From Candidatus Eiseniibacteriota bacterium (GTDB lineage Bacteria; Eisenbacteria; RBG-16-71-46; CAIMUX01; VGJL01), in the NCBI GenBank assembly GCA_041946735.1, contig JBHGAY010000007.1, forward strand, positions 64,001 to 128,000: DNA of 64,000 nucleotides. The letters are read 5' to 3'. Shown here piece by piece: positions 1 through 64,000 of the stretch. The translations under genes were made by a program, and so were the position numbers. The notes under the pieces were generated by a model. The model was given only the letters and a program-made list of their open reading frames with translations. It did not search any database and was not told the DNA's origin. The first letter of the stretch is position 1, and every line of letters begins with the position of its first letter.

Positions 1-15
1 AGCGTTCGATGTCGA

Positions 16-89
<74 letters not shown>

Positions 90-193
90 AGGAGAGCGGG
101 GATCGCGGGCGAACCGTGATCCCCGCTCGTCGCTCCCGCTCCCCGGCTCTCCGGTTGGGGGAGCGGAGGATCGAAGGGGCGAGAGGAGTCGGG

Positions 194-2134
194 GTGAGCG
201 AGGCAGGGGAGACCCGAAGCGAAGGGCCGCCGGACCGCGCGTCGCGCGACGGCGCTGGGACGACGCCCGAGGAGGCTTGCGCGCCGCGCGAGGAGACGCC
301 GGACGCCCGTCTCGAGCGCAAGCTGCGCCTGCTCCCCGATCGCCCCGGGGTCTACCTGTTCCGCGACGCCCGCGGCCGCGTCCTCTACGTCGGCAAGGCG
401 AAGCGGCTGACGGCTCGAGTCCGCAGCTACTTCCGCGGCGAGCCCGAACCCGACACGCGCCATGCGCGGATGTTGCCGCGGATCGCGGACATCGACACGA
501 TCGTGACCGGCAGCGAATCGGAAGCGCTGATCCTCGAAGCGAACCTGATCCGTCGCCACCGTCCCCGCTTCAACGTCGCGCTCAAGGACGACAAGAGCTA
601 CCCGTTCCTGAAGCTCTCGCTCTACCATCGCTTCCCCGGACTCACTCTCACCCGCCGTGTCGTGCCGGACGGATCCCGCTACTTCGGCCCATACACCCAC
701 GTGAAGGATCTCCGCCGCACGCTACGCACGCTCCGCAAGGTCTTCCCGCTGCGCAACTGCACCGACCGCCGCCTCGAACGCGACCGGAGACCTTGCCTCG
801 AGTTCCACATCGGACGCTGCCCCGCCCCCTGCACCGGGACGCTACCGGTCGAGAGCTACGAGCCGATCGTCTCCCGACTGATCCGCTTCCTCGAAGGGAA
901 CGTGGAGAGTGTGGTCGCCGAGATGCGGTCGCGCATGCTCGAGCACGCCGCAGGACTCGAGTTCGAGGAATCGGCGAGGTTGCGCGATGAGATCGAGACG
1001 CTCGAGCGGATCTCGATCGGCCAGCGAATGACGCCGGCTCTCGCGTCGGACACCGACGTGATCGCTCTCGTCGCTCGCGCGGACCGCGCTTGCGGCGTCG
1101 CCCTGCACGCGCGCGAGGGCCGGGTGCTGGGGAAGGAGTCGAGGATCCTCGTGCGCGCCGAAGGGGCGAGCGTGCCGGAGCTGCTGCGCGTCTTCGTTAC
1201 GAACGTCTATCTCGGCTCGCCCGTCGTGCCCGACACCATCGTGACGGCTTGCCCGGTCCGCGACGCCGGCCTGCTCCAGGACAGTCTCTCCCGGCACGCC
1301 GGGCGGCAGGTGCGCCTGCGCACCGCGCGCTCCGGCCCGCTCGCGCGCCTTCTCGAGGCCGCGCGCGAGAACGCCCATCTCCGCTTGGAAGAGGAGGAGC
1401 TGCGGGATCGCGAGAGGCGAGGCAAGGTCGATCCCGGAGTGTACGACCTTCAGGAGCGTCTCGATCTCGCGCAGACGCCGTATCGGATCGAGGGCTACGA
1501 CATCTCCAATCTCCACGAGACGCATCCCGTGGCGTCGAAGGTCGTCTTCCAGGACGGATTCCCCTTGAAGGGCGGGTATCGCCGATTTAGGATCAAGCAA
1601 GTCCAAGGACCGAATGATGTTGCGATGATCGGCGAGGTGCTTGAACGCCGGTTGCGACGCATTCGCGAGGGGACGGAGGAAGCCCCGGATCTGATCCTGA
1701 TCGACGGAGGTCCGGGGCAGGTAGGCCGGGCGCTCGAGGTCCTCGAAGAAGCCGGCCTGTCCGGGATTCAGATTCTGGGGTTGGCGAAGAGGGAGGAACG
1801 CGTGGTGGTTCCCGGCTCACCGGAGCCGGTCCGCCTTCCCCGGAACGCGGAAGGGCTGCGGCTTCTGCAGCGCGTCAGGGACGAAGCGCACCGGTTCGCC
1901 ATCGGCTACCATCGCAACCTGCGGGGCAAGGCGCAGGTGCGCTCCGCCCTCGACCCGCTGCCCGGAATCGGACCTCGCCGGCGTGCGTTGCTGCTGCGGC
2001 ATTTCGGGAGCGTCGCGGCGATCCAGGCGGCGACGGTCGAGGACCTCGCGAAGGTGCCGGGCATCGGCCCGAAGACCGCGAAGCGGCTGCTCGAGATGCT
2101 GAGGCAGGGCGGAGAGCAGGAGCGGGCCGGATGA
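194..2134 (+). CDS. uvrC: Excinuclease ABC subunit C
   Basis: GIY-YIG region LPDRPGVYLFRD..LYVGKAKRL, EALILEANLIRRHRPRFNV, RIEGYDISN, DLILIDGGPGQ, RDEAHRFAI, C-terminal HhH (GIGPRRR, GIGPKTA); GTG start chosen for SD GAGGAG at 183-188 (ORF open from 116). Confidence 0.96.
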   Translation: MSEAGETRSEGPPDRASRDGAGTTPEEACAPREETPDARLERKLRLLPDRPGVYLFRDARGRVLYVGKAKRLTARVRSYFRGEPEPDTRHARMLPRIADIDTIVTGSESEALILEANLIRRHRPRFNVALKDDKSYPFLKLSLYHRFPGLTLTRRVVPDGSRYFGPYTHVKDLRRTLRTLRKVFPLRNCTDRRLERDRRPCLEFHIGRCPAPCTGTLPVESYEPIVSRLIRFLEGNVESVVAEMRSRMLEHAAGLEFEESARLRDEIETLERISIGQRMTPALASDTDVIALVARADRACGVALHAREGRVLGKESRILVRAEGASVPELLRVFVTNVYLGSPVVPDTIVTACPVRDAGLLQDSLSRHAGRQVRLRTARSGPLARLLEAARENAHLRLEEEELRDRERRGKVDPGVYDLQERLDLAQTPYRIEGYDISNLHETHPVASKVVFQDGFPLKGGYRRFRIKQVQGPNDVAMIGEVLERRLRRIREGTEEAPDLILIDGGPGQVGRALEVLEEAGLSGIQILGLAKREERVVVPGSPEPVRLPRNAEGLRLLQRVRDEAHRFAIGYHRNLRGKAQVRSALDPLPGIGPRRRALLLRHFGSVAAIQAATVEDLAKVPGIGPKTAKRLLEMLRQGGEQERAG

Positions 2135-3051
2135 GCGATCCCAACTCGCTCCTCGATGCCTACCTCGACCATCTCCGGATTGAACGCAGGCTCTCTCCGC
2201 GAACCGTGGACTCCTACCGCGCCGATCTTCTCCAGCACCTCGGCTTCGTCGGTCGGCGGACGCCGGCCGGGTTGGGGGATGTCGACGCAGAGACACTTCG
2301 CGAGGACCTCGCCCGGCTGCACCGACTCGGTCGTGCCCGGCGCAGCCTCCAGCGCTACCGCAGCAGCCTTCGAGGCTTCTATCGCTTCCTGCGCGATCAG
2401 GGATGGATCGACGCGGATCCGTCGACCGAGCTGGAAGGCCCGGCCGTCCGGCGGCCGCTGCCGCGAAGCCTCGCGGTCGAGGACGTGCGGCGCCTGCTCG
2501 AGGCATGCGACGGCTCCGGCCCGCTCGACCTCCGGGATCGCGCGATGCTCGAGGTCGCCTATGGAGCCGGTCTCCGCGTCTCCGAGCTGGTCTCGCTGGG
2601 CTCCGAGCAGATCGATCTGGAGAACCGGCTCGTGCGCGTCCGGGGCAAAGGGGAGAAGGAGCGGCTCGTCCCGCTCGGCAAGCCCGCCTGTGAAGCGGTG
2701 CGCTCCTATATCGAGCGAGGCCGCCCGACCCTCGACCGCAGCCGGGCACGCGGCCGACTGTTCCTGAACCGGCGGGGGAGCGGACTCTCGCGAATGGGAT
2801 TCTTCCGTGTCCTGCGAAAGAGGGCCTCCGGCGCCGGATTCGATCCGCGCGATCTCCATCCGCACCTTCTTCGCCACAGTTTCGCCACGCATCTGCTCCA
2901 GCGCGGAGCGTCCCTGCGGATCGTGCAGGAGCTGCTCGGACATCGCTCTCTCACGACCACCGAGATCTACACGGCGGTCGACCGGACCTATCTACAGCAG
3001 ATCCATCGCCGCCATCACCCGCGTGGTGGGGTTCGAGGAGAATCTCGATGA
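2131..3051 (+). CDS. xerD: Xer-family chromosomal tyrosine recombinase (XerD-like; XerC not excluded)
   Basis: RDRAMLEVAYGAGLRVSELV, RGKGEKERLVP, HPHLLRHSFATHLL, VQELLGH, TTEIYT; ATGA overlap with uvrC. Confidence 0.88.
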   Translation: MSDPNSLLDAYLDHLRIERRLSPRTVDSYRADLLQHLGFVGRRTPAGLGDVDAETLREDLARLHRLGRARRSLQRYRSSLRGFYRFLRDQGWIDADPSTELEGPAVRRPLPRSLAVEDVRRLLEACDGSGPLDLRDRAMLEVAYGAGLRVSELVSLGSEQIDLENRLVRVRGKGEKERLVPLGKPACEAVRSYIERGRPTLDRSRARGRLFLNRRGSGLSRMGFFRVLRKRASGAGFDPRDLHPHLLRHSFATHLLQRGASLRIVQELLGHRSLTTTEIYTAVDRTYLQQIHRRHHPRGGVRGESR

Positions 3052-3764
3052 CGAATCGAAGGATGCCGAATGCCTCGGGGTCGTGCCCGCGCCGCCGTAC
3101 GCGCGTCCTCTCGCCGGTCGTCGCGGCGCTCGCGACGCCGCTGCTCTCCATCGCGCTCCTGCTTGCCGCTTCGCGCCCCGCATCGGCCTACGAGCATCGC
3201 AAGAGCACGCCGAGCTTCGGGGCGCAGTTCGGCTACGGCCGGATCATCGGCGGCGACTCGTTCCACGTCCCCGAATGGCCGAACCCCGACGGCAGCCTCG
3301 GACGAGACTTCGATCTGACGGACGTGTACGACACCTGGGGTCCGTCCTGGCACGTCGGCCTTCGATTCGTGCTCGATCGGAACCATGCGTTCGGGGCCGG
3401 GTTCGACGACTTGAGATACAAGCGGAAGGGCGGTTACAGCGATGAGGAGCGGCTGCTCTTGCCCGGCTGGGTGAAGTTCACAACGTTCCACGCCGATTAT
3501 TTCCTCTATTTCCGCAGGCGTATGAAGATCACTTCCTACGTCCAGCCGTTCGTGGGGCTGCAGCAGCGCGAGCTGCGATACAAGGGAAGCGACGTTTCGA
3601 CGCAGGAATATCGGCTGCTGTACGGTATCGGAGCGGGTGTAGAATACTTCGTCCGCAGGTCGTTCAGCGTGGATCTCGGTGCCAAGCTCTTCCGCTTGCG
3701 TGGCGGGGACGGGACGACGACCGCCGTGCAGCCGGTCATCGGGATCCAGGTCTACGTGATCTAG
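3048..3764 (+). CDS. Outer-membrane beta-barrel protein, function unknown
   Basis: Signal peptide ending ..PASA; alternating aromatic/Gly strands (YGIGAGVEYF, FSVDLGAK); terminal strand IGIQVYVI; start could be 3063. Confidence 0.7.
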   Translation: MTNRRMPNASGSCPRRRTRVLSPVVAALATPLLSIALLLAASRPASAYEHRKSTPSFGAQFGYGRIIGGDSFHVPEWPNPDGSLGRDFDLTDVYDTWGPSWHVGLRFVLDRNHAFGAGFDDLRYKRKGGYSDEERLLLPGWVKFTTFHADYFLYFRRRMKITSYVQPFVGLQQRELRYKGSDVSTQEYRLLYGIGAGVEYFVRRSFSVDLGAKLFRLRGGDGTTTAVQPVIGIQVYVI

Positions 3765-3772
3765 GAGGTCGC

Positions 3773-5764
3773 TTGCCTTCGGTAAAGCGCTACGCCGTCG
3801 GAGACACGATCTACCACGCCGATTACGGCGAAGGGATGGTGGTCGGGGTGAAGCCGCGCCCGTTCTTCGACATCCTCGAGGTCGCCTTTCAGGGGGGCGT
3901 GCGGCGTTTGAACTCGAATCATCCCCGCGTGGGCCAAAAGCCGCCGGAGGCGCCGGTGACAACGGCGGTCGCGGAGCCGGTGAACGAGGCGAATCTTCGC
4001 CTCGTCCCCGCCGGGGACGAAGACAGCGTCCTCGTCGTGGATCCCGAATCGATCGAGTACTACATGGCGTTGACGGAACTGCCAAAGGAGGCCTCGCCGG
4101 AGCGGTTCCTCCTCCACCTGAGCGCCGAGAAGCTCGCGATGATCCGCGGCTTCGAGAACCTGCTCAGCCTGCACAGCGTACGCGACCTCGAGCGCTACGA
4201 CTTCCAGATCCGCGCGGTGCTTCGTGTCCTGCGCCAGATGCGCGGGCGGGCGCTTCTCGCCGATGAGGTCGGCCTCGGAAAGACGATCGAGGCCGGGCTG
4301 ATCCTGAAGGAGTACGTGCTGCGAGGGCTCGTACGCCGCGCGCTCGTGCTCGCCCCCGTCTCGCTCCTCAGCCAATGGCGGGAGGAGCTGACGCACAAGT
4401 TCGACCTGCCGTTCGTCATCCGCGCGCGCGGAGAGGACTGGGGGACGCATCCGTTCCTGATCGCCTCGCTCGACACCGCGAAGACGGAGCGTAACCGCGA
4501 GGAGATCGGCAAGCAGCAGTTCGACATTCTCGTCGTCGACGAGGCGCACCGGCTGCGCAACCACCTGACGCAAGGATGGAAGTTCGTCGATGCGCTGTCG
4601 TTGAAGTATCTCCTGCTGTTGACCGCGACCCCGGTGCAAAACGACATGCGGGAGCTCTACAACCTCGTGACGCTGCTGAAGCCCGGCGCCCTCGGCACCT
4701 ACCGGGCCTTCCGCAAGGAGTTCATGGTCCGCGGAGACAAGCGGCTGCCGAAGAACACGCGCCGCCTCGCGAAGCTGCTCTCGGACATCATGATCCGGAC
4801 GACGCGCAGCTCGACGGCCTTGAAGTTCCCGCGGCGCGACGTGATGATCGAGACCTTCGAGCTGAACGCCGAAGAGCGCAAGCTCTACGACGGCGTCTCC
4901 GCCTTCGTGCACGACATCGTCTCCGAGAGCGAGCCGGAGGAATACGCCCGCTGGCACTTCCTCCTGCTCGTCCTGCAAAAGGAGATGGGGTCGAGCCATT
5001 ACGCCGCCCAGAAGACGCTCGAGCGGTCGTTGCGCGTGTTCCGTCGCGGCACACAGGCGAAGCGCCTCACCCGTCTCGTCGACATGGCCCGCTCCGTGAA
5101 GAAGAGCCAGAAGCTCGAGGGGCTGAAGAAGCTGGTCCTCGACGATCCGGAGGAGAAGATTCTCATCTTCACGCAGTTCCGGCGGACCCTCGAGTTCCTC
5201 GAGGCCGGAATGCGGGAGATCGGAGAGGAGCCGGCCATCTTCCACGGGAGCCTGCCGACCCGGGAGAAGGACGCCGCCGTTGAGGCGTTCCGGAGGGATC
5301 GGCGGATCCTGATCAGCACCGAGGCGGGAGGCGAAGGCCGGAATCTGCAGTTCTGCCGGACGGTGGTGAACTACGACCTTCCCTGGAACCCGATGCGGAT
5401 CGAGCAGCGCATCGGGCGGGTGCACCGTCTCGGCCAGACACGCGACATCCGGATCTACAACTTCACCGCGCGTGACACGGTCGAAGACTACGTGCTCGCG
5501 ATCCTGCACCGGAAGATCAACATGTTCGAACTCGTGATCGGCGAGATGGACATGGTGCTCGGGCAATGGAGCGAGCGGGAGAGTTTCGAGCAGCGGATCT
5601 TCCAGATCTGGGCGAGCCACCGCAACCGCCGGGATCTCGAGGAGGCGTTCGGGAAGTTCGGCGAGGACCTCCTCCTCGCGCGCAAGCGCTACGAGAAGAT
5701 CAAGGACTACGAGGAGGTGCTGTTCGAGGCGGTGGTCCCGCGCAGGGGAGGGGAGGAGGAGTGA
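3773..5764 (+). CDS. SNF2-family helicase/ATPase (YqhH/RapA-like)
   Basis: LLADEVGLGKTIEAG (motif I), VVDEAH (II), LTATPVQN (III), ISTEAGGEGRNLQ (V), YDLPWNPMRIEQRIGRVHRLGQ (VI); TTG start with SD AGGAGG. Confidence 0.92.
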   Translation: MPSVKRYAVGDTIYHADYGEGMVVGVKPRPFFDILEVAFQGGVRRLNSNHPRVGQKPPEAPVTTAVAEPVNEANLRLVPAGDEDSVLVVDPESIEYYMALTELPKEASPERFLLHLSAEKLAMIRGFENLLSLHSVRDLERYDFQIRAVLRVLRQMRGRALLADEVGLGKTIEAGLILKEYVLRGLVRRALVLAPVSLLSQWREELTHKFDLPFVIRARGEDWGTHPFLIASLDTAKTERNREEIGKQQFDILVVDEAHRLRNHLTQGWKFVDALSLKYLLLLTATPVQNDMRELYNLVTLLKPGALGTYRAFRKEFMVRGDKRLPKNTRRLAKLLSDIMIRTTRSSTALKFPRRDVMIETFELNAEERKLYDGVSAFVHDIVSESEPEEYARWHFLLLVLQKEMGSSHYAAQKTLERSLRVFRRGTQAKRLTRLVDMARSVKKSQKLEGLKKLVLDDPEEKILIFTQFRRTLEFLEAGMREIGEEPAIFHGSLPTREKDAAVEAFRRDRRILISTEAGGEGRNLQFCRTVVNYDLPWNPMRIEQRIGRVHRLGQTRDIRIYNFTARDTVEDYVLAILHRKINMFELVIGEMDMVLGQWSERESFEQRIFQIWASHRNRRDLEEAFGKFGEDLLLARKRYEKIKDYEEVLFEAVVPRRGGEEE

Positions 5765-6903
5765 AGCCTTCGGTCCTCCAGGCATTCGTCCGCGAATGGC
5801 TCGCGTTGCGCGGGCTGGAACCCGAAGAGCTGGAGCACGACGTCTGGCACTTCCGCTTCCCGAAGGATCTCCACGAACGGCTCGGGGCGAAGGATCTGAC
5901 CCTCAGCTTCAACCAGAGGGCGATGGCGCGCTACCCGCACGGGGAGCTGGCGACCGTCGGCAACCCGGTCTTCGACCGCCTGCTCGGAGTCGCGCGCGAA
6001 GAGGGAAGGATCGGAGTCGCCTATGCGAAGCCCCCGAGTCCGGCGGCGAAGCCTCCCGCTCCAGAAAAGGCCCCGAAGGTCGCCGGTCTGAGTCCCGGGA
6101 AGGCGGATCCGATCTATCAAGGGATCTACCACCTCGTTTTCACGGTGACGTACCCGACGATCGAGGCCTCGGACGAGATGGAAGTCGTTTCGGTCGATGG
6201 AGGGAGCCTCGAGGTCGCGGCGCAGACTCCCGACTTGATCGAGCTTTGGGGGACTCTGGAGAGCGTTCCGCGCAAGGGGCGCGTGCCGCTGCCTCCGGTC
6301 CCGCTGTCCCAACGGGTGCTCGACGCCGCCCTTCGCTCCCTCGAGAAGCGCCTTCGCCGCCGGATCAAGAAGGTGAAGGACAGCTGCGAGGAGCGGCTCG
6401 CGGAGGAGACGAATTCGATCCAGGAATACTACGAGCAGCTGATCGACGAGGCGCGGAACCAGAGCCGGCGGTGGGCGACGCGCGCCGAGGACCGGGAGGA
6501 CCGCATCCGCTTCCTCCAGCTCGAGTGGAAGCGGCGGACGGAGGAGGCAATCGAGTTCTGGTCTCCTCGCGTGCATGCCCGCCTCGTCGCTCTCGGCGTC
6601 CAGATGGTGCCCCGAACCGCGTACCGCTTCGCGCGGCCGGGAGCCAAGTCCGCGACGCGGAGCAAGCGTTCCGCTCCTGCGCCCGAAGCGATGATCGTTT
6701 GGGACGACGCGACGAAGAGCTTCCTCAGGCCCTACTGCGCCGCTTGCGGGCGCCCGGGGCTCGACGATCCCGTCTTCGGACAGGCGGGGGGACTGGTATG
6801 CCCGGATTGCGCGAACGCGCAACGAGGCAACGGAGAGGGAACGAAGGCGGCGGCCAGGCCGGCCCTGCGCGTGGTCGCCACCAAGGCCGGGGAGCCGTCT
6901 TGA
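5761..6903 (+). CDS. YqhG-like SNF2-partner protein with coiled coil and C-terminal zinc-finger-like motif
   Basis: GTGA overlap with helicase stop, SD GGAGGAGG; LTLSF..ELATVGNPVFDRLL; coiled coil ERLAEETNSIQEYYE; CAACG..CPDC. Confidence 0.6.
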   Translation: MKPSVLQAFVREWLALRGLEPEELEHDVWHFRFPKDLHERLGAKDLTLSFNQRAMARYPHGELATVGNPVFDRLLGVAREEGRIGVAYAKPPSPAAKPPAPEKAPKVAGLSPGKADPIYQGIYHLVFTVTYPTIEASDEMEVVSVDGGSLEVAAQTPDLIELWGTLESVPRKGRVPLPPVPLSQRVLDAALRSLEKRLRRRIKKVKDSCEERLAEETNSIQEYYEQLIDEARNQSRRWATRAEDREDRIRFLQLEWKRRTEEAIEFWSPRVHARLVALGVQMVPRTAYRFARPGAKSATRSKRSAPAPEAMIVWDDATKSFLRPYCAACGRPGLDDPVFGQAGGLVCPDCANAQRGNGEGTKAAARPALRVVATKAGEPS

Positions 6904-6929
6904 CCTGCTTGCGCGCGGGAAGTTACCCT
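6900..6929 (+). promoter_or_regulatory. Candidate sigma-70 promoter for the TPR gene
   Basis: TTGACC-18 nt-TACCCT. Confidence 0.4.
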
Positions 6930-6976
6930 CTTCCAATGTTGTCGATCGGGGTCGCGGGGGGGACGAAAAGGGAGGC

Positions 6977-7669
6977 GTGCGCTTGAGCGAAGGGAAACTC
7001 ACGAAACAGGAACTCCGGGAAGATCCGGTCGTGACGGCGATGATGCAGATCGGGACGTCGGCGAAGAAGCGTCTGCCGTATCTGTTGGCCGCGGTCGCGC
7101 TCGTTGTCGCCGTTTTCGTCGTGTTGCAGGTGATGCAGCGGTCGAAGGCCTCCGGAGAGCGCGCGGCGGCGGTCCTGGTCCTCGAGGGCGAGAACCAGTA
7201 CCAGAACGGCAACCTGAGCGAAGCCCTCTCGAAGTTCCAGCAAGCGGCCGACCGGTACGGCGGCTCTCGCAGCGGCAAGCTCGCGACGATGAGGACCGGC
7301 GACATCCAGATGGAGCTGGGCAACGTGGCCGAGGCGAAGGCGAGGTATGAGAAGTTCCTTCGAGCGAGCCCCGAAGGCGGCCTGCTCCGCTCCTCCGCCC
7401 TGCGCGGGCTGGCCGGCGCTCTCGAGTCTTCAGGACAGAAGGAAGAAGCGGCGAAGCGCTTCCTCGAAGCGGCGGACGTCCCCGATTCCCCCTTGCAGTT
7501 CGACGACCTCCTCAGCGCGGGCAACGCCTACCTCGACGCCGGCAAGCTCGACGACGCGGAGAAGGCGTTTCAGCGGGCGATCGCCGAGCATCCTTCCCAT
7601 CCGCGCGCGCGCGACGCGCGCGAAGGGCTGGAGACGGTGCGGGCGATGCGCGGCGGCGGAGGCCGTTAG
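6977..7669 (+). CDS. Membrane-anchored TPR protein (YfgM-like)
   Basis: KLTKQELREDP N-terminus, one TM helix (YLLAAVALVVAVFVVL), then TPR repeats; SD GGGAGG. Confidence 0.75.
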   Translation: MRLSEGKLTKQELREDPVVTAMMQIGTSAKKRLPYLLAAVALVVAVFVVLQVMQRSKASGERAAAVLVLEGENQYQNGNLSEALSKFQQAADRYGGSRSGKLATMRTGDIQMELGNVAEAKARYEKFLRASPEGGLLRSSALRGLAGALESSGQKEEAAKRFLEAADVPDSPLQFDDLLSAGNAYLDAGKLDDAEKAFQRAIAEHPSHPRARDAREGLETVRAMRGGGGR

Positions 7670-7695
7670 CCTTTTCGCATTGGCGCGGTGATGAC

Positions 7696-7743
7696 GCAGG
7701 GCCTCCGGAGCGTGGCGCTTCGGAGGCCCTGCCGTTTTCGTTT
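7696..7743 (+). terminator. Intrinsic terminator between convergent genes
   Basis: 17-bp stem GCAGGGCCTCCGGAGCG/CGCTTCGGAGGCCCTGC (one G-U pair) followed by CGTTTTCGTTT. Confidence 0.75.
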
Positions 7744-10616
7744 CAGTAGACGAGGATGAGCGCTCCCGGCCCTCGTGAGCGAAGCGTGGGCAGCACGGCG
7801 GCGACTTCCTCCGGACGAACTCGCGCCGGAGCGCGGATCTCTTCGTCGATGCCCGCCGGGTCGCGCCCTTCGAGGATCGCCTGGCCCGCCGCGGCGGCGC
7901 GGTTCATGCGAGTCGCGCGACGCATCAGCGACCGTCCGTACGCCTGCGCTCCCTGGGTGCGGATCGCCGCCGAATCGGGCGAGGCGGCGAGGCTCGCCTC
8001 CAGCTGCTCGCGGAATCCTTCCACGATCCTCGGGATGTTGGAGGCTCCGGTTCCCGCCGAAGCGATCCAGATCACCGTTCCGTCGTCGGCGCGTTCGACC
8101 GAAGAGCCGATGGAATAGGCGAGTCCTTCTTTCTCGCGGAGCTGGAACTGGATGCGCGCGGAGAGCACGGCGTTCCACACCTCGACGGCCGGGAACCGCT
8201 CCGCCGAGACCTGCCCGAGCGGCACCGCCCACGTGACGGCCCCTTGGCGGGCGCCGATCCGCCGCACCTGCACGTAGGTCGACTCGGGGACGGAGATGCC
8301 CTTGAGGTCGGACGGCAGCGGATCGCTTTGGGCAAGGCGCGCGCGGATCGAGGCGGCGATGCCGCTTCGTCCGGGCAGGGGAGGGGCGGAGCCCCCGGCG
8401 GGGATCGAGCCGAAGCGCTTCGCGAAGAGATCTCCAATCGTTTCGGGAGGGAGGCTCGTCGCCACGACCAGGAGGAGCCTCGAGCCGACGAGAGCCTGAT
8501 CGGCGTACGAGCGGAGCGCTTCGGGGGTGATGCGCTCCAGGCTCGCGACGGTGCCGAAGAGAGCGCGGCTTCGCGGAGTCCCGCCATAGAGGGCATCGCG
8601 AAGCAGCTGGCGAGCGGTCGCCCCGGCGCTCGACGCGGATCGCTCCGCCTGCGATCGCATCGCTCCTCGAGCTTCCTCGAAGGTGTCGGGGCGAATGTCG
8701 CGGGAGCGGATCATGTCGGCGAGGATCGAGAACGCCTCGGGAGCGAAGCGATCCAGTGTCTGCAGTCGGACGAAGGCGTAGAGCGGGGTCGAGTAGTAGT
8801 CGTCGTAGGGGATCGAGGGATCGTCCGCGGTCTTCAGCTCGGCGCCGATGGCGCGCAGCCGATCGGAGAAGGGAGCGGGCGACTCGCCCCCGGAGCCGGC
8901 CGGCAGGAGCCGCTGGAGGAGTTCCGCCATCCCGTCCATCCCTGCAGGCTCAGCCGCCGATCGTCCCTTGAGAAAGAGGTGGAGCGCGAGGACAGGGCTC
9001 TCCGGGCTCGACAGGACCAGCAGTTGCGCGCCGTTCGGAAGTGTCCGCTCGACGAGGCTCGCCGCGGAGCGAGCGGAGTCCGCGGCGGCTGCGGCCGGCT
9101 CGGCGCCTGAAGCGGGAAGCGCGGTCACACGGCACGCGGGGCCGCGGGCGAGCCGCTCGGCAGCCCGCACGACCTCGGGCAGCTCGAGTCGCTCGAGAGC
9201 CGGCGCGAGCCCAACGATCCCAGGGAGGCCCTGGGCCGCGACTCGCTCGCCTTCGAGGACTCCGTAGTAGTGCGGCTTCTCGCGAAGGAAGAACTCGGCC
9301 GTCTCGCGAGACACCTTCCACGCCTCGAGGGCAGCGGCCGTTGGCGCCGGCCGGGGAGCGCCGGCGATCTCCGAGAGCGCGCCGGCCAGCTGGTTCGGAT
9401 CGGTGGCCGCGTCGGCTTCGACCCGGTATCGGAGCAAGCAGCCGCCGGGGACCATCTCCAGGCGGGCGCCGGCCGAGCGGATCGCCCCGGGGAAGCGGTC
9501 GCGGATGGCCTGATTCCACGGAGCGGTATCCTCGCCGGCGAGGAGATCGACGGCGCACTCGGAGGCAAGGAAGTCGGCGCCGGCGGGATCGGGCCCGGGC
9601 CACGTCCACTCGACGAGGAGCCCGCTCGGGTCGCTGCCCGGGAAGGCGAGCTCCTGTCCGTAGGAAACGATCTCGGCGGGCGCCGGCGGGGGAGGCTCCT
9701 GGCCCGGCGGTTCCGCTCCGAAGGTCTCGCGAAGGTGTCGCTCCATCCCCTCGGGATCGAAGTCGCCGATCGCGACGACGGTCATGTTCTGGGGGACATA
9801 GAAGCTCCGGTAGAACTCGAGGATCTCCTCGCGAGTCATCGACTCGATGGAGCTTCGGCTTCCGAGGACCGGCAATCCGGCTCCCTGGGGCCCGAACACT
9901 GCCAGATCGAGCATCCTCTCTTGCTCGAAGTCGCCCCGATCCTGGTCGCGGGCGAGCTCCTCGAGGATGATGCCGCGCTCCTTCTCGAGCTTCTCGGGAG
10001 GCAGGGTCGAGTGGAAGAGCATGTCGCGCTCGATCTCGAGACCCGCACGGGCGTTCTCCGCCGGCACGACCATCATGAAAACGACGTGCGTGCGCGCGGT
10101 CGTCGCGTTGCTGTAGCCGCCGAGCGCGTCGACAGCGTCGTACAGCTGCTCCTGGCTCCGCGTCTCGGTGCCATTGAAGAGCAGGTGCTCCAGGAAGTGG
10201 CTGGCCCCGTTCGTGGCCATCGTCTCGCGCGCCGATCCGGAACGGATCACGATGCTGATTCCCACGAGCGGGGCCGCGTGGCTCTCGATCAGCAGGTAAC
10301 CCGTCCCGTTGTCCAGGTAGCCCCAGCGAGGCGGCAGAGCGGTCGGACCGGCGTCGCCGGCGGGTGGAGCGACGGCGGCCATGGCGGCCATCGGGTCAGA
10401 AGGATTGGCCCGTGCGGCGGAGGCGGCCGCCGGAGGGACGGCGAAGAGTTGGAGGCAGATCGCCGCCCCGGCAAGCCCGAGCACGCCGGCGCGGACGGCG
10501 AAGGGCAGGAGGAAACGGGCGTTTCGACGGCCACAGAGCCCCCGGAGAGGTCCGGAGCGAGCAGCGGGGGCGGCTGATGCGGGGCGGCCGGTGGAGGCCG
10601 GAAAACAGGCCCACAA
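7743..10616 (-). CDS. Exported M16-family (pitrilysin/PqqL-like) zinc peptidase with two M16 halves
   Basis: GASHFLEHLLFNGT (HXXEH) and EKERGIILEE; second half degenerate (GMAELLQRLL); LREKEGLAYSI; signal-like segment FLLPFAVRAGVLGLAGAAICLQL. Start uncertain: TTG 10616 chosen; the ORF extension to 11267 looks non-coding. Confidence 0.85.
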   Translation of the reverse strand: MWACFPASTGRPASAAPAARSGPLRGLCGRRNARFLLPFAVRAGVLGLAGAAICLQLFAVPPAAASAARANPSDPMAAMAAVAPPAGDAGPTALPPRWGYLDNGTGYLLIESHAAPLVGISIVIRSGSARETMATNGASHFLEHLLFNGTETRSQEQLYDAVDALGGYSNATTARTHVVFMMVVPAENARAGLEIERDMLFHSTLPPEKLEKERGIILEELARDQDRGDFEQERMLDLAVFGPQGAGLPVLGSRSSIESMTREEILEFYRSFYVPQNMTVVAIGDFDPEGMERHLRETFGAEPPGQEPPPPAPAEIVSYGQELAFPGSDPSGLLVEWTWPGPDPAGADFLASECAVDLLAGEDTAPWNQAIRDRFPGAIRSAGARLEMVPGGCLLRYRVEADAATDPNQLAGALSEIAGAPRPAPTAAALEAWKVSRETAEFFLREKPHYYGVLEGERVAAQGLPGIVGLAPALERLELPEVVRAAERLARGPACRVTALPASGAEPAAAAADSARSAASLVERTLPNGAQLLVLSSPESPVLALHLFLKGRSAAEPAGMDGMAELLQRLLPAGSGGESPAPFSDRLRAIGAELKTADDPSIPYDDYYSTPLYAFVRLQTLDRFAPEAFSILADMIRSRDIRPDTFEEARGAMRSQAERSASSAGATARQLLRDALYGGTPRSRALFGTVASLERITPEALRSYADQALVGSRLLLVVATSLPPETIGDLFAKRFGSIPAGGSAPPLPGRSGIAASIRARLAQSDPLPSDLKGISVPESTYVQVRRIGARQGAVTWAVPLGQVSAERFPAVEVWNAVLSARIQFQLREKEGLAYSIGSSVERADDGTVIWIASAGTGASNIPRIVEGFREQLEASLAASPDSAAIRTQGAQAYGRSLMRRATRMNRAAAAGQAILEGRDPAGIDEEIRAPARVRPEEVAAVLPTLRSRGPGALILVY

Positions 10617-11109
10617 GGGCGCGGAGCCACGTCGATCGGTCGCCAGAGCTGGCCTCGGACCTGATGTCGCATAAGAAACATTATGTAACGTAACGTCCAG
10701 ATCGGAAGCCCCGCCCTGATGGCCCCTCGAACCTCTTGATCCGCCGAGCATCCTGCCTCCCCTCCTCTCCGTCCCTTCCGCCCCTTCCCGGTTCTCCGCC
10801 CCTCGATCGCGAATCCGGCTCTCCGTCTCTGCCTGCTCTGCCTGTCTGCGACGCGCTACCTGCGTGTTCGTCTCCGTCGTCCTCGTTCGGCGAGGCTCGT
10901 CCGGCAACTCGCGAAGCCTTCGAACTCCGCGATGCGTTCCGCCCGGCGGACTCGTGCAGGCCGCAGGCCGCGTATGCGCTTCGCCTTTACGCGGCCCCGT
11001 GCCCGCCGCTCCATCTCGCGGCCCGCCGCCGCCGCAATCGCCACCCGCGTGCCGCGTTGCCTCGTGCCACTCGAGCGCTCGGACCCCGCTCGTCGCCTGA
11101 GCACGCGTC

Positions 11110-11125
11110 CGGCACGCCCGATGCA
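11110..11125 (+). promoter_or_regulatory. Candidate sigma-54 promoter
   Basis: CGGCACG-CCCG-ATGCA: exact GG-N10-GC spacing, close to consensus TGGCACG-N4-TTGCW, in an intergenic region. Confidence 0.55.
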
Positions 11126-11135
11126 TGGCCTGGCT

Positions 11136-11375
11136 GCACGAAGGCGAGAGAGAGAACGACGCGAGTCTTCGGCAACTGCTCGTCTTCCCGATCAGAGACG
11201 AATCTGCGGCGCACGTGAGCAGTCCTGGCCGACCACGGGCCACTGACACTGGATGGGTCCCGTTCAACGTCGCCAGGCACGGCCCTCGCGGAGGAGCCTC
11301 TGAGCATCGACCGGCTCCGGCCGGTCCGCATTCGGGGTCCCCGGCTACGGCCCTTGGGACCCCGATTCCTTTCCT
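11136..11375 (+). ncRNA. Putative sigma-54-dependent small RNA (no known family recognised)
   Basis: Lies between the sigma-54-like promoter and a hairpin with a plus-strand pyrimidine tail; several small hairpins; no credible ORF. Confidence 0.3.
11332..11375 (+). terminator. Terminator-like hairpin
   Basis: 10-bp stem TCGGGGTCCC/GGGACCCCGA followed by TTCCTTTCCT. Confidence 0.55.
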
Positions 11376-11429
11376 CTCCTCTCCTCCGCCGCGCGAGCTC
11401 GATCGACACGCTCGCTCGCAGCCCTCGCT

Positions 11430-12359
11430 TCACCCGAGATCGGCGAGCCTTTCCCTTGAACGCGAAGCGAACCAACCCTCGGGCCGGACCTCCAGGAGCT
11501 TGCGGAACGAGTCGCGCGCCTTCTTCCGGTCGCCGACGGCGAGCGATGCTTCCCCGAGCAGATAGAGACCTTCGGCGTAGCGATCCTTCCCCTTGTTCTT
11601 CTTCACGAAGCGCTCCGCCTCCTTGCGCGCCTCCTTCGAGTCGCCCGCCCGCAACAGAATCCGCGCGCGGTCGAGACGGAGATCCCAGATCGAGTCGCGG
11701 AACTGCTTCTCGGGGTCCCCGGCGAACAAGGTGTCCATCTGCGCCTTCGCCTGGGAGAACTCCCCTTTGTTCTCGAGAAGCAGCGCCAGATCTCGGCGTA
11801 CTTCCAGCAGTTCCGGATGGTCCTTCAACCTCGTTCGTAGGGTGAATTCACGCCCACTCGTGTCGAGGAACCGGTCAAGGGTCGTCGCGAACCGGGTCGG
11901 GGGCTGATAGCCGCGGACCATCTCGATCGCGCTGCCGTCCGGATTCAGGAAACCGATCGTCGGATAGGCCCGGACGCCATAGCGCTCCGCCAGATCCCGC
12001 CGGCCTTCGGCGTCGACCTTCACGCAGACCATCCGCTTGCTACGCTCCACCACTTCCGGAGCGACATAGGTCTCTCGGTCGAGCACTTTGCACCAGCCGC
12101 ACCATCCCGTGTAGAAGTCGACCATCACGATCGATCGCTCGAACCGGGCGCGCTCGAGCGCCTGCTCGAAATCGGGAGCCCAATCGATCTCCGCCTTCGC
12201 GCCGCTCTCCGGAGGAGGAGACGCATCCTCGGCTGCCGCGACAGCCGCCGCGAGCCCGGTCCCGGCGATCGCCATGGCGAGGACCAGCCGGAGCGTCAGG
12301 CGAAGGGACGAAGAGGCGGCGTTCGCCGTCCCTCTGGAGCGCGCCCTAGAGCGCGCCAA
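11430..12359 (-). CDS. Exported thioredoxin-family protein with C-terminal TPR domain
   Basis: Signal peptide, IDW..FEQALERA..MVDFYTGWCGWCKVLD, YGVRAYPT (cis-Pro motif), then TPR helices; start uncertain. Confidence 0.82.
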   Translation of the reverse strand: MARSRARSRGTANAASSSLRLTLRLVLAMAIAGTGLAAAVAAAEDASPPPESGAKAEIDWAPDFEQALERARFERSIVMVDFYTGWCGWCKVLDRETYVAPEVVERSKRMVCVKVDAEGRRDLAERYGVRAYPTIGFLNPDGSAIEMVRGYQPPTRFATTLDRFLDTSGREFTLRTRLKDHPELLEVRRDLALLLENKGEFSQAKAQMDTLFAGDPEKQFRDSIWDLRLDRARILLRAGDSKEARKEAERFVKKNKGKDRYAEGLYLLGEASLAVGDRKKARDSFRKLLEVRPEGWFASRSRERLADLG

Positions 12360-12678
12360 AGGATCGCTCCACCTGGGCGAGAAGGGCGGCCTTTCCGGCC
12401 GCGCCGCTCGTCTGCCCGACCGCCTGCCCGTCCTTGAAGTAGATCAGCGTCGGAATGCTCTGGATTCCGTAGCGCGTCGCGATCACCGGATTCGTGTCGA
12501 CGTCGATCTTGACGAACTTCACCTTGCCTTCAAGCTCGCCCGCCAACTCCTTCAGCGTGGGGGCGAGCAGCCGGCAAGGACCGCACCAATCCGCCCAGAA
12601 GTCTACGATCACCGGAACGCGGCTTTGCACGACCTCGCCCTCGAAGGTGGCGTCGGTAACCTCCTCGACCAGACTCAT
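12346..12678 (-). CDS. trxA: Thioredoxin
   Basis: 110 aa; VDFWADWCGPC, YGIQSIPTL; SD AAGGAG; ATGA overlap with holA. Confidence 0.95.
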   Translation of the reverse strand: MSLVEEVTDATFEGEVVQSRVPVIVDFWADWCGPCRLLAPTLKELAGELEGKVKFVKIDVDTNPVIATRYGIQSIPTLIYFKDGQAVGQTSGAAGKAALLAQVERSFGAL

Positions 12679-13718
12679 CGCTTCTCCTTCTGTTGCATCT
12701 GTTGGGTGGCGCTCGCGCCGGGCCGTGCGGCGCGGCCGGAGCAGAGCCGGACGATCATCTCCTCGAACGCGACGTCCTGGAGGCTCGACGGGATCTCCCC
12801 CGTCTTGACCGCGCGCTCCAGACGATAGCATGCGCGCAGCAGGCGGGACACCCGAGGGCCGATCCTCCCACCGCTCGCGCCGCCGGAACCTCTTCCCCAT
12901 CCTGTCGCAAGATGCTTGCTGCCGAGCATCCAGGTCATGGCCGGCACCGTGGCGTTCCTCTGCACCGAAGTCCACGCGAGGAGCGCTCGCGGGGCGTCCC
13001 CGACGAGCAGGGCCTCTTCGAGATCCGCCAGGCTGCCGACCACGCCCGACCGCAACCAGTTCTCCAGCGTGGCGTCGTCCACCTTGCCGTCCGGGCCAAG
13101 CCGGAGCGCCAGACGGTCGATCTCCTGGGAAAGGTCGAGCAGGTTCGGGCCGACGGCGGCGACGAGGCGCCGCGCCGGATGCTGTGGAAGCGTCAAGCCG
13201 TGCCGCTCGCGCGCCATCCGGATGATGAGCGCCACGGCACGCTCCGGAGACGGATGGTCGCACCGCACCACGGCGTCGCATCTTTCGAGCGTCCCCTTGA
13301 CGAACTCGTTCGCCCGCTCCAGCTCCCAGACCTGCTTCTCGGTCGTGAGAACGAGATGCACCCCCGGTGCCGGCTGCTCCATCCACTCCCAGAAGTCGGC
13401 GCGGTCGGCCTGGGCCGCCCGCCCGTAGCGCTCGGGCTCGCTCAGGACGACGAGCCGCGATTCGGCGAAGAGGCTGGTGACGCGGAGACCGGCGGAGAGG
13501 ACCGACAGGGATGTCTCGCGCGCCTGGTACAGCTCGCGGTTCCACCGTCCCTCCCCGCCTTGCCCGGCCAGGACCGAGCGGGCCATGCGGGAGAGGATCG
13601 CGTCGCGCAGCAGGACCTCCGGGCCGCTCACGAGGAGGGTCGAAGGGGCGCCGGCCTTTTCCAGGATCTCGAGGAATCGATCGAACTCGAGCGGGCGGGT
13701 TCCCCAGGGCGGCTTCAC
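12675..13718 (-). CDS. holA: DNA polymerase III delta subunit
   Basis: LLVSGPEVLL, SLFAESRLVVL, VGPNLLDLSQEIDRL; directly downstream of lptE (conserved pairing) with GTGA overlap. Confidence 0.75.
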   Translation of the reverse strand: MKPPWGTRPLEFDRFLEILEKAGAPSTLLVSGPEVLLRDAILSRMARSVLAGQGGEGRWNRELYQARETSLSVLSAGLRVTSLFAESRLVVLSEPERYGRAAQADRADFWEWMEQPAPGVHLVLTTEKQVWELERANEFVKGTLERCDAVVRCDHPSPERAVALIIRMARERHGLTLPQHPARRLVAAVGPNLLDLSQEIDRLALRLGPDGKVDDATLENWLRSGVVGSLADLEEALLVGDAPRALLAWTSVQRNATVPAMTWMLGSKHLATGWGRGSGGASGGRIGPRVSRLLRACYRLERAVKTGEIPSSLQDVAFEEMIVRLCSGRAARPGASATQQMQQKEKR

Positions 13719-14278
13719 CACTGCTCCATCGCGCGGGCCAGGATGTCCTCGGCCAGCTCGCCGATCGCCTTCGCTCGCGCCTGCGCTTCGGTCGACAGGG
13801 CCTCTCCCCCCGCGCCGCTCGGCGCATAGACCGCAGAGACGGTGAACGTCTCGTCTTTCCATAGGTCCCGGCTCTTCGCCTGGTCGCGCAACGTCGCCCG
13901 CACGTTCAGCACGACGATGTAGTCGAGCGGGACGTCTCCCTGATAGTTGTGCACGCGGTTGTCGTAGCTCGTGACGGAGCCGTGCACCACGACGTCTGCG
14001 CGGCTCTCGCCGACGAGCTTCAGGCGGCTGTCGGAGAGGAACCTCTGCGTGACCGCCTCGGTCACCTGGTTGGCTACGTCGGGCTCGAGCGTCGCGTTCT
14101 CGAAGACCGGCACGGCGACCGTCTTCATGTAGGGCGGAAGAGAGCTGCTGGAGAAGGAGTAGAGGCCGCAGCCGCCGGCGGCGAGCGAGAGGGAGAGGGC
14201 AAGCGCGAGCGCGGGGGCGAAGAGGTAGATGTGGGACGGTCCAAAAGGGAGCCCGTGGAAAGCTACGCGCCTGCGCAT
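13715..14278 (-). CDS. lptE: LptE-family LPS assembly lipoprotein
   Basis: Lipobox AGGC-GLYSF; LPPYMKTVAVPVFENATLEP; ADVVVHGSVTSY; ends ELAEDILARAMEQW. Confidence 0.82.
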   Translation of the reverse strand: MRRRVAFHGLPFGPSHIYLFAPALALALSLSLAAGGCGLYSFSSSSLPPYMKTVAVPVFENATLEPDVANQVTEAVTQRFLSDSRLKLVGESRADVVVHGSVTSYDNRVHNYQGDVPLDYIVVLNVRATLRDQAKSRDLWKDETFTVSAVYAPSGAGGEALSTEAQARAKAIGELAEDILARAMEQW

Positions 14279-14284
14279 GCGGGC

Positions 14285-14314
14285 AGTATACGGAACGGCC
14301 GGACGGTGCGGCAA
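14285..14314 (-). promoter_or_regulatory. Sigma-70 promoter, probably giving a leaderless lptE mRNA
   Basis: TTGCCG-18 nt-TATACT-6 nt-ATG. Confidence 0.6.
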
Positions 14315-14365
14315 TCGCCCCGCCCGGCCTCGCATTCGCGACCCGGCCGCTCCCCCGCCGCGGCT

Positions 14366-15793
14366 TCAGGCGGCTCGCCGGTGGCGCTCCTCCTTCAGGC
14401 CGTACTGCTTCATCCGGTAGCGGAGCTTGTCGCGCGTCGTCCGCAGCAGCTCCGCAGTCTTCGTCTGGTTCCATCCGGTCGCGTCCGAGGCGCGGAGGAT
14501 GAGCCCCCGCTCGATCTCCTCGACCCAGCTCTCGAACGGAATGCCGGAGGGATCGATCCGCCCGTCGACCAGCACCGCCTGCAGCGAGTCGAGCAACGCG
14601 CCGCCTTCGCGTGGATTCTCCTCATGCGCGCCCAACTTGAGATGTCCCGGTTCGATCCACTCTCCGTCCTCCAGCAGGACGGTCCGCTCGAACGCGTTTC
14701 GCAGCTCGCGGATGTTCCCGGGCCAGGGGTACTCGAGCAGCAGCTGCAGCGCTTGAGGCGAGACTCCCCGGAAGCTCTTGCGAAACGCCTGGCGGAAGGT
14801 CGCGACGAAGTGTTCCGCGAGCAGCGGGATGTCCTCGCGGCGCTCGCGCAGGGGCGGCATCCGGATCGGGACGACCATGAGCCGGTAGTACAGGTCTTCG
14901 CGGAAGCGGCCCGCCGCGACCATCTTCGCCAGATCCTGATTCGTCGCGGAGATGATCTTGACCGCAACCGAGAGGTCGCGCGTCCCGCCCACGCGCCGGA
15001 ACGTCATGCTCTCGAGCACCTTCAAGAGCTTCACCTGCAGGTTCGGGCTCATCTCTCCGATCTCGTCGAGGAACAGGGATCCTCCGTCGGCGAGCTCGAG
15101 CAGCCCCTGCTTGCGCGCCCGGGCGTCGGTGAACGCTCCCTTCTCGTGACCGAACAGCTCGGTCTCGAGCAACTCGCGCGGGATCGCCGCGCAGTTGATC
15201 TCGAGAAACGGCCCTTCGGCGAGCGGCCCCATGTCGTGAATGTAGCGGGCGATGACCTGCTTGCCGGTTCCGCTCTCCCCTTCGATCAGCACGCTCGTCG
15301 TGTCGCTCTTCGCGACCTTCTCGGCGATCTCGTAGACGTTGCGAATCGCGGGCGAGACGCCACGGACGAAATCGCGCGCGTAGCGCTCCTTCTCGTTGCG
15401 CCTGCGGTGCGACAGCTCGCGGAACACGCGCGCGGAATCGAGCGCCTTCTCCACCACGACGCGGAGCTGCTCCAAGTTGACCGGCTTCGTCAGGAAGTCG
15501 TACGCCCCCGCCTTCATCGCGGCGACCGCCGTCGACACCTCGCCGTAGGCGGTCATGACGATGACCGGCAGGTCCTTCTCCCGCTCCCGGAGCCGTTCGA
15601 GGAGCTGGAGGCCGAGGCCGTCCGGGAGCCGGAGATCGAGCAGGACGAGATCGACCGCCTCCCGGCAGGCGATCTCCCAGCCCTCGGCCAGCGTGCCGGC
15701 TCCGTGCACCGTGTGGCCGTCTTCGGTGAGCGACTTGCTGAGGAAGTGACGCAGGGACTCCTGGTCGTCGACGATCAGGATCGAAGTGGACAT
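14366..15793 (-). CDS. Sigma-54-dependent response regulator (NtrC/AtoC family)
   Basis: Receiver ILIVDD..LLDLRLPD..KP; AAA+ GESGTGK, ELFGHEKGAFTDA, LFLDEIGE, WPGNIREL; Fis-type HTH NQTKTAELL. Confidence 0.95.
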   Translation of the reverse strand: MSTSILIVDDQESLRHFLSKSLTEDGHTVHGAGTLAEGWEIACREAVDLVLLDLRLPDGLGLQLLERLREREKDLPVIVMTAYGEVSTAVAAMKAGAYDFLTKPVNLEQLRVVVEKALDSARVFRELSHRRRNEKERYARDFVRGVSPAIRNVYEIAEKVAKSDTTSVLIEGESGTGKQVIARYIHDMGPLAEGPFLEINCAAIPRELLETELFGHEKGAFTDARARKQGLLELADGGSLFLDEIGEMSPNLQVKLLKVLESMTFRRVGGTRDLSVAVKIISATNQDLAKMVAAGRFREDLYYRLMVVPIRMPPLRERREDIPLLAEHFVATFRQAFRKSFRGVSPQALQLLLEYPWPGNIRELRNAFERTVLLEDGEWIEPGHLKLGAHEENPREGGALLDSLQAVLVDGRIDPSGIPFESWVEEIERGLILRASDATGWNQTKTAELLRTTRDKLRYRMKQYGLKEERHRRAA

Positions 15794-17556
15794 CCGTCCT
15801 CCTGTGCTTCGAGGCTCGGTAGATCGAGCACCATGCGGGTGCCGCCGCTGGCGACCGGCTCGACGCGCAACTCGCCGCCATGCTGCTCCACCAACCCGTG
15901 GCTCACGTACAACCCGAGGCCGGTACCCCCCGACTTGGTCGAGTAGAACGGCTCGAAGATGTGGGGCAGGTGCTCCGGCGCGATCCCGCATCCGCGATCC
16001 TCGATCCAGATCTGGAGGATCGTGGAAGGTTCGCCCTGCTGCCGGCGCCAGCCGATCTCGACCTCGGCCCCCGCCGGGGAGGCCTCGGTCGCGTTTCGAA
16101 CGAGGTTGACCAGGACCTGGACCATCCGGTCGGCGTCGACCGCGACGCGGGCCGGCTGGAGGGTCTCCTCGAGAGGCGGGCGGACCGAGAACCGGACCCC
16201 TCGCTCCCGTGCAAGCGGCTCGACCGCCTGGCAGCTCCGCTGCACGAGCTTCGCCGCTTCCATCGGCACCTTCTCGAGAGGCTGCCGGCGCGCCGGCTCG
16301 AGAAGATCGCGCACGATCCTGTCGAGCCTCTGGATCTCCCCGCGCAGCAGGTTCAGATCGTCGTGCTGCGTCTCCGGCACGTGCGTCGCGAGGAAGTCGA
16401 CCCCCGCCCCGATCGCGGCGAGGGGATTGCGGATCTCGTGAGCGACCGCGCTGGCGAAGCGCCCGAGGGCAGCGAGGCGATCGAGCCGCCGCATCTCCTG
16501 TTCCATCGCGCGAACCGGCCGCAGATCGGAAAGGGTGACGACGATGCCGCCGCCCGACTCCCCCACCTCTCCCAGCGGGACGATCGAAAGGCTCGCCGGT
16601 ATCCGCTGCCGTCCCGTCGCGAGCAGGATCTCCTCGTGCTCGACTCCGTGGCCGCTGGCGAGCGATTGCCGGCAGGAGGCGACGAGCTGCGGCGCCGCGT
16701 CGGCCAGCTTCTCGATCGGCTCGCCGAGCAGCGAGTCCCGCTCGACGGCAAGGAGCGCCTGTGCCGTGCGGTTGAGCGCGGTGATCCGCCCCGACCCGTC
16801 CGTCGCCAGCAGCCCATCCCCCATCGCCTCGAGGAGGCACTCGCGGAAGCGCCGCTCGCGTGCATTGCGCTGCTGGTGCCTGACGCTTTCGAGGAGCGTG
16901 GCCGCCTGGAATGCGATCTGCTCGACCTCGAGCGGATCGGTCCCGGCTCCGGTCACCTCGTCGGGCCGGAGCCCGAGGAGTCCGAGGATCGGGCTGCCGC
17001 TCGCGCGCGCCTCGTCGCTGCCCGCCTGGAGCGGCAGCAGGACCGGCGGCGCCGCCGGACGGCCGGGAGGAGACGGCACCGCGGCGCCGGACGCCGGCTG
17101 GCCGGCGAGGACGCGCTCGAACGCCGTCTGGCGGATCGTTTCCGGCGACCAGCGGATCGCCTCGCACAACCGGCCCGTTCCGGCGCGTGCCCGGTAGCCC
17201 CGCAGTCCGCCTTGCTCCGTCCCGGAGAGGACGACGACCTCCGCGAGGCCGTATGCCTGGCGGAGGTAATGGCTCATCGTCCGCAGGACCTTCTCCTCGT
17301 CGGGGTCGCGCAGAAGCGTCTCGGTCAGCTCGCGAAGCCCGGCGAGGCGGATGTTGTTCTGGATCAGCTGCCGTTGTTTCCCCTCGAGGATCTCGAGGAG
17401 CGCGAGTCCCCCGTCCTCGATAGCGCCCGGTCCTGAGAGATCGGGAAGCTCGGGAACGAGGGCGCGAAGCTCCTCGGTGCGAGCGATCAGACGATCGAGC
17501 GCAACGCCCGGATCCGGGCAGGATTCCCCATCGCGGGGAAGCGGAAATCCTCCCAT
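15775..17556 (-). CDS. Soluble sensor histidine kinase (GAF-like, PAS, HisKA, HATPase)
   Basis: VAHEIRNPL H-box, QVLVNLVRNA, IEDRGCGI, IFEPFYSTK, GTGLGL; PAS MGDGLLATD..LNRTA; no TM helix; SD GGAGG. Confidence 0.93.
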   Translation of the reverse strand: MGGFPLPRDGESCPDPGVALDRLIARTEELRALVPELPDLSGPGAIEDGGLALLEILEGKQRQLIQNNIRLAGLRELTETLLRDPDEEKVLRTMSHYLRQAYGLAEVVVLSGTEQGGLRGYRARAGTGRLCEAIRWSPETIRQTAFERVLAGQPASGAAVPSPPGRPAAPPVLLPLQAGSDEARASGSPILGLLGLRPDEVTGAGTDPLEVEQIAFQAATLLESVRHQQRNARERRFRECLLEAMGDGLLATDGSGRITALNRTAQALLAVERDSLLGEPIEKLADAAPQLVASCRQSLASGHGVEHEEILLATGRQRIPASLSIVPLGEVGESGGGIVVTLSDLRPVRAMEQEMRRLDRLAALGRFASAVAHEIRNPLAAIGAGVDFLATHVPETQHDDLNLLRGEIQRLDRIVRDLLEPARRQPLEKVPMEAAKLVQRSCQAVEPLARERGVRFSVRPPLEETLQPARVAVDADRMVQVLVNLVRNATEASPAGAEVEIGWRRQQGEPSTILQIWIEDRGCGIAPEHLPHIFEPFYSTKSGGTGLGLYVSHGLVEQHGGELRVEPVASGGTRMVLDLPSLEAQEDGCPLRS

Positions 17557-17638
17557 GACATCCTCCCGGAACTGTATCGGCAGTCAGGATGGGGAGGATG
17601 AGAGGGAAGCGGTTCGAAATCCCCCGTGGGGTGCAAGG

Positions 17639-18694
17639 CTAGGCGCCGAGATGCTGGAAGAGCGAGAGGTTCTCCTCGACCCACGAGCAGATGCGCTCGA
17701 CCCCTTCCCGCGGAGCGACCCTCGGCTCCCAGCCCAGCTCCGAGCGGGCGCGGGCGATCCGCGAGACGTAGACCTTCTGGTCGCTCGGACGCCACGGCCC
17801 CTGGCGGAACGGGACCTTCCGCCCGAGGCGCTGCTCGAGGAGCGAGAGAAGCTCGAGGAGAGAGAGCGTGTTCTCCGGCCCGCCGCCCATGTTGTAGACG
17901 CCGATCTGGGGACCGCGCTCGAGAAACGACTCGTAGGCGCGGACCAGATCGTCCACCCACAGCACGTCGCGCACCTGGCGTCCATCCCCGAAGACCGTCA
18001 GCGGCGCGCCGCGCATCGCTGCGAGGACGAACCATGCGACCCACCCCTGATCCTCCATCCCGAACTGCCGCGTGCCATAGATGCACGACATCCGGAAGAC
18101 GCCGACGCGCAGGCCGAAGAGATGGCCGTAGTCCTGCGCGTAGAGATCGCCGGACAGCTTCGAGCAGCCGTACGGGGTGTGCTCGCACAGATCGATTCCG
18201 AAGTCCTCCGGAATCCCGCTCTCGTAGGGGCTGCCGAAGCGATAGCGGCTCGGCTCCTCGACGATCGGCACGCGATTGACGTTCGCGCCGTAGACCTTGT
18301 TCGTCGAGCAATACAGGACGGCGGGATGCTGTGGCGATCGCCGAGCCGCTTCGAGCACCCGGAAGGTGCCGAGGGAGTTCGACAAGAAGTCGGTTTCGGG
18401 ATCGATGGTCGAGGTGGTCACGGCGGTCTGCGCAGCGCAGTGGAGAACCGCGTCCGCGTCGCGCAGCAGGCCGTCCATCAGGCCCGGCTCGCGGACGTCG
18501 CCGCGCACGCGCTCGATTCCGGGAAGGGCGCCGAGGTAGTCCCACTGGAAGGAGGCGTTCGGATCGGGCTTTTGGAGGAGCTGGCCGCGCGAAAGGTTGT
18601 CGACGATCCGCACCTTCCAGCCGCGCGCGGCGAAGCGCTCCGCCGCGTGCGATCCGATGAATCCCGCTCCCCCCGTCACCACGATCCTCGACAT
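17639..18694 (-). CDS. NAD-dependent epimerase, CDP-paratose 2-epimerase (RfbE)-like
   Basis: VTGGAGFIGS, HCAAQTAVTTS, STNKVYG, HTPYGCSK, FRMSCIYGTRQFGMEDQGWVAWF. Confidence 0.85.
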   Translation of the reverse strand: MSRIVVTGGAGFIGSHAAERFAARGWKVRIVDNLSRGQLLQKPDPNASFQWDYLGALPGIERVRGDVREPGLMDGLLRDADAVLHCAAQTAVTTSTIDPETDFLSNSLGTFRVLEAARRSPQHPAVLYCSTNKVYGANVNRVPIVEEPSRYRFGSPYESGIPEDFGIDLCEHTPYGCSKLSGDLYAQDYGHLFGLRVGVFRMSCIYGTRQFGMEDQGWVAWFVLAAMRGAPLTVFGDGRQVRDVLWVDDLVRAYESFLERGPQIGVYNMGGGPENTLSLLELLSLLEQRLGRKVPFRQGPWRPSDQKVYVSRIARARSELGWEPRVAPREGVERICSWVEENLSLFQHLGA

Positions 18695-18844
18695 CTCCCC
18701 CTCCTCTCGACGGCCCGCCCGAAAGGAGGGTACGGAGCGCGCGGGCGCTCCGCAAGCGACGGGACCTCCGCGCCGCCCGGACGCCGCGGGCCTGCGGCGG
18801 CGCCGAGGAGAGCTGAGCGAGGAGCCCCCTCCGCGCCGCTGCGA

Positions 18845-19915
18845 TCAGCGCCGTGCGCTGTTCGCGGGCGTGCGCGAGGCGGCCGGCGGCCGCGCGATTC
18901 CGGCAGGCGTCGCCTCGTTGGAGCCACGGCCACGCAGCGAGATCGAGAAGTGGTGCGTCGCGTCGGTTCCGGGGCCCGACGCGAATGCGTAAGCGACGGA
19001 GACCGGATCGAACGACAGCTCGAACCCCGCGCGGGGAACGAACCGCTCCCCGGAAGGATCGCCGGGCTCATAGCTGCCACCGACGAGCAGGGCGAGCGAG
19101 GCGCCTGCGCGCACGCGCGCGCCGCTTCGCATGCGAAACGCTCCGAAGCGGTCGACGAGGCCGGAAACCGTCACGTCGGCGACCTGCCCGATCGCCCAGT
19201 CGAGTCCCGCCGCGCCTTCGGCCGGGAGCGGATAGGGATAACCGGCGGCGCCGCGGGTCGAGGGACCGAGATTGCGCGCGGCAAGTCCCAGGCGGGCGGG
19301 ACCGAGGTCCTTCTCGATTCCGGCGTCGCAAGCGAATCCCCAGCAGTGGGAATCGGGACCAGAGAGCAACAGCGCGCGCGCGGTCGCGCCGGCGCGCAGG
19401 CCATCCGCGAGGGTCGCGCCGTAGCCCGCCGCGGCCGTCGACTCGAACGGCCGGAAGGAACCGGTCGCGTTGCCCTCGGCGTCCCACCCCTCGAAGCTGC
19501 CCGCATGAAGCACGGCCGCCTCGAGCGCGAAGGAGCCGGGGCCGGCAGGGACCGTGCCGCCGGTCCATTCCAGGCGCAAATCGGACTGGAAGGCCTGATG
19601 GCCGCCCGACCACGATGCGGCAGCCTGCCGGCCCAGGCCGGCGGGATTCGACCGCAATGCCTCGGCTCCGAACTCCCCGCATGCGCCGGGACCGCCGAGA
19701 GCGGTTTGCGAAGCGCTCGCCGCTCGCCGCAGCGATGGAAAGGCGAAGCTCCGAGCGCCGGCGGCCTCGGCCGGACGGCCAAGCGCGCCGAGAGCGAGCA
19801 GGACCGCCAGGGTCTGCGGGACCAGCCGGAACGGCAGGACGGACGGAAGAACCGGGAGTGGCCAGGGGGTTCGGCGGGTCGTGGGAATCGATGGATGAGA
19901 TGTGCGCGCTGTCAT
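18845..19915 (-). CDS. PorV/PorQ-family-like outer-membrane beta-barrel
   Basis: Signal peptide; FAFPSL..SASQTALGG..ALRSNPAGL (PorV/FadL-type N-terminus); WDAEGNATGSF; FACDAG..LGLAARNLG; VAYAF..THHFSISL. Confidence 0.65.
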   Translation of the reverse strand: MTARTSHPSIPTTRRTPWPLPVLPSVLPFRLVPQTLAVLLALGALGRPAEAAGARSFAFPSLRRAASASQTALGGPGACGEFGAEALRSNPAGLGRQAAASWSGGHQAFQSDLRLEWTGGTVPAGPGSFALEAAVLHAGSFEGWDAEGNATGSFRPFESTAAAGYGATLADGLRAGATARALLLSGPDSHCWGFACDAGIEKDLGPARLGLAARNLGPSTRGAAGYPYPLPAEGAAGLDWAIGQVADVTVSGLVDRFGAFRMRSGARVRAGASLALLVGGSYEPGDPSGERFVPRAGFELSFDPVSVAYAFASGPGTDATHHFSISLRGRGSNEATPAGIARPPAASRTPANSARR

Positions 19916-19930
19916 GGCGCACGGAGAAGG

Positions 19931-19945
19931 GCGACAAACGTGCCG
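19931..19945 (-). promoter_or_regulatory. Candidate sigma-54 promoter
   Basis: Minus strand CGGCACG-TTTG-TCGC (GG-N10-GC) just upstream of the PorV-like gene. Confidence 0.5.
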
Positions 19946-20188
19946 ATGGCTCCGGCCCGAAGGCTCCCAGGCGGAGCGCGCACAACTTCATGCCCGTTAA
20001 ACGCTTACATCGTTGGCTTCAAGCTCCTTCGCGGTCTCGCGGCGGCGCTCGGTCGGTCCACCTCACTGCAGAATGCGAACGCGGTCGCAGGATGCAATGC
20101 GGGGCGAATCCCGGGCCACGGCCGATCCGCCCCGCTTCCCGGCTCGCCGGAAGGGGTCAGCACCTCCCGGGACTCGGCGTCGGAGACG

Positions 20189-21157
20189 TCAAGACGCCTC
20201 CCGGAACCACGCGAGGGTCTCTGCGATCCCTTCGCGGAGTCCGATGCGCGGCTGGAAGCCGAGGAGGGAACGAGCCCGCGAGATGTCGGCCATCGAGTCG
20301 CGCACGTCTCCGGTCCGCGACGGAGCGAACCGGGGCTCGACCTTGCGTCCCGTGACATCGCCGAGAACGCCCAGCAAGTCGAGCAGGGAGATGCGATCCC
20401 CGCACGCGACGTTGACCGCCTCGCCGTGCAGCTCGGGCGCCTCGAGGGCCGCCAGGTTCGCATCGACGACATTGTCGATGTACGTGAAGTCGCGGGTCTG
20501 CAGCCCGTCCCCGAAGATCGTCGGCGGCTCACCGCTCAGCATCGCGCGGAGGAAGAGCGGAATCACCGCGGCATACGGGGAGCCGGGGTCCTGTCGAGGA
20601 CCGAAGACGTTGAAGTAGCGCAGCGTGACGCCAGAGAGCCCGTACAGCTCGGCGTAGAGCCGGACGTGCTGCTCCGCCTCGAGCTTCGAGAGCGCGTACG
20701 GGGAGCGCGGGGACGGCGACATCGTCTCCCGCTTCGGAAGCTCCGGCTGATCGCCGTATACCGACGAAGAGCCGGCCAGCAGGAACCGCTGCACGCCGGA
20801 CCCTCGCGCCGCCTCCAGGAGGCGGACGGTGCCATCCACGTTGACCTCGTGGCTCGTCCAGGGGTCCTTGACGGAGCGCTCGACGGAGGGCAGAGCCGCC
20901 TGATGCAGGATCGCGCGGACGCCTTCGACCGCCCGCTGGACGTCGGCGGGGCTCCGGACGTCGCCCTGCAGGAATTCGATCCGTCCCGGATGCCGCCCGA
21001 GGAGCCTCTCGACGTTCTCGCGCCTGCCGGTCGAGAGATCATCGAGGATCCGGACGAAGCGACCCGTGCCAGCCAGCCGATCGGCCAGATGGGATCCGAT
21101 GAAGCCGGCGCCGCCGGTCACGAGGACCGCCTCCCGCTCGGGATTCGCCGGTCTCAT
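20189..21157 (-). CDS. UDP-GlcNAc(A) 4-epimerase-like SDR (WbpP/TviC-like)
   Basis: VTGGAGFIGSHL, HQAALPSVERSVKDP, SSSVYGD, SPYALSK, LRYFNVFGPRQDP. Confidence 0.88.
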   Translation of the reverse strand: MRPANPEREAVLVTGGAGFIGSHLADRLAGTGRFVRILDDLSTGRRENVERLLGRHPGRIEFLQGDVRSPADVQRAVEGVRAILHQAALPSVERSVKDPWTSHEVNVDGTVRLLEAARGSGVQRFLLAGSSSVYGDQPELPKRETMSPSPRSPYALSKLEAEQHVRLYAELYGLSGVTLRYFNVFGPRQDPGSPYAAVIPLFLRAMLSGEPPTIFGDGLQTRDFTYIDNVVDANLAALEAPELHGEAVNVACGDRISLLDLLGVLGDVTGRKVEPRFAPSRTGDVRDSMADISRARSLLGFQPRIGLREGIAETLAWFREAS

Positions 21158-22449
21158 AGCCGGAACAACTTGGGGCTTTCGACCCCCTTCCAGGCGTTTC
21201 GCGTGTCGACGACGAGGCGGCACTGCTCGAGAATCCTCTCGTAGGGCAGCTCGTCGTGTGCGGTGACGAGGACGGCGCAATCGCACTCGCGCAGGGTCTC
21301 CTCGGACAGCTCGACCGACTCGAGCGTCCCCTCGCCCAAACGGATTCTCGTGACCCGCGGATCATAGTAGGACACCACTCCCCCCATCTCCCGCAGGAGC
21401 TCCAGGATGTCGAGCGCCGGGGATTCGCGAACGTCATCGACGTTGGCCTTGTAGGCGACGCCCAGGATCAGGATGCGCGAGCCGTGCACGCTCTTGCGGA
21501 TCGAGTTCAGGGCGAGGGTGACCTTCCGCACCACGTGATGGGGCATCGAGGAGTTGATCTGCCCCGCCAGCTCGATGAAACGGGCCTCGAACCCCGCCGC
21601 CCTCGCCTTCCAGGAGAGGTAGAACGGATCGATCGGGATGCAGTGTCCTCCGAGTCCCGGGCCGGGATAGAAAGGCATGAAGCCGAACGGCTTCGTCGCC
21701 GCTGCGTCGATCACCTCCCAGACGTCGATCCCCATCCGGTCGCACATCAGCGCGAGCTCGTTGACGAGACCGATGTTGACGCTCCGGAAGGTGTTCTCGA
21801 GCAGCTTCGCCATCTCCGCGACCTTCGGGGAGCCGACCGGCACGACGGCGCCCAGGCAGGAACCGTAGAGCAGCGCGGCGAGCTTCGTGCACTCCGGGGT
21901 CGTTCCGCCCACGACCTTCGGGATGTTCCGCGTCTGGAACCGGGGGTTGCCCGGGTCGACCCGCTCGGGAGAGAAGGCGAGGTGAAAGTCGACCCCGACG
22001 CGCAGGCCGGTCTGCTCGAGCCTCGGTTGGATCAGCTCCTCGGTCGTCCCGGGATAGGTCGTGCTCTCGAGGACGATCAGCATCCCCGGATGCAGGTAGA
22101 GCGCGATCTTCTCCAGCGCCTCGACGATGAAGGAGACGTCCGGGTCGCGCGTCTTGCGCAGCGGGGTGGGTACGCAGATGTCGACCGTGTCGCAGGTCGC
22201 CAGGACGGAGGCGTCCGTGGTGGCGACGAGGCGCCCGGAGCGGACCAGCGGGGCGAGTTCCGCGTCCGGGACGTCCTGGACGTACGACCGTCCCGCCTGG
22301 AGCTGGGCCACCTTCTCGGGATCGACGTCGATCCCGGTCACCCGGTAGCCGGCCCGCGCGAACTCGACCGCCAGCGGGAGGCCGACGTATCCCAGCCCGA
22401 TCACTCCGACGTGCGCGGTTTTTTCCCGGATCTTCGTCTCGAGGTCCAC
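21154..22449 (-). CDS. Nucleotide-sugar 6-dehydrogenase (UDP-GlcNAc dehydrogenase, WbpA/TviB-like)
   Basis: GLGYVGLPLA, ICVPTP, ESTTYPGTT, FSPERVDPG, KLLENTFR, GPGLGGHCIPIDP; GTG start with SD GGAGG. Confidence 0.93.
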   Translation of the reverse strand: MDLETKIREKTAHVGVIGLGYVGLPLAVEFARAGYRVTGIDVDPEKVAQLQAGRSYVQDVPDAELAPLVRSGRLVATTDASVLATCDTVDICVPTPLRKTRDPDVSFIVEALEKIALYLHPGMLIVLESTTYPGTTEELIQPRLEQTGLRVGVDFHLAFSPERVDPGNPRFQTRNIPKVVGGTTPECTKLAALLYGSCLGAVVPVGSPKVAEMAKLLENTFRSVNIGLVNELALMCDRMGIDVWEVIDAAATKPFGFMPFYPGPGLGGHCIPIDPFYLSWKARAAGFEARFIELAGQINSSMPHHVVRKVTLALNSIRKSVHGSRILILGVAYKANVDDVRESPALDILELLREMGGVVSYYDPRVTRIRLGEGTLESVELSEETLRECDCAVLVTAHDELPYERILEQCRLVVDTRNAWKGVESPKLFRL

Positions 22450-22469
22450 CTGGTTCCCTCCTCCCCTAC

Positions 22470-22518
22470 CTGGCACGCCTGGCTGGCACGCCCTGCCTGG
22501 CACGTCCTCTCTGGCACG
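22470..22518. repeat. Four direct copies of CTGGCACG with 13-14 nt period
   Basis: Exact 8-mer at 22470, 22483, 22497 and 22511 in the divergent intergenic region. Confidence 0.85.
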
Positions 22519-22750
22519 ATCGGTTCGCCCGGAGGCGCAACATGACATCTGTGAACGGAAGCACGACCCGGATCGTCACCGATCGGGGTCGTGCCGGTCC
22601 CGGCGGATGATACGGAACGGCCCCCCCGCTCGCAAGCAGGCCCCGATCCGGGTGCGACTTCCCGGAACCCTGTGGTATTTTCGGGCGTAGAGAGTCGGAC
22701 CCCAAGCCGAAGCAATTTCGTATGGTCCGGTTCCCGAAGGGAGAGAGCCG

Positions 22751-24367
22751 ATGAGTGGGAAGAGAACGCTCCTGGTGCTGGCAGCCTGCTTTGCGACCGC
22801 CACGGTCCTCGCGGGGGTCCTGTTCCTCAACAGCGGGCTCGCCGCAGGACGCACGGTCTACACGCAGCTCTCCGTACTGACCGAGGTCCTTTCGTATGTC
22901 ACCGACAACTACGTCGAGAAGGTGGAGCCGGAGGATCTCGTCGATGGCGCGATCAAGGGGATGCTGGACAAGCTCGATCCCCACTCCAACTACCTCGACC
23001 CCGAGCGGTTCAAGCGGATGCAGGAGCGCAACCGCGGCGCGTACTACGGGATCGGCGTGGAGTTCGACATCGTCGACGGCAACCTCACCGTCATCACCCC
23101 GATCGCGGGATCCCCGTCGGAGAAGCTCGGAATCCGGCCGGGCGACGTGATCGTCAAGATCGAGGGAGAGAACGCCAAGGGGATCAAGCAGGAGGACGTG
23201 TTCACGAAGCTCCGGGGGGAGCGCGGGACGGTCGTCCACGTCACGATCCGCAGACCGGGAGAGAAGGACCTGCTCGAGTTCGACATCGTGCGCGATGAGA
23301 TCCCCATCTACTCCGTTCCCAACTCGTTCATGCTGCAGCCCGGCGTCGGCTACATCCGGCTCGTCCGCTTCTCGAGCACGACGAGCGACGAGCTGGAGGA
23401 GGCGCTCGGGAAGCTGGAGGCGCAGGGGATGGAGAAGCTCCTCCTCGACCTCCGCGGCAACGCCGGCGGCTATCTCAACGAGGCGATCGAGGTCTCGGAC
23501 CTCTTCCTCCCCGGCGGAAAGAAGATCGTCTACACGCTCGGGAGGATTCCCGACTCCAACGAGGAGTACTTCTCGACCGGCCGCGCGAAGCATACGCAAT
23601 ACCCGCTCATCGTCCTGATCGATCACTCCAGCGCCAGCGCGTCGGAGATCGTCTCCGGAGCGATGCAGGACTGGGACCGCGGTCTGATCGTCGGCCAGCG
23701 GAGCTTCGGCAAGGGGCTGGTCCAGCGGCAGTACCCGCTGAAGAACGGCGGAGCGTTGCTGCTGACGGTGGCGCGCTACTACACCCCGAGCGGGCGCCTG
23801 ATCCAGCGGGACTACTCCGACAAGGAGCGCTACATCGAGGAGACGGCCGAGCAGATCGACGAGGAGCTGCAGGAGCAGGCGGACACCTCCTCGACTCCGC
23901 CGCCGGTCTATCACACCGCTGCGGGGCGGACGGTCTATGGGGGCGGTGGCATCACTCCGGACGTGAAGCTCGACCAGCGCTTCCCCTGGACGCGGCTGCA
24001 AGGGGAGCTCTCACGCGCCTACTTCGATTTCGCCAATCTCTACATCGGCGAGACGAGCTTCCGGCCGGCGAGCTTCGAGAGCTTCCGGCGCTACGAGGTC
24101 GGAGACGACGTCATCCAGCGCTTCGAGTCCTACTTGAAGACGAAGAAGATCGAGTACGAGCCGGACAGCCTGAAGGCGCAGATGGATCTGGTCCGCCATG
24201 GCATCAAGAGGGAGATGGCGCGAAACCTCTGGGGAGACAACGAGCGCTGGAACGTCTTGATGGACGAGGATCCGCAGATCCAGGAGGCCCTGGCGCTGAT
24301 GCCGCAGGCCGAGCTGATGGCGCGGCACGAGACGACCACCGGGGAGTGGCAGACGCACAGCCGGTAG
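22751..24367 (+). CDS. S41A carboxy-terminal processing protease (CtpA/Prc-like)
   Basis: LDPHSNYL, PDZ YGIGV..GDVIVKIEG, LDLRGNAGGYL, SASASEI (catalytic Ser), SFGKGLVQ (Lys), TVARYYTPSGRLIQR. Confidence 0.94.
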   Translation: MSGKRTLLVLAACFATATVLAGVLFLNSGLAAGRTVYTQLSVLTEVLSYVTDNYVEKVEPEDLVDGAIKGMLDKLDPHSNYLDPERFKRMQERNRGAYYGIGVEFDIVDGNLTVITPIAGSPSEKLGIRPGDVIVKIEGENAKGIKQEDVFTKLRGERGTVVHVTIRRPGEKDLLEFDIVRDEIPIYSVPNSFMLQPGVGYIRLVRFSSTTSDELEEALGKLEAQGMEKLLLDLRGNAGGYLNEAIEVSDLFLPGGKKIVYTLGRIPDSNEEYFSTGRAKHTQYPLIVLIDHSSASASEIVSGAMQDWDRGLIVGQRSFGKGLVQRQYPLKNGGALLLTVARYYTPSGRLIQRDYSDKERYIEETAEQIDEELQEQADTSSTPPPVYHTAAGRTVYGGGGITPDVKLDQRFPWTRLQGELSRAYFDFANLYIGETSFRPASFESFRRYEVGDDVIQRFESYLKTKKIEYEPDSLKAQMDLVRHGIKREMARNLWGDNERWNVLMDEDPQIQEALALMPQAELMARHETTTGEWQTHSR

Positions 24368-24392
24368 GCGCTCGCCCGTCCGTTCAAGAAGG

Positions 24393-24436
24393 AAGTTGCG
24401 GGGTGGCAGATCGCTGCCACCCCGCAACTTTTTTCC
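24393..24436. terminator. Intrinsic terminator between convergent genes
   Basis: Perfect 17-bp stem AAGTTGCGGGGTGGCAG/CTGCCACCCCGCAACTT, 4-nt loop, plus-strand T run. Confidence 0.85.
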
Positions 24437-24465
24437 TGCGCATCTCTCCTGCGGATCCGGCCGCT

Positions 24466-26955
24466 CTACGGACTCAGCCGCGCCGAGACGATGTTCGACG
24501 AGCTCTGGAGCGAGCTGCCGTCGTCGATGTCCCGGTCGAAGACGACGACCCGGTAGTAGACGTCCTGATTCGGCCCTGTCCCCGGCGCGTCGGCGTACGT
24601 CGTCTGCTCCCGGTGATCGAGCGTGACGACGGGAGTGTTGATCGAGCCGGGGCTCATCCCGCGAAGCACCTGGTACTGGCGGAAGTCGTCGTCGGTGTTC
24701 ATCGTCCAGGTGAGCGACACGGTCGTCGTCGTCGTCCCCCCGACGCTGAGCGTCACCGGCGTCGGCGTCCGGTTCTCCGTCACGATCGACCGCTCCGCGG
24801 AGCCGGTGGTGCCGCCCGCGTCGTCCCGGAGGAAGAGCCGGTAGTAGTAACGCGTGTTGTCCTTCAGCCCGGCGTCCCGGTACTGGTTCAGGCTCGGATC
24901 GTCGATGCTGCGGACGAGCGTGGAGGCCTCCGTCACCCCGGGCGACGTGTCACGGTAGAGCCGGTAGGCGTCGAAGTCGTGGACCGACGCGCGCGACCAG
25001 GTCAGGCCGACCGTCGGGGTAGGAGCGTCCACCTCCTCGACGAGCGTCTGGATCGGAAGCGCCGGAGGATCGGCATTGGCGGTCTTGACGCGCACCTCGT
25101 TGCTCGGGGTCACGTGTCCGCCGTTGTCATGGACGAACAGTCGGTAGAAGTACTCGGTGTTCTCGATCAGTCCCGCATCCTCCCAACTCGTGCGCTCCTG
25201 CTCGTCGATCCGGCTGACAAGATCGTCGTCCTCCGTCACTCCGGAGTCCTCCGACCGGTAGAGCCGGTAGGAGCCGAAGTCCCGGTCCCCGTTCCTCGTC
25301 CAGCTCAGGCTCGCCGTCGTCTCGCCGGGATTGCCGGAGCTGTTCAGCGTGACGGCGGCCGGGAAGCGGTCGGGGATCGTCGCGCTCTCCTCGTTGCTCG
25401 GCGCCGATTCGCCGAAGCTGTCTTCGACGACGACGACGTAGTAGTACTGCTTCCCCTCTTCGATCTGAAGCCTGTCGTCGTAGGTCGTCTGCGCGCTGTT
25501 CGTGATCTCGGTCAAGACGCGCCGGTCCGGATCGCTCAGGACCCCGGCCTGCTCGCCCCGAATCACGCGGTAGCGGCCGAAGTCCTGCTCGGCGGCCCGC
25601 GACCAGGAGAGGCTCACCGACTCTTCGGTCACCGAGTACGGCTCGTGGAGCAGCACCGCCTCCGGCGGAGCGCTCGCGGAGGCGGCCCCGGAGACCTCGT
25701 TGCTCGGCGTCGCGAAGCCGTTGGGGTCGACCAGCTCCACCACGTAGTAGTAGGTCACTCCGGGCGTGAGACCGGAATCGGTAAAGGTCGTCTGGCCCGG
25801 GCTCGTCGTCTCCTGCACCAGCCGCCGCGACGGCAGATCGGCGACTCCAGGAGAGGTCGCGCGGTAGAGCCGGTAGCGGCCGAAGGGGGCGCCCTCCGGC
25901 ACCTGCGACCAGCTGATCGAAAGCTTCCGGGGTCCGGCCGTGCTCGGCGGGTTGAGCTGGAGGGCGGGCGGGTCGGCGTGGATGGTCAGGCGGCGCGCGG
26001 CCGTCTTCTCCGGAGCGCGGTTGCCCGCTTCGTCCTGGAACGTCCCGACCACCTCGCCGCCGATGAACTGTCCCGTCGGCTCCGCCTCGTAGAGCAGCGT
26101 GTAGATGCCGTCGCCGGCCACCGCGTCCGGATCGATTCCATCGTCGTGCATCTCGCGTGCGATGGCGCCACGCGGGACCTCGAGCGCGGCCACTCCGCCC
26201 GTCTCGCCGGCATCGAGCCGGAAGACGATCCGGTCTCCGGGGGCGCGCGTATCGCTTCCGTCGAACTCGACCGACTCGATCGCCGCGTGCGTGTCGAGCC
26301 GGATGTCGTCGGAAACCACCTCCGATTCGTTGCCATCGGCGTCGACGAACCGGGCATAGACGGTCTTCGCTCCGTCCCCGGCGGGAAGACGGAAGCTCAC
26401 CGCCGGCGAGAAGCGCAGTGTCGTCGGGTCGGACATCGACGGGTCGGAGGAGAGCGAGACCGAGGAGGTCCCATCCGGCGCCTGAAGCAGCACGGCGACG
26501 TCCTGCGAGGAGGTAGCCGCCCGGCCCGACTCGATCGTCACGGCGAAGAGGCCCGGACTCACGATCACCTCGGGCGAGCGGCGCCCTTCGAGCCCGTTTC
26601 GGAGGACCGAGCTCACGGAAAAGGCGACCGGCTGGCCGTTGTGCAGATCGCGCATCGTCTTCGGGCTCGTGGCCGAGGAGTCAACCAGCTCCGGCGAGGA
26701 CGCGGGCAGCACACGCTTCCAGATCCTGTAGATGCGGACATCGGAGGCGGTCGAGGAGTCGGGAAGCTCCCAGCGAAGGGTCACGCTTCGATTGGCGCCG
26801 CTCCCGCTCAGCTCGACCGGGACGGGCGGCGACGAGGCTCCATCGTCCGGATCGCGCGGATTGGTGAGCGACTGATCGTGGTCCTTCGAGCAGCTCGTCG
26901 CGAAGGCGAGCCACGCGACGGCGAGGAGGGTCGTCCAAAGCAGCGGTCTTCTCAT
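24466..26955 (-). CDS. Lipoprotein with multiple fibronectin type III repeats and a choice-of-anchor-X-like motif
   Basis: Lipobox FATSC; repeats of about 95 aa with LSWS..FGRYRLYR..D..L...YYY..SNE; MHDDGIDPDAVAGDGIYT. Confidence 0.82.
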   Translation of the reverse strand: MRRPLLWTTLLAVAWLAFATSCSKDHDQSLTNPRDPDDGASSPPVPVELSGSGANRSVTLRWELPDSSTASDVRIYRIWKRVLPASSPELVDSSATSPKTMRDLHNGQPVAFSVSSVLRNGLEGRRSPEVIVSPGLFAVTIESGRAATSSQDVAVLLQAPDGTSSVSLSSDPSMSDPTTLRFSPAVSFRLPAGDGAKTVYARFVDADGNESEVVSDDIRLDTHAAIESVEFDGSDTRAPGDRIVFRLDAGETGGVAALEVPRGAIAREMHDDGIDPDAVAGDGIYTLLYEAEPTGQFIGGEVVGTFQDEAGNRAPEKTAARRLTIHADPPALQLNPPSTAGPRKLSISWSQVPEGAPFGRYRLYRATSPGVADLPSRRLVQETTSPGQTTFTDSGLTPGVTYYYVVELVDPNGFATPSNEVSGAASASAPPEAVLLHEPYSVTEESVSLSWSRAAEQDFGRYRVIRGEQAGVLSDPDRRVLTEITNSAQTTYDDRLQIEEGKQYYYVVVVEDSFGESAPSNEESATIPDRFPAAVTLNSSGNPGETTASLSWTRNGDRDFGSYRLYRSEDSGVTEDDDLVSRIDEQERTSWEDAGLIENTEYFYRLFVHDNGGHVTPSNEVRVKTANADPPALPIQTLVEEVDAPTPTVGLTWSRASVHDFDAYRLYRDTSPGVTEASTLVRSIDDPSLNQYRDAGLKDNTRYYYRLFLRDDAGGTTGSAERSIVTENRTPTPVTLSVGGTTTTTVSLTWTMNTDDDFRQYQVLRGMSPGSINTPVVTLDHREQTTYADAPGTGPNQDVYYRVVVFDRDIDDGSSLQSSSNIVSARLSP

Positions 26956-27845
26956 CGGGATCCTCCTTCCTGGGGATTCCAGCGCACGACGAGCATCGCC
27001 CCGTCCTCACGCGGGCGCAGACCCAGCTCGGGACCATCGTTCCCCCACGGGGAGATCGAGGCGAAGCTCCCCTCCGAGGGGGACGGGAAGAAGAAGAGGG
27101 CGTCGATCAGCGAGAGTGCCCACACGCCGCCGGTCGCGTACAGGAACCCCTGGCGCCAATCGTAGGCCCGATCGGCTCGGTCCTGCGCCCGCTCGGCGGC
27201 GGCGCGCCGCTCGTCGAGCTGGTCGAGCCGTCCCTCGTGCAGATAGGCGTTGCGCGCGCTCTCGAAATCGTCGACGCGGTCCTGGTACTCGATCTCCGTC
27301 CAGAGTAGGCCGCCGGCTGCCAAGGCTGTCCCGACCAGGAAGGCGGTCCCCTTCGCAGGGCGCCCGGCATAGAACTGCCCCCATCCCGGAATGAACAGGG
27401 AACGCAGACCGGCCTTCCACGCTTGCTTGCGCGAGAGCCGGATGTCGAGATTGCGTGCGGCGCCGGGCTCGAGATCGATCGTCCTCTGCCACCGCTCGTA
27501 CCCGTCGAGGGACGCCGTCACGGCGTAGCGTCCCTGCAGGCCTCGCTGGAGGTCCCACGGGGTCACGCCGCGCCACTCGTGCTCCCCTTCGAGGACGACC
27601 AGCGCCCCGGGCGGCTCCGAGCGAATCCGGAGAGACGCGCCGGCAAGTCCCCCACCGGGCGTCGTCGGCGGAGCGACCGCCTGCGCGATGTCGCCCCGGT
27701 CGCCTCGGTCCTCCCCCGCATCGTGCGTCGCGGCGCATGCGACTTCCGCAGCGCCGAACGTCGCGAAGGAGAGCGCCGCGGCGAGCCAGAGGCTCCCCGC
27801 GCCGATCCCTTCCCTCTTCCTCTCTGGTCGTCTCATCGATCGCAC
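26952..27845 (-). CDS. PEGA-domain protein with DUF5683-like C-terminal region
   Basis: LRIRSEPPGALVVLEG..GVTP..GRYAV..LDGY (PEGA); LRSLFIPGWGQFY; WALSLIDA; start 27845 or 27836. Confidence 0.75.
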   Translation of the reverse strand: MRSMRRPERKREGIGAGSLWLAAALSFATFGAAEVACAATHDAGEDRGDRGDIAQAVAPPTTPGGGLAGASLRIRSEPPGALVVLEGEHEWRGVTPWDLQRGLQGRYAVTASLDGYERWQRTIDLEPGAARNLDIRLSRKQAWKAGLRSLFIPGWGQFYAGRPAKGTAFLVGTALAAGGLLWTEIEYQDRVDDFESARNAYLHEGRLDQLDERRAAAERAQDRADRAYDWRQGFLYATGGVWALSLIDALFFFPSPSEGSFASISPWGNDGPELGLRPREDGAMLVVRWNPQEGGSR

Positions 27846-27849
27846 CTCG

Positions 27850-28653
27850 CTAGCTCTCCGCCCGGGATCTTCCCCCGGGGCTCTGCTTTTCCTGCCGACC
27901 CGCCTCCCCCGGCGCGTCCGGAACGACCGGAGCGACCGGAGAGGATCGGGAGCTCAGAACGGGACCGTTCGCGGGCCCGGACCGCTTCTCTTTCCAGTAG
28001 TCCGCAGGCGCGGGTGGATCCTCCGCGCGGAGCACCACCCGGACGGTGGCGAACAGGATCGAGAGGTCGGTCCAGAACGAGATCCGCTCGAGATACAGGA
28101 CGTCGAGGCGGATCCGCTCGTCCCAGGGGAGCGACTTGCGCCCGCGAACCTGCGCGTAGCCGGTCAGGCCCGGCCGGAGGCGCAGCCGCTGCCGCTGGAA
28201 CGAGTCGTACTGCTTCACCTGATACGCGAGCGTCGGCCTCGGGCCGACGAAGCTCATCTCTCCCCGCGCGATGTTCCAGATCTGGGGCAGCTCGTCGAGA
28301 CTGAGCGCGCGGAGGACGCGCCCCACTCGCGTTACGCGCGGGTCGTTCTCCGTCACCAGCATCCCCGTTCCCAATCGCTGCGCGCCCGGCACCATCGTTC
28401 GGAATTTGAGGATCGTGAACGCCCGGCCGAGCAAGCCGATCCTCTGCTGCCGGAACAGGACGCCGCCCGGGCCGTCGATCCGGATCGCGAGAGCGATCAC
28501 GAGGAAGAGCGGAGCCAGCGCGATCGCCGCCACGGTGGCGATCGACCGGTCGAGGGCTGGCTTCGCGAACCGGGCGTAGAACCCCTCGGCGGGCCGCTCG
28601 GGCAGCGGTCCGAGATCCAATGCGGTCTCCGGCGCGCTCTCGCGTCCGCTCAT
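27850..28653 (-). CDS. Monotopic phosphoglycosyl transferase (PglC/WcaJ C-terminal family)
   Basis: FRQQRIG..FTILKFRTM, DPRVTRVGRVLRALSLDELPQIWNI..GEMSFVGPRP, RPGLTGYAQV; intact Asp-Glu dyad. Confidence 0.93.
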   Translation of the reverse strand: MSGRESAPETALDLGPLPERPAEGFYARFAKPALDRSIATVAAIALAPLFLVIALAIRIDGPGGVLFRQQRIGLLGRAFTILKFRTMVPGAQRLGTGMLVTENDPRVTRVGRVLRALSLDELPQIWNIARGEMSFVGPRPTLAYQVKQYDSFQRQRLRLRPGLTGYAQVRGRKSLPWDERIRLDVLYLERISFWTDLSILFATVRVVLRAEDPPAPADYWKEKRSGPANGPVLSSRSSPVAPVVPDAPGEAGRQEKQSPGGRSRAES

Positions 28654-29841
28654 TCAGGCGGTTCGTCCCTCCAGCTTCGCGCGGATCGCCGGCGCATGCT
28701 CGCGGCAGGCGCGCACCCCCTCGACGACCCGATCGACGATCTCGTCGGTCATGTGCGTGTAGAGCGGGAGGCAGAGCACCTCTGCGCAGACCCGCTCCGT
28801 ATTCGGATAGTTGCCCCCGAGTCCCGGGAGATGGCGGAACCGGGTCTGTTTGTGCAGCGGCGGATGGAAGTAGATCTTCGACCGGATTCCCCCGGGGTGC
28901 AGCGCCTGCTGCAGCTCCCGGTTGGAGAGCCCGAAGCGGCCCGCGTCCACGCGGATCGCGAAGTAGTTGTGCGTGGAGCGGCAGGCGGGATCGATCCGCT
29001 GGAACGAGAGGCCCGGAACGTCCTCCAGCCCTTCGCGGTAGCGGGTCACGAAGCGCGCCCGTCGCTCGACGTTCTCCTCGAGGCGCGACAGGGACAGGAA
29101 TCCGAGGAGCGCGTGCAGCTCGCTCTGGCGCGCGTTCAGGCCGGCCACCACGCAATCGTAGTCCCCCGGATTGCCGTAGTTGCGCGCGACCCGCAGATCC
29201 CGAGCCAGCTCCCGGTTGCGCGTCGCCACGATTCCCCCTTCGCCGGACACCGTCACCTTCGTCGGCGCAAGGCTGAAGATCTCGGCCTCGCCGAACGAGC
29301 CCGCCATACGATCGCCGAGCCGCGTGCCGAGCGCGTGCGCCGCATCGCTGAAGCTGGCGACGCCCCGGGTGGCGAGGAGCGGTTCGAGGCGTCCCCAGTC
29401 CGGCGCATTGCCGAAGATGTAGACCGGAACGACGGCTGCGGCGGGCGCCGCCGCGAGAGCGCGCTCGACCTCGACGGGATCGAGATTGAAGCTCTCCGGA
29501 TCGCAGTCGAGCAGCTGCGGCTCCAGGCCGTTCCAGAGCAGGATGTGCAAGGTCGCAGGGAACGTGAAGGAGGGAAGCAAGACCCGCCCCTTCAAGCCGA
29601 GCAGCTTCGCCACCAGGATCAGCCCCGATGTTGCGGAGGAGAGAGCAACCGCCTCAGGGACACCCAGGCGCTCGGCCGCCTCCTCCTCGAGGCGGCGGAC
29701 CCAGCGGTCGTTGGTGATCTGACGCGACTCGAAGATCGCGCGCAGCTCGCGCGCATAGGAGTCGAAGTCGGGCAGCGTCGGCTCGCTGATCGGGATCGTG
29801 TCGGGCGGGGCCGGGCCTCCAAGTATCGCGGGTCGGTTCAT
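28654..29841 (-). CDS. DegT/DnrJ/EryC1/StrS nucleotide-sugar aminotransferase
   Basis: PSFTFPAT, VPVYIFG, DAAHALG, FSLAPTK (PLP lysine), GEGG, VLCLPLY. Confidence 0.92.
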   Translation of the reverse strand: MNRPAILGGPAPPDTIPISEPTLPDFDSYARELRAIFESRQITNDRWVRRLEEEAAERLGVPEAVALSSATSGLILVAKLLGLKGRVLLPSFTFPATLHILLWNGLEPQLLDCDPESFNLDPVEVERALAAAPAAAVVPVYIFGNAPDWGRLEPLLATRGVASFSDAAHALGTRLGDRMAGSFGEAEIFSLAPTKVTVSGEGGIVATRNRELARDLRVARNYGNPGDYDCVVAGLNARQSELHALLGFLSLSRLEENVERRARFVTRYREGLEDVPGLSFQRIDPACRSTHNYFAIRVDAGRFGLSNRELQQALHPGGIRSKIYFHPPLHKQTRFRHLPGLGGNYPNTERVCAEVLCLPLYTHMTDEIVDRVVEGVRACREHAPAIRAKLEGRTA

Positions 29842-31304
29842 CCGGTTTCCTCCATCGATGTATCGTTTCGGGTCAGCCTCTCCTCTACGGCGACAATCCC
29901 CGTGATCAGGAAGAAGAGGCCGGCCAGGCTGAAGTCGAGGAACCTCTGACCGAAGAGGTTCAGCACGAACAGGCTGAGAATCACGCCGTGATACGCCCGG
30001 CCGAGAGCGGCCGGGCGCCCGCCGCGCGGGATCAATCGCGACCCCAGGCGCCAGCAGGAATAGAAGAGCCACAGCAGCAGAAGCAGGCCGACGATTCCCA
30101 TCTCCCCTGCGACCTGGAGATAGAGGTTGTGGGCGTGCTTGAACACCCCGGCGGCCAGTCCGGTAGCGGGGATCAGGTTGCCGAAGCCCACGCCCGCGAT
30201 CGGGTGCTCCGCGACCACCTTCAGGATCGCCTTCCAGACGGTGATCCTCCCTCCCGACGTCGCGTCGAGCGCCGTCGCCGCGTCGTCCGCCTCGGCCGCC
30301 GTGTAGGTGGCGACGATCCGCTCGCGGACGAAGCTCGGCGCCCAGAAGAAGCTGCTCCCGAGAACGGCGAGGAGGAGAACCGTGGAGACGAGGCTCGTGC
30401 GCAGCGACTGCGGCAGCGCGGCGGCGAGGTAGCCGGCGTAGCCTCCCCGGGAATTGGGGAGGATCAAGCCGATCGCCTGAGCGAGCGCGGCGACGGCGAT
30501 CAGCACCCGTTTGGGACCGCGATAGGCGGCGAGCATCGAAAGGCTGAAGACCCCGCCGATGGCGAGATACGCGGCCATCCGGTTGATATCGCCGAGGCCC
30601 CCAGGGGTACGGTAGCCGAAGCCGAACTCGAGCGCCTCGCGCACGGGTCCGAGGACTGCGGCGAAGCCTCCGATCATGACCCAGCCGATCATCCTCCCTA
30701 CCTGTTTCCGGTCGCCCACGAGGTGGGTCACGATCGGGAAGGCGAGGAATCCCTCCACGATCAGCCAGACGCCCTGGAGCTTCACGAACGGCCCCGGGGC
30801 GTCCGGGCTCTTCCACAGGAAGATTCCGTGGATCATCGAGAGCAACAACGCGATCGCGAAGACCAGGTAGGGCAGGTCGAGGGGCGTCGCGACGACGCCC
30901 TGCACCTTGCCTTGCAGCATCAGGATCGCGACACCGATCAGGGAGCCGAAGACGAGCAGGTTCGCAGCGTTCACGAAGGGGATCGGCGACTTCGGAAGCC
31001 AGTCGGCGAACGGCAGCGCCAGACAGAGCAGATACGGAATCGTTCGCGGCCGCGCGGCGAGGAACGCCAGAACGCCGAGAACGGCGACCACCTTGAAGAG
31101 ACGGTGCGGCGCCTGGTTCGTCCGGTACCCGAGAAGCGGCAGAGCGATCGCCAGGAAGACGGCCGCGAGGGTCGCGGCGATCGTCACCAGCGCCGTCCGG
31201 TGACGGTCGAACAGCTCCCAGAAGCCGGGAGGCGCTTCGGCCAGGCCGGGAACGAACGCCGCGGGATCAGGCGGACGGTCGGATGGTTCCCGGAGTTCCG
31301 GCAT
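29838..31304 (-). CDS. O-antigen ligase/polymerase (Wzy_C) family membrane protein
   Basis: Many TM helices; NSRGGY, GRITVW, HPIAGVGFGN, HAHNLYLQVAGEMGIVGL; SD AGGAG. Confidence 0.88.
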   Translation of the reverse strand: MPELREPSDRPPDPAAFVPGLAEAPPGFWELFDRHRTALVTIAATLAAVFLAIALPLLGYRTNQAPHRLFKVVAVLGVLAFLAARPRTIPYLLCLALPFADWLPKSPIPFVNAANLLVFGSLIGVAILMLQGKVQGVVATPLDLPYLVFAIALLLSMIHGIFLWKSPDAPGPFVKLQGVWLIVEGFLAFPIVTHLVGDRKQVGRMIGWVMIGGFAAVLGPVREALEFGFGYRTPGGLGDINRMAAYLAIGGVFSLSMLAAYRGPKRVLIAVAALAQAIGLILPNSRGGYAGYLAAALPQSLRTSLVSTVLLLAVLGSSFFWAPSFVRERIVATYTAAEADDAATALDATSGGRITVWKAILKVVAEHPIAGVGFGNLIPATGLAAGVFKHAHNLYLQVAGEMGIVGLLLLLWLFYSCWRLGSRLIPRGGRPAALGRAYHGVILSLFVLNLFGQRFLDFSLAGLFFLITGIVAVEERLTRNDTSMEETG

Positions 31305-32760
31305 CGCTTCTCTCCTGCAACGGCGCAGTCTCGGACTGCTTCGCACTCTCTCTCGCTTGCGAAGGGAACGTACGAGCGCCGAGGAAACCGCCGAGCTGAT
31401 CGGCGAGCGTCTGCGCGACCGCGATGTCCTCGGGATGCAGAATCCGCCCGGCGGTGGAGCCGAGGCCGAGAATGCCGATCAACGTCCCTCCCCCGCGGAC
31501 GGGAAGGTAGATCGTCAGGCCATGGCTCTTCGCCATCGTTTCGCAGGCGATCTGCAGAGGGATCTCCTCGAGGCGGTGCGCCTCCTCGAGGAGCAGAGGC
31601 CGTTCCGTCTGCTCCATCGCGGCGCGGAGCGGGTGCGTCTCGTCGAGCACCGGCAGCGCCGGCTCGGAGAGCGGCAAGAGCTGCTTCCCCTCCCCGCCGG
31701 CGATCCAGATCTGGAGACGGACGGGGCCGATCGTGTTGCGAAGCAGGTCACGCAGAGCGGGGGTCAGGCGATCGAGCGCGTCGACCCCGGCGAAAGCGCG
31801 GTTCGCCTGCTCCCAGAGGTGGCGATAGTCGAAGCGTGAGACGAAGAGGTTCCGGTCGAGGAAGCGGCGGACGTCGCCGCGAAGTCCAGGGAACGCCGAA
31901 AGGAGAAAGACGAGCAGCAAGATCGAGACGGTCACCTTCTCGTACCATCGAGCTTCCCACGGGACGCCGAAATACCGGAAGACCTGCGAGAGCAGGGCGA
32001 GCCCGACCAGCAGGAAGCCGAGCGCGGTGAGAACGACGGAGGAGTAGACGACCGGCCTCCCGACAGGCAGGGAGACGTCCCCCACGCGGCGCACTCCCAT
32101 GGCAACCGCGAATCCGATGCTCGAAACCATCGTGGCGGGAAGGAGAAGGCCGGTCTTGCCGATCCGCTGCTGCCCGTAGAGCACCAGGTCGGCGACCAGA
32201 TAGATCGCGACGATGATCACCGGAGCGAGCGCGTAGATCGAGCGCTCCGTGCGGCGTCGCGAGGAGGCCCTTGCCGCCTCGAGCGTCGCCTGCAGATTGA
32301 CGAGCGCGATGGCGAGAGCGGCGAGGACGACGAGGCCAAGAGGCCGTCCCACCGGAGCCCGTAGCACAAGGATCTCCCCCACCCCTTCGGGACGCTGCAG
32401 CTCGACCGGTGCCTGGCGCAGGCCGAAGGCGGCGATCACGAGGACGGCGAGGACCGAAAGGAACACGACGATCCTCTGCGTGGCCGGGCGGGGGCTCCCG
32501 ACCGGCCTTCCGAACCGATAGGAAAACAGAAGCAGCGGAGGGAGAGAGAAGATCGTAGTGATCCATTGCAGTCGCATCCAGCGCTCCGTCCAGAACGGAT
32601 CCTCGGCCCTCAACGCGATGGAGAGGAATGTCCCGGAGAAGCCCAGGCCCGCGAAGGCGAGAAGCAGCCAGGATCCGACGCGGAACGATCCCCGGGAGGC
32701 GGCGATGACGCCGATTCCGAGCAGCAGGGCCGTAGCGAGGATCCACAGCCAGAGGGTCAT
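31267..32760 (-). CDS. PrsK-like membrane sensor (multi-TM plus GAF) lacking the kinase domain
   Basis: About 9 TM helices; LVNLQATLEAA, VVYSSVVL, VRRFLDRNLFVSRFDYRHLW resemble the PEP-CTERM kinase PrsK N-terminus; GAF-like end YLPVRGGGTLIGILGLG..EDIAVAQTLADQ; no H-box or ATPase motifs. Confidence 0.68.
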   Translation of the reverse strand: MTLWLWILATALLLGIGVIAASRGSFRVGSWLLLAFAGLGFSGTFLSIALRAEDPFWTERWMRLQWITTIFSLPPLLLFSYRFGRPVGSPRPATQRIVVFLSVLAVLVIAAFGLRQAPVELQRPEGVGEILVLRAPVGRPLGLVVLAALAIALVNLQATLEAARASSRRRTERSIYALAPVIIVAIYLVADLVLYGQQRIGKTGLLLPATMVSSIGFAVAMGVRRVGDVSLPVGRPVVYSSVVLTALGFLLVGLALLSQVFRYFGVPWEARWYEKVTVSILLLVFLLSAFPGLRGDVRRFLDRNLFVSRFDYRHLWEQANRAFAGVDALDRLTPALRDLLRNTIGPVRLQIWIAGGEGKQLLPLSEPALPVLDETHPLRAAMEQTERPLLLEEAHRLEEIPLQIACETMAKSHGLTIYLPVRGGGTLIGILGLGSTAGRILHPEDIAVAQTLADQLGGFLGARTFPSQARESAKQSETAPLQERSDAGTPGTIRPSA

Positions 32761-32778
32761 CGCGCGCTTCGTCGCCTC

Positions 32779-34308
32779 CTACGGATTGCCGATGCCGCCG
32801 ATGTCGCCGCCGCTGCGCAGCCGGGCTGCTTCTTCGCGGGCGCGGCCAGCGAGGGCCGAGTCGGAGGTCTGGGCCGCGATCTCGTCGAGGACGCCTGCCG
32901 CGCGTTCCCGCTCTCCCATCCGTCCCGCCAGAATAGCGGCCGCGTTGATCGCCGCCCTCACGTTCCCCGGATGCCCGGGATAACGCTTCGCGAAGCCGAG
33001 CAGCCGGTCGGCCGCCTCCGGCCAACGCTGCAGCTCGGCCAGCGCCTGGACGGCCGCCTCCTCGGCAAGCCTCGCTTCCTGGCTTCCCGGGCGGGAGCCG
33101 CGGATCTGGTCGTACTTCTCGATCGCCCGTTCCAGCGTGTTGTTCGCCGCCTGCGTTTCGCTCCTCGACCGGTAGTAGGCGGCGATCTCGAACGGCGCGC
33201 CGAGGGCCTGAGGACTCGTCGGGAAGTCGGCCTGGAGCGCGATGTAGTAGCTGATCGCGTCGTTCCAGCGTCCTTGCTCGGCGCGGATCCTCGCGGCCTG
33301 CAGCTCCGCCTCCGCCTGCGCATCCTTTTGCAGCGGATGGTTCACCTTCACCGTCTCGAGGAGCTGGATCGCCTCCTCCTGACGATCGAGCCGCGCGAGC
33401 ATCTGCGCCCTCTTCACCGCGGCGCGCGGCGCCACCGGATCCTTTCCTTCCTTGTCCAGCAGCTCGGCCAGGCGATTGGCGGCGCCTGCGTAGTCCTTTC
33501 GCTCTTCGTCCAGCGATGCCATGAGGAAGAGAATCCGCGCCCTCATCTCCCGCGCTCCCGGCACGCGTTGCGCCCGATCGAGAGAGGCGGCGGCATCCTC
33601 CAGGTGGCCCCGACGCAGCTGCGTGAGGCCGAGGTCCACCCAGGCGACGGCGGCCGCCTGATCGTCCGGCGCCTCGTCGATGACCGAGCGGTAGTAGATC
33701 TCCGCGCGGTCCAGCTCGGCAAATGCTTCGTCCCGCCGGCCAACCTGCGCGAGGGCATCGGCGGCGTCGAGCGGCGAATCGAGGACCACCCGCCCGTTTT
33801 CCGGGGAGGCGGTCGGCCGGCCGTGGCCATCGCGAGCCGGCAGCGACCCGGCGATCTCCTGGCAGTACCCGGCCACTTGCCCGTAATCGCCTCGGGCCCG
33901 GGCCCGGTCGATCAGATCCCCGTAGATCCGGAGCGCGATCCGCGGATCCCAGAGATAGTCCTTTCTCGCTTGCTCGAGCAGCTCCTGCGCTTTCTCGCTC
34001 TGCCCGAGCCGGTCGTGCATCTTGACCATCCCGTTGACGGCGTTCGAGCGCAGGCGCGCGATCGGATATGCGTAGCCGGTATCCGATTCGGCAGCGGGGA
34101 GCGGGATCGATTCCACGATGCGCCGGTACTCCTCGAGGACCTTCGGCGCCCGAGCCGGATCGAGTCGTAGGTTCTGCTCCTGCCGCAGCGCCTTGTAGAG
34201 CGCGCGTTCCGCGCGGTAGCGCGTGCCGATCCGGTCCGAACCGCACGAGGCAGCGAGGAGAACGACGACGGCGAGGGCCACCAACGAGTACGGCCGATTT
34301 GTTCGCAC
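32779..34308 (-). CDS. TPR lipoprotein (possible PrsT analogue)
   Basis: GTG with SD GGAGGAG; lipobox LAASC; TPR repeats with YP/FP turns. Confidence 0.78.
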   Translation of the reverse strand: MRTNRPYSLVALAVVVLLAASCGSDRIGTRYRAERALYKALRQEQNLRLDPARAPKVLEEYRRIVESIPLPAAESDTGYAYPIARLRSNAVNGMVKMHDRLGQSEKAQELLEQARKDYLWDPRIALRIYGDLIDRARARGDYGQVAGYCQEIAGSLPARDGHGRPTASPENGRVVLDSPLDAADALAQVGRRDEAFAELDRAEIYYRSVIDEAPDDQAAAVAWVDLGLTQLRRGHLEDAAASLDRAQRVPGAREMRARILFLMASLDEERKDYAGAANRLAELLDKEGKDPVAPRAAVKRAQMLARLDRQEEAIQLLETVKVNHPLQKDAQAEAELQAARIRAEQGRWNDAISYYIALQADFPTSPQALGAPFEIAAYYRSRSETQAANNTLERAIEKYDQIRGSRPGSQEARLAEEAAVQALAELQRWPEAADRLLGFAKRYPGHPGNVRAAINAAAILAGRMGERERAAGVLDEIAAQTSDSALAGRAREEAARLRSGGDIGGIGNP

Positions 34309-34318
34309 TTCTCCTCCC

Positions 34319-35155
34319 TTACGCCCGGCTCTCTTCCGCCTGCACGCGGAAGAGCCTCGAGCCGGCTCCCACCACATAGAAGGCGACGACCGTGAAGACG
34401 AGGATCATGAGGAAGAGGACCCACCCGATCATCTCGGGCGACAGCTTCCGGATGATCTCGTCGCTCCTCCGAAGGACGTAGGAGACCGGGATCTGGATCA
34501 GGTTCGGAAAGAAGACGGCGCCGGCCGTCGCCAGCGGCATCCGGCGCGCGAAGGAGAAGCTCCGCGAGAGCGCCGACTTCACTCCGCGCCCCTCCACCAG
34601 GATCGCGAGCGGAGCATAGAGGAACAGCCCCTCGAGGATCGAGCCGACCAGGATCGTGGCGAAGCGCACGAACCGCTGCGTGCTCCCGCTCATTTCCGCC
34701 TGGCCGGCGAATACGACTCGGGGAAGCAGGAAGAGAATCGCCACGACGAGAATTGCGAGCGGAAGCCGGGCCGCGACGAGCTTGCCGTACGCCCCCGCCG
34801 CCCGGGAGATCCCTCCCTGCGGCAGCTCCCCCGGACGGTCCGCCTGCCAGAACAGGAGGAACGCCGCGCCGATCAACCACGCGCCGAGCACGACGTCGAG
34901 CACGATCGAGAACCAGTTGTTCAGCTCCGGCAGCGCCTGATAGAAGACCGGATAATGCAGCGCGGGCTCTCCGACGAGCAGGCGAATGAGCGGCGCCAGC
35001 ACCGGGGTCAGAATCGGCTGGTGGAACTGCGTCAGCAACAGAAGGACCAGCCACTGGGCGATCGCGAGCAGCAGCAGCGGCGCCCACAATCGGCCGCGTC
35101 CGAGGTTGCGCGTCGTCTCGATCCAAGACCAGAGAAGCAGACTGATCTGGCGCAT
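34319..35155 (-). CDS. Hypothetical polytopic membrane protein
   Basis: About 6 hydrophobic segments; ILVEGRGVKSALSRSF; tight operon spacing, SD GGAGG. Confidence 0.7.
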   Translation of the reverse strand: MRQISLLLWSWIETTRNLGRGRLWAPLLLLAIAQWLVLLLLTQFHQPILTPVLAPLIRLLVGEPALHYPVFYQALPELNNWFSIVLDVVLGAWLIGAAFLLFWQADRPGELPQGGISRAAGAYGKLVAARLPLAILVVAILFLLPRVVFAGQAEMSGSTQRFVRFATILVGSILEGLFLYAPLAILVEGRGVKSALSRSFSFARRMPLATAGAVFFPNLIQIPVSYVLRRSDEIIRKLSPEMIGWVLFLMILVFTVVAFYVVGAGSRLFRVQAEESRA

Positions 35156-35171
35156 CCTTGCCCTCCGCTCC

Positions 35172-35849
35172 TCACTCCCGGATCAGGGAGGGAAGCAGCT
35201 TGACGACCTCAGACAGGAATCGCTCGTTCCAGGCCTCCGCTTCGCCCGCCCGGGGCGTCTCGAGCGTCGAAATCCGCACGAAGACGCCATAGGTGCTGTT
35301 GCGCCGGAGACCCTGCCAGAACTGACGCCACCGGTATCGGCCGACGTCCCCCCCCGCCGTCCCGCCTCCGCCTTCCGTATACCAGAACGTCGCGACTCGT
35401 TCGACCCGGCCCGGCCTTGTCGCGAGAAATGCCTGGGCGGCGATGCGGTCGGCTTGCGCGCCGACTTCGACGTTCGAGAGCTTCTCGGTCCGGAATCCCT
35501 GGCTGCGGTAGCACAGCTCGGGATCGTGGCCTCCCCGCCTCTTGTTGCCGAAGTACTCGAGGACCACCCACACAGGGGTCCCGTCCGGCCGCATGTAGCG
35601 GCGGATCAGCTGATCGTCGCTGTCCAGATCCTCCACGATCGCCTGCGCCATCGGCTCGTCCTTGCCGGGAAGGCCCAGGAGCGTTTGCGGAAGCGCGCGA
35701 AGGTCGCTGACCGGCGGCGCGGCGGGTGGAAACCCGACCCGATAGGCGCCGAGGAGAAGGAGAAGCAGGCCGGGGAACAGGACGGGCAGCGCGATCCGCT
35801 TCCGCATCGCAGCGCCCGCTCCCGGCATCGAGGCAGGCGCGTTCAGCAT
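35172..35849 (-). CDS. epsI: Exosortase-associated EpsI family protein
   Basis: TM anchor; LPQTL, LIRRY..PVWVVLEYF, HDPELCYRSQG, FWY, FVRIST; overlaps the exosortase stop. Confidence 0.87.
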   Translation of the reverse strand: MLNAPASMPGAGAAMRKRIALPVLFPGLLLLLLGAYRVGFPPAAPPVSDLRALPQTLLGLPGKDEPMAQAIVEDLDSDDQLIRRYMRPDGTPVWVVLEYFGNKRRGGHDPELCYRSQGFRTEKLSNVEVGAQADRIAAQAFLATRPGRVERVATFWYTEGGGGTAGGDVGRYRWRQFWQGLRRNSTYGVFVRISTLETPRAGEAEAWNERFLSEVVKLLPSLIRE

Positions 35850-36709
35850 CGCAGCACCCGCTTCGCGAGCGCGAGCAGGACGAAGGCGATGGCGAAGAGC
35901 GCGTAGCCGCCAACGTCGTGGAAGGTCCCCGCAGCCGCGTCGGGCGTCGCGAGGCCCGCGTAGACGCAGAGCGAGGAGACGCGAACCGTGTTGGCGATGA
36001 CGGCGATCGGGACCGACAGGACGAAGAGGATCACCCGCCGGACGAGCGATCCGCTCGAGAAGTAGGCGAAGAGCGCCCCGAGCGCCATGAGAGCGACGAG
36101 CGAGTGCAGGCCGGAGCACGCTCCTTCGACGGCGAGCGTCCCGTTGGGGAAGTTCATGTTCACGCCATCACGTTGCACCGCGACCCCCATCGCCTGCGCT
36201 GCCCAGACGGCGGTGCGGGCGGCGAGGATCTTCAGCCGGAAGCTGATCGTGTTGAGGAACCAAGGGAGCGCGGGCACCATGAACAGGAGGAACGCGAGCG
36301 GGAAGGCGGCGCGGCGGATCGCGGCGCTCCCGTGGATCTGCCAGACGACCCCGCCAAGAGCGAGCACCAGCGAGATCCCCTGCAGGATCATGACGTCCCC
36401 GCGCAGCCCGGCGAGCTGCAGCAGGAAGGCGGGAACGAGCAGGACGACGCCGGTCCATGCCGGGCGCGCCTCCGTGAGCGCGAGGCTTCGCCTCTGCCTC
36501 CAGAGCAGCCACGCGGCGACCGGTGGGATCAGGAAGCCGTGCGAGTAGTTCGGATTATGAAGCCATACCCGGAACAGTCCCTGGAACGTCGATGCGTACG
36601 CGAGCGCGATTCCGATGGTGGCCAGCACGAGCCCCGTGAGCAGGATTCCGCGCGAGAGTGAGCTGCGTGCCGCGCTCTCCTCCCCGCTCCTCCAGCCCGG
36701 GACCTCCAT
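35843..36709 (-). CDS. xrt: Exosortase (EpsH family)
   Basis: NYSHGFLIPP, FPLAFLLFMVP, VEGACSGLHSL (Cys), ANTVRV (Arg), FHD (His); alternative GTG start at 36733. Confidence 0.94.
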   Translation of the reverse strand: MEVPGWRSGEESAARSSLSRGILLTGLVLATIGIALAYASTFQGLFRVWLHNPNYSHGFLIPPVAAWLLWRQRRSLALTEARPAWTGVVLLVPAFLLQLAGLRGDVMILQGISLVLALGGVVWQIHGSAAIRRAAFPLAFLLFMVPALPWFLNTISFRLKILAARTAVWAAQAMGVAVQRDGVNMNFPNGTLAVEGACSGLHSLVALMALGALFAYFSSGSLVRRVILFVLSVPIAVIANTVRVSSLCVYAGLATPDAAAGTFHDVGGYALFAIAFVLLALAKRVLRC

Positions 36710-36729
36710 CGCCTGGCCGCCCGGGTCGG

Positions 36730-38931
36730 TCACCGCCCGCTGCTCCTCGCCGTCTGGTAGCCGTAATAGCGATGGTTGTAGTAGTAGGGCATCGTCTCGT
36801 CGACGTTGTTCATCAAGAGCCCGCGCAGATTGCCCGTGAACTGCTTCTGCAGCTCGACCCCGCGCTCCACCATCGCGCGTGGCGTCCGTCCCGCCTTGAC
36901 CACGATCAGGACGGCGTCGACGACCTGTCCGATGATGAGCGCGTCGGGGACCGGAAGGTTCGGCGGAGAGTCGATGAGGATCACGCCGTAGCGCCTCGTC
37001 AGCTCGGTCACGAGCCAGGCGATGTTCTCGAACGTGAGCAGGTCGTTGCGGGGCTGCGGGTGCCCGCCGAGCGAGAGGACATGGAGATTGGGCACCGGCG
37101 TCTTGCGGAAGGACGCGTCGTCGAGCCGCCGCGTCTCGAGAGCCTGGATGAGACCGGGGCCGTGCGGCTCGGCTCCCAGCATCCGCCCGAGAGCGCCGCG
37201 CCTCAGGTCGATGTCGACCAGCAGGACGGGGACGCGGGGCTCCTCGGTCGCGATCGCCGAGCCGAGCAGGATGCAGGCGGTCGTCTTGCCTTCCCCGCCC
37301 CGGGTGCTCGTGATCAGAAGAGAGCGAACTGGCGCATCCTCGTCGTTGCGCAGCTCGAGCGCGATGCGACGCATCTCCTGATAAGCGGGAGAGTCGCCGA
37401 GGAAGCGGTCGAACGCCTGCTGCGTCCAGTGCGGCCGGTCCTTGGCCGCTCCGAGCATGTCGAGCTGCGGCAAGGTGCCGATCACGCGGATCCCGAGCGC
37501 GCGCTCCGCCTCTCGCGAATCGCGGAAGGTCGGATCCTGGCGCTCGACGATGGCGAGCGCGGCGATCCCGAGGAGCAGCCCGATGATCCCTCCCAGGACG
37601 AGAATGACCGGGCGGTTCGGCTTGATCGGGCTGAGAGGACGGGCAGGCGGCTCCAGGATCGACATGCGCCCCTGCTCCATGCTGCCCACGAACGCCTCGC
37701 CGATCTTGCTCGACGCCAATTGGTTGACGAACGCGTTGTACAGCGCCCGCTTGTTCTCCACCTCCCGCGTGAGCCGCTGCACCTCCGTCTCGATCGCCGG
37801 CGTTCCGGTCACGGAGGACTCCGATCGGGAGATCGCTCGATCCAGGGCGCCGAGCCGTTCGCGCACTCCCGCCATCCGAGCCTGCGTCACGAGAAGGGCC
37901 GCCGCGTCGGAGCGAACGGAGGCGGGAATCGCGTTGCCCCCTTCCCACTGCTCGATCGCCTCCTGCTGCAGGTCGCCGAGCGCTTGCGCCGTGAGGACGG
38001 CATACGTTTCGGCGTCGTTCTGCGATCCATAGGGATCCGCGGCCGCTTCGGCATACTTGCGCTCGAGGTCCTTGACCTGCTCCACGACCCGCGAGTAGGC
38101 CGGGCCGCCCGCGCTGGGCAACGCGGCGAGAGCGCTTGGCGCCTTCGACTGGATGGAGCGCCGGAGCCGCTGCTCCTCGGTCGAGAGACGGGCGCTCTCC
38201 GACGAAGCCTCGTCGCGCAGGCGCCGGACTTCCGTCAACCCCGCGCTGTTTCCCGAAGCGCGGAGAGCGCCGAGCGCTGCGGAGCGCTTCGCGTCGTCGA
38301 GGCTCTTCTCGGCGTCGGCCAGCTCCTGCTTGTACACCGCCATCTGCATCTCGCTGAAGCGGTACATCTCCTTCACGCGCTCCAGCTGAGCGCTGCTGTT
38401 CGCCTCGATGACGCCGGTCGCTACTCTCTGGGCCAGATCCTGCGCGCGAAGGGGATCGGCGTGGACCACGCGGATCGTCAGAATGTTCTCCGCGATCCTC
38501 AGGCCGATCCAGTGGCGCAACAGCTCAGGAATGCAGATGTTCTCCAGTTCCTCCTGGGAAAGGCCCGGATATCGCCGCGCATTGCTGTTCACCCAGGCTT
38601 TCACTTCGGGGTCTTCGCGCAGCCGGGACTGGGACGCGACCTTCAGCAGGAAGTCGTTGCTCTGGACGAGAGCGCTCAGCCGTGCGATCTGTTCCTGCAT
38701 TCCGGAGCTCGGAAGGATCCCCTGGAGGTCCTTTGTCACCGGGGCGGGAAAGTCGACGAGGATCCGCGCGGTCGATTCGTAGACGGGCGGTAGCACCTTG
38801 GGATGCCCGATGACGAAACCGGCAAGCAGCCCTGCCAGCACCGGCGCGAGGACCACCCACTTCCTGCGCCACACCATGGTGACCATCCCGCGAAGATCGC
38901 GCGCCTCGCGAACGTTCGGCCTTATTTCCAT
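36730..38931 (-). CDS. wzc: Polysaccharide co-polymerase / tyrosine autokinase
   Basis: WRRKW plus TM, periplasmic coiled coil, P..PIKPN plus TM, ITSTRGGEGKTT, VDIDLRR, ILIDSPP, tyrosine-rich tail PYYYNHRYYGY. Confidence 0.92.
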   Translation of the reverse strand: MEIRPNVREARDLRGMVTMVWRRKWVVLAPVLAGLLAGFVIGHPKVLPPVYESTARILVDFPAPVTKDLQGILPSSGMQEQIARLSALVQSNDFLLKVASQSRLREDPEVKAWVNSNARRYPGLSQEELENICIPELLRHWIGLRIAENILTIRVVHADPLRAQDLAQRVATGVIEANSSAQLERVKEMYRFSEMQMAVYKQELADAEKSLDDAKRSAALGALRASGNSAGLTEVRRLRDEASSESARLSTEEQRLRRSIQSKAPSALAALPSAGGPAYSRVVEQVKDLERKYAEAAADPYGSQNDAETYAVLTAQALGDLQQEAIEQWEGGNAIPASVRSDAAALLVTQARMAGVRERLGALDRAISRSESSVTGTPAIETEVQRLTREVENKRALYNAFVNQLASSKIGEAFVGSMEQGRMSILEPPARPLSPIKPNRPVILVLGGIIGLLLGIAALAIVERQDPTFRDSREAERALGIRVIGTLPQLDMLGAAKDRPHWTQQAFDRFLGDSPAYQEMRRIALELRNDEDAPVRSLLITSTRGGEGKTTACILLGSAIATEEPRVPVLLVDIDLRRGALGRMLGAEPHGPGLIQALETRRLDDASFRKTPVPNLHVLSLGGHPQPRNDLLTFENIAWLVTELTRRYGVILIDSPPNLPVPDALIIGQVVDAVLIVVKAGRTPRAMVERGVELQKQFTGNLRGLLMNNVDETMPYYYNHRYYGYQTARSSGR

Positions 38932-39000
38932 TCCCAGTCTCCTGCTCGACGCCCCGTGCCGGGCGGCGTCCTTCCGAGTCCCCGGACCGCGACGCCCGGA

Positions 39001-40062
39001 TCAGTTGTGCTCGTCGATGTAGTCCGAGATGAGAAAGAAGTTCAAGAGATCGCGGGAGGCGCCGAGAAGCACGCGGGTCGCGCCCCACGTCGCCCGCGCG
39101 GCGGTCATCGGGGGCTTCGGAACGTGGATCGCGTCGCCCGCTTGAACGGGAAACGCCGTCCCTCCTTCGTCGAGCCCCTTCTTCACGTCGACCACCACGA
39201 CGTAGCTGCTCCCGTTCGCGTCCTGTCCGAGGACTTGCACGTGCCGCAGGTCGCCGGTCGGAAGCGCGCCGCCGGCGAGGCTCAGGACGCGGATCAGGTC
39301 GAGGCCGGGAACCACGCCGTACGCGCCGGGCCGCGCCACCTCGCCCGACACATAGACCGACGTTCCGCTGGGTCCGGCCACTCCCGTCCCGGCGATGGGG
39401 ATGGGAGGGACATAGATCACGTCGCCCGCCTGCAAGGCCGGAAGGTTCGTCACGCTTCCCCCCGCCATGGCGGAGGCGACGTCGACCGTGAGCGGAGACT
39501 GCCCCGCGGGAGCGTTCTCGCGGAAGATCTGCACCCGCGATAGGTCGCCTCCCGCTCCGAGCCCGCCCGTCGTCCCCAGCACCTGCACCAGATCCGGCAT
39601 CTTCTCGAAGCCGATTCGGCCGGGCGTCGTGACCGCCCCGGAGACGACCACGTAACGGCTGTTGAAGGCGGCGACGCTGACGTTCACCTGCGTCGGGCGC
39701 CGGAGGAAGTCGTTCAGGCGGTTCTCGAGGTCGCGCTCGAGCGCGGTGACCGTCTTGCCGGCGGCCGGCACCTCTCCGATCGGCGGAAAGGTGATCGCCC
39801 CGTTCCCCTGCACCGTCACCGTCCGCGACAGCTCCGGTCGATCCCAGACCCCGATGTTCAGCACGTCCTCGGGGCCGAGGGTGTACTCCCCTGCCTGCTG
39901 CGCGCGAGCGATGTCGGGGTCCCCCCCGGCGAGCAGGAGCGCGAACGAGACGGCGAGCGCCGCGAGGCCGAGGCCTGGGCGGAAGCCGAAGCAGAAGGCG
40001 AGGACGTGGCGAACGGCGGCCGCGGGGCTCGCGGCCGAAGACGAATGAGAGAGCTGGTTCAT
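39001..40062 (-). CDS. wza: Polysaccharide export protein with SLBB domains
   Basis: YTLGPEDVLNIGVW..PELS..GAITFPPIGEV.AAGKT; two SLBB repeats (VSGAVTTPG, VSGEVARPG). Confidence 0.88.
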   Translation of the reverse strand: MNQLSHSSSAASPAAAVRHVLAFCFGFRPGLGLAALAVSFALLLAGGDPDIARAQQAGEYTLGPEDVLNIGVWDRPELSRTVTVQGNGAITFPPIGEVPAAGKTVTALERDLENRLNDFLRRPTQVNVSVAAFNSRYVVVSGAVTTPGRIGFEKMPDLVQVLGTTGGLGAGGDLSRVQIFRENAPAGQSPLTVDVASAMAGGSVTNLPALQAGDVIYVPPIPIAGTGVAGPSGTSVYVSGEVARPGAYGVVPGLDLIRVLSLAGGALPTGDLRHVQVLGQDANGSSYVVVVDVKKGLDEGGTAFPVQAGDAIHVPKPPMTAARATWGATRVLLGASRDLLNFFLISDYIDEHN

Positions 40063-42731
40063 CCTTCCTCCCCGGACGATGTGCGGACGAGGGTTCCCGC
40101 TCCCGCAGAGCCGGCGCCGGCGGCGACCGCGGGCCGAGCCGGGCTTCGCTGGGCCGGCCTCTTCTCGCTCAACAGGCGCGGGAGCGCCCGGCGCAGGGCA
40201 TCGAGATCGAGCTGCCAGTTCCCGTGGTGCCCGTAATAGCGGTCGTAGACCAGAACCTCCTCCCCCCCGCCTGCAAGCAGCTGGGCAGGGCCGGTCAGAC
40301 CGGGCCTGCGGGCGAACGTCCAGGCCCCGATCTCCTCCTGCCTCCACACGTCGCTCTCGAGCAGGTGAGCGGAAGGCCCGACGAGACTCATGTCTCCCCG
40401 GAGGACGTTCCAGAGGTAGAGGACTCGGTCCAGATGAGCGGCCGCGATCCATGCGGCGAACCTCCTCTGGAGCGGGCTGGAGGACGTCGAACGCTCCAGC
40501 CGGAGACGGTAAGTCACGAACGGCCGGCCGGGAAGACGCTTCTTGCGCCGATCGGCGTTGCGCCGGTCGATCCCGACCCGGCTTTCCTGGCTGCGCCGGT
40601 CGGCGCAGCGCCGGTTGCGGCCGATCCGGGTCTCCGCCTCGAAGACCACCTGGCCGGAGCCCGCGAGGTGCAGCAGACCCCACGCAGCCGCGGCGGGGAT
40701 CGCGAGAAGCACGAGGCTCGTCGCCGCCGCCATCACGTCGAGAAGCCTCTTCCCCGTCGGCTCGCTCGCGGTGGAATACAGAGGGCTCTCCGCCTCCGTC
40801 GCCTCGGCCGGCGCCAACGACGGAAGCGCGGGCGGCGGAATCTCCCGGAACTCCGGCACGAGCAGCTGGAGACCGGCACGGATCTCCCCCGCCGGCGCAT
40901 GCGCGGCGAGCCGGATCAGCTGCTCGACCTCCTTCTCGAAACGGGGCGTGTCGACCGGATCGAGTTCGCAGCGGAAGATCTTCGCGTGACGGGTGGTGCG
41001 CGTCGTCTCCGCCTTCGTCAGGATCTCCTCCTCGAGCTTCTCCCCCGGCCGCAGTCCGACGAAGTCGATCCGCACGTCCCGGTCCGGCTCGAGCCCGCTC
41101 AGCCGGATCAGCTGTCGCGCGACGTCCAGGATCCGGACCTGCTCTCCCATATCGAGGATGAAGATGTCGCCGGACTGCCCGAGCAACGCTGCCTGGATGA
41201 CGAGCTGGCTCGCCTCGGGGATCGTCATGAAGTAACGGCGCGCGTGGGGGTGCGTGACGGTTAGCGGGCCCCCGCGGGCGAGTTGCCTGCGGAAGATCGG
41301 AAGGACCGAACCTTCCGAGCCGATGACGTTCCCGAAGCGGACGGCGACGAACGTCGTGCGCGACCGCGACGACAGCGCCTGCAGCAGCATTTCGCACGCC
41401 CGCTTCGAGGCTCCCATCACGTTCGTCGGGTTCACGGCCTTGTCGGTCGAGATGAGGATCATCGTCTCGACGCCGGCCGCCTCGCACGCCCTCGCCACGT
41501 TGCGCGTCCCGAGGATATTGTTCAGGATCGCCTCGCGCGGTCGCGTCTCGAGCAGATTGACGTGCTTGTGCGCGGCGGCGTGAAACACGAGGTTCGGCGA
41601 AAGCTCCACGAGCAGCTCGTGCAGGCCGATCTCGTCCTTGATGTCGCCGACCACGTGCAGGACGTCGAGCGAAGGATGCGCCTCGCGAAGCTCGAGCCCG
41701 AGATAGGTGAGGTTGTTCTCGTTGTGGTCGAGCAGCACGAGCCGGGCGGGCGCGAAGCGCGCGATCTGCCGGCAGAGCTCCGATCCGATCGAGCCTCCCG
41801 CCCCCGTGACGAGCACCACGCTTCCCGCGATCCTCTGTCGGATGCCGGGCAGGTCGATGCTGATCGGCTCGCGGCCGAGCAGGTCCTCGATCCGCACCTC
41901 GCGCACCTGATCGAGCGCTCCTCTGCCTTCGATGTAGTCGGAGAGCGCCGGGACGGTGCGGCAGGCGATGCCTGATTCGAGGCAGACGCGCACGACTTGC
42001 CGCAGGAGCCGGCCGGGCGCCGAGGGGGCGGCGATCAGAACCTCTCCGACTTCCTTCTCGTGGATCAGCCGGGGAAGGTCGAACGTCGTTCCGAGCACCT
42101 GCAGCCCTTCGATCCTCGCGCCCATCTTGCCGGGATCGTCGTCGACGAACCCGATCGGGTGCCCCGGATACGCGACCGTGCGCTCCAGCTCGCGGGCGAC
42201 CATCGCTCCGATGTCCCCGGCGCCGACGATGAGGATCCGACGGCCTGTCCTCGGTCCTCTCCGAACCGGGCTGACCAGGAGCCGGTAGCTAGCGCGCGTG
42301 CCGAGCACCAGGGCGATCGTGAGGATCCAGGAGAGGATGATGACGCTCCGCGGCAGCGGTTGCGGCTGGATCAACAAGTTGACCAGGTAGAAGACGCCGA
42401 AGCCGAGCGTCAACGCGTTCAGGATCGAGAGCGCGGTGGGCAGGCCGACGTAGCGCCAGAGCGTGCGGTGCACGTGAAAGAGGTTGAGGAAGAGCAGGCC
42501 GGCGATCGTCGCGAAGTAGGAGACCTCGACGTAACGATGCAGATATTCCACCGGGATGCGCCCGTCGAAGCGGAGCAGCAACGCGATCAGCACCGCCCCG
42601 TTGATCAGCAGCGCATCCAGCAAGTTCAGGAGAAGGATGCGTGTCCTACGGCCCAATCTCCCTGTCCTCCAGCCGTGCGGGGAGTCGATCCCGTACGCAG
42701 ATTCGAAGCCCGTGATGCCGCGAGGGCGCAT
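40059..42731 (-). CDS. CapD/PglF-type nucleotide-sugar 4,6-dehydratase fused to a degenerate sugar-transferase domain
   Basis: 4 TM; IVGAGDIG; IEDLLGR; VTGAGGSIGSELCRQ; FHAAAHKHV; ISTDKAVNPTNVMGASKR; VRFGNVIGSEGSV; GLRPGEKL; then KRLLD..WNVLRGDMSLVGP..RPGLTG. Confidence 0.9.
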   Translation of the reverse strand: MRPRGITGFESAYGIDSPHGWRTGRLGRRTRILLLNLLDALLINGAVLIALLLRFDGRIPVEYLHRYVEVSYFATIAGLLFLNLFHVHRTLWRYVGLPTALSILNALTLGFGVFYLVNLLIQPQPLPRSVIILSWILTIALVLGTRASYRLLVSPVRRGPRTGRRILIVGAGDIGAMVARELERTVAYPGHPIGFVDDDPGKMGARIEGLQVLGTTFDLPRLIHEKEVGEVLIAAPSAPGRLLRQVVRVCLESGIACRTVPALSDYIEGRGALDQVREVRIEDLLGREPISIDLPGIRQRIAGSVVLVTGAGGSIGSELCRQIARFAPARLVLLDHNENNLTYLGLELREAHPSLDVLHVVGDIKDEIGLHELLVELSPNLVFHAAAHKHVNLLETRPREAILNNILGTRNVARACEAAGVETMILISTDKAVNPTNVMGASKRACEMLLQALSSRSRTTFVAVRFGNVIGSEGSVLPIFRRQLARGGPLTVTHPHARRYFMTIPEASQLVIQAALLGQSGDIFILDMGEQVRILDVARQLIRLSGLEPDRDVRIDFVGLRPGEKLEEEILTKAETTRTTRHAKIFRCELDPVDTPRFEKEVEQLIRLAAHAPAGEIRAGLQLLVPEFREIPPPALPSLAPAEATEAESPLYSTASEPTGKRLLDVMAAATSLVLLAIPAAAAWGLLHLAGSGQVVFEAETRIGRNRRCADRRSQESRVGIDRRNADRRKKRLPGRPFVTYRLRLERSTSSSPLQRRFAAWIAAAHLDRVLYLWNVLRGDMSLVGPSAHLLESDVWRQEEIGAWTFARRPGLTGPAQLLAGGGEEVLVYDRYYGHHGNWQLDLDALRRALPRLLSEKRPAQRSPARPAVAAGAGSAGAGTLVRTSSGEEG

Positions 42732-42856
42732 GCGCCCCTTCTTCCCGTTATCGGCTCTGCACCGTCGTGGATCGAGCACGGGGACCGTACGGCAGGATAC
42801 GGAAGGGGGGGAGTCCGAATGTCTCCCCCCTCCCCGTTGCAGCTACAGGATGGAAC

Positions 42857-43543
42857 TTATCTGGGGCGGCGGCGGAACGCAAGCCCGGAGCCGAGAAGCC
42901 CCGAGGCAAGCAGCAGCAAACTGGCAGGTTCCGGAACCGGCTCGATCGCGGCTCGCAGCTGGCCGTCGATCCGGTAGTCGTATCCGGCGGGGATTCCGCC
43001 TCCGGCTCGAGTCGTGCCGCCGAAGGTGAACAGATCGTAGTCATCGAGGTGGGGATAGTAGAGTCCGCCGTCGTACACGCCCGTCCCGGAGAATGTCCCG
43101 ACGTTTTGCACCGTGTCCAACAGGAGCGAGAAGCTCTGGAAGTTGCCGCGCAGCCAGAGATCCCCGTCGACGAAGCTCGGCGGTGCTCCGAGCGGGTTCG
43201 CGCCATAGGCGTAGGGACGATCCAGATCTCCTGTGGACTGGAAGATCTGGAAGCTGCCACCCGAGTAGGCGCGAAGCTGAAAGCCCCCGCCCACGTCCTG
43301 CTGGCTTGCGAGGACGAGGTCCGAGAGATAGTAGGTGTACACCTCGCTGGGGTCCTGCACCTGCGGGGTGAAGCCGTCGAGCACCCCGACCGACTCGAGC
43401 TTCACCTGCCTCGGCTGCGTCATGGTCCATGTGAAGCCGGTGTAATCCATCAAGAGCGGAAGAGCGAACGAGCTGCCCGCCGTTGCGGCGAGAAGCGAGA
43501 CCATCAGGAACGCACTGCGCAAAGTTCCCCGGAATGGATGCAT
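42857..43543 (-). CDS. PEP-CTERM sorting-domain protein
   Basis: Signal peptide ending SSFA; C-terminus VPEPASLLLLASGLLGSGLAFRRRPR; SD GAGGAGG. Confidence 0.92.
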   Translation of the reverse strand: MHPFRGTLRSAFLMVSLLAATAGSSFALPLLMDYTGFTWTMTQPRQVKLESVGVLDGFTPQVQDPSEVYTYYLSDLVLASQQDVGGGFQLRAYSGGSFQIFQSTGDLDRPYAYGANPLGAPPSFVDGDLWLRGNFQSFSLLLDTVQNVGTFSGTGVYDGGLYYPHLDDYDLFTFGGTTRAGGGIPAGYDYRIDGQLRAAIEPVPEPASLLLLASGLLGSGLAFRRRPR

Positions 43544-43689
43544 GCGTTTCGAACCTCCTCGATCGGTTCCCGGGCGAAGAAGCCGCCCGCTCTGCTTTCG
43601 AATCGGTGTGGCGTGGGTCGCCGTTCTCACCGGCGTCGCCCCTGCCGGCCCTTTCAGCCTTCTGCTCGCTGTGAGCTGCGCCGGCGCCC

Positions 43690-44376
43690 TCATCGGTACA
43701 GCCCCTTGATCGCGCCCCAGCTCGCCGGCCGGGTCGCGACCGGAGCGGGCGCGAGCAGCTGCGGATCCCACGCCATGTCGTACCCCTCCGGCTCCCCGCC
43801 GAAAGGACCGGAGGCGGTGCCGCCGAAGAAGAGCCACTGCGCGGGATCTCCGATCTGATCGAGCTTCGTGCCGCCAGTGAAGTCCACGTGGCCCTGGAAG
43901 ACTCCGCTGAGTCCCGGGCCGTTCCAGACGAGGCTGCCGTCGGTGACCCGACCTTCGAGGATCAGCACGCCGTCCTGGAATGTGGCGGGGACCTGCGCGT
44001 TCGGAGGGTTCCACTGCCAGACCGCGTTCCTCGCCGGGTCCTCGAAGACCCGGATCGTTCCACCCGCGTAGGTGACGGCCGTCACGGGTCCCGTGACCTG
44101 GACGCTCTCGATCACGAGGTCCGAGACCAGTACCGTGTATTCGTTCGTAGCCAGGTCGAGCGGGAGGACCGGCTCCGGCTGGACGGGATCGAACAACATC
44201 GGGATCGTCGTCACGGTGCCGGCCGTGAAGGCCGGTCCGTCCAGGTAGGAGTAGCCGTAGAAGTCGAAGAATGGATTCCCGTTGGCAGCGCTCCACGTGC
44301 CGAGCGCGGCCGTGATCAGGAGAGTCCAGGCCAGGACTCCCGATGCAAGGCTTGTCTGCTTCCCCTGCGTCCTCAT
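43690..44376 (-). CDS. Exported protein, paralogue of the adjacent PEP-CTERM protein, ending in SWGAIKGLYR
   Basis: Signal peptide; colinear similarity to 42857..43543; SD AAGGGAG before ATG 44376 (ORF open from 44424). Confidence 0.85.
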   Translation of the reverse strand: MRTQGKQTSLASGVLAWTLLITAALGTWSAANGNPFFDFYGYSYLDGPAFTAGTVTTIPMLFDPVQPEPVLPLDLATNEYTVLVSDLVIESVQVTGPVTAVTYAGGTIRVFEDPARNAVWQWNPPNAQVPATFQDGVLILEGRVTDGSLVWNGPGLSGVFQGHVDFTGGTKLDQIGDPAQWLFFGGTASGPFGGEPEGYDMAWDPQLLAPAPVATRPASWGAIKGLYR

Positions 44377-44443
44377 TTGGCTCCCTTCGTCCGGCGGACG
44401 GTTCGGCACGCGGCGACTACTCATGTATCGCGCGATTGCTGCG

Positions 44444-44472
44444 ATTATCCTCGATCAGAAATCAATCGTCAA
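44444..44472 (-). promoter_or_regulatory. Sigma-70 promoter at the head of the exosortase locus
   Basis: TTGACG-17 nt-GATAAT with AT-rich upstream flank. Confidence 0.75.
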
Positions 44473-44541
44473 CATTTCTTTACTTCTGTCATCGATCCAT
44501 TTCACCCTCGCCCGGCCCCGGCGAGCTCGTCAGGAATCGCG

Positions 44542-44570
44542 TTGACAGGGGGTTAGGCGGGCGGGATTCT
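44542..44570 (+). promoter_or_regulatory. Sigma-70 promoter for the Yip1 gene
   Basis: TTGACA-17 nt-GATTCT. Confidence 0.65.
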
Positions 44571-44610
44571 GTCGCATCGGCGACCGAACGGTCGCCTCAG
44601 GAGGACAGGC

Positions 44611-45381
44611 ATGGCCGAAACCCCCACCCCTCCCCCGCTCAGCCCGGCCCTCAGTCCGGCCGGTCCAGTCTCCCCGTTCCAGCGTTTCACCCTCGCCCTC
44701 GGCGTTTCCCGCCGGGCTTTCGCGACGCCGTTCCACACCCCGGACTGGCTCATTCCCCTACTCATCGTCCTGGCCGTCCAGATCGCGAGCGGCTTCGCGG
44801 TGCACGACCTCATCGTCCAGAAGACGATGTCCCAGCAGGAGCAGGTGCGGGCCAAGATCGAGGAAGATCCGAGGATGAGCGCGGAGCAGAAAGAGGAAGC
44901 GATCGAGCGGATGGAGAGCATGAGCGGCGGGACGATGGTCACCGTCGGCATCCTCGCCGGCGGTCCGCTGACCCTGGCGATCGGCACCCTGGCGATCGCC
45001 GTCCTGCTTCACCTCATCGTGAACTTCGGACTGGGAGGGCAGATCCGGTTCGCGCAAACGTGGCTCGTCGCCGTGCTCGGCTGGGCTCCCAAGGCGGTGG
45101 AGTCCGTGCTCTTCACGCTGCTCGCGCGACTGCGCGGGACCGTAGACATCTCCTTCGGCCCCGCAGCGCTCATCGCCGACCTGAACAGCATGGCGCATCG
45201 CCTCCTGGGGGTGTTCGACCTCTTCAGCATCTGGGTGATCGCGGTGCAGACCGTCGGCCTGATGGGCGTCGCGGCCCTCGCGAAGAACAAGGCCCTCACC
45301 GCCGTCCTGCTGCTCTGGATCCTCTGGTGGGTCGTGCGGATCGTGCTTGCGGTCGCCTTCCGCAACACCCCGGGCATGTAG
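44611..45381 (+). CDS. Yip1-family membrane protein
   Basis: PDWLIPLLI, about 5 TM helices, FDLFSIW..GL; SD AGGAGG. Confidence 0.8.
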   Translation: MAETPTPPPLSPALSPAGPVSPFQRFTLALGVSRRAFATPFHTPDWLIPLLIVLAVQIASGFAVHDLIVQKTMSQQEQVRAKIEEDPRMSAEQKEEAIERMESMSGGTMVTVGILAGGPLTLAIGTLAIAVLLHLIVNFGLGGQIRFAQTWLVAVLGWAPKAVESVLFTLLARLRGTVDISFGPAALIADLNSMAHRLLGVFDLFSIWVIAVQTVGLMGVAALAKNKALTAVLLLWILWWVVRIVLAVAFRNTPGM

Positions 45382-45453
45382 GGAATCGACGGAGTGCGCG
45401 GCTCTCGGCTTGGCGGGAGTACCGCTCCGGCGGCTTCGCGGAGAGAACCGCTC

Positions 45454-45987
45454 TCAGCCTTGCTGTCGAATGATGCGGTAGAGGATGTCGTGAAGGCTCT
45501 TCTGCTCCGACTCGTCGCGCGCGAGGAGATGGACCTTCGCAAACGGCGCTTCGTCCAGCAACCGGCCGACGAGCGTCTCGAGGATGGGCGCGAGATCCTG
45601 CGGGCGCGCCCCCTTGCCCGCCCCGAGGAACGAATGGACGAGAATCGAGCGCCACGGCTTCGAGGCGGCGAGATCGAGCGCCGCGCGCATCGCGCGCGCG
45701 GCCGCGGCCGGATCGAAAACGAGATCCTGCCCCGCCACCGCCATGTGCACGATCGCGGCGAGCGGGAGATCGCCGGCCGGCGCGGCGACGACCTCGCCGA
45801 GGGAGAGCGGACCGAGGCGCACCGCTTCGGTCTCCGCGGCGGCGCCCGCCTTCTTGCGCAGGTCGAGCGCCGAGCCCGCCGCCATCCAGAGGTAGTCGTT
45901 CGTGGGGAGCAGGAGCGCATCGGCCTCCGGCCAGGGAGCGGAGGCGAGGCCGATCGTGACCTGCGTCCGGACGAAGTGGAATGACAT
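45454..45987 (-). CDS. Macro-domain protein (degenerate motifs)
   Basis: ADALLLPTNDYLWMAAG..LRKKAG..EA..LGEVVAAPAGDLP..IVH; SD GGAGG. Confidence 0.78.
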   Translation of the reverse strand: MSFHFVRTQVTIGLASAPWPEADALLLPTNDYLWMAAGSALDLRKKAGAAAETEAVRLGPLSLGEVVAAPAGDLPLAAIVHMAVAGQDLVFDPAAAARAMRAALDLAASKPWRSILVHSFLGAGKGARPQDLAPILETLVGRLLDEAPFAKVHLLARDESEQKSLHDILYRIIRQQG

Positions 45988-47222
45988 CGAACCCTCCCCC
46001 TCTGCCGGAAGACCGAGGACTCGCCACGTGGAGAGCGAACCTCCCGGCACTCCTGCTGCTCGGGGTTCTCGCCCTGATTCTGTGGACCCTCTACCGCGCC
46101 GTCGGCATCCTCGTGCCGCTGCTGGCCGCCGTCCTGCTACTTTGGCCCGAGCGCGACCAGCCGTGGGCACGGAGGATCCTGCAGCTCCTGATCCTCCTTG
46201 GAACGCTCTGGATTCTCCACGAGACGCGAATGGTTGTCTATCCCCTCGTCGCGGGCCTTCTCGTCGCGTACTGGCTCGACCCGCTCGTCGACCGGATGGA
46301 GAAGCGCCGGATTCCGCGGTCGGTCGGAGCCCTCGTCGTCCTCGTTCCGATCCTCGTGATCGGAGCTCTGTTCGCGTTCTTCGTCGTCCCCCTGTTGCTC
46401 CAGCAGCTCTCCGACCTGATCCGCGCGATTCCCGATCTCTACCTCTCGCTGCGCGAGAAGCTCGAGCCGTGGATCGGCCGCTACCTGCCGGTCGGCGCAA
46501 GCCCGGCCGCAGGAGGCGGCCCTTCGTCGGTCGCGCAGACGCTGGGGCAGCATCTGGAAACGATCCTGACCGGGATCTGGGGAGGAGCAACGAGCGTCAC
46601 GCGCGCGATCGGCGCGGTTTTGACATTTCTCGGGATGGTCGTCCTCGCGCCGGTTCTGAGCTACTACCTGCTCGCCGACTTCCCGCGGATTCGCGGATGG
46701 TTGCGCCAGCAGGTCGGCGCTGCGGGGAGGGAGAGATTCCTGAGCGTGTTCGCCGAGTTCGAGGCTGTCGTCGGTCCGTATCTTCGCGGGCAGGTGCTGG
46801 TATCGCTCGTCGTCGGGATCCTCCTCACCATCGGGTACCTGATCATCGGACTCCCCTACGCCATCCTCCTCGGCTTCCTCGCCGCCGTCCTCGGCCTGAT
46901 CCCGATCCTCGGTTTCTGGTCGACGATGATCTTCACCGTTCCTGCGGCGCTGCTCGCGCCCCATCCGGGCACGATGCTCGTGCGCTTGCTGATCGTCATC
47001 GTGATCGAACAGCTCCTCGAGCAGCAGGTCCTCGTCCCGCGGATCGTGGGCAAGGCGATGGGACTGAACCCCGCCGTCATCCTCGTGGCGGTCCTGGCGT
47101 TCGGCGCGATCCTGGGCCCCGCCGGCGTTCTGTTCGCCGTGCCTGCGGCCGCCCTGTTGCGCGCCTATCTCGGCCGGCGAGCCCGCGCGGGCAAGACGCT
47201 GACCGAGATTCTGCCTTCCTGA
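45981..47222 (+). CDS. AI-2E (PerM/TqsA) family transporter
   Basis: LVAYWLDPLVDRME, YLRGQVLV, GLPYAILLG..LIPILG, LVPRIVGKAMGLNP, FAVP. Confidence 0.9.
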   Translation: MTSNPPPLPEDRGLATWRANLPALLLLGVLALILWTLYRAVGILVPLLAAVLLLWPERDQPWARRILQLLILLGTLWILHETRMVVYPLVAGLLVAYWLDPLVDRMEKRRIPRSVGALVVLVPILVIGALFAFFVVPLLLQQLSDLIRAIPDLYLSLREKLEPWIGRYLPVGASPAAGGGPSSVAQTLGQHLETILTGIWGGATSVTRAIGAVLTFLGMVVLAPVLSYYLLADFPRIRGWLRQQVGAAGRERFLSVFAEFEAVVGPYLRGQVLVSLVVGILLTIGYLIIGLPYAILLGFLAAVLGLIPILGFWSTMIFTVPAALLAPHPGTMLVRLLIVIVIEQLLEQQVLVPRIVGKAMGLNPAVILVAVLAFGAILGPAGVLFAVPAAALLRAYLGRRARAGKTLTEILPS

Positions 47223-47253
47223 CGTCCGGAGTATCACCCGGCCTCCTGGGCCG

Positions 47254-47817
47254 CTACACCTCCGCCGGGATCTGAGGCGAGGCGCCCGGCTCCCCGTCCG
47301 GTCCCTCGCGCGTCCTCGCGAGGGCGAGCCAGCCTGCCTCCATCCGCTCGCGGAGCGACGGAGGGGCAAGGTGAGCGATCACGCGGCCGGGAACGGCGAG
47401 GAGGGGAAGCGCCCGGCTCTCGCGAAGGATCGGCCGGTTCGCCGGAACCAGGCCGACGAGCAGCGAGGCGATGGCCGCCACGAGGAAGAGGCCTCGCAGG
47501 ACTCCGAGGAGGCCGCCCAGGAGCCGGTCGGCGCCATCCGGCTTGCCCGAGGAGACTCCGAGGAGGAGGCCCAACACCCGGAGGGCGGCGAACGCGACGA
47601 GGAAGAGGAGGACGCCGAGCAGGACCTCGCTCCCTGGCACGCGCTGCACGGCGCGGGGAAGCTGCTCGACGAGGGGACGGGCGCCGTGGAAGGCGGCGAG
47701 GAGCCCGGCGATCCAAGCGAGGAGCGATACGACCGATTCGAGGAATCCGTTGCGGAGCCCCGAAGCGATGCTGAGGAAGAGCAGCAATCCGAGCCCGACG
47801 TCGATGACAGTCGCCAT
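47254..47817 (-). CDS. cvpA: CvpA (colicin V production) family membrane protein
   Basis: IDVGL..GLRNGFLES, DRLLGGLLGVLRG, LRESRALP; SD AGGAGG. Confidence 0.85.
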   Translation of the reverse strand: MATVIDVGLGLLLFLSIASGLRNGFLESVVSLLAWIAGLLAAFHGARPLVEQLPRAVQRVPGSEVLLGVLLFLVAFAALRVLGLLLGVSSGKPDGADRLLGGLLGVLRGLFLVAAIASLLVGLVPANRPILRESRALPLLAVPGRVIAHLAPPSLRERMEAGWLALARTREGPDGEPGASPQIPAEV

Positions 47818-47843
47818 CGGCCACCTCCTGGTAACGCCCGAGG

Positions 47844-47872
47844 ACTGTACGACCCATGCGGAGGCCGCACAA
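47844..47872 (-). promoter_or_regulatory. Candidate sigma-70 promoter for cvpA
   Basis: TTGTGC-17 nt-TACAGT. Confidence 0.5.
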
Positions 47873-47979
47873 CAAGAGCTTCGGCGACGGACTCGCTGGG
47901 CGAGGAGCGGGGGCCGCCGGCAGGGGCGCGGAGTGCCGGAAGGTTGCGGGGATCGCCGGACGGCCGGCACCGTGAGACG

Positions 47980-48014
47980 GCGAAAGCCGGGAGCTGGCGA
48001 CTCCCGGCCTTCGC
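47980..48014 (-). terminator. Terminator-like hairpin after tonB
   Basis: Stem GCCGGGAG/CTCCCGGC, extended by GCGAA/TTCGC; TTT follows on the minus strand. Confidence 0.6.
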
Positions 48015-48044
48015 AAACGGAGGGCCTTGCGATTCCGCCCCCGG

Positions 48045-48809
48045 CTAGTTGAGGCTGAATCGCATCGGGATCTGTACCCAGACGGCGACCGGCTTGTGCT
48101 GCTGGAGCGCCGGCTTGAAGACCGCTTTGCGTGCGGCCGCAATCGCCGCGTCATTGAGCATCGGCACCCCTTCGGTGACGAACGCGTCCTGCACCTTCCC
48201 GTCCTTGCCGACCAGAGCGCGCACCATGACCGTCCCCTCGACTTCGGCCGAGCGGGCCATGTCCGGATAGACGGGAGGGGGGATCTGGATCAGGACCGGC
48301 ATCTCCTCGACCGCGACGAACTCGTCCGGCGAGGGGTTGTCGTTCTGCGCCGAAGGGATATCGACGATCAGCGAGTCGCCACCGCCCGAATCGAGCGAGG
48401 AGAGGCTCGTCGGAACGAGAGCCTCGGCGAGTTCCGCCTGGCTCGCGATCGTGGACGTCGTCGCCTGGAAGTCGGGCACCGGCTCCGGGATACCGATCGA
48501 GGGCGGAGCGGCGGCGGCCGCGACCTGGACCTGCGTGGCGGTCGCCTCCTGCGCGATCGAGGGAGGCACACCCAGCTCGGTGTACTTCACGATCTTCACT
48601 TCCCGGACGACCGGAGGCGCTTCCCTCTCCAGGCTGCGGGCGATCAACCAGCCGCCGAAAAGCCCCACATGGAACATCAGAGCGATCGACACCGCCCAGT
48701 AGAGGAAACGCGAGTACCGCTTGCGAAGCGGATGCGCGTTTCCGACGACCGGAAGGCGCGCCGCGTCGGGAAAGGCGTAAGGATTGGGCTTCATCGTCGC
48801 GGCTTTCAT
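48045..48809 (-). CDS. tonb: Energy transducer TonB
   Basis: TM with S..FH; Pro-rich linker; YPDMARSAEVEGTVMVRALVGKDGKV..FKPALQ..KPVAVWVQIPMRFSL. Confidence 0.9.
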   Translation of the reverse strand: MKAATMKPNPYAFPDAARLPVVGNAHPLRKRYSRFLYWAVSIALMFHVGLFGGWLIARSLEREAPPVVREVKIVKYTELGVPPSIAQEATATQVQVAAAAAPPSIGIPEPVPDFQATTSTIASQAELAEALVPTSLSSLDSGGGDSLIVDIPSAQNDNPSPDEFVAVEEMPVLIQIPPPVYPDMARSAEVEGTVMVRALVGKDGKVQDAFVTEGVPMLNDAAIAAARKAVFKPALQQHKPVAVWVQIPMRFSLN

Positions 48810-49300
48810 GACGCCGACTCCAGCACCTTGATGTCTTCGGGCCCCAAGGGGATGAGACTGAAGCGGCTCATGTTCGCGAGCTCCAGCTCGTCCATGACGT
48901 CCACCATCGTCTTGTACTTCGCCGCCCGGTCGACCTTCACGAGAATGATCAGCTCGGGATTGAGCTTCGCGTTCTCGGTGAAGAGCGTCCGGAGATCCTT
49001 CATGGAGGTCGTCGACACGCCGCCCGTACCCATACGCCAGTAGAACCCGTTGTCCGGGGTGACGTACAAGGTAAGGACGTTCGACTCCGCGACCTGCACC
49101 TTCGTGTCCGCCGGCGGCAGGTTCACCTCCATCGCCTGCGGCTTGCGAAAGACGGTCGTCACCATGAAGAAGATCAAGAGGAGGAAAGCGATGTCGACCA
49201 TCGGCGTCATGTCGATGCGGATCGCCACCCTACGCTTGTGGCGGAGGCCAAAGCCTTTCTTCTTCTGTTGCGGTTTGTCCGCAAAGTCCATCCCGCCCAA
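48806..49300 (-). CDS. exbD: Biopolymer transporter ExbD (second copy)
   Basis: IDMTPMVDIAFLLLIFFMVTT, YKTMVDVMDEL; start 49300 or 49291. Confidence 0.92.
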   Translation of the reverse strand: MGGMDFADKPQQKKKGFGLRHKRRVAIRIDMTPMVDIAFLLLIFFMVTTVFRKPQAMEVNLPPADTKVQVAESNVLTLYVTPDNGFYWRMGTGGVSTTSMKDLRTLFTENAKLNPELIILVKVDRAAKYKTMVDVMDELELANMSRFSLIPLGPEDIKVLESAS

Positions 49301-49305
49301 AGCGC

Positions 49306-49755
49306 CTACCTCCCTTGGTTCTCCCCGCCTGTCGTGCTGGCTGTCTTGAGCTCCGTCATCAGGTTGAACCGGTTCGTATTCGTATGCTGCAGCGCGTCCA
49401 TCACGTCCGCAATGAGACCGTAGTCGGTCTCCTTGTCACCCTTGACGATGACGCGGGCGCCGGGACGGCGGCTTCGCGCCGTGACGATCGCGTTCACCAG
49501 CTCATCCTTCGGGACCTCTCCGGCCGCGCCCGATTCGTCTCCGATGAAGATCTTCCCGGACTTGTTCGCCGTGATCACGATGATTCCGGTCTCGGGGACC
49601 TTGATCTCGGAGCTCGACTCCGGCAGCGTGACCGACACCTCCTCGGGCGGCTTGAACTGCGTCGTCGACATGAAAAAGATCAACAGAAGGAACGCCACAT
49701 CGACCATCGGCGTCATGTCGATGCGGATCGCGACCCTGTGCTTAGCCTTGGCCAC
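49306..49755 (-). CDS. exbD: Biopolymer transporter ExbD (first copy)
   Basis: IDMTPMVDVAFLLLIFFMSTT, IVKGDKETDYGLIADVMDAL. Confidence 0.92.
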   Translation of the reverse strand: MAKAKHRVAIRIDMTPMVDVAFLLLIFFMSTTQFKPPEEVSVTLPESSSEIKVPETGIIVITANKSGKIFIGDESGAAGEVPKDELVNAIVTARSRRPGARVIVKGDKETDYGLIADVMDALQHTNTNRFNLMTELKTASTTGGENQGR

Positions 49756-50479
49756 GGGCCGACTCCTTCTGGTGCTCGAGCAACTGGACGACCTCGTAGG
49801 TCGTCTCGTCCATGTTGTAGTTGAAGCTGTCCACGCGGTTCGTGAAGTAGTTGTACATGACGATCGAGATGATCGCGAGGAACAGGCCGCCGGCCGTGTT
49901 GATCAGCGCCTCGGAGATCCCGATGGCGAGCTGGATGGCGTCGGCCGCGCCGGCATGCCCCATCGCCTTGAACGAGCGGATCATTCCGATCGTGGTGCCG
50001 AGCAGACCGACCATCGTGGCGATCGAAGCGATCGTCGAAAGAGCGATCAGGTTCCGCTCGAGGAGCGGCGTCTCGAGGGCGTTCGCCTCTTCGATGGCGC
50101 GGCGCGTCTCCTCGATCAGCTCGTCCTTCGGAAGGTTCGCGCTCCCCTTGAGGAAGTGGTAGCGCTCCAGCCCGGCGCCGACCACGTTCGCGAGGGAGCC
50201 GCCCTGCTTCTTGCACACGTCGATCGCGGCCTGGATCTGATTCGCGTCGATGTTCTTCTTCAGGTTCCTGGCGAAGGCGTTCATGTCGCCGCGCCCCTGG
50301 GCCCGCTTCAGCGTGATGAGCCTCTCGACGATGAACGTCAGCGAAAGGATCGACAGCGTCATCAGGATCGGGACGAGGTAGCCGCCGAGACGGATGAAGT
50401 CCGGCAGCATGTACTTGTAGATCGCCAGCGATACGAGCACCGCCAGGACGAGGATCGGGAGGAAAACATAGCCTTTCAT
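49742..50479 (-). CDS. exbB: MotA/TolQ/ExbB proton channel protein
   Basis: LSTIASIATMVGLLGTTIGMIRSF, GISEALINTAGGL. Confidence 0.92.
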   Translation of the reverse strand: MKGYVFLPILVLAVLVSLAIYKYMLPDFIRLGGYLVPILMTLSILSLTFIVERLITLKRAQGRGDMNAFARNLKKNIDANQIQAAIDVCKKQGGSLANVVGAGLERYHFLKGSANLPKDELIEETRRAIEEANALETPLLERNLIALSTIASIATMVGLLGTTIGMIRSFKAMGHAGAADAIQLAIGISEALINTAGGLFLAIISIVMYNYFTNRVDSFNYNMDETTYEVVQLLEHQKESARGQG

Positions 50480-50514
50480 TTCTGCCCTCCGTTGAGGCCC
50501 TTCATGCGCCCGGT

Positions 50515-50859
50515 TTAGGCGCGGTTGGCTCCCGACAGCGCCTCCTCAACGCTGTCGAAAGTCTCGAAAACGAACGAAAGCTTCGTGATCAAGAAGACGC
50601 TGTTGATGCGCTTGCCGATCCGGGCGAGCCGCAGCCACCCCTCTCGGTTGCGACAGCTGGTGTGCGCCGCCACGAGCGAGCCGAGACCGGCGCTGTTGAC
50701 GTAGGAGACCTTCCCGAGATCGATGATGATGTGCGGCGGCCCCTGCGTGAGGATCTCCTGGATCGCGCGCTCGAGCTCGCGCGTCTCCTCGCCGCCGCTC
50801 AAGTCCTTCTTCGGTGTGAGGATGTGGACGTCACCCCGCTTCTCGACATCGACGTTCAT
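50515..50859 (-). CDS. STAS-domain anti-sigma-factor antagonist
   Basis: IIIDLGKVSYVNSAGLGSLV (phosphorylatable Ser), ITKL..FETFDSVEEAL. Confidence 0.9.
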   Translation of the reverse strand: MNVDVEKRGDVHILTPKKDLSGGEETRELERAIQEILTQGPPHIIIDLGKVSYVNSAGLGSLVAAHTSCRNREGWLRLARIGKRINSVFLITKLSFVFETFDSVEEALSGANRA

Positions 50860-50909
50860 CCTTCGTTCCTCCTGCCCGTGGCGGCCGAGCCCGCCCGCCC
50901 AGGCTGCGA

Positions 50910-52754
50910 CTATTGCTGCCCCTTCTCGAGAATCTGGACGAGCTTCTTCGCGTTCTCGTGCTCCGGGTTGATTTCCAGCGCTTTCTTGATCGCCGCGAGC
51001 CCCGCTGCGGTCTGCCCCTGAACGGCGAGGGCCTGGCCGTAGAGGACCCAGCTGTCCGCGTTCCCAGGATCGATCGTCGTGGCCTGCTTCAGAACGTTCG
51101 CTGCGTTGGCGTAATCCTTCCTCTTGAAGTAGCTGAGGCCCAGCCCGCGCAGAGCCATGGCGTTCTTCGGATCCTTTTCCGTGGCGGTCTTGAACGCCTG
51201 GATCGCCGCTCCCGTGCTGTCCGCCATCTGTAGCAGATTGCCCAGGTATGACCAGGCGGGAGCGAAGTCAGGCGCCAGCGATGTGGCCTTCCGCAGGTCG
51301 GCCACGGCGCTCGAGGTCTGTTTCAGCTGCGCCTTGGCGAGGCCGCGGTTCATCCACGCTCCCGAGTTCGAGGGGGCGAGCTCGATCGTCCGGTCGAAAT
51401 GCAGCACCGCCGAGTCGGGCTTCTGCTGATAGAGATCGAGCAAGCCGAGGCTGAACCAGGCATCGGCCTGAGTCGAGTCGAGTTCGACCGCGCGCAGGAG
51501 ATCCGCCTGGGCGGGGTCGAACTCCTTGTCCTCGAGCTTCATCTGTCCCATCGCCACATAATCGGTCGCCTCGAACTTCGTCGTATCGGGAAGCGAAGCA
51601 TACGCTTTCTTCGCCTGATCCCTGTCTCTGTTGAAGTACAGGGCGCGCGCTCGCAGCAGTCGGGTCTCCACGTTCGTGCTGTCGAGCACGTACGCCTGCT
51701 GCGCCGCGTCGAGAGCGGGGCGGTACATGCGTGCTTTGATGGAGACGTCGGCCAACCCCCGGTATCCCTGCGGGTCGTCCCTCCGAAGGCTCGTATACCG
51801 CAGGTACGCCGAAGCCGCCTCCTCGTTGCGCTTCGCGAGCGAGTAGAGCTGCGCCATGTCCTTCCAGGCCAGCGCGTACGTGGAGTCGATGATGACCGCC
51901 TGCTTGTACTGCTCGAGAGCCTCGTTGTAGCGCTGCTCCTCCTGGTACAGAACGCCGAGCGAATGGCGGACCGGGGCGGTGGCGGTCAGGCCCGGCGTCG
52001 CCAACGCCTGCTCGTACACCGGAATGGCGAGAGACCGGGCGCCGCGCGCCGTGTAGATCTGCGCGACGAGCGTTCCATAGTCCGGATCGTTCGGGTAGAT
52101 GACGAACGCCGACAACGCGTTCTTCTCGGCCGCCTGGATGTCTCCCTCGGCCTGCTGGACCAGGGCCATGCCGTAGTGGTAGTAGTCGGCGCGCTCCTTG
52201 CGCCCCTTCTTCCTCTCTCCCTTCGCCAGGAGCTTCTTCGCCTCGTCGAGCTTTCCGTCGCGGATCAGGATCCTCGCAAGGCCGTACTGCGCATCCCAGA
52301 GACTCCCCTTCTGCCGCAGAGCGGTGTCGAACTCCTGTTTCGCCTCTTCGTAGCGCTGGAGCTTGAGAAGGGTGAGCCCCAGTCCGGCGTGAGCTTCAGG
52401 GAAGTCCTCCTTGCCGGTCTCCTTGTTCTTCTCGATGATCGCCTGCCGGTAGAGCGGCTCCGCCTCGGCGTACGAGCCCTGCAAGGCGAGGATCTCCGCC
52501 TGCCCTTGATGGGCGTTGTAGACCTGATGCTCGTTCGCGATCGCTTCCTCGAAGTACTTCCGAGCCTGGTCGATGTCGCCTTGCTCGAGGGCGTTGTTCC
52601 CGAGCCGGATCGGATCGTCCTCGTACCGGTAGCTTTTCTTGGCCGCCTCGGCGACGACCGGAAGCGAGGCCGCGACCAGGAGCAGGACGAGGCCCCCCCG
52701 GATCCGCTTGCGCATAAAGGAACGCAGCATCAAGTTCTCCCTTTCCAGCAACAT
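50910..52754 (-). CDS. Exported long TPR-repeat protein
   Basis: Signal peptide ending VAEA; roughly 15 tandem TPR repeats; start could be 52730. Confidence 0.88.
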   Translation of the reverse strand: MLLERENLMLRSFMRKRIRGGLVLLLVAASLPVVAEAAKKSYRYEDDPIRLGNNALEQGDIDQARKYFEEAIANEHQVYNAHQGQAEILALQGSYAEAEPLYRQAIIEKNKETGKEDFPEAHAGLGLTLLKLQRYEEAKQEFDTALRQKGSLWDAQYGLARILIRDGKLDEAKKLLAKGERKKGRKERADYYHYGMALVQQAEGDIQAAEKNALSAFVIYPNDPDYGTLVAQIYTARGARSLAIPVYEQALATPGLTATAPVRHSLGVLYQEEQRYNEALEQYKQAVIIDSTYALAWKDMAQLYSLAKRNEEAASAYLRYTSLRRDDPQGYRGLADVSIKARMYRPALDAAQQAYVLDSTNVETRLLRARALYFNRDRDQAKKAYASLPDTTKFEATDYVAMGQMKLEDKEFDPAQADLLRAVELDSTQADAWFSLGLLDLYQQKPDSAVLHFDRTIELAPSNSGAWMNRGLAKAQLKQTSSAVADLRKATSLAPDFAPAWSYLGNLLQMADSTGAAIQAFKTATEKDPKNAMALRGLGLSYFKRKDYANAANVLKQATTIDPGNADSWVLYGQALAVQGQTAAGLAAIKKALEINPEHENAKKLVQILEKGQQ

Positions 52755-52760
52755 CTCGTC

Positions 52761-53765
52761 TCAGCCGGCCGTCTGCAGCGGTTTGCTCGTGAGGACGACC
52801 TCATGGGGCACGTCTCGCGCCGGCAGGAAACCCTCGCTCGCCACGAGCCTCTGTCCCCTCCCGCTATGGAGGAACGTGACGAATCCGGAGGCGCTCGCCG
52901 TACTCTTAGGCGTACAGGATACATACAAGTAGTGAAAGAGCGGATATTCCCCGGTCGCGATCGCGGTCTCGGTGGGCCGCGCCGCGTCCGGTCCAGCGCC
53001 TTGCCCGTCCGGCCGGATCCGGATCGCTTGCACACCCGATCTCGCGAGATCCGGCGGCAACTCGAGCGTGCTCGCGATGCCGAGACCGTGAGGATCGCGG
53101 GAAACCGCCTCGATCACTTCCTGCTCCCCGGCGAGGAACACGACGCGCCCGGACGCGGCGCTCGAGAGGCCGAGCTGCGAGAGCAAGGCGTCCCAGAGAC
53201 CCTGGTTCGGATCCGGCACATAGAGGTGCTGCGGCGCCTCGAGTTCCTTCGGCTCCTCTCCCTCGAGGAGCGAACGGAGCGTTTGCACCGGCACCGACTC
53301 CGGCACCCCAGGAGATGTTGCGGCGAGGAGCGCGATCCCGCCGAGCGCGATCGGAAAGACGAGCGTCGACTCCCCCGCCTCGTGCACCACCGCCCGCTCC
53401 TCCATCGTCAGGTCGCGATTCAAGAAGGCTACGTCCGCCCGGCCGTTCAGAAGATCCTCCAGGGCCTGCCGAGTCCCGCCGTGGAGCACCTCGATCGACG
53501 TCTTCGGGTACAACTCGCGATACGCGGACGCCAAACGGGGAATCAGCATCGGTGCGCAGTCGAGACCGGCGAGGACGAGCCGGGCCTCCGCGGGATTCGA
53601 GCGAGGAGGCTCCTTCACCCGCGACCGCCAGTCGGGGACGAACCGCAGGACGACCAGCGCGAGGAGGATCACGAGATAGATCCATATCCTGCCGCCGGCC
53701 AAGAGGTCGAACCCGGGACGCCGTGGCCTCGGCCTCCTCCCCCGCTCCGTGCCCGTCCGGTCCAT
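52761..53765 (-). CDS. Membrane-anchored PstS-like (PBP2) substrate-binding-domain protein
   Basis: One TM; YRELYP..GGTRQALEDLLNGRADVAFLNRDLT, PIALGGIALL, IATGEYPLFHYLY, FLHSGRGQRLV..GF. Confidence 0.82.
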   Translation of the reverse strand: MDRTGTERGRRPRPRRPGFDLLAGGRIWIYLVILLALVVLRFVPDWRSRVKEPPRSNPAEARLVLAGLDCAPMLIPRLASAYRELYPKTSIEVLHGGTRQALEDLLNGRADVAFLNRDLTMEERAVVHEAGESTLVFPIALGGIALLAATSPGVPESVPVQTLRSLLEGEEPKELEAPQHLYVPDPNQGLWDALLSQLGLSSAASGRVVFLAGEQEVIEAVSRDPHGLGIASTLELPPDLARSGVQAIRIRPDGQGAGPDAARPTETAIATGEYPLFHYLYVSCTPKSTASASGFVTFLHSGRGQRLVASEGFLPARDVPHEVVLTSKPLQTAG

Positions 53766-53771
53766 CAGCCT

Positions 53772-54752
53772 CTAGCGGCGTCCGACCTGGACACCCAGGA
53801 ACGGCACGACCTCTCCATGGTTCGCGCGGGCACCGAGCCCGAGGTGAAGGCGTTCCTTGTAGAACGGCGAGAGGCGAAGGCTTGCGGACGCATACGGACT
53901 CTGATCGTCCGTCCCCCCCTCTTCCGTGAGCAGCGAGTATCCGGCCGAGAGATCGAGACCGAGGCGGCGGTGGATCAGGCTGCGCGAGACGAGCAAGCCC
54001 ACCTGCTTGTTGGAGACCGCTTGATCGGTTCCCAGACCGAAGCCGAGCTCGACTCCGACGTCCACCTTTCCATCGCGAGGCTCCCAGAGGAGCTGCTGCA
54101 GCTGCAGGTTCGTCAGATCGACCTCGTCGCTTCCGACGTCCCGCCGCACCATCAGTCCGGTCTTCTCGGGGAATCGTCCGGTCGGGTCATAGGTCTCTTG
54201 CCGCCGCGCCGCCATCAGATTGGCGGCGACCCGGTCGCGCTCCGCCCTCGTGTCCGTCAGCTGCTTCGCCAGAGCGTCGGCGCGTGTGCGGAGCGAGTCG
54301 ATCTCCGCCTGCCGAGACGCCACGTTCATGCTGTCTCGCACGGACTGGGCGACCGCCTCGTCGGTCTGGTCGCGAAGCGAGAGAATCGCATCGGAGAGAC
54401 CGATCACCTGCTGATCGAGCGTCTGCCGGCGCACGAATCCCGCCTCGATGTCGCTGCGTAGCTGCAGCAGGCCGCCGACCGCGTGGACGCTGTCGGCTTT
54501 CATCTGCTCGAAGGTCGAGAGGGTCGCGGTGACGACGGAGTCGGCTTGAGCGAGCAGACGCTGGCCTTCGAGGGTCGCGGCTTCGCGCTCCTGCTGCTTG
54601 CTGGCGATGATCTCGACCCCTTTGGTGTTCATGTACATCCGGCCCGTGATCAGGAAGATGGCCGCGATCAGGATCAGATCGAGGATGTAGAACGCATGCC
54701 GGGGGCGGAGCCGGAATTTCGGATCGAAGGTCTCTTCGTCTTGGAAACGCAT
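53772..54752 (-). CDS. Hypothetical protein: TM, coiled coil, C-terminal beta-strand-rich domain
   Basis: FYILDLILIAAIFLI; heptad-rich middle; alternating strands VGVELGFGL, LGLDLSAGYS, PFLGVQVG. Confidence 0.75.
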   Translation of the reverse strand: MRFQDEETFDPKFRLRPRHAFYILDLILIAAIFLITGRMYMNTKGVEIIASKQQEREAATLEGQRLLAQADSVVTATLSTFEQMKADSVHAVGGLLQLRSDIEAGFVRRQTLDQQVIGLSDAILSLRDQTDEAVAQSVRDSMNVASRQAEIDSLRTRADALAKQLTDTRAERDRVAANLMAARRQETYDPTGRFPEKTGLMVRRDVGSDEVDLTNLQLQQLLWEPRDGKVDVGVELGFGLGTDQAVSNKQVGLLVSRSLIHRRLGLDLSAGYSLLTEEGGTDDQSPYASASLRLSPFYKERLHLGLGARANHGEVVPFLGVQVGRR

Positions 54753-54762
54753 CGTTTGCTCC

Positions 54763-55404
54763 TCACCGCTTCGGTAGCGCGTCGCGGTTCGGGAAGTCCC
54801 CTTCCCCGGTCACGAGCGCGGAGTTCTTCCTGTAGGCCTCGGGATGGAGCAGGCGGTCGGCCAGATCGTTGGTCGCCGCGATCTCGGTCTCGAGCTGCGC
54901 GATGTCGTTCGATCGCTGCTCGATCAGCGCCCGGAGGGAGTCCACGCGAGCCTGCATCGTCTCGAGGCGCCGAGAGTAGGCGTCGCTGTGTTCCGTCGCC
55001 GTCGCATAGACGGTCCGGAGGGAGTCGGACTCGACCTCCATCGTGCGGATCTCCGTCAGGTTGTCATGGATCATCGTCTGGATGGTGTCGAGGATGGCGC
55101 CGGCCTGCTCGCCGCGCACGGCGATCGTGTCTCCCACGGCCCGCAACGCGGAGATGCGGATATTCACCTTCCGCGCCCTCGTGAGCGAAACGTTGCGCGT
55201 CTCCTCGACGCCCTTGCGCTCCTTCGCCATCTCCTCTTCGATCGCCTTCGTCTGCGGATCCACTCTCTGCGCGTCGAACCACCAGACTGCGATGAGCGGG
55301 ATCACCAGGTACCAGCTGCGCGTGTAGAGCTTCCGGAGAAAGCTGCTGAAGGCGCTCCGGTGCTCTCCCGTATCCGACCAGCCGGGCCGTTCTCTATAGG
55401 GCAT
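54763..55404 (-). CDS. Hypothetical membrane-anchored coiled-coil protein
   Basis: SD AAGGAGG; SWYLVIPLIAVWWF followed by a long coiled coil. Confidence 0.75.
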   Translation of the reverse strand: MPYRERPGWSDTGEHRSAFSSFLRKLYTRSWYLVIPLIAVWWFDAQRVDPQTKAIEEEMAKERKGVEETRNVSLTRARKVNIRISALRAVGDTIAVRGEQAGAILDTIQTMIHDNLTEIRTMEVESDSLRTVYATATEHSDAYSRRLETMQARVDSLRALIEQRSNDIAQLETEIAATNDLADRLLHPEAYRKNSALVTGEGDFPNRDALPKR

Positions 55405-56106
55405 CGCTCCCGACCTCCTTGGCCGCCCGGTGGGCGGCCCCGACACTTACCGTCCCCGGAGTTGCCGTCCCGTGAGTGATCCGTGCAGGCGCCCGGCGTC
55501 CGGCAAGGGGGAACCGGAGACCGGCCTGGATCCGTTCCGCGCGAGCCCACCCGGCTCTCCCCACACCCGCCACTCCCGCCCCGTCACGATCTCGGAAGCT
55601 TCGAAGCGACGGCTCTGCCGGACGAGGGCGGAGACGGCCGGACGGACAGCGAGACGCGTAGTTCCAGGCAGTGGAAGACGGCACGGACGAGAAGAGGACC
55701 GACAAGGGATCGAGGGAGATGCGGGAGATGCTCCGACGTCTTCCCATGCGGAAGCCGCTCGGATCTTCCGAGATACCCATCGCGCGCCCATGACACCCCC
55801 CCTCCCGGCATCTCTTAGTTTCAAGGCGTTGGGCCTCTTGTGACAAGAAGAATTTCTGGAGCGAGCGCGGCGGAGTTCGGCGGCTTGCGTCCCATGCGGA
55901 AGGGGCAAAGCGAGCCCGCCGAGCCGCGAGGACCGAGACCCCTCACCTCGCCTGATCGGCGCTCCGACGGCACCGAAAGGCGGAACCGTCTCCGCCCCAT
56001 CGGTTCCGGGGGGCGAGAGAGTGATCCGGGTCACGGACGGGAGGGCCGTAGAGGCGGAAAACCGGCCCGTCCACGGAAGCCCGCCAGGGTCCGCGCGATC
56101 GCGTGC

Positions 56107-56913
56107 TCAGGGGTTCTCGGTCAGGACCTGGACCGGATCTCCCTTGCCCGCCCCGATCCGACGGTCGGCCCTGCCTCCGTGCACCGCGATCTCGAGCAGC
56201 TCGAGGCTGCTGAAGATCGCCAGCGCCTTGCCTCGCTCCACCTCCTCGTAGCTGCGGCTGATCCGGTCGATCGCCTTGCCGTTGACGATGACACGAAACC
56301 GCTTGCCCGCCGCCACCATCTCGAACACCTCCCGGGTGATGTTCGTGAGGATGTTGCCGAAGGAGTCGATGTGGATGACCTCGCCTGTGATCTGGTCCTG
56401 CCAAACCGACGGCTGAGGCGGATCTCGGCGCACCGGGTCGTCGACGACGGGACCGACCTCGCCGGGGTAGATGCCGCGGCACAGATGGGCCGCCACCGGA
56501 GCGAAGATGTCGCGCCCGTGAAAGGTGTCGCTGATCTGCGGCAGCATCAGCGAGGGATTGCGGATTTCGAGCACCTCGACCTGGGACTGCGCGGCGTAGA
56601 TGCGGGAGAAGACTCCGTTGTCCGGTCCCACGAAGAGATGCGAGGGGGTGTCGATGACGATCGGACGCCGCCGGGTGCCGACCCCGGGATCCACGACGAC
56701 GAGATGCACGGTTCCCTCTGGGAAATACCGGTACGAGCTCTCGAGCACTAGCGAAGCTTCCATCAGATCCTGCGGCTGCACCTGGTGGGTCAGGTCGACG
56801 ACGGTCGCCTTCGGATGGATGCGATAGATCACCCCCTTCATCGTCCCGACGTAGTTGTCGCGGGTACCGAAATCGGTGGCGATCGTGATGATCCCGCTCG
56901 GCGGATGGTTCAT
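56107..56913 (-). CDS. SAM hydrolase / SAM-dependent halogenase family (DUF62)
   Basis: TDFGTRDNYVGTMKGVI, VDLTH, VVDPGVGTRRR, VGPDNG, TFHGRDIFAP, IDSFGNILTN. Confidence 0.93.
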   Translation of the reverse strand: MNHPPSGIITIATDFGTRDNYVGTMKGVIYRIHPKATVVDLTHQVQPQDLMEASLVLESSYRYFPEGTVHLVVVDPGVGTRRRPIVIDTPSHLFVGPDNGVFSRIYAAQSQVEVLEIRNPSLMLPQISDTFHGRDIFAPVAAHLCRGIYPGEVGPVVDDPVRRDPPQPSVWQDQITGEVIHIDSFGNILTNITREVFEMVAAGKRFRVIVNGKAIDRISRSYEEVERGKALAIFSSLELLEIAVHGGRADRRIGAGKGDPVQVLTENP

Positions 56914-56933
56914 CGTTCCCCCTCGTCAGGCGT

Positions 56934-57269
56934 TTAGGCGGTCTCGTCGAAGATCCAGGCGAGATAGGCGGGCGATCCTCCTGCAACGTCGAGGACCAGG
57001 AATTCCGGCAGCTCGTAGGGATGCGTCGCAAGGAGCCGCTCGCGCAGGGCGTCGAGATGCCGGGAGGAGGTCTTGATCCAGAGAGCGACTTCCGCCTCCT
57101 CCTCGAGGCTTCCCTTCCATCGGTAGAGCGACCGGACGTGCGGAACGAAGCTGACGCAGGCGGCGAGACGCCTCTCGAGAATCTCGCGCGCGAGCAGGCG
57201 CGCTCGCTCCACATCGCCCACCGTCGTCCAAACGACAGCGGCCCTCTCTTCTTCGATCCCCCTCGGCAT
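56934..57269 (-). CDS. cutA: Divalent-cation tolerance protein CutA
   Basis: LERRLAACV, SLYRWKG..EEAE..IKT, HPYELPE, YLAWI. Confidence 0.93.
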   Translation of the reverse strand: MPRGIEEERAAVVWTTVGDVERARLLAREILERRLAACVSFVPHVRSLYRWKGSLEEEAEVALWIKTSSRHLDALRERLLATHPYELPEFLVLDVAGGSPAYLAWIFDETA

Positions 57270-57278
57270 CGTGCGGGC

Positions 57279-57307
57279 AGCGTAGGACGGCACGCGAGGC
57301 GGGTCAA
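57279..57307 (-). promoter_or_regulatory. Sigma-70 promoter for cutA
   Basis: TTGACC-17 nt-TACGCT, 9 nt before the ATG. Confidence 0.6.
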
Positions 57308-57329
57308 GGCGGGTCAAGGCAGATCAAGG
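57297..57329. repeat. 10-bp tandem repeat AGGCGGGTCA x2 plus AGGCAGATCA
   Basis: Read directly from the sequence. Confidence 0.75.
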
Positions 57330-58667
57330 AAGCGGACGCGCGCCCTCCAGCCAGCGCGACCAGCTCTCTCGCAGCGCCGGCGGGACCAGCGCCAGTCCCG
57401 GCTGGGCCGAGCTCCACGCGACGCTCCGATCCCCGTGGGGCAGACCGACCGCGAGCGTCTCGCTGTCCCCCCCGGCGAAGCGCAGCACGATCTGCAGCGG
57501 CCGCTCGAGATCCGAACGGGCCCCCGGCCGGAATCCTCCGGCTCGCAAGCGAAGCAGGTTCTGGAGCTGCGCGCGGAACCTCTCCTCGTCCGCCGGCTCC
57601 AGTGCCCCGCCAGCCGGGCTCCATCGCTCTCCCGTCCTCTCGAAGCGGCGCGTCCGGCCGTCCTCGGCGAGCTCGACGCCGGCAGGCGCCTCCCTCCGCT
57701 CCGGGATCAGCAGGTTCTCGCGAAGGCGGGCGGAGCCGTCGACCAGAGTGCGGAAGTTGTCGCTCGGCAGGAGGGCGACGACGTCGCGGCCGGATGGGAT
57801 CACGTACACGGAGCGTTGATCCGCGGTTGCGTGCCCGATGCGCACGAGGAACGGCCGGCCCGATTGATGGAGGGTCCATACCGCTCGGGGAGGATCGAGG
57901 CCGAGGCTCGGAAGGTCCTGCCTCTCGGAGGGACCGAGGAACGACGTGAGGCTCTCGGAGCGAAGCGCCTCGATCGCGCGCTCGAGTTCCGGGGCGGACG
58001 CGGCGGCGCGGACCGGCTCGACGATCGACCAGCTTTGCTTTCCCCTTCGCGCGATCTTCAGCATCTCTTCTCGCGTCTGCACGACGATCGAGTCGGGAGG
58101 GCCGATCGCGAGCGGCGCCGCGATCGGGCTCTGGATCTCTTTCCCCGGAGGGGCGAGGTAGCGCCGCGCGAGGAACGGATCGAGGACGGCGACCGACGGC
58201 GAGCCGGTCCGGATCGCGAACCGGCCTCCGCCCGCTGGAATGGAATCGCCGAGGTCGACGCGGTACGGCGGCCGGCCGTCGAACGAGACGATCAGGCGAG
58301 CCGACGGCACGCGCAGGCCGAAGGGATCGCGGGTGGTGTCGGGCAGCGTGCGCAGCGGGCGGATCGTGGCGGCGACCTGCAGCGACTGCGCGAGGAAGGC
58401 GTCGTCCGCACGGTCCCGGTACGGCTCGACCATCCAGAAGCCGTCCGCCTCGCGGACGACGCGCGCGCGGAAGCCGCTCGCCGGCCGCTCGTAGACCACC
58501 TCGCGAACGCTCGCGAGGTCGAAGGCGGGCGCCCCCGTTGGGGGATTGCCGGCCGTGTCGGTCGGCGGGCGCGAGGAGGTGCGCAGCCATACCGCGACGA
58601 GGCCGGCGATCGCGAGCAGCAGGAAGATCTGCACGGGAGTCGGAAAGCGGCGCCGCACTCCGCTCAC
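57324..58667 (-). CDS. DUF4340-domain protein
   Basis: TM anchor then repeated units W.MVEP..RAD..FGL..P and WSIVEP..LGLDPP; follows the GldG-like gene; GTG with SD GGAGG. Confidence 0.75.
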   Translation of the reverse strand: MSGVRRRFPTPVQIFLLLAIAGLVAVWLRTSSRPPTDTAGNPPTGAPAFDLASVREVVYERPASGFRARVVREADGFWMVEPYRDRADDAFLAQSLQVAATIRPLRTLPDTTRDPFGLRVPSARLIVSFDGRPPYRVDLGDSIPAGGGRFAIRTGSPSVAVLDPFLARRYLAPPGKEIQSPIAAPLAIGPPDSIVVQTREEMLKIARRGKQSWSIVEPVRAAASAPELERAIEALRSESLTSFLGPSERQDLPSLGLDPPRAVWTLHQSGRPFLVRIGHATADQRSVYVIPSGRDVVALLPSDNFRTLVDGSARLRENLLIPERREAPAGVELAEDGRTRRFERTGERWSPAGGALEPADEERFRAQLQNLLRLRAGGFRPGARSDLERPLQIVLRFAGGDSETLAVGLPHGDRSVAWSSAQPGLALVPPALRESWSRWLEGARPLP

Positions 58668-58707
58668 CGCCTCCCCGTCATCCACGCGGAAGGCGTCCGA
58701 AGGCGCA

Positions 58708-60237
58708 TCATCGCTTCCGCGTCCAGATCCAGAGTCCTGCGCCCAGCAGCGCGAGCGGCAGGACGAGCTGGAGCAAGTAGACGAGCGTCCGGATTCCGGT
58801 GAGCGAGATCCGCAGCGGGGTGCCGGTCACGTCGATCGGCGGGATCTTCAGGAGGAACTCCCGGCGCGCGAGCCAATGAACGGCGCGCAGCGCGAGGTCC
58901 CGGTTCGAGAACAGATCGAGGTACTGCCCGGTCAACCAGCCCGAATCGCCGACGACGAAGAGCCGGCCGTATGGCTTCTCTCGCGCGGTCGTTCCGGCGA
59001 CCGGCTCCGCAGCCCCGGGCGTTTCCCATTCCTCGACGACGGCGAGCGGCTGAGCGCCTCGGGGGCCCTGCGCGGCCTCGCCTCGTGGAGCGACGAGCCG
59101 GGCGTCCGGCCCGGTCTGGAACAGGGTCGCTCCTTCGATCCCCCAGAGCCCTTCGCGAGAGAGATGGATCGCCCGCGCGCCGGGGAAGACGGTCCAGCCC
59201 ATTCCCGCCGCAACGATCGGGTGATTCGCGTAGGTCGTCACGAGGAGGACGCGAGGTCCCATCCCCAGACCGCGAGTCGGCGCGCTCTCGTCCTCGACCT
59301 CCAGGCTGTCGAGTCCGATCCCGCGAGACGCGAGGGTGCCTTCTAGACCGATCGTCGTTCCCGGCTCGAGCGCGAGGAGCACCCGGCCGCCGCGATCGAG
59401 ATAGGCGCCGATTCGCTCGACTTCGTTGGACAGAAGCGCACGCTGCGGGCCGACGATCGCCAGTGCGGCCGCTTCGTCCGGAATCGGCTGGTCGTAGAGG
59501 GTCGTCTCGACCGGCTCGTACCCAGCGTCCCGCAGGGTCTTCGCGAACCGCGCCAGCCCTCCGGGCGATCCATCGGTCAGCTTTGGCTCGCCGTGGCCGG
59601 TCGTGAAGGCGATCACTGTCCGCCGGGGATTCTCGACCCGGAGGATCGCCTCGGTGATGTCCGACTCGGTCAGCTCGTCCACTTCCTCCTGAACGGAGCC
59701 CGAGCGGACGAGGATCACGCCGGCCCGGGTGACGCCGAGACCGCGCGCTTCCTCGGGAGAGCGGTCGGGGTCGAGCATGCGGGTGCGAATCCGCGTCGAG
59801 GCGACGCGATAGACCTCGAGCAGGTCGACCGCGCGCTCGCGGTCCGGGCTGGTCTCGCGGTAGACGCCGATCAGCTCGATCGGCGCCTCCGCCGCCCGCA
59901 CGATCTGCCGGCTCGCCTCGGAGAGACGGTTGAGCCCGCGGGCGGTCAGGTCGGCGCGCACCGGGACCCGCCCGAAGACGACCGACGCGAGGATGAGGAC
60001 GATCGCGGCGAGAAGCCAGGTGCTCGCCGGCCCCGGCTCCGCGGTCCGGCGCGCGCGCCCGAGCAGGAAGAGGATGTCGCCGCGCGCGCGGACGAGGAAC
60101 AGGACGAAGCTGCCGATCGCGCCCAGCAGCAGCAGGCGCGGAAGGTAGGCGCGGGGACCGGCGACCGACGCGAGCGCTCCGGCCAGCGCGGCCAGCAGGA
60201 GGGCGACCAGGAGCAGCGGCAGCAGCCGGCCGCTCAT
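58708..60237 (-). CDS. GldG-like ABC transporter auxiliary protein
   Basis: DLTARGLNRLSEAS, LDPDRSP, FTTGHGE, YLDRGGRVL, VVGDSGW, NRDLALRAVHWL, C-terminal TM. Confidence 0.87.
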   Translation of the reverse strand: MSGRLLPLLLVALLLAALAGALASVAGPRAYLPRLLLLGAIGSFVLFLVRARGDILFLLGRARRTAEPGPASTWLLAAIVLILASVVFGRVPVRADLTARGLNRLSEASRQIVRAAEAPIELIGVYRETSPDRERAVDLLEVYRVASTRIRTRMLDPDRSPEEARGLGVTRAGVILVRSGSVQEEVDELTESDITEAILRVENPRRTVIAFTTGHGEPKLTDGSPGGLARFAKTLRDAGYEPVETTLYDQPIPDEAAALAIVGPQRALLSNEVERIGAYLDRGGRVLLALEPGTTIGLEGTLASRGIGLDSLEVEDESAPTRGLGMGPRVLLVTTYANHPIVAAGMGWTVFPGARAIHLSREGLWGIEGATLFQTGPDARLVAPRGEAAQGPRGAQPLAVVEEWETPGAAEPVAGTTAREKPYGRLFVVGDSGWLTGQYLDLFSNRDLALRAVHWLARREFLLKIPPIDVTGTPLRISLTGIRTLVYLLQLVLPLALLGAGLWIWTRKR

Positions 60238-61031
60238 ACGCCCCTCCAACGGAGCAGATCGAGCGAGCGGAGGGTGAGGGCGAGGGCGAGGATCGTCCCG
60301 CCGAGGAAGAAGGCGACGTGGCGCAGGTCGATCACCCCCCGCGTGAAGTCCTCGAAGCGGGAGAGAACGGCGACGAACCCGAGAGCGCGCGCCATCGCGG
60401 GGCTCACCGCCTCGGCCACGCCGGGACCGAGGCCGAGGAGGAGGAATAGTCCGAGCGTCAAGACCCCCGCCTCGATCTGGCTCTGCGAGAGGGCCGAGAT
60501 GAGCAGGCCGAAGGCGGTCATGAAGCAGCCAAGCAGGACGAGGCCGACGAGTCCCGCGAAGGCCGCCGCCCAGTCGGGCCGGCTCACCGCGCCGAGGATC
60601 GCGGCATGGACCGGGACGATGGCGAGGAGCGAGAGCATCGACAGCACTCCCCCGCCGAACTTCCCGAGCGTCAACTCGACGCCCCGCACCGGGAGCGAGA
60701 AGAGCAGCTCGAGGCTTCCGCCCCGGCGCTCCTCGGCGAAACTCCGCATGGTGAGGAGCGGGACGAAGAAGAGCAGGACCGAGCCGAGGTTGAAGAGATA
60801 GGGGCGCACCACCCAGTCGCTCACGTGGAGCCCGGCCGGCATGCCCGGTCGCGAACCGGCGGTCTGCGCCAGAGTGATCGCCGCCTGCCGCGTGCGGATC
60901 AGGAGCCCGACGAAGACCAGGCCGGCGATGAGGCAGAAGACGGAGAGGACGGTCCACCCGATCGGCGAGGCGAAGAAGCTCCGGATCTCGCGGATCGCGA
61001 TGGCGCGCGCGCGCCGGTAGCTTTCCGTCAT
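60234..61031 (-). CDS. GldF-like ABC-2 permease
   Basis: REIRSFFASPIGW, PLLTMRSFAEERRGGSLELL, GKF, FTRGVIDL. Confidence 0.9.
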   Translation of the reverse strand: MTESYRRARAIAIREIRSFFASPIGWTVLSVFCLIAGLVFVGLLIRTRQAAITLAQTAGSRPGMPAGLHVSDWVVRPYLFNLGSVLLFFVPLLTMRSFAEERRGGSLELLFSLPVRGVELTLGKFGGGVLSMLSLLAIVPVHAAILGAVSRPDWAAAFAGLVGLVLLGCFMTAFGLLISALSQSQIEAGVLTLGLFLLLGLGPGVAEAVSPAMARALGFVAVLSRFEDFTRGVIDLRHVAFFLGGTILALALTLRSLDLLRWRGV

Positions 61032-61984
61032 TCCTCCTCCACCTCCCCGAGGGTCAAGCGGCGGAACACCTCCTCGAGCCCCACGCTTCCCGTCCGCCAC
61101 TCCAGAAGCGCGGCTCCCTGCGAAAGCATTCGCGCGAGCGCCTCCCGTCCCTGCGCGGCGTTCCAGGCCGCCTCCACGCGCCAGACGCCGGCCGCCTCCG
61201 GCTCGACGCGCGCCCGCGGGTCGCCGGGGTCCGGTCGCTCCGTCGAACGCAGGCGCGCAATCACCCGCCCCCCCTCGCCGCGGTCGGTGAGACGGTCGGG
61301 CCGGTCCATGGCCACGAGCTTGCCGCGATGGATGATCATCACACGGTCGCAGACCTCGATCGCCTCCGGAAGGATGTGGGTCGAAAGCAGGATCGCGTGG
61401 TCGCGCCCCAGGCGGCGGAGGAGGCCGCGGAATTCACGGATCTGGTTCGGGTCGAGGCCTGCGGTCGGCTCGTCGAGGACGAGCAGCTCCGGATCGCCGA
61501 GGAGCGCCTGCGCCAGCCCGACCCGCTGGCGGAATCCTCGCGAGAGCGAGCGGGTCGGACGGTCCCAGACGGCTTCCAGATCGAGCCGCGCGCGCGCGCG
61601 CTCGAGAGCGTCGGCGAGCGCCGCGCCGGCTAGCCCTTTGAGGCTGCCGAGAAACCGGAGGTAGGAGACGACCGGCATCTCGCCGTAGAGCGGCATCTGC
61701 TCGGGCATGTAGCCGAGGCGGGCGCGGGCTTGCGGACCTTCGCGCAGGACATCGAACCCGGAGAGCAGGACCTGGCCGCTCGTCGGAACGAGGCTGCCGA
61801 TCAGCATCCGCAGAGTCGTCGTCTTTCCCGCTCCGTTGGGACCGAGCAAGCCCACGACCTCTCCCCGCTCGACGCGGAAGGAGAGGTCGTCGACAGCGCG
61901 GATCGATCCGAAGTTCCTCGTGAGATTGCGCGCTTCGACGGGAGCGGCCGGGGCCGGCGCGGCGGAGTCGACCGTTCGGCTCAC
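61028..61984 (-). CDS. GldA-like ABC transporter ATP-binding protein
   Basis: GPNGAGKTT, LSRGFRQRVGLAQA, LVLDEPTAGLDPNQ, STHIL; GTG start estimated. Confidence 0.92.
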   Translation of the reverse strand: MSRTVDSAAPAPAAPVEARNLTRNFGSIRAVDDLSFRVERGEVVGLLGPNGAGKTTTLRMLIGSLVPTSGQVLLSGFDVLREGPQARARLGYMPEQMPLYGEMPVVSYLRFLGSLKGLAGAALADALERARARLDLEAVWDRPTRSLSRGFRQRVGLAQALLGDPELLVLDEPTAGLDPNQIREFRGLLRRLGRDHAILLSTHILPEAIEVCDRVMIIHRGKLVAMDRPDRLTDRGEGGRVIARLRSTERPDPGDPRARVEPEAAGVWRVEAAWNAAQGREALARMLSQGAALLEWRTGSVGLEEVFRRLTLGEVEEE

Positions 61985-62124
61985 GTCCGCGTCTCGAACG
62001 AGCACAAGCGCTTGCGGGTCATTCGCTCCCTTCCTAAACTCTACTTGTGTTTCAGGTCCGACCTTTCCGAGCCGATGTTTGTCTCGGGTCCCGTGCAGTC
62101 TAGAAGAGCCTTGTCGGGGGGGCA

Positions 62125-64000
<1,876 letters not shown>

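Follow-up and report, generated by a model that had tools for sequence, protein, structure and literature searches.

To our knowledge, the catalogued short C-terminal sorting signals of diderm bacteria are tripartite and contain a membrane helix, and the signal of the T9SS is a folded domain. Outer-membrane translocons built from a barrel plus a lipoprotein include curli CsgG/E/F and Slam. According to one study, small C-terminal sorting domains are recognized by criteria that include position, multiplicity, signature, a signal peptide and a transmembrane helix (bioRxiv 10.1101/2023.06.07.544157). For T9SS cargo, a review describes a signal formed by an Ig-like fold, a KxxxK motif at the end, and a PorU site of Ser/Thr/Asn/Asp followed by Gly/Ser/Ala (PMC5445135). 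In Poribacteria, T9SS-type domains are reported in the absence of structural genes (PMC3909097). The tail analysed here, referred to as the TWG tail, fits neither of the two known types, yet swaps with both on one passenger family.

The window, i.e. the whole stretch of 64,000 nucleotides from Candidatus Eiseniibacteriota bacterium that was analysed, contains a tandem gene pair whose products share a passenger domain and differ in their C-terminal ends. The pair is organized as follows:

44444..44472, minus strand: sigma-70-like promoter match upstream of gene 1 (10/12; consensus match; 0.2 expected in shuffles)
43690..44376, minus strand: gene 1 (P0001), 228 aa, with a signal peptide, a small β-barrel passenger and a TWG tail
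44281..44376, minus strand: likely Sec signal peptide of gene 1, approximately residues 1–32, assigned from the sequence
43753..44280, minus strand: passenger domain of gene 1, a predicted β-barrel like small 8-stranded barrels, of no named family
43690..43743, minus strand: TWG tail of gene 1, P-V-A-T-x-x-x-S-W-G-x-I-K-x-L-Y-R-stop
42857..43543, minus strand: gene 2, 228 aa from the ATG at 43543, with a signal peptide, the passenger domain of gene 1 and PEP-CTERM
42857..42937, minus strand: PEP-CTERM signal of gene 2 (VPEP, hydrophobic segment, RRRPR)

Gene 1 ends in PAPVATRPASWGAIKGLYR-stop and gene 2 in VPEPASLLLLASGLLGSGLAFRRRPR-stop. An earlier note, made from the letters of the window, had described the two genes as paralogues that match in a series of colinear segments and diverge right after a common QL. 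BLASTP confirmed the paralogy, with 61 of 184 residues identical (33%, E 7e-14), and the alignment stops at the common QL. All of the listed segments are found in the translations and all except the first pair lie inside the BLASTP alignment; the first pair aligns in a 23-sequence alignment of the passenger, in which 18 columns are invariant across both subfamilies. The assignment of the gene 2 tail to PEP-CTERM was likewise correct, since it scores above the cut-offs of TIGR02595 (21.5 bits, cut-off 16) and PF07589 (28.5 bits, cut-off 20.7). Gene 1 had no NCBIfam or Pfam match at E up to 1. Of the signal peptides claimed for both proteins, that of gene 1 missed a crude hydrophobicity threshold, although residues 10–26 form an N-terminal helix in the structural model.

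The TWG tail closes all 21 homologues of gene 1, PEP-CTERM closes all ten homologues of gene 2, and the homologues of the pair carry the label Candidatus Eisenbacteria. The pair is kept in identical order and with identical tails in four of five same-family genomes, indicating an old duplication with stable, differing tails. The gene 1 passenger was modeled with a pLDDT of 82; its best solved match is 2q03 (Z 9.6, rmsd 3.1, 117 aligned), and Foldseek returned no match at E 0.001. Reading a passenger function from the fold was abandoned, as no match rose above background and soluble and membrane 8-stranded barrels scored equally. A short helix is predicted for the TWG core (residues 220–227) with low confidence. 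Gene 2 weakly matches PepA (NF033554), a flocculation-associated PEP-CTERM protein, over residues 94–227 (23.1 bits); the score is far under the cut-off of 80 and the matched region takes in the PEP-CTERM tail. The likeness to PepA is that gene 2 heads an exosortase/EPS locus, and gene 1 lacks any NF033554 match.

This EPS locus, headed by the gene pair, contains Wza-like, Wzc-like, exosortase, EpsI and PrsK-like genes, among them:

40059..42656, minus strand: sugar-nucleotide dehydratase/sugar transferase gene, first of the EPS locus, with matches under cut-offs
36730..40062, minus strand: genes for a Wza-like export protein and a Wzc-like chain-length/kinase protein
35843..36733, minus strand: exosortase (TIGR02602 190 bits, cut-off 105.55; TIGR03109 204.9 bits, just below 208)
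35172..35807, minus strand: EpsI, exosortase-associated (TIGR02914 72 bits, cut-off 42.8)

The dehydratase/transferase gene comes after the gene pair in three of four relatives. The genome encodes two exosortases and only ~8 PEP-CTERM proteins. One exosortase lies ~6 kb downstream of gene 2 and likely processes the gene 2 product; the other is at G000:C3:9421-16690 (G000 is this genome), where the neighbors resemble the window locus. A barrel that is a divergent member of the PorV/PorQ family (38 bits, cut-off 90) is encoded at window positions 18845-19657 (minus strand), at the opposite end of the EPS/exosortase locus from the pair. Within a few kb of the pair, a row of TonB, two ExbD, ExbB, STAS, TPR and binding-protein genes (48045-55404, minus strand) ends with two proteins, 326 and 213 aa long, that lack annotation.

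The TWG tail recurs throughout the genome. Its strict motif was found at 40 ORF ends and at no internal position in 64,434 six-frame ORF segments, and the tail DNA pattern had no match in 100 shuffles of the window. In our own gene calls, a relaxed search gave 77 terminal matches, from which one membrane protein was removed to leave 76; three of five extra candidates were taken as variants, making 79 tail proteins among 3,727 genes. The consensus of the 76 tails is P-[VT]-A-[TV]-E-x-x-[ST]-W-G-x-[VIL]-[KR]-[AGS]-[LT]-[YF]-R-stop. It spans ~17 residues, with nine from the Trp to the stop, charged ones among them. Within this genome the Trp is present in 76/76 tails and the Gly in 75/76. Several extra residues beyond the final Arg are tolerated. 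The codons for the conserved residues vary freely among synonyms, which means that selection acts on the protein. A DNA or RNA element was rejected on this ground, and the matches listed from a scan of a genome collection all end at an in-frame stop.

The earlier note had expected a general signal to spread beyond one family and to favor exported over cytoplasmic proteins, and both expectations were borne out. The 76 carriers fall into 33 sequence clusters, the largest holding 35, and 114 cargoes of other genomes fall into 75. An N-terminal hydrophobic stretch is present in 60 of the 73 cargoes of at least 100 aa, compared with 23% of 2,595 other non-membrane proteins, and none of these 73 has a later transmembrane segment. 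The passengers are acidic and Cys-rich, with a net charge of approximately -10.7 per 100 residues; that of the tail is approximately +2.3. No Pfam match was found on 64 of 78 scanned cargoes; passenger domains named in other genomes include β-helices, β-propellers, DUF642 and P-domains. No Pfam model covered the tail region in the 78 cargoes, 56 tails had no curated NCBIfam match (one chance match at E 0.069), and a feature-based atlas search with the tail gave no usable match. The published literature, searched outside subscription journals and supplements, contained no description of the tail, its motif or related terms. We conclude that the TWG tail is a real, undescribed C-terminal sorting-type signal that is free of a transmembrane segment.

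A DNA pattern of the core plus stop matched in 192 of 206 genomes of the host phylum, with up to 98 matches per genome; the reversed pattern, used as a control, gave four matches in total in host-phylum genomes. A record with the label Latescibacteria led to a second phylum, in which 112 of 121 genomes have the tail. In a third, reached through a Neomarinimicrobiota record, three of 101 genomes matched, two of them spuriously and one with a real tail. The genome-collection scan, which is a sample rather than a census, found at least 116 loci, mostly labelled Eisenbacteria, Krumholzibacteria, Latescibacterota or unclassified. A similar TWGxIK ending may also occur in Poribacteria. The tail marks up to ~100 proteins per genome across two phyla; used as a marker, it would let thousands of hypothetical proteins be annotated as exported, and it would supply a 17-residue tag.

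Three genomes appeared to be tail-negative (G020, G053 and G055) but in fact carry variant tails, and were discarded as natural knock-outs for profiling. In G020, six of seven tails have W-S and one has W-A, over five unrelated passenger groups; in G055, W-S is found in three of three. Such joint drift in genes that are otherwise unrelated is what a single reader in each genome would predict, and tail copying between genes could be an alternative source of it. Among genomes with outlying labels, G206 (Actinobacteria) and G208 have one tail each, and G207 (Limnocylindria) has 32 tails and T9SS genes; these outliers are tentatively read as contamination or labelling. Two tail matches in G207 lie only 76 bases apart on one strand (C28:9028-9136) and may represent a tail duplication or a very small ORF. 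The cargo most often kept in genomes with one to four tails is a lamin-tail-domain protein (15 of 30 loci; G000:C12:58068-58691, L213). It was tried as a pointer to machinery and rejected, as no machinery gene was recognized within 1.5 kb.

The central claim of the earlier note, interchange of tails on one passenger, was borne out, but the usual partner of the TWG tail is the T9SS type A domain and not PEP-CTERM. A T9SS type A domain paralogue exists for 24 of the 76 cargoes in this genome, with many switching at the same junction, and a PEP-CTERM paralogue for only one, namely gene 1 of the window. The best 150 representatives of the window passenger family comprise 114 with the TWG tail, 13 with TWG-like variants, 13 with the T9SS domain, four with PEP-CTERM and six others, the family profile having taken in the tail and so being biased toward TWG forms. 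In the variants, the W is replaced by F, L or I, or the G by another residue. One passenger domain family is therefore seen with three tails: TWG, the T9SS domain and PEP-CTERM. The reading of the tail as an alternative sorting signal is supported by these data: the two window proteins align significantly, the motif extends beyond one family, and it is not equally common on cytoplasmic-type proteins. We infer an export or anchoring route for the TWG tail that is distinct from that of PEP-CTERM.

Like PEP-CTERM, LPXTG, GlyGly-CTERM and MYXO-CTERM, the TWG tail is terminal, present in multiple copies, marked by a signature and carried by signal-peptide proteins, judged against the published criteria (bioRxiv 10.1101/2023.06.07.544157). 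The difference is that tripartite signals have a transmembrane helix and an Arg cluster; the TWG tail has neither, which leaves nothing for an intramembrane sortase to cut. An exosortase was rejected as the TWG reader because of this lack of a membrane segment and because the exchange with PEP-CTERM, seen on the window passenger, extends to just one of 76 cargoes. The T9SS type A C-terminal domain (TIGR04183; here in its FlgD-Ig-like form) occupies the same slot on passengers as the TWG tail. Its linker, Pro-Thr/Ser-Ala/Gly-Val-Glu, resembles the TWG linker, both signals have a basic C-terminal end, both are found on signal-peptide cargo, and T9SS machinery is present in the tail-bearing genomes. 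In contrast, the TWG tail is ~17 residues long versus ~80 for the T9SS type A domain, its cargo is ~2.5 times smaller, and a helix is predicted instead of the Ig-like sandwich, with no HMM match. The 76 TWG proteins and the 251 proteins with TIGR04183-type domains do not overlap.

We estimate a probability of roughly 85% that the TWG tail is a sorting or docking tag read by a protein. A candidate for this protein came from the one lipoprotein-like cargo of this genome, whose family has two members in an operon. The phylogenetic profiling that the earlier note had suggested left this operon and the T9SS unseparated as routes, since T9SS co-occurs with the tail equally. The operon (G000:C12:138364-142459, L211) encodes an outer-membrane barrel, lipoprotein A and lipoprotein B (C12:138364-138996), followed in this genome by secD and secF. 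The barrel, nearly always in single copy, is present in 181 of 206 genomes of the host phylum and 118 of 121 of the second phylum, and is upstream of A in 24 of 30 loci. The barrel, A and B have no NCBIfam match and no Pfam match above cut-off. Lipoprotein A was found in none of the 101 genomes of the third phylum, where one real tail occurs. The arrangement resembles barrel-plus-lipoprotein translocons such as LptD/LptE in that a large outer-membrane barrel is encoded with lipoprotein partners, a likeness at the level of the genes. It differs in that the lipoproteins are NTF2-like and that the barrel and both lipoproteins lie outside named families.

The model of lipoprotein A (pLDDT 93.6) has an NTF2-like fold, with 3rob as the best solved match (E 1.9e-7, Z 15.3, rmsd 2.3, 121 aligned). 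Its last helix, residues 155–160, lies within a block of mean pLDDT 97. The end consensus of 77 A sequences is T (79%), W (56%), G (81%), x, L (79%), R (82%), to be compared with the cargo core [ST]-W-G-x-[VIL]-[KR]. A and B are homologous (probability 99.3), the C-terminal half of approximately half of the B sequences being unaligned in the joint alignment. Of the 77 A sequences, 64 have the TWGxLR helix, versus ten of 79 B-type ORFs, an 11th B match to the regular expression (L263) being false and left out of the count. These ten come from seven genomes, carry the helix after linkers of ~15–30 residues, and could simply be cargo. The sole lipoprotein-like cargo in this genome, C7:10674-11300, is a B paralogue and one of 85 lipoprotein-like proteins here; its family has four members, two of which are in the operon. 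None of 90 near-complete cargoes of other genomes is lipoprotein-like. Some relatives have their NTF2 pocket capped by a C-terminal helix. Since the helix is present in A and usually missing in B, the simplest reading is a site filled in cis in A and in trans in B.

These features suggest the following model. Cargo would leave the cytoplasm by signal-peptide-dependent Sec export, after which the short TWG helix would dock into the pocket of a partner. The predicted partner is the tail-less NTF2-fold lipoprotein B, encoded beside the large barrel. The helix of A, an ordered part of its own domain in the model, would cover the NTF2 pocket, and the open pocket of B would take cargo tails in trans as A's helix does in cis. 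B might then hand the cargo on to the cell surface, with the barrel as the exit. PorU may cleave the linker P-[VT]-A-[TV]-E as it does the linkers of T9SS cargo. For the window pair, the PEP-CTERM copy would be exported with exopolysaccharide via exosortase and the other copy via the TWG route. That B is the reader and the operon barrel the route is a tentative proposal, to which we give somewhat less than even odds. The fuller version, in which Eisenbacteria and the sister phylum have an undescribed outer-membrane secretion system beside T9SS and exosortase, B reads cargo by helix complementation and the tail derives from A's helix, appears rather unlikely. If the barrel were the exit, a new secretion route would result, and the lipoprotein lead names a predicted candidate reader where none stood before.

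Several observations count against the lipoprotein lead. SecD is beside the operon in only five of 30 short loci. The operon is kept without a strict tail in, for example, G169, G171, G211 and G215; in G169, where no tail was found under either pattern, SprA, PorU and PorV are retained as well. In G020 the cargoes moved to W-S tails but lipoprotein A still has TWG. Profile comparison of the tail with A gave only a weak match (13 columns, probability 2), leaving a common origin unsupported. A look-alikes are also found in clusters made up mostly of Rhodothermota, Ignavibacteriota and Bacteroidota.

A close rival, although on balance improbable, sees in the tail a miniature T9SS signal: PorV-family barrels or SprA would read it, the cargo would exit through SprA, and PorU would cut the linker. 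The machinery is at hand: this genome has SprA (494 bits, cut-off 200), PorU (596 bits, cut-off 420) and, of 12 PorV/PorQ-family proteins tested, eight that score over cut-off. No TWG tail is found on any of its 251 proteins with a T9SS domain, which include paralogues of 24 of the 76 TWG cargoes. T9SS domains were present in all 206 genomes, the orthologue of PorV (C11:94853 in this genome) in all 61, and SprA in all 121 genomes of the second phylum; T9SS thus co-occurs with the tail as well as the operon does, and profiling cannot separate the two. Nor can the third phylum, from which the tail (bar one), A and full SprA over cut-off (0 of 101 genomes) are jointly absent. A matrix of the TWG linker scores 1.93 on 209 T9SS linkers versus 1.21 ± 0.19 on shuffles, a value reached by none of 300 shuffles, but the likeness is modest, with 10.5% versus 7.1% at 6 bits or more. 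The K-x-x-x-R end of the tail resembles the KxxxK motif of T9SS cargo, whereas the tail has no Ig-like fold, in which the signal resides, and the residue preceding the conserved Ala is most commonly Val (33/76 tails), a misfit to the PorU preference (PMC5445135). Local T9SS domains mostly have their basic residue at -6 and not at -5, and TWG cargoes are far smaller (median 244 versus 679 aa). G207, with its 32 tails, has no full SprA match; a PorU-like gene and many T9SS domains are present, and the genome may be incomplete.

The tag might instead serve a purpose other than outer-membrane crossing, as a dockerin-like, non-covalent module that fixes cargo to a periplasmic or surface scaffold. 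A short, terminal, sequence-specific helix with lineage drift is what such a module would look like, extensions past the final Arg are tolerated, and some genomes have additional copies of B-type domains. On one passenger family, however, two signals for transport or sorting exchange with the tail in the same slot, and no scaffold with repeated receptor domains was seen in a search within the NTF2 family, making this a distinctly unlikely explanation. Least probable is direct binding of lipid or LPS by a cationic amphipathic helix with no protein reader. The positive tail on strongly acidic passengers (approximately +2.3 against -10.7 per 100 residues), hydrophobic positions at i, i+3, i+6 and i+7, and the replacement of W by F, L or I in variants agree with it. 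Against it, the W and G are near-invariant per genome (76 and 75 of 76) and shift jointly per lineage, the hydrophobic-moment scan has no peak at 100 degrees (0.51 versus 0.73 at 180), and nine residues are short for a stable membrane anchor. A protein-read tag remains the preferred reading.

Two T9SS-related candidates for a tail-specific component were rejected. None of 12 PorV-family neighborhoods was distinctive for a dedicated paralogue, one having a TWG gene two genes off. A 1,111-aa SprA-like protein was dismissed because 85 of the 101 genomes in the tail-poor phylum have similar weak matches; it carries a short SprA-like stretch and is encoded with an Omp85 protein in the PorV-orthologue cluster (G000:C11:83407-94811, partly covered by L133). 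GldN and GldM were each found in none of five genomes, in a search that detected no positive control; SprA, PorU and PorV without these two could represent a T9SS lacking the usual ring and motor, with the same caveat of the control. Three further clusters (G000:C13:32392-38609, C35:18734-25940 and C11:14038-21102) each combine a large TonB-dependent-receptor-like barrel, a variant T9SS domain protein and a dedicated PorV-family barrel. This repeated arrangement calls to mind type B cargo that has a partner of its own.
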